This document shows, piece by piece, positions 1-24,000 of a stretch of 24,000 nucleotides of DNA. A program made the translations under genes and the position numbers. How positions within the stretch are numbered: the first letter of the stretch is position 1; each line of letters opens with the position of its first letter. The notes below the pieces were generated by a model, which was not told where the DNA came from, ran no database searches, and saw nothing but the letters and a program-made list of their open reading frames with translations. The DNA is from Desulfobacteraceae bacterium (GTDB lineage: Bacteria > Desulfobacterota > Desulfobacteria > Desulfobacterales > Desulfosalsimonadaceae). The stretch covers positions 1-24,000 of the forward strand of contig JABZFM010000016.1 in NCBI GenBank assembly GCA_014237465.1. Reading direction: 5' to 3'.

Positions 1-837
1 GGCACCCTGTTTCCAGTCATTGGAATTTCCCAGCACGGGCGGTGGCCGGAAATGGCGGACCGCTGGATGTATGTACCGGAAATCGGCCTGTTAATCATCA
101 TCAGCTGGGGCGGGGCCGCGCTTTTATCCCGATTTCCCCGCCCCGGACTCGTCATGGCATCGCTTGGCGCAGTCATTATTGCCGCATTGATATTAAGCGC
201 CCGCACCCAGGCAGCTTACTGGCAAAACAGCATAACGCTATTTGAACACGCACTCAACGTGACTGAAAAAACCGACCTGGCCCACAACAATATAGGCGCA
301 GAACTGAACAGACAGGGGCGCATGGATGAAGCCATTCACCATTTTTTACAGGCACTGCAAATTAATCCAAATCTTGAAATGGCGCACAACAGCCTGGGAA
401 TTGCCCTGGACAAACTAGAAAGAACAGAGGAAGCCATCACCCACTATTCACAGGCGCTGCGAATTAATCCAAATCTTGAAATGACGCACAACAGCCTGGG
501 GAACGCGCTAAACAAACTCGGCAGAACCGAAGAGGCCATCTTCCATTATTTACAGGCGATACGGATTGATCCGAATCTTGAAATAGCACACACCAATCTG
601 GGAAACACGCTAAACAGGCTGGGCAGAACCGAAGAGGCCATCTTCCACTATCGCCAATCACTCGCGATCAATCCGAATGACGAACGGGTCCACTACAACC
701 TGTCCGTTGCATTATACCGAAAAGGAGATATGACACAAGCCATAAAACACTTGCAAACAGCTGTAAAACTAAATCCGGACTACACGCCGGCGAAAAATTT
801 ATTGAAAAGACTCCAAAATTCGCAGATAAGCAAATGA
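1..837 (+). CDS. C-terminal portion of a TMTC-like (GT-C fold, DUF1736/PMT_2-type) membrane protein with TPR repeats; 5' end lies upstream of the window
   Basis: Frame 1 is open from base 1 (GTLFPVIGISQHGRWPEMADRWMYVPEIGLL...). It aligns with residues ~349-380 of the downstream 629-aa ORF (GTLFPVSGISQHGRWPEMADRWAYIPEIGLL), so the ATG at 52 in the ORF track is internal. The last hydrophobic segments are followed by at least six 34-aa TPR units (AIxHYxQALRINPNLEMxHNSLGxAL). Stop at 835-837. Confidence 0.85.
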   Translation, partial: GTLFPVIGISQHGRWPEMADRWMYVPEIGLLIIISWGGAALLSRFPRPGLVMASLGAVIIAALILSARTQAAYWQNSITLFEHALNVTEKTDLAHNNIGAELNRQGRMDEAIHHFLQALQINPNLEMAHNSLGIALDKLERTEEAITHYSQALRINPNLEMTHNSLGNALNKLGRTEEAIFHYLQAIRIDPNLEIAHTNLGNTLNRLGRTEEAIFHYRQSLAINPNDERVHYNLSVALYRKGDMTQAIKHLQTAVKLNPDYTPAKNLLKRLQNSQISK

Positions 838-1330
838 GATGAAATTCCACCGCCCGATGCGGGGCGCCAAATTCCAATGCGGGTCGGTAAATTCCAATGC
901 GGGTCGGTAAATTCCAATGTAGCGGAGACCTTCAGGTCTCCATAACCCCCGGCCAAAGGCCAGGGAATTGGAAGGCTAAAGCCTTCCGCTACATAGCGGG
1001 TCGGCAACGCCCGATGCGGATCGGCAACGCCCAATGTGGATCGGCAGTCGGCAATGCCCAATGCGGGTCGGCAAATTCCAATGCGGGTAGGTAAATTCCA
1101 ATGCGGGTCGGTAAATTCCAATGCGAGTCGGTAAATTCCAATGTAACGGAGACCTTCAGGTCTCCATAACCCCTGGCCAAAGGCCAGGGAATTGGAAGGC
1201 TAAAGCCATCCGCTACATAGCGGGTCGACAACGCCCAATGTGGATCGGCAACGCCCAATGTAAATTGGCAAATTCCAATGTGGGTCGCCAAATTCCAATG
1301 TAACGGAGACCTTTAGGTCTCCATATTTAT
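838..1330. repeat. Complex intergenic repeat block: ~20-bp tandem repeats (AAATTCCAATGCGGGTCGGT and CAACGCCCAATGYGGATCGG variants) flanking copies of an ~80-nt three-hairpin palindromic element
   Basis: Full element copies lie at 915-994 and 1139-1218, giving a 224-bp super-repeat period. A truncated third copy lies at 1297-1325. Element structure: outer stem GTAGCGG/CCGCTAC enclosing hairpins GGAGACC-ttca-GGTCTCC, CCCcGGCC-aaa-GGCCaGGG and GGAAGGC-taaa-GCCTTCC. The four ORFs in the track here (both strands, MRVGKFQC-type peptides) are repeat artefacts. Confidence 0.9.
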
Positions 1331-1401
1331 CAACCGATTACCCGCGTTCCCACGGATGGCCGTGGAAACCGAAAAAACATTTATCCGGAAAAGTATTTAT
1401 A

Positions 1402-3291
1402 ATGATATTTTCAATCACTTCTTCGTTTTTTAAAAAATATTTAAAAATATTTATATATTTTTTCCTCATTGTCATCACCTGTATTGTATATCAGAACATT
1501 CACCAATATGATTTCATCAACTTTGACGACGATGCATATGTAACAGACAATTCACAAATACAAAAAGGGCTTTCGTTTCAAAATATTGCGTGGGCGTTTG
1601 GGTTTTCCGAAACCGCCAACCATTTTTACTGGCACCCGGTTACATGGGTCTCGCATATGGCAGACTGTCAGTTGTTCGGACTGAACGCCGGCATGCATCA
1701 TCTGATGAATGTTATTTTTCATGTGATGAACGCGTTGCTCCTTTTCGTCATTTTTTATAAAATGACCGGCGCACTGTGGCAAAGCGCTTTTGTCGCTGTC
1801 GTATTTGCCGTCCACCCGATCAATGTCGAATCCGTGGCATGGGTTTCAGAACGCAAAAATCTGCTGAGTACCCTGTTCTGGATGCTGTCCATGCTGGCAT
1901 ATGCGTATTATGTGAAAAAACCGTCTGCTCGGCGCTATTTTCTGCTCACTATCCCTTTTATATTAGGCCTTCTGGCCAAACCGATGCTGGTCACCCTGCC
2001 ATGTGTTTTTCTGCTGATGGATTTCTGGCCCCTGGGGCGACTCAGGCTTTTCCCCTTACCAAGCAGCCGCCATATTCAAACAGACCCGCCATCATGGCAA
2101 TCAGCACCTGTACATCAACTCATCGCCGAAAAACTCCCGCTTTTGATAATATCCTTTTTTTCGGTGGGCATCTCACTATTTTCCGCCCATATGAGCCGTC
2201 AGATCATTTCCGCTGAGAACATCCCTCTGTCGCTGAGACTGGAAAATGCAGTCGTATCGTATGTCAAGTACATCGGCAACCTGTTCTGCCCGAAAGACCT
2301 GGCCGTCTTTTACCCGTTTCCGGATACGATTCCGGTCTGGCAGGTTGTTTCAGCCGCTGTCATTTTGCTGCTCATTACAGCGGCAGCCGTGCGGCTGATC
2401 CAAAAAGCCCCGTACCTGATTGTCGGCTGGCTGTGGTATCTGGGGACACTGTTTCCCGTAAGCGGTATTTCCCAGCACGGACGGTGGCCGGAAATGGCGG
2501 ACCGTTGGGCCTACATACCGGAAATCGGCCTGCTGATCATAATTGCGTGGGGCGGCGCATCACTTTTGGCCAGACTGCCGGGACGCAGATTCATTCTTCC
2601 GACGATTGCGGCCACCGTCATCACCCTGCTGGCATTGACCGCAAAATACCAGGCAGCTTACTGGGAAAACAGCATCGCCCTTTTCGAACACGCCCTCGAC
2701 GTCACAAAAAACAACTCTGTCGCCCACTTTAATCTGGGAATTGCACTGACAAAGACGGGAAAAACCGATGAAGCTATCCGGCATTATCAAAGGGCGTTAC
2801 GCATCGATCCGAATCATCCGGACATTCATATCAATCTCGGAAACGCCCTGGCACAAAAGGGATATATTGATAAAGCCATTCTTCATCTAAGCGCTGCCGT
2901 AAAAATTGATGATCAGAATGCGACAGCACGTTACAACCTGGGAACTGCGCTGGCCACTGTCGGCCGCATTGATGAGGCCATACAGCACTTTCTCGCCGCA
3001 TTGAAGATGGATCCGAACAACGATAAAGCGCACATTAATCTGGGATCACTCCTTGCCCAAAAAGGAAATTTAACCGAAGCTGTTGAGCACTTAAAAGCGG
3101 CGATCACATTAAATCCGGAAAATTGCCTGGCATATTTTAATTTAAGCGTAATCAGTCAAAATATAAATACGATCAATGATGCGATGGCATGTTATACCCT
3201 GTCAGTGGATACGCAAGATATCCCTTCCGACATCCGCCGAAAACTGGAAATGCTGCGGTTGCTGAAAAAAAAGCTCAAAGATGAAAGGTGA
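1402..3291 (+). CDS. TMTC-like GT-C family membrane protein (putative protein O-glycosyl/mannosyl-transferase type, DUF1736-like) with C-terminal TPR domain
   Basis: 629-aa ORF. The N-terminal ~400 aa contain many hydrophobic segments. An acidic loop motif (YDFINFDDDAYVTDN) follows the first TM, as in PMT/ArnT/TMTC-type GT-C enzymes. The C-terminal ~200 aa are TPR units (AIRHYQRALRIDPNHPDIHINLGNAL...). It is a paralog of the truncated upstream gene. The ATG at 1402 lacks a clear SD, so the start is less certain than the frame. Confidence 0.8.
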   Translation: MIFSITSSFFKKYLKIFIYFFLIVITCIVYQNIHQYDFINFDDDAYVTDNSQIQKGLSFQNIAWAFGFSETANHFYWHPVTWVSHMADCQLFGLNAGMHHLMNVIFHVMNALLLFVIFYKMTGALWQSAFVAVVFAVHPINVESVAWVSERKNLLSTLFWMLSMLAYAYYVKKPSARRYFLLTIPFILGLLAKPMLVTLPCVFLLMDFWPLGRLRLFPLPSSRHIQTDPPSWQSAPVHQLIAEKLPLLIISFFSVGISLFSAHMSRQIISAENIPLSLRLENAVVSYVKYIGNLFCPKDLAVFYPFPDTIPVWQVVSAAVILLLITAAAVRLIQKAPYLIVGWLWYLGTLFPVSGISQHGRWPEMADRWAYIPEIGLLIIIAWGGASLLARLPGRRFILPTIAATVITLLALTAKYQAAYWENSIALFEHALDVTKNNSVAHFNLGIALTKTGKTDEAIRHYQRALRIDPNHPDIHINLGNALAQKGYIDKAILHLSAAVKIDDQNATARYNLGTALATVGRIDEAIQHFLAALKMDPNNDKAHINLGSLLAQKGNLTEAVEHLKAAITLNPENCLAYFNLSVISQNINTINDAMACYTLSVDTQDIPSDIRRKLEMLRLLKKKLKDER

Positions 3292-3315
3292 AAAGGCGAC
3301 ATTGATCATAAAACA

Positions 3316-3632
3316 CAATGTAGCGGAAGGCTTCAGCCTTCCAGAGCCCTGGCTTTGGCCAGGGGTGATGGAGACCTGAAGGTCTCCGCTACAAGGGGCT
3401 TTAACATCCCCCGAATTTACATGGGGCGTTAACATTCCCCCGACATGGGGCATTGGCATCCCGCCGTGTCGCGGAAGGCTTCAGCCTTCCAGATCCCTGG
3501 CCTGGGGGCCAGGGATTATGGAGACCTGAAGGTCTCCGCTACAAGGGGCTTTAACATCCCCCGAATTTACATGGGGCGTTAACATTCCCCCGACATGGGC
3601 TGGTGGTATCCCGCCGTGTCGCGGAAGGCTTT
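3316..3632. repeat. 150-bp tandem repeat (2 full units plus a 17-nt start of a third), each unit beginning with an inverted-orientation copy of the three-hairpin element
   Basis: Element copies lie at 3316-3394 and 3466-3544. Hairpin order is GGAAGGC first and GGAGACC last, opposite to the copies at 915 and 1139. The marker CCGCCGTGTCGCGGAAGGCT recurs at 3461 and 3611 (period 150). Each unit also carries GGGGCTTTAACATCCCCCGAATTTACATGGGGCGTTAACATTCCCCCGACATGGG. Confidence 0.9.
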
Positions 3633-3654
3633 TTGCCCCGTTGAGCAGTATGTG

Positions 3655-3717
3655 AACCGATATATTTTAACCCGAATACTCAACCGAATTTTAGACCGAA
3701 TATTCAACCGGATATAA
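3655..3717 (+). repeat. Five direct repeats of a ~12-bp unit (consensus AACCGAATATTY), candidate regulator-binding array
   Basis: Units: AACCGATATATTTTA, ACCCGAATACTC, AACCGAATTTTA, GACCGAATATTC, AACCGGATATAA. The CCGA cores sit at 3657, 3672, 3684, 3696 and 3708, so the last four are spaced exactly 12 bp apart. The array lies upstream of the candidate promoters for the gene at 4078. Confidence 0.6.
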
Positions 3718-3870
3718 ATGAAGGATGTGGTCAGATCGTCCAATTCCAACTTGCCGGTATTTTTTTATTGACTTTATCCGCGAAAGCGTTTACATAAATT
3801 AATAATTGCTTGTTAACAGACTCACTTAATCATCCATTTCTCCATCATATAATTTTTTTTATTTATTTTC

Positions 3871-3898
3871 TTGATTTACGTTTTTTTTATGATATAAA
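3871..3898 (+). promoter_or_regulatory. Candidate sigma70-type promoter for the 4078 gene (TTGATT-N16-TATAAA)
   Basis: TTGATT at 3871-3876, a 16-nt T-rich spacer, then TATAAA at 3893-3898, in a very AT-rich 360-bp leader region. An alternative candidate is TTGACT 3768-3773 / N17 / TACATA 3791-3796. Motif match only; no experimental support. Confidence 0.3.
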
Positions 3899-3953
3899 AA
3901 CAGTGTTCACTAAATTTATCTTTGTTTTAATCAATTATTTTGAATTTTAATCA

Positions 3954-3966
3954 GGAAAGGAGGTGA
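3954..3966 (+). promoter_or_regulatory. Orphan perfect Shine-Dalgarno sequence (GGAAAGGAGGTGA) in the putative 5' UTR, STAB-SD-like
   Basis: Extended complementarity to the 16S 3' end. No ATG/GTG/TTG lies 5-10 nt downstream (AAAAAAACCAAAT follows). It sits ~112-124 nt upstream of the ATG at 4078, which has its own SD. Confidence 0.4.
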
Positions 3967-4077
3967 AAAAAACCAAATAAAACACCGAGTAACCCGTTAA
4001 AAAGTAAATATTATACACAAATGGTGAAATATTAAAATTTTACCATTTATCAAATTCAAATCTTTTGGAGGAAAAAA

Positions 4078-4920
4078 ATGAAAAAATTAGCACTTATTTT
4101 AGCATTAATGTTAATCCCCTGCAGCGCATTCGGTCTGGAAATGTTAACAGACAACGCATTGGACAACGTAACCGGTCAGAGCGGTGTTTCAATCGCTGCC
4201 GACGATATCCAGATTTTCTTAAATGTCGAAAGATTTGCATGGATCGACTGTGACGGCTATGGTACGGAATTGGCTTACGGCGGACAATGTGACTCATCTC
4301 TGGGTGGTGCGATTTATATTGATAACTTCCAGATTGACCTGCTGAACGTCAACATGATCGGCGGCAGAGGCTCAATGGCAGCTGTTAGCACATCTGAAAG
4401 CAATCAGACATTGAACGGAAACGCGTTGGGCGGTTCCACCTGCGGCGTCATCGACCTGTTCTATGACTATGGTAACACCAATTTCGGCGCATGCCTGCTT
4501 TCCGGTTCTCTTGCCGGCGCAACCAACACTCTGGGCATGGACAACTACATCAATGTCAATCCCTGGGGATCAACCTCCCCGAACGGTGGTTTCCTGGCCA
4601 AATCAATTACGATTGACGCCACCATGGCACTGCCCCTGCATTCAGCCGGATGGCGAGGCAACAACTGGGCTCATTACACAGGCAGCGAAACTATCGGCGG
4701 TGTTTTGATTGGTCTGCCGACCGCAGAAATCTACATTGGGTCACTGGTCATCACCCCGAGATTTACCGCTCAGATCAGTGCAATTCCTGCTGCTGTTGCA
4801 GGACTTTGCGCCAACGAAGGCGAATCTTACGGAACATTTGAATTACAGGGCATTACCATGTCAATACTCAGCGGATGGGTAGAAATCGCTCCTACGGGTA
4901 GAGATTATGACTCTTACTAA
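4078..4920 (+). CDS. Secreted G/N/S/T-rich protein (280 aa) with Sec signal peptide followed by a double-glycine-leader-like motif; putative cargo/structural subunit 1
   Basis: Strong SD GGAGG at 4067-4071, 6 nt before the ATG. Signal peptide MKKLALILALMLIPCSAFG, then LEMLTDNALDNVTGQ-SGVSIAADDIQIF. The N-terminal ~40 mature residues align with the next ORF. No similarity to a named family that I recognise. Confidence 0.8.
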   Translation: MKKLALILALMLIPCSAFGLEMLTDNALDNVTGQSGVSIAADDIQIFLNVERFAWIDCDGYGTELAYGGQCDSSLGGAIYIDNFQIDLLNVNMIGGRGSMAAVSTSESNQTLNGNALGGSTCGVIDLFYDYGNTNFGACLLSGSLAGATNTLGMDNYINVNPWGSTSPNGGFLAKSITIDATMALPLHSAGWRGNNWAHYTGSETIGGVLIGLPTAEIYIGSLVITPRFTAQISAIPAAVAGLCANEGESYGTFELQGITMSILSGWVEIAPTGRDYDSY

Positions 4921-4994
4921 TATCGTGTAGCGAGATTTATATTTAATGTGATATATTTTTGCATAAACGATATAAAACGGTAAGTAGCAAAAAA

Positions 4995-5030
4995 AACAGA
5001 AGCGAAGAGGGACTCCTCTTCGCTTCTGTT
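4995..5030. terminator. Perfect 16-bp stem-loop between the two cargo genes (terminator/attenuator-like)
   Basis: AACAGAAGCGAAGAGG-gact-CCTCTTCGCTTCTGTT. It is preceded by A7 and followed only by TTAATT, so the U-tract on the + strand is weak. It may act as a partial terminator or an mRNA 3'-end stabiliser for the upstream gene. Confidence 0.5.
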
Positions 5031-5063
5031 AATTGAATAACCCAAAAATCATTATTAAAAAAC

Positions 5064-6107
5064 ATGCCCCACTTATCATCCATCCGACAAATCACATTAT
5101 CCTTATTGGCATTGGCATACTCCTTATTAATTTATTTATTTATTTTTACTGTGAGTCCGGCTTGCACCTATGCCGAATTAACCGAATTGGCCAACGCTGA
5201 AATGGATTCTGTCTATGCAGCGTCCGGTATTGCCTATGGAATCAAAGACGTTCAGATATTTCATGTCATCGATCAATTTATTTATTGCCCGGATAACGGC
5301 GATGGAGATTATCTTCACTTCAAACTCTATGCCCATGACGGATTGGGCGGACCGGTAAAATACAACTTTGAATTTGCCACAGCCGGCGCCATGACAGCAT
5401 CCGGGATAATAACAATGGATATTGCGACCAATGAAATCGCCCCATTGGATGACTGGGACCTCTCAACAGGCCCTTCAGATTTTGACACTGTATATAAAGT
5501 CATGCAGCACACCCACTGCCCATTATGGGATCAGGATCTCGCATACTCTCTCATAGATTTTACATTTTCAGACGGTATCTCCAGTTATAATCTGGGAGAA
5601 TTTGACATCGGCCCCATTGACCTTCGTTCCTATGGTTTCCATATAGCACCCCATCCGGGTGATGGAGTAGATTTTGATTATTCCTTTGAGTCACATATTC
5701 AATATTTATCATATGCATACATAGCTGACCCAGTGACCCCCGCGAACACCAAACGATTAACGTTTGAAAATATGCACTTTGGCAACACCTTTGATTATGG
5801 TATCGCCGGCGATGACCCCACAGATCCAACAACATGGAAATCAGATATCGGCGAATTCCAAATCGGTGATATGTTTGGCGATCTGACCAGCACGGACCCT
5901 AAAAACTGGCACTCCCGCCCGGCTCAGATTGATGCCGTCATGACAAATCGTTGGGACAATAGCACTTATTACGGCGCCCTTCTCCTTCGCTTGCCAATGG
6001 AAGGTGCCATCCGTTTTGAAAAAGCAGACTTCGGCGGCACGGACTTCGGTCCCGGCACCATTGATGGGATTAACATCTACCGCATGGATATGTATTTGAT
6101 TCCGTAA
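5064..6107 (+). CDS. Secreted protein (347 aa), paralog of the 4078 gene in its N-terminal module; putative cargo/subunit 2
   Basis: Signal-like N-terminus (MPHLSSIRQITLSLLALAYSLLIYLFIFTVSPACTYA), then ELTELANAEMDSVYAA-SGIAYGIKDVQIF. This aligns position-by-position with LEMLTDNALDNVTGQ-SGVSIAADDIQIF of the preceding protein. No SD before the ATG at 5064. Confidence 0.75.
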   Translation: MPHLSSIRQITLSLLALAYSLLIYLFIFTVSPACTYAELTELANAEMDSVYAASGIAYGIKDVQIFHVIDQFIYCPDNGDGDYLHFKLYAHDGLGGPVKYNFEFATAGAMTASGIITMDIATNEIAPLDDWDLSTGPSDFDTVYKVMQHTHCPLWDQDLAYSLIDFTFSDGISSYNLGEFDIGPIDLRSYGFHIAPHPGDGVDFDYSFESHIQYLSYAYIADPVTPANTKRLTFENMHFGNTFDYGIAGDDPTDPTTWKSDIGEFQIGDMFGDLTSTDPKNWHSRPAQIDAVMTNRWDNSTYYGALLLRLPMEGAIRFEKADFGGTDFGPGTIDGINIYRMDMYLIP

Positions 6108-6126
6108 CCCCCCTCTTGCTTTTCCC

Positions 6127-6293
6127 CTAAATTTGACGGCTTCGTAAAAAGTCCAAATTCTGTGTTGCGCTGCAGTCTTCGTCACTGCGGAGTAGGCTAA
6201 CTACGCCTCATTCCTCAGAATTTGCGCGCCTTGAATTTGAAACTTTTTTCTTTGCCATCTGAATCTGACTTTTTACAGGATCATCAAATTTAG
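6127..6293. mobile_element. 167-bp MITE-like element with imperfect 27-bp terminal inverted repeats
   Basis: Left end CTAAATTTGACGGCTTCGTAAAAAGTC; reverse complement of the right end CTAAATTTGATGATCCTGTAAAAAGTC (21/27 identical by manual alignment). Internal pairing CAAATTCTG (6154-6162) with CAGAATTTG (6217-6225). No coding capacity. It generates the spurious TFYEAVKF peptide in the minus-strand ORF 5841..6185. Confidence 0.6.
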
Positions 6294-6358
6294 ATCCTCA
6301 TCATTATTTCTTTTTTTACCAAACTTCTTGATTTTCCTTTATAACTTATTTTTTTCAA

Positions 6359-6387
6359 TTGACAAATTATAGGTATTTAAATATAAT
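6359..6387 (+). promoter_or_regulatory. Consensus sigma70 promoter (TTGACA-N17-TATAAT) upstream of the C39 peptidase gene
   Basis: TTGACA at 6359-6364, an exact 17-nt spacer, TATAAT at 6382-6387, ~70 nt upstream of the ATG at 6458. A small hairpin GGTGGG-gaagcaa-CCCACC (6423-6441) lies in the predicted leader. Confidence 0.55.
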
Positions 6388-6457
6388 TGATAATCTTAAA
6401 TCTATTAAACCTAATAACTCTGGTGGGGAAGCAACCCACCGATAAGATGGTTTTGAT

Positions 6458-7213
6458 ATGCATGTACTTATCGGTTTAGTCATTTCAGTTTGTATCTTTG
6501 CAAGCTTCCATGATATACGAGTGATCCCTAAAGATGAGATCAGTCTTAATATCGGCGGCCAATACCCCGTGTTTACCCACCAAAACGTAACGCCGCTGTC
6601 GGCAATTTTAGATAAAAACATCGTTACGCAAACCCACGATTTCAGTTGTGGTTCAGCAGCACTTGCTACTTTACTCAATTATTACCTCAACGAAAATTTT
6701 ACAGAAAGCCAGGTTATTCAGGGGTTGATGGAATACGGTAATAAAAAAAATATAACGGAACGAAGAGCATTTTCTTTGCTGGACATGAAAAAATTTGTTG
6801 GCTTATTAGGTTATAAAGGGGCTGGTTATAAAGCCGAAATAAACGACTTAATTGAGCTCGGCACTCCCTGTATTATTCCGATTGAATTTTTGGGATACCG
6901 GCATTTCACAGTACTAAAGGGAATTTATGATAATCACATTTTCCTGGCGGACCCTTATAGGGGGAACACCAGTTATACGCTTTCAGCATTTAAAAAAATG
7001 TGGTATGAAAATGTTATTTTTATCATTGAACCCGGAGGTGCGCCAACCCTTACTGCGCTGCAACTAACCAATGATGATCTTAGATATATTAACGAGAATA
7101 CCCTTCAAGACATTCTATTTGAAAACACTCACGAGATTCCTTTTCCGAACAAACATGAACGTGAATTCTTTTTTACCTTACCCGATGAGTATAACAGATA
7201 TACTCCTCGATAA
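6458..7213 (+). CDS. Stand-alone periplasmic/membrane-anchored peptidase C39-like cysteine protease (251 aa)
   Basis: N-terminal hydrophobic signal/anchor MHVLIGLVISVCIFASF. C39 layout: Gln six residues before the catalytic Cys (QTHDFSCGSAALATLLNYY), then GYRHFTVLKG (His) and FLADPYRGN (Asp). No ABC-transporter TM or ATPase domains are attached. Confidence 0.8.
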   Translation: MHVLIGLVISVCIFASFHDIRVIPKDEISLNIGGQYPVFTHQNVTPLSAILDKNIVTQTHDFSCGSAALATLLNYYLNENFTESQVIQGLMEYGNKKNITERRAFSLLDMKKFVGLLGYKGAGYKAEINDLIELGTPCIIPIEFLGYRHFTVLKGIYDNHIFLADPYRGNTSYTLSAFKKMWYENVIFIIEPGGAPTLTALQLTNDDLRYINENTLQDILFENTHEIPFPNKHEREFFFTLPDEYNRYTPR

Positions 7214-7323
7214 TACGCTTAATTTTTGAACAAAAACATATGCTTCTAAAATTACGGTTATAATTTTTTATATATATTTTAATGATTTATATCAATATAA
7301 ACAATTGTTGTGGAGGATTAACG

Positions 7324-8850
7324 TTGAAAAAGTTTTCAAGAAAAATTTTCTTTGTCCTAAGTTTTATCTTGATCTTTGGTCTGCATATTTCTTCAGGGTT
7401 CTGCACAACAATAAATGATATTATCAGTGATTCAACATCGACTGAAGATCAAAATAACATCAACACTGATTCCGACAATATATCGATCCATGATGATAGC
7501 ACACAAACATCATATTTTGCTATCCAACTCGGTGTTTACCTCAAACAGAAAGATGCTGATAATCAAATTATTGATTTTAAGACAAAAGGTTTTGATCCTT
7601 ACATCTTTCAGTCAATAAATTCCAAAGGCCAGACTGTTTATTCGGCACGTATCGGAAAATATGAAAATTATCAAACTGCCGGCAATGAACTTTCCCGTTT
7701 GGAAAAAAATTTTAATCAAACCGCATTAATAACCTATTATGATTCTTTAAACCCTGTTGATTCAACAGAAATTCTTTCATCTTCAAGGAAACCGCCCGCT
7801 GAAGTGGCACCTGAATCTTCTGATGATCAACCGAGCGATGCGGTTCAGGAAAACTTAGAAACCGATCCCTATGCTTCAGTTAATGAATCAGAAAGTTTAA
7901 AAGCCCTTCAAGAAAAAATCAACGCTCTTGAATCGGCGATAGAGCAACTTCAAGAGGAATCTGATGTTCGCCGGCAATTAACAATAACAGAAGAAGAATC
8001 GGCGCAGGAAGAAGAAGATATTCTTGAAGCTGCCGGCCGGCAGTACACCCTTACGGAAGCAGGAAATATCAAGTTTAGAGTTGGCGTCAGTTATGCTTAT
8101 AGTGAATACGATGCGATTAAAGAAGCTGCTCGCGTGGAGGATGTGGCGGATCATACCATTTCTACATCATTGAATGTTTCTTATGGGTTAAAGGATAATG
8201 TTACTTTAGGCGTTGGCATTCCATTTGTCTATAAATACCACAAAGTCGGCACTGTGGATTCAATGGATACAAATGATCTGGGCGATCTGGGCCTATCCTG
8301 GCAATTTCAGCCGTCAAAATCAAGCGGTGATCTGCCCACAATAATTATAAACGGCAGTTTTTCGGTCCCGGTTGGCCGAAGCCCCTACGAAATTCAGGTT
8401 GGAGAGGAATTGTCCACTAGTTCCGGTTTATATTCAACCAATCTCGGCGTATCAGTCAGCCAGGTATCAGATCCGGTGGTTGTATATAGCAGTTTTGGCC
8501 TTACTTATTCGCTTCCCCTTTCTGGTATCAATCAAAAACGTGCTGAAGGCGTATTGGATAAGATTGACCCCGGTATCGGGCTTGGTGTTGGAGCCGGCAT
8601 GGGGTATGCGTTGTCTTATAAATTAAATCTTAACCTCAGCTTTAACTATTCCTATAGTTTTGAGACAACTTATAAGTATAAAAATGCCCCTGAAGCGACG
8701 AGCGGAGTCGGTGTATCCGCTGGCCTAACCCTTGGTGTCGGCTATAAGGTCAGCCAAAACCAGAACCTTAATTTTTATCTTGGCATTCCGTTGACAAATA
8801 GCAGAAGTTTTTCTTTTGGCTTTAGCACACCAATTGAATTTGAATTATAG
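7324..8850 (+). CDS. Outer-membrane protein: signal peptide + SPOR domain + acidic linker + coiled coil + C-terminal beta-barrel
   Basis: Preferred start is TTG at 7324 (SD GGAGG 7312-7316, 7-nt spacer), giving LKKFSRKIFFVLSFILIFGLHISSGFC. The upstream ATG at 7282 is an alternative. SPOR-like segment: YFAIQLGVYLKQKDADNQIIDFKTKGFDPYIFQSINSKGQTVYSARIGKYENYQTAGNELSRL. Heptad segment: SLKALQEKINALESAIEQLQEE. The last ~270 aa have alternating-residue strands with G-rich turns and end in FSFGFSTPIEFEL. Confidence 0.75.
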   Translation: MKKFSRKIFFVLSFILIFGLHISSGFCTTINDIISDSTSTEDQNNINTDSDNISIHDDSTQTSYFAIQLGVYLKQKDADNQIIDFKTKGFDPYIFQSINSKGQTVYSARIGKYENYQTAGNELSRLEKNFNQTALITYYDSLNPVDSTEILSSSRKPPAEVAPESSDDQPSDAVQENLETDPYASVNESESLKALQEKINALESAIEQLQEESDVRRQLTITEEESAQEEEDILEAAGRQYTLTEAGNIKFRVGVSYAYSEYDAIKEAARVEDVADHTISTSLNVSYGLKDNVTLGVGIPFVYKYHKVGTVDSMDTNDLGDLGLSWQFQPSKSSGDLPTIIINGSFSVPVGRSPYEIQVGEELSTSSGLYSTNLGVSVSQVSDPVVVYSSFGLTYSLPLSGINQKRAEGVLDKIDPGIGLGVGAGMGYALSYKLNLNLSFNYSYSFETTYKYKNAPEATSGVGVSAGLTLGVGYKVSQNQNLNFYLGIPLTNSRSFSFGFSTPIEFEL

Positions 8851-8892
8851 ATTTTCTGACCTGTATATATTTTATAGCTTTTTTATTCAGTG

Positions 8893-10734
8893 ATGCATTT
8901 CAGAGGAGACTTCGGGTTGTTCCTGTTTATTAAAAAGAGTTTTTTTTATACATTCATTGTGGTGGCTGTTTTTTTTTGCCGCCCATTTTATTCTTATGCG
9001 ACATTTGTTGAGCAGCTTGCGATATGTGCAAAAGGCACAGCACTTGCTAATGCATGTACGGCTGATCCTCCGGGAATCATGTCGATCCATTATAACCCGG
9101 CAGGCCTTTCTCAACTTCCTGAAGGAAAAGTGTTTGAGCAGGGTTTTCTCCTCCCCTGGCTTCAAAATACCTGGAAATATGAGGCCGACCCGGAATTTCC
9201 CGGTTTTATGTCTACATGGGGCCCTCAGGAGGGACAAGAACCTGATCCCCTTGACGGCACGAAAAGCACCAATAGCAGTGGTGTTATGTACTTACCCATC
9301 TATGACGACTTTATAAATTTTCTTGCCGGCCCGTCTGCCGGACTTTCATCCCGAAAACCCGGTTCCAAATGGACATTTGCTATTGGCAACTATGCCCCAT
9401 ATGGCGGTGGGATGAACTATAAAAGTGACAGCCCGGCAAGATTTGGTGTCAGGACCCTTTATCTCCAACATCTGATATATGCCATGCCGGCCGTCAGTTA
9501 TCAAATTTCCGAGACCTTGTCTGTGGGGATTGCTACCGGTATCGGCCAAACGGCAATGGGGCTGAGGTTAAATATGCGTTCTCCCAATGAAATGGTGGCA
9601 TTAACACGGGTTCTGGGTGATGCAACAAAGGATCTTTACATCCCGGTACTTTCTGACCTTACTCTCCCCCCGCCCTGGTTTGGCGGGGGTATCAGTCCTT
9701 ATGATCAGGTGGCCACTTTTGATCTGCAAGCTCGTGATGATTTTTCCCCAAATTATAATCTTGGTTTGTTGTGGCAACCCAAAAAGTGGTTTTCTTATGG
9801 CTTTAATTATCAAAGCGAAATCAAGTCTGACTTAACAGGTGGATATAACTTTAAATATGGAGAAGAATGGCAGCGTATGATGGCCTGGATGGGCAGTTCA
9901 CCCTTATTGCTAATCGTCAGCGGCATGTTTCAGCTGCCTACTCAGGCCGTTACCCATCAAAGTGGAACCATAACGTCTATCCGGCTTTTTCCCCAGCGCA
10001 TTCAAACCGGGATCATGGTTAAACCGACAAAAAGACTTAAGGTTTTATTTGACGTGCAATGGGCGCAATGGTCAATCATTCAAGAGGATAATTTCCAAAC
10101 TGACCAGGACATTCAGCTCCTGCAACTGGTTAAAATGCTAGGATATACAGGCGGCCACCGTAATTTAATCATTCCGCGAGAACTTAAAGACACCCTTCAT
10201 TGGAGCGCCGGGCTGGAGTATCAGCTTAAACCCAATCTTGCCCTTCGATGCGGTTATGAATTTCGGCCGACATCTACCCGGGCAAATCTGTATGACCAGC
10301 AATATTTTGTACCGGATTTGCACAATATCGGCGTCGGGGTTGGTGTAAAACTGCCCCATGGCGTAACGCTTGATATCGGTTTAGGTTATGCTTTCAACCA
10401 TTCAAATAAAATCCCGAATAACAGTACGCAAAATTTAACTTCTACTGATTTCTTTATTCCGGTATATAACCCGTATGCCGGCTTGGACGTTGAGCAGAAA
10501 TTGGAAATATTTACATTTGCGGTTGCCGTAAACATGCCCTTCCATGCCTTTATTGAGCATCAAAAGCACTTGATGCACAAACAGCATGAAGCAATTGGTC
10601 ATCTCATCGGCTTGTTTAAAAAACCATTTGCTCATAATGAAGAAACAGGCAATATCACTGAAATCATACCCGATGCTGACCCGAAAATCGAAACTGAAAC
10701 TGGAACTGAAACTGAATCTAACGCACACCAATAA
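8893..10734 (+). CDS. FadL/TodX/OMPP1-family outer-membrane transport barrel with a C-terminal His-rich/acidic extension
   Basis: N-terminal family signature after the signal peptide (AKGTALANACTADPPGIMSIHYNPAGLSQL). Long beta-rich body. A barrel-terminating strand FTFAVAVNMPF is followed by ~65 extra residues (HAFIEHQKHLMHKQHEAIGH...ETETGTETESNAHQ). Start is ambiguous: GTG 8890, ATG 8893, or TTG 8917 (SD GAGGAG 8903-8908). Confidence 0.65.
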   Translation: MHFRGDFGLFLFIKKSFFYTFIVVAVFFCRPFYSYATFVEQLAICAKGTALANACTADPPGIMSIHYNPAGLSQLPEGKVFEQGFLLPWLQNTWKYEADPEFPGFMSTWGPQEGQEPDPLDGTKSTNSSGVMYLPIYDDFINFLAGPSAGLSSRKPGSKWTFAIGNYAPYGGGMNYKSDSPARFGVRTLYLQHLIYAMPAVSYQISETLSVGIATGIGQTAMGLRLNMRSPNEMVALTRVLGDATKDLYIPVLSDLTLPPPWFGGGISPYDQVATFDLQARDDFSPNYNLGLLWQPKKWFSYGFNYQSEIKSDLTGGYNFKYGEEWQRMMAWMGSSPLLLIVSGMFQLPTQAVTHQSGTITSIRLFPQRIQTGIMVKPTKRLKVLFDVQWAQWSIIQEDNFQTDQDIQLLQLVKMLGYTGGHRNLIIPRELKDTLHWSAGLEYQLKPNLALRCGYEFRPTSTRANLYDQQYFVPDLHNIGVGVGVKLPHGVTLDIGLGYAFNHSNKIPNNSTQNLTSTDFFIPVYNPYAGLDVEQKLEIFTFAVAVNMPFHAFIEHQKHLMHKQHEAIGHLIGLFKKPFAHNEETGNITEIIPDADPKIETETGTETESNAHQ

Positions 10735-10832
10735 CCATATAATAAAACCATATAATAAAAATTTAATACCCCTCTCCTTTAAATATTTGTGAGTCACTCA
10801 TGATTTCTCGCAAATAAACAGCCACACCGCCC

Positions 10833-10861
10833 TTGACATCGTATGTTTTCAATAATAAAAT
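10833..10861 (+). promoter_or_regulatory. Candidate sigma70 promoter (TTGACA-N17-TAAAAT) upstream of the beta-propeller gene pair
   Basis: TTGACA at 10833-10838, a 17-nt spacer, TAAAAT at 10856-10861. It lies just outside the left inverted repeat that precedes the gene at 11118. Motif match only. Confidence 0.35.
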
Positions 10862-10889
10862 ATTGGTCCAGTTTATGTGAGTGCTCAAT

Positions 10890-10994
10890 AAGTCAGGGCT
10901 ATAATATGTCAGTCCACATATAACTCAATGTAGCGGAAGGCTTTAGCCTTCCATAAGTCAGTTACAAATGGAGGCCTAAAGACCTCCGCTACAT
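10890..10994 (+). repeat. Left arm of a ~105-bp inverted repeat; contains a short-form (two-hairpin) copy of the palindromic element at 10926-10994
   Basis: Core CAATGTAGCGGAAGGCTTTAGCCTTCCATAAGTCAGTTACAAATGGAGGCCTAAAGACCTCCGCTACAT differs from the reverse complement of 14918-14986 at 5 of 69 positions (manual alignment). Similarity continues outward (AAGTCAGGGCTATAATATG versus AAGTCCGGGCTAAAAATATG). Additional hairpins ACGATA-aa-TATCGT and GGCGGGG-ttta-TCCCCGCC follow at 11000-11037. Confidence 0.8.
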
Positions 10995-11117
10995 CGTTTT
11001 ACGATAAATATCGTAGTGGCGGGGTTTATCCCCGCCAAGTATTGAATCAACGTTTTGCCCTGGTTTATTGAGATGTTACCGATTTATTTATTATTCATAT
11101 TGAAAGGATTATCTGAT

Positions 11118-12803
11118 ATGCGGTTGCGTTTTGTTTTATTTGCGTTATTTATTATTATTTTGCTGCAATTTTCCAATGCGTTTTGCGAGGACAATAAACA
11201 TGATTTTTCTGTAAAAACTAAACTCCTCAGCACTATTCCGCAGAATGCTGATATTGTAGACACCTCCATTAAATTCAGTTCGGATTACAAAAACATCACT
11301 TATGTGACGTTTACGGATAAAACGCATAAATTTATCCATCTAAATAATAAAACCAGCCCTGTATATTATGCTGTTCATCCATCGACTCCTATTTTTGAGC
11401 CAGAAACAAATAAGCTGGCTTACATTGCGTATAAAAATAAGGACGGTAATGCGACAGTGACTGTTGATGGTGTTTCCGGACCTGTTTTTGATAGCGCGGA
11501 TAATTTCATATTCAGCAATGATGGTATGAGATATGCCTACCGGGGAGTTAAAAAAGATCAACAATGCACAGTGATCGATGGGAAGCCCGGACCATTATTC
11601 AAAGGTATTCCGATAAAAAATAATTTTAAATTCAGCCCGGACTCCAAACACTTCGCTTATGTTGCCTTAAAGGAAAACGGCTGTGTGCTTGTATTGGATG
11701 GGCAAGAAGATGACCAAGCATTTAATTTTATCACTGGTGTAACTTTCAGCTTCGATTCTAAGCACATTGCCTACAAGGCGAGAGTTAAAAAAAGCAGAGT
11801 AAGGGAATCCTGGCGTGTGGTTTCCGATGTAGTCAATGAAAACAGTTATGACAAAATTTTTGATCTGGTTTACAGTTATGATTCAAAAAATCTGGCTTAT
11901 GCCGCAATTAAAAACGAAAAAATGGTTATTGTTGTTAATGGTCAGGAAAAGGATTCTCAGGATATGTACGGTTTGCCTGTGTTTTCTTTGGACTCACAAA
12001 AATTAGCATACTCCTACATGAATAAAAAGAAAGCCTATGTTGCTATTAATGATAAAAGAGGGCCCGGATTCGATACCCTTTATACATTTTTTTTCAGTCC
12101 GGATTCATCAAGATATGCCTACATTGCCAAAAAAAATGATGAAATATACTGCGTTATTGATGGAGAAGTCAGTGACGCGTTTCTGGATATTGCGGCATTA
12201 AAGTTCAGTCCAAACTCTGCGCGCTATGTATATAGTTCTTCAACTGATAAGGGAAGTAAAATTATTATTGACGGAGTCCCTGGGAATAATTACCCATCCA
12301 TTGGTGACGCTTATTTCAGCCCGGATTCGAAGCATGTGGTTTATCGGGCAGTAACAAAAGGTGTAAAATGGGGCACCATCCTGAACGGAAAACAATTGGG
12401 TAAAAATTACTTTGCTATCAGCCCATATTATTTTTCTGCAGATTCACGGCATCTTGCGTTTCGGGGAATGGTAGACATGGATAAATCGGTATTGATACTT
12501 GATGGCATAGAATTACCAAAAGATAGAGCCTTTACAATCCTTGGAGATCCATGGTTCAGCCCCGATGGGAACCATATCGCTTTTCACGCCCGAATAAAAG
12601 AAAATTCGTGGAAACTTATTGTTGACGGTCACGTACTTAATGAAACATATGGTGGTTTTATAAAAGACACCCCCATAATTTTTGACTCAAACAACCATTT
12701 TCATACCATTGCGTTAAGGAATCCCGAAAATCCTGAATTTATAACAATTGATGTTGATATTCCTGACGCTGTAAAAATCAAAACGGAGCTTAAAACGCCT
12801 TGA
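11118..12803 (+). CDS. Secreted beta-propeller protein with ~12-13 PD40/TolB-like repeats (FSPDSKHxAY)
   Basis: Preferred start is ATG at 11118 (AAAGGA 9 nt upstream), giving the signal peptide MRLRFVLFALFIIILLQFSNAFC. The TTG at 11055 in the ORF track adds an implausible extension. A repeat unit of ~40-45 aa, VxxDGxxGPxF...FSPDSxxxAY, occurs about a dozen times. Confidence 0.8.
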   Translation: MRLRFVLFALFIIILLQFSNAFCEDNKHDFSVKTKLLSTIPQNADIVDTSIKFSSDYKNITYVTFTDKTHKFIHLNNKTSPVYYAVHPSTPIFEPETNKLAYIAYKNKDGNATVTVDGVSGPVFDSADNFIFSNDGMRYAYRGVKKDQQCTVIDGKPGPLFKGIPIKNNFKFSPDSKHFAYVALKENGCVLVLDGQEDDQAFNFITGVTFSFDSKHIAYKARVKKSRVRESWRVVSDVVNENSYDKIFDLVYSYDSKNLAYAAIKNEKMVIVVNGQEKDSQDMYGLPVFSLDSQKLAYSYMNKKKAYVAINDKRGPGFDTLYTFFFSPDSSRYAYIAKKNDEIYCVIDGEVSDAFLDIAALKFSPNSARYVYSSSTDKGSKIIIDGVPGNNYPSIGDAYFSPDSKHVVYRAVTKGVKWGTILNGKQLGKNYFAISPYYFSADSRHLAFRGMVDMDKSVLILDGIELPKDRAFTILGDPWFSPDGNHIAFHARIKENSWKLIVDGHVLNETYGGFIKDTPIIFDSNNHFHTIALRNPENPEFITIDVDIPDAVKIKTELKTP

Positions 12804-14794
12804 AATATTTTAAACCGATAACCATTATTTTAATAGTTTTCTTACTGACGAACAGTTCGGCTTTTAGCGAAGAACCTTCCAAAACAATAAATTTTTCCGG
12901 ACAATGGCCGTATCATCCGAGTAAGGCGATTGCGATGGATTCAGCAAGACAATTAATATATTTGGGGGATGGAGACACAATTAATATCCTGGATTCGAAC
13001 CTGAATTTCGTTTCTTCTTTTATAGCAACAAAAACCAGTCAAATCGCTGGGCTCTTTTATTCACCAACTGAGAACTTGCTTTATATTGCCTGCCGAACCG
13101 ATGGACTCAAAATATTTGACCTTACCGATGCGGAAAATCCATTGATAGTTAATTCCTACCCCCCTGATTTTCTTGAAACGGTGGGTGTTTTCATCGATGG
13201 TACAAAAGCATACCTTGCAAGCGGTATTGACGGAATGATTATCCTTGATATTACTGATAAAAAAAATCCTTCCATGCTATCTCAATCAAGGCTTCCCGGT
13301 GGTTTTGGTCTCTCATACGCCATAGATATCTATGCATCAGGAAATTATGCATATGCTGCCGACCTTTATAATGGTCTTCATATAGTCGATGTCAGTAATC
13401 CCAAGGATCCTGATTATAAGAAAGGAATTGCCCTTGCGGGGGCAACAGATATTGAGGTATCAGATACTTACCTTTATATAACACTTCAAAGCAGTGGAAT
13501 GGCAATCCTGGATATATCAACACCTGAAGACACATATGTAAGCAGTCTGTTCTCTGCTGAAGGTGTTGCAACGTCAGTCCGGGTGGACGGCGCTTTTGCC
13601 TTTATTTCATATAATTCTATCGGGATTCGGGCTCTTGACATTACAAATAAAACTGAACCTTTTCACGATCCGACATGGATTTATGACGCATCCGGCGGAA
13701 GCAGTTTGGGTTTATTTCATGATGAAAACGTTATATTTTTTGCAAACAATCAGTTTGGATTACAAAAAATTGACATAACTGATAAATCAAATATGCAGCC
13801 AGTGGCATCACATGATACACCTGCTGGTGCTATTGCAATTGATGTTTCAGGCAGCTATATTTATGCGCTTGATAATAATGTCAATGATTCACCGGAAAAA
13901 GAAGGGCTGAGGATTCATCAAATTTCCACCTCCAACCAGGCTGCCGTATTCACTTTTACAGGTTTTTGCACAACCCCAGGGACTGCAAGCGATATTGATG
14001 TCTATGGAGATTTCGCTTATGTGGCTGATGGGCAGCAAGGATTGCAGATATTACGCATTACAGATAAAACCAGTCCTGTAATAACCGGGAATTATGATAC
14101 ATCAGGAGATGCGGGCGGAATTTTTATTGACGGTAATTATGCCTATGTGGCTGACGGGGACCAGGGGATTGTTATTATAAACATTACCGACAAATCCAAT
14201 CCGACGCTTACCGCTAATTTAGAGACTGATGGTTTTTCCCGGAAAATTTTTGGGTCCGAAGATTATGCTTATGTAGCTGCAGATGATCAAGGCCTACATA
14301 TCATAAATATTTTTGACAAAACCAACCCTGAAATTACCGGAAGCTATGATACACCTGGAACTGCAAGAGGCATATATGTCAAAGACAATTATGCCTATGT
14401 GGCTGACGGAGAAAAAGGAATTTTAATAATTGATATTAGCGATAAAACAACCCCGATTCTTACAGGTACTTTAGATACCGATGGTTTTGCCGAAAACATC
14501 TCAGTTTCGGCAAATTATGTTTATGTTGCTGATGGCAAAAATGGCCTTTGCACCATTGATGCGTTTAATCCTTCTCAACCTGTTTCTATAAGTGAGTGGT
14601 CCTATAACTCACCTGGGATTACGACAGATGTTTTTAGTGGATATTTCACTGATGATGAAGAGCTATATACTTTTCTTGCTGGCGGAGCAGGCGGAATTCT
14701 TGCAGTTAATTTGAGTATTGATGATGGAAAAGACAGTGATGGGACATCAGGGGGAAGCACCGGCGGCGGATGTTTTATTCAGGCGATTAGGTAG
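12800..14794 (+). CDS. Secreted LVIVD-repeat beta-propeller protein (664 aa)
   Basis: The TTG start at 12800 overlaps the upstream TGA (cTTGA, 4-nt overlap), consistent with translational coupling. Signal peptide MKYFKPITIILIVFLLTNSSAFS. About 13 repeats of the type NYAYVADGDQGIVIINITDKSNP (LVIVD repeat signature). Gly-rich tail ...SGGSTGGGCFIQAIR. The TAG stop lies inside the first unit of a heptamer array. Confidence 0.85.
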   Translation: MKYFKPITIILIVFLLTNSSAFSEEPSKTINFSGQWPYHPSKAIAMDSARQLIYLGDGDTINILDSNLNFVSSFIATKTSQIAGLFYSPTENLLYIACRTDGLKIFDLTDAENPLIVNSYPPDFLETVGVFIDGTKAYLASGIDGMIILDITDKKNPSMLSQSRLPGGFGLSYAIDIYASGNYAYAADLYNGLHIVDVSNPKDPDYKKGIALAGATDIEVSDTYLYITLQSSGMAILDISTPEDTYVSSLFSAEGVATSVRVDGAFAFISYNSIGIRALDITNKTEPFHDPTWIYDASGGSSLGLFHDENVIFFANNQFGLQKIDITDKSNMQPVASHDTPAGAIAIDVSGSYIYALDNNVNDSPEKEGLRIHQISTSNQAAVFTFTGFCTTPGTASDIDVYGDFAYVADGQQGLQILRITDKTSPVITGNYDTSGDAGGIFIDGNYAYVADGDQGIVIINITDKSNPTLTANLETDGFSRKIFGSEDYAYVAADDQGLHIINIFDKTNPEITGSYDTPGTARGIYVKDNYAYVADGEKGILIIDISDKTTPILTGTLDTDGFAENISVSANYVYVADGKNGLCTIDAFNPSQPVSISEWSYNSPGITTDVFSGYFTDDEELYTFLAGGAGGILAVNLSIDDGKDSDGTSGGSTGGGCFIQAIR

Positions 14795-14829
14795 AAGGCT
14801 GAAGGTAGAAGGTAGAAGGCTGAAGGCTG
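14788..14829 (+). repeat. Heptamer tandem array (TAGGTAG AAGGCTG AAGGTAG AAGGTAG AAGGCTG AAGGCTG) containing the stop codon of the LVIVD gene
   Basis: Six 7-nt units read directly from the sequence. The gene's TAG (14792-14794) is the last three bases of unit 1. Every unit supplies a TAG or a TGA (TGA spans a unit boundary). A 7-nt period puts stops in all three frames. Confidence 0.9.
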
Positions 14830-14917
14830 AATACACCGGATAGTCAAACCTTAAACCTTCTTTCTCGCCAGAATCAACCGGTAACAGTTCAGTATGTTCT
14901 CAATAAATTCGGCAAAA

Positions 14918-15021
14918 CAATGTAACGGAGGTCTTTAGACCTCCATTTATAACTGACTTGTGGAAGGCTAAAGCCTTCCGCTACATGGTGATATTTGAAC
15001 TCATATTTTTAGCCCGGACTT
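14918..15021 (-). repeat. Right arm of the ~105-bp inverted repeat; short-form two-hairpin element at 14918-14986 in opposite orientation to 10926-10994
   Basis: CAATGTAACGGAGGTCTTTAGACCTCCATTTATAACTGACTTGTGGAAGGCTAAAGCCTTCCGCTACAT. See the left arm for the alignment. The flanking similarity extends to ~15021 (TAGCCCGGACTT). Confidence 0.8.
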
Positions 15022-15414
15022 TTTTAGAAGTTACACATTTCATGCTTAACCGATTGAAATATTTTGTGAAGCGATTGCCAGGACATTTTTTTCCAAATAC
15101 TCAGAAAATTTTGTAAAAATCAGGGTCCTGAGTGCCCGGCTTTGAATTATTGCCCCTCGAAGGGGCTATTTCTTCAATAATTGAGGAATATAGAAGTCAG
15201 AACTCAGAAGGAATCGGTTGTCGCTTTGCTCCAACAAATTTATTTTTTTGGCTGAGAGCTGATGGCGAATACCTTATTCTGAATTCTGAATTCCTTTCCT
15301 GACTGATTCCGTCAACGCCTTTGATCTCTGACCTGACCTTGAAGACCGGGTTCTCTATGCTTAAATAAAATTAAGTCAATAATTTAAAATCATTGAAGCA
15401 AATGGATTAAACAA

Positions 15415-17706
15415 ATGATAAAAACCAGCTATACCCGAAGTATTCTTATACTTTTTGTAACAATCATTTTTTTAACAAGTTGTTCCGACAAAGACCAAAA
15501 AATGGCATATTATGACAAAGCTAAAAATTGTTATGATAATAACGACTATTTATGTGCAAAAAACGCTCTTGAAAAAGCCGTTGAAATTGATCCTGATTTT
15601 GCGGGTGCCTATGCCAATCTCGGTGAAGTTTATCTAAAGCTTGGAAAAGTTTCAGAATCATTAAACGCATATGTTAAAGCAACTGAGATAGCGCCTGATC
15701 AACCTGAAGTACAAATGAAACTGGCAACATTATATATGCTGAACAGAGAAACACTCAAAGCAAAAAAAATATTAGAAAAAGTTTTGAATAATAACCCGGA
15801 AAACCTGACCGCGAACTATCTCCTGGCCAAATTTTATGAGATGGAAAAAGACTTTGGCCGTTCAGCGCAATTATACAAAGCAATTATAAATAAAGATCAT
15901 AATCAAATTTGTGCATACCTGAACCTTTCCGCCCTTCTCATTAAAAAAGGAAATTTTAAAGAAGCAGAAGCCTATCTTAAATCCGCTTTAAAATACAATC
16001 TTTCGTCGTTGCATACTATTATCGCACTTTACAATTTGTATACAAATCAACAAAAATTTAATTATGCGGAAAACCTTCTTCAGGATTTGATTTTAGCAAA
16101 CCCGGATAAAAGAGAATTGCATCTTCTGCTGGGAAATTTGTATTTCAACATGACTAAGTGGGAACAATCAGAGGCTGAATACCTGAGAGCCGTCAAATTA
16201 AGTCCCGAAAATCCCGAGTCATATATTATTGCTGCTAATTTCTATAATTCAATAAACCGCCCGGAACAGGCGCTGGCAATGTATCAAAAAGCGCTCACCA
16301 TTCAACCGGATAATCTCGGGATTATGCTTCATATTGCCAGGTTCTATCTTGTTAACCGGAATATAGAAAATTCTGAAAAATATACCGCAAAAATACTCCA
16401 AAAAAACCCGAATTACCTTCCGGCCAGGATCATAAAAGGTGAAACCTTGATCGCAAAAGATGAATGGGATAATGCGATTTTATATTTTTCAGATTTAATC
16501 CAAAAAAACCCTGATATTTCAAAATTATATTATTTAAAAGGGATATCACATCTAAAGAAAAATGAATCCGATCCGGCAAAAATCGAATTCGGGAAGATCC
16601 CGCCTTGCTGTCCGGAATACATTAACGCAAAGCTGATGCTCGCCGGAATATTTATTTCTGAAAACAGCTTTTTACAGGCAAAAGAATCAGCTGAAGCGAT
16701 CCTCAAGTTGGCGCCGGACAATTATCAGGCAATAAAACTTTTGGGCAATATTTACATGCATGAGAACCAGTTTGATAAAGCAAAAAATTATTTTTCATCT
16801 TTAATTGAACTGTCCCCTCAAAATCCTGATGGTTTTTTTCTTCTTGGCTTACTTAATAAACGACAGCAAAATCATGAAGAAGCCGTGGCAAATTTTGAGG
16901 CGGCTCTGGCAAAAGGTCATTCAGATATCAACGTTTTCGTAAATCTTGTTTCTACATTGTTGGAAAACAATATGGTTGATGATGCCATTGCCAGATGTGA
17001 TGATAATCTTCAGAAAATGAAGAACCAACCCCATTCACAGGCGGTCATTTATGATTTAAAAGGAAAATTATATTTAGCACAAAATCGTGTTCCCCTGGCG
17101 GAAAAATCGTTTAAGTCCGCTCTTATATCAAATTCAAATTACTTGCCGCCCTATTATTCGCTGGCAAAAATTTACTTTGCAGAAGGCCGGGAAGACAAAG
17201 CCATAAGGCAATATGAAAATGCCATCGGGAATAATACCGGATCCCTGCAGGAGTTGCCGAATATGATGCTTGGCATAATTTTTTCTATGAAAAAGCAGTT
17301 AAATCTTGCCGAACTCCATTATCGGAAGGTACTTGAAATTAATCCGGATTTTGCGCCGGCAGCCAATAACCTGGCCTATCTTCTGGCAGAACAGGATAAA
17401 AAACTGGATGAAGCACTCAGGCTTGCCCAGGCTGCCAAAAAAGTCTTACCGGATGACCCACGGGTTATGGACACGGTGGGTTGGGTTTACTTAAAACTGG
17501 GCTTTTATGAACAAGCCGTACATGCTTTTTCAGATAGCATCAGACACCTTCCTGACAATGCGACACTGCATTATCACCTGGGGATGGCGTATTACAAAAA
17601 AGGACAAACCCGACAGGCAAAAACGGCTCTTGAACAAGCCTTAAAACTGAACAATGACTTTACCGGAGCTGACCAGGCAAAAAAAATACTGGCTGACATT
17701 TTATAA
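15415..17706 (+). CDS. Large TPR-repeat lipoprotein (763 aa), PrsT-like in overall design
   Basis: Lipobox FLTSC at the end of the signal peptide (MIKTSYTRSILILFVTIIFLTSCSDKD). TPR units run throughout (e.g. AGAYANLGEVYLKLGKVSESLNAYVKATEIAPDQPE; ATLHYHLGMAYYKKGQTRQAKTALEQALKLNNDF). The resemblance to PEP-CTERM-system PrsT lipoproteins is an impression only. Confidence 0.8.
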   Translation: MIKTSYTRSILILFVTIIFLTSCSDKDQKMAYYDKAKNCYDNNDYLCAKNALEKAVEIDPDFAGAYANLGEVYLKLGKVSESLNAYVKATEIAPDQPEVQMKLATLYMLNRETLKAKKILEKVLNNNPENLTANYLLAKFYEMEKDFGRSAQLYKAIINKDHNQICAYLNLSALLIKKGNFKEAEAYLKSALKYNLSSLHTIIALYNLYTNQQKFNYAENLLQDLILANPDKRELHLLLGNLYFNMTKWEQSEAEYLRAVKLSPENPESYIIAANFYNSINRPEQALAMYQKALTIQPDNLGIMLHIARFYLVNRNIENSEKYTAKILQKNPNYLPARIIKGETLIAKDEWDNAILYFSDLIQKNPDISKLYYLKGISHLKKNESDPAKIEFGKIPPCCPEYINAKLMLAGIFISENSFLQAKESAEAILKLAPDNYQAIKLLGNIYMHENQFDKAKNYFSSLIELSPQNPDGFFLLGLLNKRQQNHEEAVANFEAALAKGHSDINVFVNLVSTLLENNMVDDAIARCDDNLQKMKNQPHSQAVIYDLKGKLYLAQNRVPLAEKSFKSALISNSNYLPPYYSLAKIYFAEGREDKAIRQYENAIGNNTGSLQELPNMMLGIIFSMKKQLNLAELHYRKVLEINPDFAPAANNLAYLLAEQDKKLDEALRLAQAAKKVLPDDPRVMDTVGWVYLKLGFYEQAVHAFSDSIRHLPDNATLHYHLGMAYYKKGQTRQAKTALEQALKLNNDFTGADQAKKILADIL

Positions 17707-17741
17707 CCCCATCCTGTCTTCAAAATAATTATTAAGAACCA

Positions 17742-18857
17742 ATGAAAATTATTTCGTTTAAAATATTGATCTTCTGTATACTCTTGCCGCCGATTCTTTA
17801 CCTTTTAACTGTCAGCTCGCTGGAAAACTATTTGCATAAAAAATATAACAGGGAGATCACAAACATTTATCTTTCTGACATGAATAATATCTTAAACGGA
17901 TTAATCAGCATTAAAGATGCCATCGACGCTTCCGTTACAGCCGATCTTCAAAATAATGTTTTTATGAAGATCGGCGGAAAACTGGATATCAATGTTACCA
18001 CAAAACAGGGCAATATTCTATATCCTGCGACCTATCAAAACTCAGCATTTGATAATTTTTCCACAGATCCTGCCAGGTTGGCAGAGAAAAATTTCGATAT
18101 TTTGAATGAGGGTATTGATGTAATTGTAAATGTAAAAATCCTTCATTATTCGTTTCTCGCGATTGCGCTGCTTCTTTTCTATATTCTGATCTTTCTGGGC
18201 GGTCTCTATGGGTATTACCGAAAAATTTCTACAAAAATTCACCTTGACGAACTCCAGAAAAATAAAGAGCTGAACCGGCTGCATGAACTTGAAAACAAAA
18301 GATTACAAGAAATTGACATATTATCTGAAGAAAGAGAATCGTTATTATCTGAATTTGATCAGCTCAAATCGACCTTTAAAAAAGAAAAATCCCAGGCAGA
18401 GATAACAGAAGAAGATCTATTTGAAGAAATTGAATTACTTGAAAATAAACTTAAAGAAATTGACAGGTTAAAGGGAAAAATTCAGGAGCTTGAAAAAAGT
18501 CAGAATCATATCAGCCGGCAAAAAGACAAAACCGTTGAAAAACTTGGGAAACGGTTTAAGGCGCTATACAAAAACATTGAAATCACCAACAGAGCACTTG
18601 CTTCTTTAACTGACATGACCGATGAAATGAGTTTAAAAGCAGAAGAATTGATTCATCAACTTAATAATGATCCATCCCTGGTGCCTGTAAAACGGAAAGT
18701 TTTCAGTAAAAAAGGCAAAACAACTTGTTTTGAAGTTGTTTTTGCATATAACGGAAGACTTTATTTTCGAAAATCCAAAGAAAAGCGCATTGAAATACTT
18801 ACCATCGGATCAAAAAACACCCAGCAAAAGGATATGGCATTTATTGACAGCCTGTAA
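17742..18857 (+). CDS. Membrane-anchored coiled-coil protein (371 aa) of unknown function; C-terminal ~90 aa vaguely RelE/ParE-like
   Basis: Two hydrophobic segments (ILIFCILLPPILYLLTV and FLAIALLLFYILIFLGGLYGYY) bracket a ~100-aa loop. A heptad-rich, K/E-rich region follows (LQKNKELNRLHELENKRLQEIDILSEERESL...KGKIQELEKSQ). C-terminus: ...CFEVVFAYNGRLYFRKSKEKRIEILTIGSKNTQQKD. Confidence 0.7.
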   Translation: MKIISFKILIFCILLPPILYLLTVSSLENYLHKKYNREITNIYLSDMNNILNGLISIKDAIDASVTADLQNNVFMKIGGKLDINVTTKQGNILYPATYQNSAFDNFSTDPARLAEKNFDILNEGIDVIVNVKILHYSFLAIALLLFYILIFLGGLYGYYRKISTKIHLDELQKNKELNRLHELENKRLQEIDILSEERESLLSEFDQLKSTFKKEKSQAEITEEDLFEEIELLENKLKEIDRLKGKIQELEKSQNHISRQKDKTVEKLGKRFKALYKNIEITNRALASLTDMTDEMSLKAEELIHQLNNDPSLVPVKRKVFSKKGKTTCFEVVFAYNGRLYFRKSKEKRIEILTIGSKNTQQKDMAFIDSL

Positions 18858-18931
18858 ACTGCTACATTGCATATTTAATCCGGCAAACTTACCGATTTTT
18901 TAGAACACCTTTATAAATAACCAATTTCTCT

Positions 18932-19139
18932 CGTTCCCAGGCTCCGCCTGGGAACGCATAAGGATCTGCCCTGATACGGCGGCAGCACTTCGGTATAAAA
19001 ATATGGAGGCGGAGCCTCCCGGCAGGCATTCCAAGGCAGAGCCCTGGAACGAAAAAAAATAATGGGTATCGAAACTAAACGATCAGGATGGCACAGATCT
19101 GCCCGACCGTTCTGGATTCCGGCCTTCGCCGGAATGACG
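18932..19139. repeat. Cluster of short palindromic intergenic repeats between convergent genes
   Basis: Hairpins: CGTTCCCAGGC-tccg-CCTGGGAACG (18932-18956), GGAGGC-gga-GCCTCC (19005-19019), TTCCAAGG-cagag-CCCTGGAA (19029-19051) and ATTCCGGC-cttc-GCCGGAAT within CTGGATTCCGGCCTTCGCCGGAATGACG (19112-19139). The last one yields the familiar pseudo-peptides IPAFAGMT and VIPAKAGIQ in the two overlapping track ORFs. Confidence 0.8.
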
Positions 19140-19214
19140 AAAAAAACCGAAATGACGGGAACAGGCCGGAATGGCAGTGAGCGAATCGCCGCTTGCCCCC
19201 CCCCTTTTTTTTCT

Positions 19215-21506
19215 TCAGCCTTCCAGTTTTCCAGCTTCTTCCGAATACCCGCATTCTTTAACCAGGCACTTGATGACTTTACCGTCTCTTTTTGTCTCTT
19301 TTTCAACCATAATTTCCGCCCCGCAATCCGGGCAGGGTTTGGCAATGGGTTTGTCCCACGTGGCAAAATTGCATTTCGGGAAACGGCTGCACCCGTAAAA
19401 CACCTTCCCCCTTTTGGATGTTCGCTCTACCAGTTCACCGTCGCAATCTTTTTCAGGACATTTAACACCAGTGGATTGCGCACTTGTTTTTGAACTGATG
19501 GATCGTGTTTTTTTACATTCCGGGTATCCGCTGCAGGCCAGAAAATCACCGTATCTTCCCTGCTTAACAACCATCGGTTTTCCGCACTGGTCACAGGTTT
19601 CACCTTCTGCTGCTTCATGATCCGGTTCCAGTGCCTGAATGTTGCCTTTTTCATCACGAATATAATTTCGGGAATAATTACATTCCGGGTATCCTTCACA
19701 GGCCAGAAAAGGCCCGTTTTTTCCTACCTTGACATGAAGCTCTTTTGCGCAAAGCGGACAGGGCAAATTCGTCGGCACCCCCACGCCTTTGACGCTGAGC
19801 ATATTGTCTGACGCTGACGCGAGATGCTTTTCAAATGTATTGTAAAACCGGGACAAAATCCCTGAAGCGTCGGTTTCGGCGGTCTCTACAAGGTCCAGAT
19901 CATTTTCCATTTTAGCTGTAAAATCAACACTTAAAATGTCAGGAAAATTTTCAACCAGCAGATCACTGACAATAAACCCGAGCTCGCTGGGGCGAAAATA
20001 TCCTTTTTGAAACTCCACATACCCTTTATCCCGGATCGTTGAAAGAATGGAAGCATAAGTACTTGGCCGGCCGATTCCGTTTTCTTCAAGTTCTTTGACC
20101 AAAGATGCTTCCGAAAAACGCGGCGGCGGCGAAGTAAAGTGTTGCTTGGGATCAATTTTGTTTAATTTCAAAACCATTTTCTCTGCAAGTTCAGGCAGCA
20201 TGGCCTTTTCCTTGCTTTGCGAGTCCTTTTCCTCATCATCAACAGTTATGTAAAGTGCCATAAAACCGGGAAACTTGATCGTTGATCCGGTGACGCTGAA
20301 TGTATAATCGCCCGCGTTAATGGATATGGAATTCTGGTTGATCAGGGCCTGGGCCATTTGGGACGCCATAAACCGTTTCCAGATTAACTGATACAGCGCC
20401 AATTGATCTTTGGTCAAAAATTGAGCGACTTTTTCCGGTGTATGATTGACGGACGTGGGACGGATGGCTTCATGGGCATCCTGAGCTTTGTTCTTGTTTT
20501 TAAAAAACCTCGGCTTTGACAGCGCATATTCCGGACCATATTTTTGTTTTATGAGGTCCAGCGCTTCAAGGGCGGCTTCTTCGGCTATCCGGGTCGAGTC
20601 CGTTCGCATGTACGTAATCAAACCCACATATTCTCCGGAACCCAGATTAATTCCTTCATAAAGCTGCTGAGCCACCACCATGGTTTTCTTGGCTGAAAAC
20701 CGCAGCTTTCGAATGGCTTCCTGTTGAAGTTTGCTGGTTATAAACGGTGGATAAGGGTTTCGTTTGACTATTTTCTTCGCAACTTCATCCACGATATAGG
20801 ATACATCCGAAAGATCGCTTAAAACCGTATCAGCCTCCTGCTGATTGCCGATTTTAATCTTTTTCCCGTTCTTTTTAACCAGTTTTGCGGGAAACTCCGG
20901 CGGCTGATCACCTTCCAGAAAGGCAGTAACAGACCAGTATTCCACAGGATCAAATGCATGAATGGCCCTTTCCCGTTCACAGATAATCCTTACGGCAACG
21001 GATTGGACACGCCCGGCGCTCAGCCCGTATTTGACCTTTTTCCATAAAACCGGTGAAATCTGATAGCCGACCAGACGATCCAGGATTCTTCGGGTTTGCT
21101 GTGCCTTATACTTATTCAGATTCAGCAATTCCGGAGCGGATAACGCTTCAATGACACCTTTTTTGGTTATTTCATGAAAAAGCACACGATGAAAGCGGCG
21201 GCCCTTTTTCTTTAATACATCCGCAGTATGAAATGCAATGGCCTCCCCTTCACGATCCGGGTCAGGTGCCAGATAGATATCATCTGAATCCTTGGCAGCG
21301 CTTTTAAGGGTTCGAATAACTTTCTGCTTTCCCTTGATCGTTACGTATTTGGGTTCAAAGTCATTTTCGATATCAATACCGATCTCTTTTTCCGGTAAAT
21401 CCATTATATGACCGACCGTTGAGGTCACATTATAATCTTTGCCAAGATATTTTCTTAATGATTTTTCTTTTGTCGGTGATTCAACAATAACAAGCGGCTT
21501 ATTCAA
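19215..21506 (-). CDS. topA: DNA topoisomerase I
   Basis: 763 aa. Toprim N-terminus (KPLVIVESPTKEKSLRKYLG...DPDREGEAIAFH), a type IA core (YMRTDSTRI active-site region) and four C-terminal C4 zinc-ribbon motifs (CPLC...CEGYPEC, CDQC...CSGYPEC, CPEKDC...CSRFPKC, CPDC...CLVKEC). It starts at TTG 21506-21504, preceded by GGGGA. Confidence 0.95.
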   Translation of the reverse strand: MNKPLVIVESPTKEKSLRKYLGKDYNVTSTVGHIMDLPEKEIGIDIENDFEPKYVTIKGKQKVIRTLKSAAKDSDDIYLAPDPDREGEAIAFHTADVLKKKGRRFHRVLFHEITKKGVIEALSAPELLNLNKYKAQQTRRILDRLVGYQISPVLWKKVKYGLSAGRVQSVAVRIICERERAIHAFDPVEYWSVTAFLEGDQPPEFPAKLVKKNGKKIKIGNQQEADTVLSDLSDVSYIVDEVAKKIVKRNPYPPFITSKLQQEAIRKLRFSAKKTMVVAQQLYEGINLGSGEYVGLITYMRTDSTRIAEEAALEALDLIKQKYGPEYALSKPRFFKNKNKAQDAHEAIRPTSVNHTPEKVAQFLTKDQLALYQLIWKRFMASQMAQALINQNSISINAGDYTFSVTGSTIKFPGFMALYITVDDEEKDSQSKEKAMLPELAEKMVLKLNKIDPKQHFTSPPPRFSEASLVKELEENGIGRPSTYASILSTIRDKGYVEFQKGYFRPSELGFIVSDLLVENFPDILSVDFTAKMENDLDLVETAETDASGILSRFYNTFEKHLASASDNMLSVKGVGVPTNLPCPLCAKELHVKVGKNGPFLACEGYPECNYSRNYIRDEKGNIQALEPDHEAAEGETCDQCGKPMVVKQGRYGDFLACSGYPECKKTRSISSKTSAQSTGVKCPEKDCDGELVERTSKRGKVFYGCSRFPKCNFATWDKPIAKPCPDCGAEIMVEKETKRDGKVIKCLVKECGYSEEAGKLEG

Positions 21507-21524
21507 TTCTTTTCCCCACTGATG

Positions 21525-22637
21525 TTAACAGACGGTAAAATATTTTCCAGGACTCTGACTCACCAGCCCTTTTAATTCAAGATTTAACAATATAATCGAC
21601 AACTTTCCAACGTTCATAGCGGTCTGACGGCTCAACTCATCAATATGAATTGGATATGGCTCAAGAACCTCATATATATGAGATTCTTCCCCGGATAAAT
21701 CAAGCAATAATTGTGATTTCAGGTTTGAACATTTATCGGCCGGTGGATCAGTCGATTTAATACTATTTTCAAAATGATAAAACTCTTCAACAACATCCTG
21801 TGCACAGGCAACCAGTTTTGCTCCCTGTTTCAAAAGATTGTGCGCCCCGATACTTTTCGCAGAATTAATGCTGCCGGGCACTGCAAAAACCTCCCTGCCC
21901 TGCTCCCCTGCCAGGCGCGCGGTAATCAGGGAACCGCTTCTTTGTGTCGCTTCAACAACAAGCGTTCCCAAAGTCATTCCGGAAATAATCCGGTTTCTGG
22001 CCGGAAAATTATATGCATTGGGTTCCTCCATTATGGGAAATTCCGAAATTACCGCACCGTTTTCAATAATCTCATCATGGAGTCTTCTGTTCTCAGGCGG
22101 ATAAATAACCCCAAGCCCGCTTCCCAGCACGGCAAAGGTTCTTCCTTTTGCCGATATCGCCCCCATGTGTGCTGCCGTATCAATCCCCCGGGCCATACCG
22201 CTGACAATATTCAACCCTAAAGATGCCAGTTCACGGCTCAGTCGTGTGGCCATGGATTTCCCATAGGAGGAAGCATTTCTCGACCCGACAACCGCCACGC
22301 TCTTATCTGTCTCTTCAAGACGGCCCTTAACATAGATATATGGCGGTGGGTCAGGAATATGATGTAAAAGCGGAGGATATTCAGGATCTGCAGAGGTTAT
22401 TATTCTGCATTGCTGCTTTTCCGCAAGCGCAATCTCGTTTTTTATGCTGTCGGAAAAACGAAATCCTTTAATTGCGCCGGCAATCCGCTCACTGACACCT
22501 GACACCCATATCAATTCGGATTTTTTTGCGCCAAAAACCTTTTCCGGTGTCTCAAATCGATCAATAAGGCGTTTATACAGATGATTTCCAACACCGTTAA
22601 CATTTTTTAATGCCAGCCAAGGGGCAATATTTTCCAT
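21525..22637 (-). CDS. dprA: DNA-processing protein DprA (Smf)
   Basis: 370 aa. Rossmann-like DprA core motifs (VAVVGSRNASSYG, SGMARGIDTAAHMGAI, VLGSGLGVIYPPEN, GSLITARLAGEQGREVFAVPG) plus a C-terminal winged-helix-like tail. It lies 18 nt upstream of topA, a common dprA-topA arrangement. Confidence 0.92.
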   Translation of the reverse strand: MENIAPWLALKNVNGVGNHLYKRLIDRFETPEKVFGAKKSELIWVSGVSERIAGAIKGFRFSDSIKNEIALAEKQQCRIITSADPEYPPLLHHIPDPPPYIYVKGRLEETDKSVAVVGSRNASSYGKSMATRLSRELASLGLNIVSGMARGIDTAAHMGAISAKGRTFAVLGSGLGVIYPPENRRLHDEIIENGAVISEFPIMEEPNAYNFPARNRIISGMTLGTLVVEATQRSGSLITARLAGEQGREVFAVPGSINSAKSIGAHNLLKQGAKLVACAQDVVEEFYHFENSIKSTDPPADKCSNLKSQLLLDLSGEESHIYEVLEPYPIHIDELSRQTAMNVGKLSIILLNLELKGLVSQSPGKYFTVC

Positions 22638-22660
22638 AAAAGATATAATGACTTAAATGT

Positions 22661-22689
22661 CAAATAAAAACTGCCCGTAAACGGGCAGT
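22661..22689 (-). terminator. Rho-independent terminator downstream of secF (minus strand)
   Basis: Stem CTGCCCG-taaa-CGGGCAG (22671-22688). On the minus strand it is followed by TTTTTATTTG (complement of 22661-22670). It sits between the secF stop and the dprA start. Confidence 0.6.
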
Positions 22690-22738
22690 AAAAAATTCAA
22701 AAATCAGTACGGGCAGGATGCTTCGTGCCTTTCACAAA

Positions 22739-22775
22739 TGCCGGATTACGCTCTACGAGCTAATCCGGCCTACGC
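22739..22775. repeat. REP-like palindromic element (TGCCGGATTACGCTCTACGAGCTAATCCGGCCTACGC)
   Basis: Stem GCCGGATTA / TAATCCGGC followed by CTACG. Strongly reminiscent of the enterobacterial REP consensus (GCCGGATG...TTATCCGGCCTAC). It accounts for the N-terminus (MPDYALRANPAYA) of the spurious ORF 22738..23088. Confidence 0.6.
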
Positions 22776-22912
22776 ATTAATAAAAATAAACATGGAACAT
22801 CAACTTCCAAAAAGATATTCTATCGATTCTTTTTGCCGGATCATCAATTTTTACGTTCCTTATTATAAAATAATAGAACAATGCGATATCCGTTTTCGAC
22901 ATTCGATAAAAA

Positions 22913-22955
22913 CCTTCAGACTTCTACCTTCTACCTTCTACCTTCTACCTTCTTC
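22913..22955 (-). repeat. Heptamer tandem array abutting the secF stop codon (minus-strand reading: TAA GAAG AAGGTAG x4 AAGTCTG AAGG)
   Basis: The plus strand reads CCTTCAGAC TTCTACC TTCTACC TTCTACC TTCTACC TTCTTC, then TTA (the complement of the stop codon at 22956-22958). This is the same unit family, and the same sense orientation relative to the upstream gene, as the array at 14788-14829. Confidence 0.9.
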
Positions 22956-24000
22956 TTATCCCGCCGCTCCAGCAACTCCACCGGATACGCTCTCATCCTG
23001 GAGCATCAGCAAAATGGGGCTGGCAACATATACTGAGGAGTATGTTCCCACAATAATCCCTACAATCATGGCCAAAGAAAAATCATGAATAATATCGCCG
23101 CCAAAGGAAAACAGACAGAACAGAACAACCAGCGTTGTCAGGGAAGTCAGAATCGTCCGGCTTAGTGTTTCATTAATGCTTTTGTTAATTATTTCATCAA
23201 TCGGCAGTCGGTTGTATCTTTTCAGATTTTCTCGAATCCGGTCATAAACAATAATCGTATCATTTAACGAATACCCGATAATTGTCAAAAGCGCGGCAAT
23301 AATCGGCAGGGTAAATTCGATATTCAATATTGAAAAAATTCCAATGGTAATTGTTACATCATGAAGCAGTGCCACAACCGCTCCCATGGCGTATTTTAAC
23401 CTCAACTGCCAGAATAAAATAAGCGTAACCACCAGTGCAACCGCTATTAAAAAAGGGATGCTGACCTCAAATATGGTAAAGAAATAGACCGCCCCGATCA
23501 GTGCCAGGGCCATGACTGCGCTTAACATCCATTTAAGTTCAAATCGGCCGGAAATATAAATCGTGATAAACAGCAGGGTATAAAACAATGCAAACAATGC
23601 TTTTTCCTGAAGGTCCTTGCCTACCTGCGGCCCGACCATTTCGATTCTGCGAATTTCAATGCCGGCACCTGTTGCTGTTTCCACAGAAGTTTTGATCTGT
23701 TCAGAAAACCCCTTGTCCGTGATCAGGGTTTGGTTGGTATGTACCAGGAACTCATTATCGTCTTTTTCACCGAACTGCTGAACCGCCGACCCCTCCAGGC
23801 CCAATTCGGCAAGTCCGACCTTGATATTTTCAATTGTGACCGGCTTTTCACATTTAATCTGAACAATGGTGCCGCCGGCAAAGTCGATTCCGTAGTTCGG
23901 GCCGCGGTGAATGATTAAAGAACCAATACTCACCAGCATAAGGATCGCTGAAAACGCAAAGGCAATATACCGTTTTCCGATAATATTGAGATTAATACCG
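22956..24000 (-). CDS. secF: Protein translocase subunit SecF (5' end beyond window)
   Basis: The minus-strand frame stays open to the window edge: ...GINLNIIGKRYIAFAFSAILMLVSIGSLIIHRGPNYGIDFAGGT, which is the typical SecF N-terminus (IDFxGKRxxAxxxS...GIDFxGGT). The ATG at 23939 in the ORF track is therefore internal. The six-TM SecDF-type C-terminal half is present. Stop at 22956-22958. Confidence 0.9.
   Translation of the reverse strand, partial: GINLNIIGKRYIAFAFSAILMLVSIGSLIIHRGPNYGIDFAGGTIVQIKCEKPVTIENIKVGLAELGLEGSAVQQFGEKDDNEFLVHTNQTLITDKGFSEQIKTSVETATGAGIEIRRIEMVGPQVGKDLQEKALFALFYTLLFITIYISGRFELKWMLSAVMALALIGAVYFFTIFEVSIPFLIAVALVVTLILFWQLRLKYAMGAVVALLHDVTITIGIFSILNIEFTLPIIAALLTIIGYSLNDTIIVYDRIRENLKRYNRLPIDEIINKSINETLSRTILTSLTTLVVLFCLFSFGGDIIHDFSLAMIVGIIVGTYSSVYVASPILLMLQDESVSGGVAGAAG

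Follow-up and report, generated by a model that had tools for sequence, protein, structure and literature searches.

The closest described relative of the locus analysed here is the Fil system of Acinetobacter, a family entered in NCBIfam as a 'putative pilus system', in which filABCDEF has the core order DUF6160 subunit, C39 peptidase, FapF-like barrel and FadL-type barrel. The subunit of the 'Fil fimbriae' is reported to be FilA (PMC3498257, PMC11784438), which in Acinetobacter Tol 5 was found as a monomer alongside these fimbriae (PMC3498257); the link between FilA and the fibres in Acinetobacter is correlative. In fapABCDEF of Pseudomonas, Sec-dependent subunits are secreted with no periplasmic source of ATP, through the trimeric channel FapF, a barrel with an N-terminal coiled coil, and with the help of the periplasmic C39 protease FapD, whose catalysis is required for secretion (PMC5557850). 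Judged from their sequences, the Fil system and the Fap amyloid exporter are related and belong to the same superfamily.

The five-gene cluster studied here, from a sulfate-reducer-type bacterium, appeared from its sequence to be a distant, peptidoglycan-anchored relative of the Fil fimbria system. Within the window, by which we mean the whole stretch of 24,000 nucleotides that was analysed, the module and its candidate accessory genes comprised the following features:

1402..3291, + strand, polytopic membrane protein with a C-terminal TPR domain, candidate accessory gene
3640..4077, + strand, AT-rich 5' region of cargo1, read from the sequence, with AACCGA-type repeats (3655-3712) and a GGAGG Shine-Dalgarno sequence (4068-4072)
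4078..4920, + strand, cargo1, FilA-like (DUF6160) subunit (Pfam DUF6160 4.5e-10, above Pfam's cut-off; NCBIfam FilA 8e-11)
4078-4134, + strand, predicted signal peptide of cargo1 (residues 1-19)
4135-4179, + strand, leader of cargo1, LEMLTDNALDNVTGQ (residues 20-34), with the predicted mature protein from 4180
4995..5030, + strand, GC-rich hairpin of 16 bp after cargo1 (MFE z-score -7.2)
5064..6107, + strand, cargo2, second leader-bearing subunit (DUF6160 1.4e-3, weak; leader HMM 8e-8), with a predicted signal peptide at residues 1-37
5175-5222, + strand, leader of cargo2, ELTELANAEMDSVYAA (residues 38-53)
6359..6387, + strand, sigma-70-like promoter upstream of the C39 gene (TTGACA-17-TATAAT, 12/12; a consensus match only)
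6458..7213, + strand, stand-alone C39 cysteine peptidase, FilB-like and FapD-related (Peptidase_C39 3.3e-18, FilB 5e-56, FapD 5e-31)
7324..8850, + strand, FilC-like outer-membrane channel, FapF homologue (SPOR 1.8e-8, FilC 2e-51, FapF 2.6e-8), with SPOR at ~7510-7716, coiled coil at ~7864-7956 and beta-barrel at ~8044-8847
8890..10734, + strand, FadL/OmpP1-type barrel, FilD-like (Toluene_X 1.5e-45, FilD 3e-81, PorV/PorQ family 3e-9)
11118..12803, + strand, secreted PD40/TolB-like repeat protein (beta-propeller) with PD40 and TmcD-like repeats, lineage-specific accessory
12800..14794, + strand, LVIVD-repeat beta-propeller (LVIVD 2e-79, choice-of-anchor B 2.5e-22), lineage-specific accessory

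A sequence-only reading of this DNA had described five co-oriented genes as a coherent set, and this was borne out, as all five ORFs lay on the + strand with the domains described and the genes were co-conserved. The same reading had proposed a distinct, undescribed variant with Fap-like logic. The novelty was overturned by the matches to FilB (5e-56), FilC (2e-51), FilD (3e-81) and the N-terminus of FilA (8e-11), and Acinetobacter FilA, FilB, FilC and FilD are distant homologues of the window genes, which follow one another as in A. baumannii filABCD. Against the reference A. baumannii fil operon, which was verified against NCBIfam cut-offs, BLASTP identities were 43% for the C39 peptidase and FilB, 33% for the FilC-like barrel and FilC, and 28% for the FadL-type barrel and FilD. 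The Fap-like logic stood insofar as it rests on the real homology of FilB and FilC to FapD and FapF, but the closest family was Fil. We therefore consider it probable, though well short of assured, that the module is a Fil-type outer-membrane system which secretes and assembles protein fibres, or a coat, at the cell surface. Unlike Acinetobacter Fil, the window contained two subunit genes, whose mature products belong to another fold family that contains Cys, carried no FilE or FilF by model search and BLASTP, and gave scores far below the Acinetobacter-specific cut-offs.

The C39 peptidase had a hydrophobic segment at its N-terminus and is predicted to be periplasmic or anchored in the inner membrane. 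In an alignment with the double-glycine protease LahT150 (6MPZ), its Q58, C64, H149 and D165 matched the catalytic residues, and the tetrad showed little or no variation among 49 diverse homologues, in agreement with the earlier description of a stand-alone C39 enzyme with its own signal or anchor and a complete Gln-Cys-His-Asp set. The FilC-like gene had a TTG start at 7324 with a GGAGG Shine-Dalgarno sequence, within a longer ORF from 7282. The SPOR domain, coiled coil and barrel previously assigned to it were all recovered: the heptad stretch LKALQEKINALESAIEQL lay between the SPOR domain and the barrel, and among solved structures the barrel matched FapF only (5O65-5O68, E 5e-6). The N-terminal fusion of SPOR to a FilC-like barrel, absent from Acinetobacter Fil, is new; it occurred in 9 of 80 homologues, in Desulfobacterales-type loci only. 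The FadL-type barrel was likewise confirmed by its Toluene_X/FadL match. It had been listed as a second barrel; it corresponds to FilD, which is no extra but a defining core part of the Fil family, and was always found directly after the FilC-like gene.

The gene arrangement was conserved far beyond chance. Of 83 loci from Desulfobacterota and Gammaproteobacteria, 78 kept the C39, coiled-coil barrel and FadL-type barrel genes co-linear, the median gap being 41 bp between C39 and barrel and 18 bp between barrel and FadL-type gene, and the full five-gene order recurred in L001-L004. Separate promoter-like sites preceded the C39 gene and the propeller genes, and cargo2 was separated from the C39 gene by 350 bp, as might be expected of a chance adjacency or a loose cell-envelope neighbourhood with no shared function. 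The likelihood of such an arrangement is next to negligible, as it is contradicted by synteny across two phyla, by cargo genes lying directly upstream in 52 loci and by a leader motif that fits the adjacent peptidase. Weighing against a Fil-type system, one locus (L010) carried cargo genes and the C39 gene with no adjacent barrels, and the loci of Marinobacter, Bermanella and Oleiphilus had no cargo gene within 10 kb of the triad.

The strong Shine-Dalgarno sequence, AT-rich leader region and stem-loop noted earlier at cargo1 were all present. The AT-rich stretch extended over ~440 nt, and an Rfam search of this 5' region gave no family match; the motif TTTGGAGGAAA(A/C)AATG and an upstream GC content of ~33-35% were conserved in L002-L004. 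The hairpin, which probably acts as an attenuator/terminator or stabilises the 3' end, was terminator-like, with a T-run on the minus strand only. Equivalent hairpins flanked by A/T runs were found in L002-L004, L011 and L014, and the combination of GGAGG with a hairpin 3' of the first cargo gene recurred in related loci. With its strong Shine-Dalgarno sequence and hairpin, cargo1 would be the abundant, probably major, subunit and cargo2 probably the minor one.

Conservation of cargo1 spanned its full length across 239 homologues. Four cysteines were invariant or near-invariant in its family, an awkward feature for unfolded threading through a 12-strand FapF-type pore. Cargo2 formed a conserved subfamily of its own, with the C-terminus ...FGPGAIDGINVHRLxLxLIP. 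The two had been called paralogues, which held for the N-terminal ~65 residues (28% identity, E 3e-6) but not for the remainder of the proteins. Across lineages the N- and C-termini of the cargo families were conserved and the middle was variable, with mature sizes ranging from 100 to 400 residues. The AF2 model of cargo1 predicted a compact fold with good confidence (pLDDT 83); a compact monomer is by itself no sign of a fibre. A structure search with the model returned no fold match, and since the model had no structural relative, there was no analogy to support polymerisation.

The layout of the locus, with subunit genes ahead of a FapD-homologous periplasmic protease and a FapF-homologous coiled-coil barrel, would also fit a Fap-type functional amyloid, in which cargo fibrils were exported unfolded through the FapF-like pore. 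We regard this as very improbable, as every component scored much higher against Fil than Fap models and AF2 folded cargo1 confidently. The window held no homologues of FapA, FapB, FapC or FapE, and the cargo proteins did not match the FapB, FapC and FapE models, although these recognise a genuine fap operon from Aeromonas; the earlier remark that the cargo lacks Fap repeat structure was thus upheld. Mature cargo1 and cargo2 were each low in Gln (2.4%), and self-comparison revealed no internal repeats, a weak test because the repeats of FapC were missed too. The two fap operons examined lacked both the FadL-type partner, which is obligatory in the window module, and a detectable Fil-type leader, FapE showing pattern-level resemblance only.

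The reading that we favour, a Fil-type assembly system, drew further evidence from the leader. Among 64 distinct cargo proteins, one of them A. baumannii FilA (MQSMDDAALSAATGQ followed by DGINIG; C-terminus ...ISGH), a 15-residue leader straight after the Sec signal peptide, beginning exactly at the signal-peptidase site and predicted to be helical, was conserved, which is a new finding. Its positions were hydrophobic at -15 (98%), -12 (100%) and -4 (97%; V/I 88%), L/M at -7 (100%), G/A at -2 (100%), Q at -1 (83%) and G at +2 (100%). In 52 of 84 loci, leader-bearing ORFs immediately preceded the C39 gene, with one spurious match among ~7,400 ORFs. The double-glycine leaders of class II bacteriocins have the same register, with hydrophobic residues at -4, -7, -12 and -15 and a small residue at -2, and this bacteriocin-like pattern suggests that the leader is what the stand-alone periplasmic protease cuts. 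With Gln at -1 the native leader reached none of the double-glycine leader models; with that Gln changed to Gly it matched TIGR01847 end to end in the same register, scoring 13.5 bits where the cut-off is 15.7. As the residue at -1 is Gln and not Gly, Ala or Ser, and the native leader falls below the models, the cleavage site is only putative, and the leader could instead serve as a docking helix.

Double-glycine-like leaders and C39 peptidases are hallmarks of bacteriocin maturation, and the window enzyme shares its fold and catalytic residues with the C39 domains of PCATs (LahT150 6MPZ, PCAT1 4RY2). Export of a bacteriocin or toxin, in which C39 would mature a leader-bearing antimicrobial for release, is nevertheless extremely unlikely. 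In PCATs the C39 domain is fused to a cytoplasmic ABC exporter, whereas the window enzyme stands alone on the periplasmic side, and the module contained no ABC transporter, immunity gene or modification enzymes. The cargo proteins were large and beta-rich, not peptides, with a Sec signal peptide ahead of the leader, and the system lay on the chromosome, was conserved widely and kept its synteny with outer-membrane barrels, its closest relatives being fimbria and amyloid systems.

For a Fil-type system, the following route, which shares the logic of the Fap pathway, may be proposed. The two FilA-like subunits would be made as pre-pro-proteins consisting of a Sec signal peptide, an amphipathic leader of 15-16 residues and the mature domain. 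After Sec export and signal-peptidase cleavage, C39 would recognise the leader by its hydrophobic positions (-15/-12/-7/-4) and small residue at -2, and remove it at or beside the boundary between the conserved G-Q and x-G. The processed subunit would then exit through the FilC-like channel, with its periplasmic coiled coil, which the lineage-added SPOR domain would tether to peptidoglycan. The FilD-like barrel would be the channel's partner and may anchor or shuttle subunits at the outer membrane, and extracellular subunits would associate via two conserved strands, a C-terminal one and an N-terminal one that loss of the leader would expose. As functional analogies only, curli (CsgA/B/E/F/G) likewise pair a major with a minor subunit and have an outer-membrane channel of their own, and in type V (Bacteroidota) pili removal of an N-terminal segment by a protease triggers polymerisation; profile searches found no sequence similarity to Csg, Fim or Mfa proteins in the window.

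PorV of the T9SS shows that a FadL-type fold can shuttle cargo when proteins are secreted. The FilD-like protein resembled PorV as a FadL/OmpP1-family barrel with weak PorV/PorQ similarity, but scored far below PorV cut-offs, and the window had no other T9SS components and no T9SS C-terminal domain on its cargo. The obligatory FadL-family partner, whose Pseudomonas homologue bears a weak resemblance to both FadL and AupA, an alkane-uptake protein, could alternatively point to a link with the handling of hydrophobic substrates, in which the secreted surface or extracellular proteins would not polymerise; cargo might, for example, coat the cell, or an interface with oil or lipid, and the barrel import the hydrophobic compound. 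Many triad hosts degrade hydrocarbons or lipids, cargo sizes vary widely between conserved ends, and Tol 5 forms Fil fimbriae mainly upon growth on triacylglycerol (PMC3498257). We judge this account unlikely, though far from negligible: the host pattern came from the 80 best matches of one scan with uncontrolled sampling, FilA is associated with fibres and not a coat, hydrocarbon and lipid catabolic genes were absent from the window, and FadL-like barrels also serve protein secretion.

The genes at 11118-18857 had been suggested to belong to the same system, which was borne out in part for the propellers (11118-14794), as they travel with the module in Desulfobacterota, but not supported for the genes at 15415-18857. 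The TPR lipoprotein and coiled-coil membrane protein of the latter interval kept their place beside topA-dprA-secDF in L086, a locus without the module, and are therefore probably chromosome-backbone genes unrelated to it. The lineage-specific propeller and polytopic-TPR genes, which take the place of FilE and FilF, are new to the family. The PD40-like gene accompanied the module in L002, L003, L009, L014, L084 and L085, with the LVIVD gene after it in L002, L003, L084 and L085, and stood between the cargo genes and C39 in L007 and L011. In L001-L004, L014 and L017 the cargo genes were preceded by two to four tandem homologues of the polytopic-TPR protein, which in L028 lay on the opposite strand. 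The membrane domain of the window protein had no Pfam match; the protein is possibly a GT-C glycosyltransferase, and weak PMT_2 similarity was found among its homologues. A truncated paralogue of this protein was encoded at 52-837.

Five co-oriented open reading frames (ORFs) were found from 4078 to 10734, the first of which, cargo1, was 100% identical to the NCBI protein HF978_12715 of a Desulfobacteraceae metagenome-assembled genome. A strong Shine-Dalgarno motif and an AT-rich 440-nt region upstream of cargo1 were both present, as was a 16-bp hairpin downstream of it (z = -7.2), confirming the five-gene arrangement and its DNA signals as they had been described in the sequence-only reading.

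Features of the five-gene module
4078-4920, + strand: cargo1, 280 amino acids (aa), DUF6160 (4.5e-10; Pfam 40.1 bits, cut-off 27)
5064-6107, + strand: cargo2, 347 aa, DUF6160 (1.4e-3)
6458-7213, + strand: stand-alone C39 peptidase, 251 aa, with an N-terminal hydrophobic segment (signal/anchor); Peptidase_C39 (3.3e-18)
7324-8850, + strand: barrel protein with signal peptide, SPOR domain, acidic linker, heptad-patterned stretch (LKALQEKINALESAIEQL) and beta-barrel
8890-10734, + strand: FadL-type barrel, full-length FadL/Toluene_X match (1.5e-45)

The C39 peptidase exceeded the Pfam cut-off for PF03412 (66.2 vs 22 bits), and its residues Q58, C64, H149 and D165 aligned with those of the catalytic site in 6MPZ, a double-glycine protease domain, and were invariant or nearly so across 49 diverse C39 homologues. 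Bacteriocin-processing C39 peptidases are typically fused to, or partnered with, an ABC exporter and act in the cytoplasm; no ABC transporter was found beside the peptidase within the window or in related loci, in agreement with the proposal of a stand-alone enzyme carrying all of Gln-Cys-His-Asp. The SPOR domain of the barrel (PF05036, 1.8e-8, 35 bits vs a cut-off of 21) occupied residues 77-145 of the ORF beginning at 7282, and the gene most likely starts at a TTG codon with GGAGG ahead of it. The FadL-type barrel covered profile positions 15-421 of 421 of PF03349 (155.9 bits, cut-off 29.7), and the proposed combination of a SPOR-coiled-coil barrel with a FadL-type barrel was upheld. The description of the two cargo proteins as paralogs held over ca. 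65 residues at the N-terminus (28% identity, E 3e-6) but not beyond them. No Pfam or NCBIfam match to signature proteins of curli (CsgG/CsgA), chaperone-usher (usher/chaperone), type IV (pilin/secretin/ATPase) or type V (FimA/Mfa) pili occurred in the nine genes scanned.

The best NCBIfam model was FilB for the C39 peptidase (5e-56), FilC for the barrel (2e-51), FilD for the FadL-type barrel (3e-81) and FilA for cargo1 (8e-11, N-terminal part only); the models (NF050077-81 and NF033645) represent Acinetobacter filABCDEF, annotated as a "putative pilus system". All four scores were far under the curated ("exception"), Acinetobacter-specific cut-offs (190 vs 475, 175 vs 630, 273 vs 970 and 42 vs 220 bits), so these are not the same narrowly defined proteins. 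BLASTP against an A. baumannii fil operon gave 43% (FilB), 33% (FilC) and 28% (FilD) identity, and cargo1 matched FilA in its N-terminal part only, the mature part not being alignable. This reference operon was taken from a chromosome mis-filed among plasmids, and its six proteins passed the FilA, B, C, E and F cut-offs. The A. baumannii locus comes from strain 2021CK-01407, whose 4.09-Mb record is listed in PLSDB as a plasmid; an in-frame stop codon breaks filD there (9887-11550). No window protein matched the FilE and FilF models, which do detect the reference operon, or the corresponding A. baumannii proteins. As in Fil, the subunit genes were directly followed by the FilB, FilC and FilD homologues, in this order. 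Judged by homology, the window set consists of distant relatives of the Acinetobacter Fil system, to whose core the FadL-type barrel (FilD) belongs. The suggestion of an undescribed system gave way on this point, as the genes are homologues of a family that is already known and named. The new features are SPOR anchoring, the association with propeller proteins, and a two-subunit cargo without a known fold.

The proposed Fap-like logic was borne out. The C39 peptidase was homologous to FapD (5e-31) and the barrel to FapF (2.6e-8), both far below the equivalog cut-offs, and in the profile and structure comparison that had been recommended FapF was the barrel's sole match among all solved structures (5O65-5O68, E 5e-6). 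FapF is a 12-strand channel with an N-terminal coiled coil; it forms trimers, and the coiled coil is regulatory (PMC5557850). The barrel sequence shows a heptad stretch. Because A. baumannii FilB and FilC are likewise secondarily similar to FapD and FapF, the resemblance reflects shared ancestry; by sequence comparison, the nearest named family is Fil, not Fap. No window protein matched FapA, FapB, FapC or FapE, and the FapB, FapC and FapE models did detect a genuine Aeromonas fap operon. The Fap amyloid subunits FapB and FapC carry imperfect N/Q-rich repeats. Self-BLAST found no internal repeats in cargo1 or cargo2, which is a weak test because FapC's repeats were missed too, and Gln made up 2.4% of each mature cargo protein; the statement that the cargo lacks Fap repeat structure stood to this extent. 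The Aeromonas and Cupriavidus fap operons contained no FadL-type partner and, by the leader HMM, no Fil-type leader. No paper connecting Fil with Fap was found in the literature searched.

One segment of Aeromonas FapE (8638-9285 of an A. caviae locus; alignment A4) read (L/M)xDx(E/D)Lxx(L/M)RGR-YV after the signal peptide, with the hydrophobic register of the Fil leader before an invariant R-G-R, and the protein ended in IWFS(H/R). This resemblance was intriguing because FapE is the sole Fap protein reported as N-terminally processed (PMC5557850). It is a lead only, since profile-profile comparison of FapE with the cargo family was null (hhalign, probability 0.2%) and the HMM match was not significant either.

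A search of 1.84 billion representative proteins with the stand-alone C39 peptidase returned 1,823 clusters, of which 941 (at 50% identity) fell below 1e-10, a count that takes in FapD-type and other C39 relatives. When 185,579 species genomes were scanned, at least 595 stretches encoded the triad of C39 peptidase, barrel and FadL-type barrel genes. The best 80 of these came from Desulfobacterota (Desulfobacteraceae, Desulfoluna, Desulfatibacillum, Geomonas and Smithella) and Gammaproteobacteria (Pseudomonas, Marinobacter, Bermanella, Oleiphilus, Thalassolituus, Alcanivorax relatives and Kistimonas). When ORFs of all loci were searched with the window proteins, 78 of 83 loci kept the triad co-linear (median gaps, 41 and 18 bp). 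Contig ends cut short four of the five exceptions, and the other (L010) had cargo genes and the C39 gene only. The full five-gene order also occurred in four related loci (L001-L004), so that the neighbourhood proved conserved. Gammaproteobacterial barrels were ca. 335 aa long, and the SPOR extension was present in 9 of 80 barrel homologues, all of Desulfobacterales type. Many triad hosts (L004-L083) are hydrocarbon or lipid degraders, including Marinobacter, Alcanivorax relatives, Oleiphilus, Thalassolituus, Bermanella, Desulfatibacillum alkenivorans and Smithella, in a sample uncorrected for bias; Acinetobacter is a further such host, and Tol 5 makes its Fil fimbriae mainly on triacylglycerol (PMC3498257).

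Of the new findings, the most useful is the leader conserved behind the signal peptide of the cargo. An HMM of the cargo N-terminus, which gave one spurious match in ca. 7,400 ORFs, located leader-bearing ORFs in 52 of 84 loci, nearly always directly upstream of the C39 gene. In every case a Sec signal peptide ending in A-x-A or A-F-G abutted a conserved 15-residue segment, as in cargo1 (LEMLTDNALDNVTGQ-SGVSIA, the hyphen marking the proposed cut), Pseudomonas (DLKAMDDSALSTVTGQ-DGISIS) and A. baumannii FilA (MQSMDDAALSAATGQ-DGINIG); the leader mapped to positions 21-41 of the FilA profile.

Residue conservation in 64 distinct leaders, by position relative to the proposed C39 cut
-15: hydrophobic, 98%
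-12: hydrophobic, 100%
-10: Asp, 75%
-7: Leu/Met, 100%
-4: hydrophobic, 97% (Val/Ile, 88%)
-2: Gly/Ala, 100%
-1: Gln, 83%
+2: Gly, 100%

Beyond +2 the residues alternated in a strand-like manner, and the leader segment itself was predicted by AF2 to be helical. Double-glycine leaders end in GG, GA or GS and are hydrophobic at -4, -7, -12 and -15, and those recognized by C39 peptidases share this register with the Fil-type leader. The native leader, with Gln at -1, matched none of the double-glycine models, including the 15-residue TIGR01847. An artificial Q-to-G change at -1 gave an end-to-end alignment to TIGR01847 (profile positions 2-15 of 15) with 13.5 bits against a cut-off of 15.7. The leader is put forward as a concrete candidate substrate and cleavage site for periplasmic C39 peptidases. 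FapD is one such enzyme, being periplasmic and requiring its catalytic cysteine for secretion, and its target was explicitly stated to be unknown in the Fap field (PMC5557850).

Marinobacter-, Bermanella- and Oleiphilus-type loci had the peptidase and both barrels with no leader-bearing cargo gene within 10 kb (L018, L020-L023, L025, L029, L032, L037, L039, L049, L050, L057, L059-L061, L063, L067, L070, L071, L073-L076, L078 and L080), and their substrates must be encoded elsewhere or carry another leader. In the D. alkenivorans locus, five tandem small leader-bearing cargo genes (6550-9208) preceded a C39 gene encoding an extended 507-aa protein, and a further cargo gene lay downstream on the opposite strand (14938-16089).

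Cargo C-termini were also conserved across lineages (...VKVWGH, ...LEIAPH, ...ISGH and, for the cargo2 type, ...LxLIP), and the middle was variable, with about 100 to 400 residues. The AF2 model of cargo1 from a 113-sequence alignment was beta-rich and confident (pLDDT 83, pTM 0.68), replacing an unusable model from 20 sequences (pLDDT 45), and Foldseek found no structural relative in the PDB or BFVD. The cargo1 family has four invariant or near-invariant cysteines (C58, C71, C122 and C139), which are missing from gammaproteobacterial and Acinetobacter FilA-like proteins. In an anaerobe's protein that would have to pass a narrow FapF-type pore, these cysteines were unexpected and awkward, and no reading so far accounts for them if export takes that route.

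These observations suggested a mechanism in which Sec export and signal-peptidase cleavage would yield a periplasmic pro-subunit with the leader at its front, and the FilB-like C39 peptidase would bind the leader and take it off. The subunit would then pass the outer membrane via the FilC-like channel, whose coiled coil would extend into the periplasm and which, in the window lineage, would be tied to peptidoglycan by SPOR. The FilD-like FadL/PorV-type barrel would serve as an obligatory partner, as an anchor or shuttle, and subunits would join outside the cell via their conserved terminal strands. The Fap precedent supports leader removal and channel export, and the fibre end-point is inferred from Acinetobacter Tol 5. 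Edman data for FilA were reportedly obtained by Hori et al. in 2011. In Tol 5, monomeric FilA (Edman degradation) was found along with long, curved "Fil fimbriae", which were plentiful on triacylglycerol-grown cells (PMC3498257), an association that is correlative (PMC3498257, PMC11784438).

A broader reading, which we consider possible yet doubtful, is that Fil and Fap form one widespread outer-membrane secretion superfamily, in which the cargo carries a Sec peptide followed by a double-glycine-like propeptide whose removal by a dedicated periplasmic C39 peptidase licenses export or polymerization. The Desulfobacterota sub-type would then be SPOR-anchored to peptidoglycan, would rely on two beta-propeller proteins and perhaps also on glycosyltransferases of GT-C type, and would make its fibres of subunits whose fold is absent from solved structures. 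If true, the long-sought substrate class of FapD-type proteases would be identified.

Fil is a neglected yet common system, rarely mentioned in the literature searched. In Desulfobacterota it suggests a new kind of surface appendage in anaerobes, unrelated to type IV pili and with a subunit lacking known structural relatives.

The suggestion that downstream genes might belong to the same system was plausible for the propellers but failed for the coiled-coil membrane protein and the TPR lipoprotein. Two propeller genes, one for a PD40/TolB-like protein (11118-12803) and one for an LVIVD protein (12800-14794), travel with the module in four related loci (L002, L003, L084 and L085); in L009 and L014 a PD40-like gene also came after the FadL-type gene, and in two Geobacterales loci it lay between the cargo genes and the C39 gene. 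Both genes are plausible lineage-specific accessories. The LVIVD propeller contained a choice-of-anchor B region (2.5e-22) and, at its C-terminus, a Gly/Ser-rich stretch and then GGGCFIQAIR, which may be a sorting signal not recognised so far. The TPR lipoprotein, which scored above the cut-off of the PrsT model (346 against 312 bits), and the well-conserved coiled-coil protein (together 15415-18857) were always beside topA-dprA-secFD (L084, L085 and L086). In L086 the pair stays there with no Fil module within 10 kb, so it was rejected as part of the system and treated as backbone. Gammaproteobacterial loci were instead flanked by genes for a MalT/LuxR-type regulator (upstream) and a MalM-like lipoprotein (downstream). 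Polytopic-membrane-plus-TPR proteins like that at 1402-3291 occurred upstream in 2-4 tandem copies in several Desulfobacterota loci; likewise, 52-837 encodes the C-terminal TPR part of a second, paralogous protein running off the window start. Assignment of 1402-3291 as a glycosyltransferase is weak, as its membrane domain had no Pfam match and only a "weak" PMT_2 was recorded for homologues.

In related loci, too, the Shine-Dalgarno motif was present and the first cargo gene was followed by a strong hairpin, there flanked by the A and T runs typical of terminators. Because a perfect sigma-70 consensus promoter (TTGACA-17-TATAAT, 6359-6387, 12/12) preceded the C39 gene in addition to the cargo1 hairpin, the cluster probably comprises several transcription units; a near-perfect promoter (10833-10861, 11/12) preceded the PD40-like gene. 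Rfam gave no RNA family match, either for the whole window or for the long 5' region, which argues against a riboswitch. Two direct repeats of ca. 150 bp (3319-3631, 94% identical), each with internal inverted repeats, follow the upstream TPR gene and precede the cargo1 leader region; they were absent from 89 other loci and matched nothing in Rfam. Just 5' of the AT-rich region, four to five AACCGA/ACCCGA-type motifs spaced 12-15 bp apart (3655-3712) may be binding sites for a regulator.

What the first reader, a model, noticed from the sequence alone, without database searches (positions are those of the whole stretch)
4078..6107. Tandem leader architecture: Sec signal peptide immediately followed by a double-glycine-type amphipathic leader in two paralogs
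After the predicted signal-peptidase sites, the two proteins read LEMLTDNALDNVTGQ|SGVSI and ELTELANAEMDSVYAA|SGIAY.

Counting back from the marked junction, both have hydrophobic residues at -4 (V/V), -7 (L/M), -12 (L/L) and -15 (L/L). The second also has Glu at -8. This is the spacing characteristic of double-glycine leaders recognised by C39 peptidase domains. The canonical GG is replaced by GQ and AA.

The alignment continues for ~20 residues after the junction (SGxxxxxxDxQIF). The rest of the two proteins diverges.

Classical GG-leader peptides are Sec-independent and are cleaved by ABC-transporter-fused C39 domains. A Sec signal followed by a GG-like leader, next to a periplasmic C39 enzyme, implies a two-step maturation pathway. 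Alternatively, the conserved N-terminal module could be a channel-targeting signal like the N-terminal segment of CsgA.
Basis: partly seen in the sequence, partly recalled or inferred. Interest (0 to 1): 0.75.

Follow-up and report, generated by a model that had tools for sequence, protein, structure and literature searches.

The report
Sec signal plus double-glycine-like leader
Two secreted fibre-subunit-like proteins carry, right after their export signal, a 15-residue segment that looks like the leader cut by C39 peptidases. A C39 peptidase, probably periplasmic, is encoded next door, which gives a testable answer to what this enzyme class recognises.

Summary
Both proteins have a signal peptide followed directly by a 15-16-residue amphipathic segment, then about 45 homologous residues, and are otherwise unrelated.

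This N-terminal module is Pfam DUF6160, the N-terminus of Acinetobacter FilA. The locus resembles the Fil "putative pilus" system and is related to the Pseudomonas Fap amyloid system: two subunits, a C39 peptidase, a FapF-like channel and a FadL-like barrel.

In 263 distinct homolog segments, positions -15, -12, -7 and -4 are almost always hydrophobic. Position -2 is Gly or Ala, and -1 is Gln (87%) rather than Gly/Ala/Ser.

Four results support a separable leader ending at the marked junction:
- Two-domain relatives duplicate only the part after the junction.
- FapE-like proteins next to FapD-like peptidases carry R-G-G in the same register.
- AlphaFold confidence is lower over the segment than over the core.
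- A C39 gene lies beside the subunit genes in 19 of 24 relatives' loci with enough flank.

Cleavage itself is inferred, not shown. I found no paper describing this leader. I rate it a new variant of a known kind, of moderate to high interest.

The parts
4078..4920 (+). P1: DUF6160-family subunit-like protein (280 aa), probably the major subunit
   Evidence: Pfam DUF6160 at 40.1 bits, above the gathering score of 27. The NCBIfam FilA model matches residues 1-90 only. 239 homologs were found. A GGAGG ribosome-binding site precedes the ATG.
4078..4134 (+). P1 Sec-type signal peptide (M1-G19), with signal-peptidase motif A-F-G|L
   Evidence: Sequence. In the family, position -18 is Ala in 77% and position -16 is Gly or Ala in 84% of segments. 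This fits the small-residue rule at -3 and -1 of a signal-peptidase site placed directly before the leader.
4135..4179 (+). P1 double-glycine-like leader segment, L20-Q34 (LEMLTDNALDNVTGQ)
   Evidence: Family column statistics. AlphaFold places a helix at residues 25-32 with pLDDT about 62, against 85-90 in the core. The segment aligns with the FapE-like leader in the same register.
4180..4257 (+). P1 conserved start of the mature domain, S35-G60 (SGVSIAADDIQIFLNVERFAWIDCDG)
   Evidence: G at +2 is found in 100%, I at +5 in 86%, D at +8 and +9 in about 80% of segments. This part, without the leader, is duplicated inside two-domain relatives.
4995..5030 (.). 16-bp G+C-rich hairpin between the P1 and P2 genes
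   Evidence: It may act as an attenuator or stabiliser after the putative major subunit gene; this is an inference.
5064..6107 (+). P2: second subunit-like protein (347 aa) that shares only the N-terminal module with P1
   Evidence: DUF6160 at 19.2 bits, below the gathering score. 23 homologs, most of them flagged DUF6160. Profile comparison with the P1 family gives 98.6% probability.
5064..5174 (+). P2 signal peptide (M1-A37)
   Evidence: Homologs all carry an N-terminal signal peptide, so the ATG at 5064 is preferred over the annotated GTG at 5151.
5175..5222 (+). P2 leader segment, E38-A53 (ELTELANAEMDSVYAA)
   Evidence: AlphaFold pLDDT is 45-56 here. Residues -8 to -4 read EMDSV, against ELDSV in the colicin V leader.
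5223..5357 (+). P2 conserved start of the mature domain (S54 to about V98)
   Evidence: End of the BLASTP and profile alignments with P1. G55 is invariant in the P2 family.
6359..6387 (+). Perfect sigma-70 consensus (TTGACA, 17 nt, TATAAT) upstream of the peptidase gene
   Evidence: This is a consensus match only.
6458..7213 (+). FilB/FapD-like stand-alone C39 cysteine peptidase (251 aa)
   Evidence: Pfam Peptidase_C39 E 3e-18. NCBIfam FilB 190 bits and FapD 108 bits. It aligns with LahT150 and PCAT1. Q58, C64, H149 and D165 are invariant in 122 relatives. Residues 3-17 form an N-terminal hydrophobic segment.
7282..8850 (+). FilC/FapF-like outer-membrane barrel with an N-terminal SPOR domain and a coiled coil
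   Evidence: NCBIfam FilC 175 bits, FapF 33 bits; Pfam SPOR. Found in the same order in related loci.
8890..10734 (+). FilD-like OmpP1/FadL-family outer-membrane protein
   Evidence: Pfam Toluene_X E 1.5e-45; NCBIfam FilD 273 bits. Conserved in related loci.
11055..12803 (+). Beta-propeller-repeat protein, a conserved companion of the operon
   Evidence: Weak PD40 and TmcD-like matches. Homologs occur in most related loci. In L049 and L051 they sit between the subunit genes and the peptidase gene.
1402..3291 (+). Multi-pass membrane protein with C-terminal TPR repeats; a homolog carries a weak Pfam PMT_2 match. A conserved upstream companion.
   Evidence: TPR matches. PMT_2 (weak) is listed for a homolog. 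One to five paralogs lie upstream of the subunit genes in the related Desulfobacterales-type loci.

Best explanation
P1 and P2 are exported subunits of a Fil/Fap-type outer-membrane fibre system, and they mature in two steps.

1. **Sec export and signal-peptidase cleavage (inferred from sequence).** Cleavage at A-x-[GA] leaves a 15-16-residue amphipathic segment at the new N-terminus.
2. **Leader removal by the C39 peptidase (inferred by homology).**
   - The segment forms a helix whose residues at -4, -7, -12 and -15 dock in the hydrophobic groove of the neighbouring FilB/FapD-like peptidase, as double-glycine leaders do in LahT150, ComA and PCAT1.
   - The peptidase then cuts after [Gly/Ala]-Gln, or within one residue of that bond: Q34|S35 in P1 and A53|S54 in P2.
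3. **Export and assembly (inferred from the Fap system).** The trimmed subunit, starting [Ser/Ala]-Gly-Val-x-Ile, is passed to the FapF-like channel, with the FadL-like barrel and the beta-propeller protein as helpers, and assembles outside the cell.

**What is shown:** the architecture, its conservation, its separability from the mature domain, the intact catalytic residues, and the gene linkage.

**What is not shown:** cleavage, the exact bond, and the topology of the peptidase.
For: **1. Leader-like conservation (263 distinct segments).**
- -15: Leu or Met, 100%.
- -12: Leu, Met, Ile or Val, 100%.
- -7: Met or Leu, 99%.
- -4: Val or Ile, 97%.
- -2: Gly 83%, Ala 16%.
- Signal-peptidase motif at -18 and -16; the segment starts at residues 20-28 in 87% of proteins.

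**2. Match to tested C39 substrate rules.** For LahT150 the last 13 leader residues suffice. Positions -4, -7 and -12 must be hydrophobic, while -3, -5 and -8 tolerate change (PMC6363468). The colicin V leader, checked by tblastn, is MRTLTLNELDSVSGG, with the same -8 to -4 stretch as P2.

**3. Separable module.** In ten two-domain relatives (414-603 aa) the segment after the junction recurs internally at about residues 208-260. All 18 internal matches start at profile position 11 or later, which is leader position -5. The first ten leader positions, including -15, -12 and -7, are never duplicated.

**4. Same register with a true Gly-Gly.**
- In seven proteobacterial loci the gene after a FapD-like peptidase encodes a signal peptide followed by ...hydrophobic(-12)...L(-7)...R-G-[G/R]. 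G at -2 is invariant.
- Profile comparison picks leader against leader, ending GQ against GG, as the best local match (E 0.002).

**5. Structure models.** The segment has pLDDT 45-62, against 80-90 for the core, in two independent models.

**6. The enzyme.** Q58, C64, H149 and D165 are invariant in 122 relatives, and the protein aligns with double-glycine proteases.

**7. Gene linkage.** The subunit-subunit-C39-FilC-FilD order holds in 8 of 8 loci seeded with P1 homologs that have enough flank. A C39 gene is present in 11 of 16 evaluable metagenome loci. Leader-bearing ORFs occur in 3 of 4 loci seeded with distant C39 homologs. The A. baumannii Fil locus, found with the C39 query, also has a leader-bearing FilA beside FilB.

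**8. Precedent.** FapD needs its catalytic Cys for secretion, works in the periplasm, and FapE lacks its N-terminal ~70 residues in cells (PMC5557850).
Against: - Position -1 is Gln in 87% of segments and is variable in the P2 family. Characterised C39 peptidases cut after Gly, Ala or Ser.
- The only invariant residue is Gly at +2, beyond the proposed bond, so the cut could lie elsewhere.
- Glu at -8 is present in only 21% of segments.
- No cleavage data exist for any DUF6160 or FilA protein in the literature I could reach.
- The window's peptidase lacks a basic n-region before its hydrophobic segment, so its topology is inferred, not predicted with a dedicated tool.
- Four evaluable metagenome loci have leader-bearing genes with no C39 gene within 3-8 kb downstream, and a fifth (L060) shows only a FilD-like gene before its contig ends.
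- The profile-profile support for the register is modest: 16-18 aligned columns, 13-16% probability.
- No model of the peptidase-leader complex could be computed.
Confidence: 0.55

Rival explanations
1. The segment is a docking or targeting signal that is bound but not removed at this site. It would be recognised by the FilC/FapF-like channel, by the FadL-like protein, or by the peptidase acting as an adaptor, much as the CsgA N-terminal segment targets curli subunits to CsgG. In this reading the real substrate of the peptidase is another component, such as the periplasmic linker of the channel protein.
For: - Conservation runs without a break across the junction, and the strongest positions (+2, +5, +8, +9) lie after it.
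- Position -1 does not fit known C39 specificity.
- For Fap, cleavage of the FapF linker has been proposed (PMC5557850; PMC12822426).
- One FilC-like protein (L011) carries six tandem copies of the leader-like motif in its periplasmic linker, so the motif can occur on the channel protein itself.
Against: - The catalytic residues of the peptidase are invariant, and FapD needs its Cys, so something is cut.
- The hydrophobic spacing and the Gly/Ala at -2 are exactly what a C39 groove reads.
- FapE-like neighbours carry a canonical G-G in the same register.
- Conservation after the junction is explained by the start of a structural domain that also occurs without the leader.
Confidence: 0.22
2. 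The segment is a permanent structural part of the subunit. It could be an N-terminal helix or strand used for subunit-subunit contacts in the fibre, or a capping element. The likeness to double-glycine leaders would then be convergent, since any short amphipathic helix has this spacing.
For: - The bare pattern is loose, at 0.2-1 hit per 1000 aa in unrelated proteins.
- N-terminal segments mediate polymerisation in several pilus types (established knowledge).
- AlphaFold does predict a short helix here.
Against: - Model confidence is lower over the segment than over the core in both models.
- The segment is absent from the internal copies of the domain.
- It always sits 0-1 residue after the signal-peptidase site.
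- It travels with a C39 gene.
- The same motif is found outside subunits, in the L011 channel protein.
Confidence: 0.13
3. The module descends from a Fap-type amyloid repeat (L-S-N-x-x-G-x-x-G-x-N...) rather than from a bacteriocin-type leader. The G-x-x-G would then be a beta-arc of a cross-beta unit.
For: A FapB/C-like ORF in the Aeromonas locus reads ALSNIRGSMGVNMVAGNNNQQGN. By eye this aligns with MDSITGQAGVSIAVDD, and the two systems share a homologous peptidase and channel.
Against: - No Gln/Asn-rich repeats occur in P1 or P2.
- NCBIfam finds no Fap subunit match.
- The predicted folds are globular all-beta domains with conserved Cys residues.
- The resemblance rests on a single eye alignment and was not tested statistically.
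Confidence: 0.05

Closest known systems
Pseudomonas Fap functional-amyloid system (FapD peptidase, FapE, FapF channel)
   Same: - A stand-alone, Sec-exported C39 peptidase is needed for secretion, together with a FapF-type outer-membrane barrel that has a periplasmic coiled coil.
- A Sec-exported substrate appears to lose its N-terminal part.
- The window's peptidase and channel match the FapD and FapF models (108 and 33 bits).
- FapE-like proteins beside FapD-like genes carry a leader in the same register.
   Different: - The window has no Gln/Asn-rich amyloid subunits and no FapA, FapB, FapC or FapE homologs.
- The subunits are DUF6160 proteins predicted as globular beta-rich domains.
- A FadL-like barrel, a SPOR domain on the channel protein and a beta-propeller protein are added.
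- The junction reads G-Q, not G-G.
- For Fap itself, the recognition motif of FapD has not been defined (PMC12822426).
Acinetobacter Fil 'putative pilus system' (NCBIfam FilA-FilD; FilE and FilF)
   Same: - Same gene order: FilA-like subunit, FilB C39 peptidase, FilC, FilD.
- All four window proteins have these models as their best NCBIfam match.
- A. baumannii FilA has the same architecture...SANAMA|MQSMDDAALSAATGQ|DGINIGI.
   Different: - All scores are far below the curated cut-offs (42 vs 220, 190 vs 475, 175 vs 630, 273 vs 970).
- There are two divergent subunits instead of one.
- No FilE or FilF is present.
- The channel protein carries a SPOR domain, and extra conserved partners are present.
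- The Fil system is uncharacterised beyond detection of FilA and FilF in proteomes.
Double-glycine leader peptides cut by C39 domains of ABC exporters (ComA, LahT, PCAT1, CvaB with colicin V)
   Same: - The leader is 15 residues long.
- Hydrophobic residues sit at -4, -7, -12 and -15, and a small residue at -2.
- A C39 enzyme with the Gln/Cys/His/Asp set is encoded nearby.
- Residues -8 to -4 of P2 (EMDSV) nearly equal those of colicin V (ELDSV).
   Different: - Classical leaders sit at the very N-terminus of Sec-independent peptides and are cut in the cytoplasm by a transporter-fused domain.
- Here the leader follows a Sec signal and the enzyme is free-standing.
- Position -1 is Gln, not Gly, Ala or Ser.
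- The cargo is a 250-350-residue folded protein.
Type V pili of Bacteroidota (FimA/Mfa1); from established knowledge, not tested here
   Same: Two-step maturation of a fibre subunit. A signal peptide is removed first; then a dedicated protease removes an N-terminal prosegment, which permits polymerisation.
   Different: - Those subunits are lipoproteins cut by Arg-gingipain at the cell surface.
- There is no C39 enzyme, no double-glycine-like helix, and the fold is unrelated.
   Same: A short N-terminal segment of a Sec-exported fibre subunit, needed for passage through a dedicated outer-membrane channel.
   Different: - The CsgA segment is retained in the mature protein.
- No protease is part of the curli system.
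- There is no sequence similarity.

Membership tests
Double-glycine (GG) leader peptide | Hydrophobic residues at -4, -7 and -12 (and usually -15) on one face of a helix | tested here: met
   In 263 distinct segments: -4 is Val/Ile in 97%, -7 is Met/Leu in 99%, -12 is Leu/Met/Ile/Val in 100%, and -15 is Leu/Met in 100%. The requirement is taken from PMC6363468.
Double-glycine (GG) leader peptide | Gly at -2 and Gly, Ala or Ser at -1 | tested here: not met
   Position -2 is Gly in 83% and Ala in 16% of segments, which is close. Position -1 is Gln in 87%; Gly, Ala and Ser together make up about 7%. P1 has G-Q and P2 has A-A.
Double-glycine (GG) leader peptide | The leader is the extreme N-terminus of a Sec-independent precursor | tested here: not met
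   The leader always follows a Sec-type signal peptide and starts at residues 20-28 in 87% of proteins.
Double-glycine (GG) leader peptide | A cognate C39 peptidase is encoded nearby | tested here: met
   The window gene at 6458-7213. A C39 gene is present in 8 of 8 loci seeded with P1 homologs and in 11 of 16 evaluable metagenome loci.
Double-glycine (GG) leader peptide | The leader is removed by the C39 peptidase | not testable with these tools
   This needs N-terminal sequencing or an in vitro assay.
Pfam DUF6160 (PF19657) | Score above the gathering threshold (27 bits) | tested here: met
   P1 scores 40.1 bits. P2 scores only 19.2 bits, but the P2 family profile matches the P1 family at 98.6% probability, and most P2 homologs are flagged PF19657.
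NCBIfam FilA/FilB/FilC/FilD (Acinetobacter Fil system) | Scores above the curated cut-offs | tested here: not met
   Scores against cut-offs are 41.8 vs 220, 190 vs 475, 175.3 vs 630 and 273.2 vs 970. The proteins are homologous but are not the same named proteins.
NCBIfam FilA/FilB/FilC/FilD (Acinetobacter Fil system) | FilE and FilF are present downstream | tested here: not met
   No FilE or FilF match among the downstream ORFs. A. baumannii has both.
Fap functional-amyloid system | Gln/Asn-rich repeat subunits FapB/FapC, plus FapA and FapE | tested here: not met
   No NCBIfam Fap subunit matches. The P1 and P2 sequences contain no such repeats.
Fap functional-amyloid system | A periplasmic C39 peptidase together with a FapF-type barrel | tested here: met
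   FapD model 107.6 bits and FapF model 33.1 bits. Both are below the equivalog cut-offs but significant.
Peptidase family C39 | Gln (oxyanion hole), Cys, His and Asp catalytic residues in the C39 fold | tested here: met
   Pfam E 3.3e-18. The alignment with LahT150 (6mpz) and PCAT1 (4ry2) lines up Cys, His and Asp. Q58, C64, H149 and D165 are invariant in 122 relatives.

The most novel reading that the evidence does not exclude
Stand-alone C39 peptidases of the FapD/FilB class, probably periplasmic, would as a class read a double-glycine-type leader delivered by the Sec pathway. The leader would be ...T-G-Q in DUF6160/FilA subunits and ...R-G-G in FapE-like proteins. Its removal would be the licensing step for export through FapF/FilC channels. 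This would name the long-sought substrate motif of FapD, and would define a widespread two-step maturation route for outer-membrane fibres: 686 DUF6160 clusters and 4925 C39 relatives found here. It would have arisen by moving a bacteriocin-type leader and protease pair from the cytoplasm to the periplasm.
Probability: 0.45. Interest if true: 0.75.

Novelty: new variant of a known kind. Interest (0 to 1): 0.6.

Why it matters
- Since 2017 it has been known that the periplasmic C39 peptidase FapD is essential for Fap amyloid secretion. What it recognises is still described only as "thought to" be FapE and FapF (2025 review, PMC12822426).
- A conserved, precisely placed leader in the sister Fil-type systems, plus a matching R-G-G motif in FapE-like proteins, turns that open question into simple experiments: N-terminal mass spectrometry and peptide cleavage assays.
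- It gives a function to the N-terminal part of a Pfam family of unknown function (DUF6160) found in hundreds of clusters.
- The Fil locus of Acinetobacter baumannii is included; its FilF has been proposed as a vaccine antigen.
- It suggests how a cytoplasmic leader-protease pair was re-used behind a Sec signal.
- If position -1 really is Gln, it widens the known specificity of C39 peptidases, which are used as leader-removal tools.

Tried and rejected
**Tools and searches that led nowhere.**
- Foldseek against the PDB found nothing significant for either subunit model.
- The first, diverse alignment (A2) was too variable for a genome scan.
- The only primary paper on the Fil pilus (Hori 2011, PubMed 20855232) is not held, so any N-terminal sequence data there could not be read.
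- A search for "FapD" alone was swamped by an unrelated paediatric abbreviation.
- Scanning 28-residue leader fragments against NCBIfam gave only a weak match to the leader end of a type 2 lantibiotic model (E 0.11). This is too weak to use.

**Ideas considered and rejected.**
- *Lipoprotein reading of the conserved "IPC" in P1's signal peptide.* Pro before Cys does not fit a lipobox, and the wider family lacks the Cys.
An error of one residue either way cannot be excluded.
- *A leader-like site in the conserved channel-protein motif ILEAAGRQYTL.* Position -4 would be Ala or Ser.
- *Tandem leader-like repeats as a general feature of channel proteins.* Only 1 of 30 FilC-like proteins has them.


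Full report
**What is in the window.**
On the + strand, seven genes lie one after another:
- P1, 4078-4920, 280 aa.
- P2, 5064-6107, 347 aa.
- A C39 cysteine peptidase, 6458-7213.
- An outer-membrane barrel with a SPOR domain, 7282-8850.
- An OmpP1/FadL-family barrel, 8890-10734.
- A beta-propeller-repeat protein, 11055-12803.
- A protein matching the choice-of-anchor B model (NCBIfam TIGR04312), 12800-14794.

The best NCBIfam matches for P1, the peptidase and the two barrels are FilA, FilB, FilC and FilD, the "putative pilus system" of Acinetobacter. The peptidase and the first barrel also match FapD and FapF of the Pseudomonas amyloid system. All these scores are significant but lie well below the curated cut-offs. 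P1 is identical to a hypothetical protein from a Desulfobacteraceae metagenome-assembled genome.

- P1 reads MKKLALILALMLIPCSAFG|LEMLTDNALDNVTGQ|SGVSIAADDIQIF.
- P2 reads ...SPACTYA|ELTELANAEMDSVYAA|SGIAYGIKDVQIF.
- BLASTP aligns only the N-terminal ~65 residues (E 3e-6). Profiles of the two families match at 98.6% probability over about the first 95 columns only.
- The public annotation starts P2 at a GTG 29 codons downstream, which removes the signal peptide. All homologs have a signal peptide, so the longer reading is preferred.

**The module is a catalogued family of unknown function.**
- P1 passes the Pfam DUF6160 threshold. P2 scores below it, but most of its homologs are flagged DUF6160.
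- A profile of the module finds 686 clusters (50% identity) at E<=1e-3 among 1.84 billion proteins.

| Position | Residues |
|---|---|
| -18 | Ala 77% |
| -16 | Gly 63%, Ala 21% |
| -15 | Leu 76%, Met 24% |
| -12 | Leu, Met, Ile or Val 100% |
| -10 | Asp 77% |
| -7 | Met 63%, Leu 36% |
| -6 | Asp 68% |
| -4 | Val 59%, Ile 38% |
| -3 | Thr 81% |
| -2 | Gly 83%, Ala 16% |
| -1 | Gln 87% |
| +1 | Ala 48%, Ser 42% |
| +2 | Gly 100% |
| +3 | Val 80%, Ile 17% |
| +5 | Ile 86% |
| +8, +9 | Asp 78%, 82% |

- Positions -18 and -16 form a signal-peptidase motif placed exactly before the segment.
- The segment starts at residues 20-28 in 87% of proteins. After signal-peptidase cleavage it would therefore be the free N-terminus and 15-16 residues long.

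**How it compares with real double-glycine leaders.**
- For the protease LahT150, the last 13 leader residues suffice. Positions -4, -7 and -12 must be hydrophobic, and -3, -5 and -8 can be changed. [quoted passage not shown]
- The ComA consensus is Leu(-12)-X3-Glu(-8)-Leu(-7).
- The colicin V precursor, which I checked at 100% identity against plasmid records, starts MRTLTLNELDSVSGG|ASG. Its -8 to -4 stretch, ELDSV, is nearly that of P2, EMDSV, and its leader is also 15 residues long.
- The clear departure is position -1: Gln here, against Gly, Ala or Ser in known substrates. Glu at -8 occurs in only 21% of segments.

**Independent support for a separable leader that ends at this junction.**
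1. *Internal duplications.* Ten relatives of 414-603 aa contain a second, internal copy of the conserved segment at about residues 208-260, for example GSSGVDIAMDDIQIYMKVDEIRFTDT. All 18 internal matches begin at profile position 11 or later, which corresponds to leader position -5. The first ten leader positions, including -15, -12 and -7, are never duplicated. The part after the junction is therefore the first element of a structural domain, and the leader is an N-terminal-only addition. This also explains why conservation continues past the junction.
2. *Structure models.* AlphaFold models of P1 (mean pLDDT 80.8) and P2 (78.8) give the segment pLDDT 62 and 45-56. Each predicts a short helix there, against 80-90 for the beta-rich cores that start at +2 or +3.
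3. *Specificity of the leader profile.* A leader-only HMM, run over all six-frame ORFs of 14 related loci and the window, reported only N-terminal sites of subunit genes at 4 bits or more.

**The same architecture with a true Gly-Gly.**
A tblastn search of plasmid records with the peptidase retrieved two kinds of locus. Several of these records are in fact chromosomes or chromids.
- *The A. baumannii Fil locus.* FilA there reads ...SANAMA|MQSMDDAALSAATGQ|DGINIGI, the same design as in the window.
- *FapD/FapF-like loci* in Cupriavidus, Polymorphobacter, Aeromonas, Photobacterium, Indioceanicola, Croceicoccus and Vibrio.
  - In all seven, the gene just after the peptidase encodes a signal peptide followed by a leader-like stretch. 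Examples are ITDYELATMRGG|IRL, LTDDEMSSLRGG|FVS and LADGELAHLRGR|YVS.
  - In their alignment Gly at -2 is invariant, position -7 is Leu in six of seven (Met in one) and Arg at -3 occurs in six of seven.
- *Register.* Profile comparison of the DUF6160 leader with this family selects leader against leader as the best local alignment, ending GQ against GG (E 0.002 and 0.0016).
- *Link to published data.* In Pseudomonas, FapE lacks its N-terminal ~70 residues and has GG/GA motifs there (PMC5557850).

**The enzyme.**
- The peptidase aligns with LahT150 and PCAT1.
- Q58, C64, H149 and D165 are invariant in 122 relatives, so it is most likely active.
- FapD-like relatives have classical signal peptides, and one has a lipobox. 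FapD has been shown to act in the periplasm.
- The window's enzyme, like A. baumannii FilB, has an N-terminal hydrophobic segment without a basic n-region. Its periplasmic location is therefore an inference.

**Gene linkage.**
- All 8 loci found through P1 homologs that have enough flank show subunit, subunit, C39, FilC, FilD in that order.
- Of 4 loci found through more distant C39 homologs, 3 contain leader-bearing ORFs. The fourth ends 1.5 kb upstream of the peptidase gene.
- A metagenome scan with [VI]TGQ[AS]GVSI gave 80 loci. Sixteen have enough sequence to judge:
  - 11 have the C39 gene;
  - 4 do not have it within 3-8 kb downstream;
  - 1 shows only a FilD-like gene before its contig ends.
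- Together, 19 of the 24 subunit-seeded loci that can be judged have the C39 gene. The A. baumannii Fil locus, found with the C39 query, also has FilA next to FilB.
- The beta-propeller protein and upstream membrane proteins with TPR repeats are further conserved partners.

**Literature.**
- DUF6160 appears in one unrelated paper.
- The Fil pilus is mentioned only by name.
- I found no description of a double-glycine-type leader behind the signal peptide of FilA or DUF6160 proteins. The library does not cover subscription journals.

**Verdict.**
- The most likely mechanism is two-step maturation: Sec export with signal-peptidase cleavage, then removal of a 15-residue double-glycine-like leader by the neighbouring C39 peptidase, at or next to [Gly/Ala]-Gln|[Ser/Ala]-Gly. 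Export through the FapF-like channel would follow.
- The architecture, its conservation, its separability and the gene linkage are shown. Cleavage, the exact bond and the enzyme's topology are inferred.
- The main rival is a docking signal that is not removed at this site. The odd -1 residue, and one channel protein with six tandem leader-like repeats, keep that reading alive.
- The segment is not a member of the classical double-glycine leader family, because two defining features fail. It most likely works like one.
- I file it as a new variant of a known kind, with confidence 0.55 in the mechanism and interest 0.6.

Noticed in passing
L011:8792-10723 (FilC-like protein, residues ~161-260): There are six tandem 16-residue repeats: ISPEELSQIAAGTGSV, INADEMARIDGQTGAL, LKTEELSQIAAQSGTV, ISSNEMATVDGRTGSV, IPSEEMATVDGRTGAV and VPSTELATVDGQTGQS. 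Each reproduces the minimal leader, with hydrophobic residues at -12, -7 and -4, Glu at -8 in five of the six, Gly/Ala at -2, and then x-Gly. They lie in the periplasmic linker between the SPOR domain and the coiled coil. Only 1 of 30 FilC-like proteins has them. They may be peptidase docking or cleavage sites on the channel protein.
   Followed up: partly
Proteins P0296, P0304, P0320, P0329, P0353, P0354, P0359, P0362, P0385, P0388 (relatives of window 4180-4257): These two-domain family members repeat the segment after the junction (xSG[IV]D[IL]x[LM]DD[IV]x[IL][YF]xK[IV]DE[IL]R[FY]TD) internally at about residues 208-260, but not the leader. The boundary of the repeated domain therefore falls at the proposed cleavage site.
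   Followed up: yes
L016-L021 and L023 (FapD-like loci of Cupriavidus, Polymorphobacter, Aeromonas, Photobacterium, Indioceanicola, Croceicoccus, Vibrio): The gene directly downstream of each FapD-like peptidase encodes a FapE-like protein with a signal peptide and a conserved ...L(-7)...R-G-[G/R] motif. Small proteins directly upstream (L016 6393-6881, L017 6661-6975, L019 5708-6043, L021 6492-6887) also carry a leader-like stretch ending G-G, G-K or G-R, placed before a shared C-terminal ...NTGNNV/NSGNNV... region.
   Followed up: partly
window 5064-5153: The public annotation (P0121, 318 aa) starts P2 at GTG 5151 and so loses the signal peptide. The same protein is also filed under an "ANME-2 cluster archaeon" bin, which looks like a binning error for a bacterial outer-membrane operon.
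   Followed up: partly
window 52-837 and 1402-3291; upstream regions of L001-L010, L026, L031: One to five paralogous genes for multi-pass membrane proteins with C-terminal TPR repeats always precede the subunit genes in the Desulfobacterales-type loci; one homolog carries a weak Pfam PMT_2 (glycosyltransferase) match. The window also holds a truncated copy at 52-837. They might modify the fibre subunits.
   Followed up: no
window 839-1325 and 3304-3631: Arrays of hairpin-forming repeats (core GTAGCGGAGACCTTCAGGTCTCCAT) flank the 1402-3291 gene in inverted orientation, like REP or miniature-element sequences. They also create the many spurious short ORFs in this region.
   Followed up: partly
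window 4995-5030 and 6359-6387: A 16-bp G+C-rich hairpin sits between P1 and P2. A perfect TTGACA-17-TATAAT match sits just upstream of the peptidase gene. Together they suggest higher expression of P1 and separate transcription of the machinery genes.
   Followed up: no
window 4078-4134 and its homologs (P0001-P0120): The signal peptide of the P1 clade (MKKLALILALMLIPC[ST]AFG) is far more conserved than the mature protein, which is about 45% identical. The wider family has ordinary, variable signal peptides. The reason is unknown.
   Followed up: partly
window 8890-10734: Besides FadL/TodX, the FilD-like barrel weakly matches the PorV/PorQ family (37 bits). PorV is the FadL-like shuttle that carries cargo in type IX secretion, which hints at a cargo-handling role here.
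   Followed up: no
window 11055-14794; L049, L051, L031, L032, L094: The beta-propeller protein is a conserved member of the system, and its position varies: in L049 and L051 it lies between the subunit genes and the peptidase gene. L031, L032 and L094 have subunit genes plus the propeller gene, with no peptidase gene in the available sequence.
   Followed up: partly
L062:2170-2646 and L085:2063-2479: Small (138-158 aa) leader-bearing DUF6160 genes stand alone, with no Fil-type machinery within 5-8 kb downstream. They may be orphan or minor subunit genes served by a peptidase encoded elsewhere.
   Followed up: no
L018:5227-5733 (Aeromonas FapB/C-like ORF): The start of a Fap-type amyloid repeat (ALSNIRGSMGVNMVAGNNNQQGN) lines up by eye with the DUF6160 junction region (MDSITGQAGVSIAVDD). 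This raises the possibility of a distant relationship between the two kinds of subunit.
   Followed up: no
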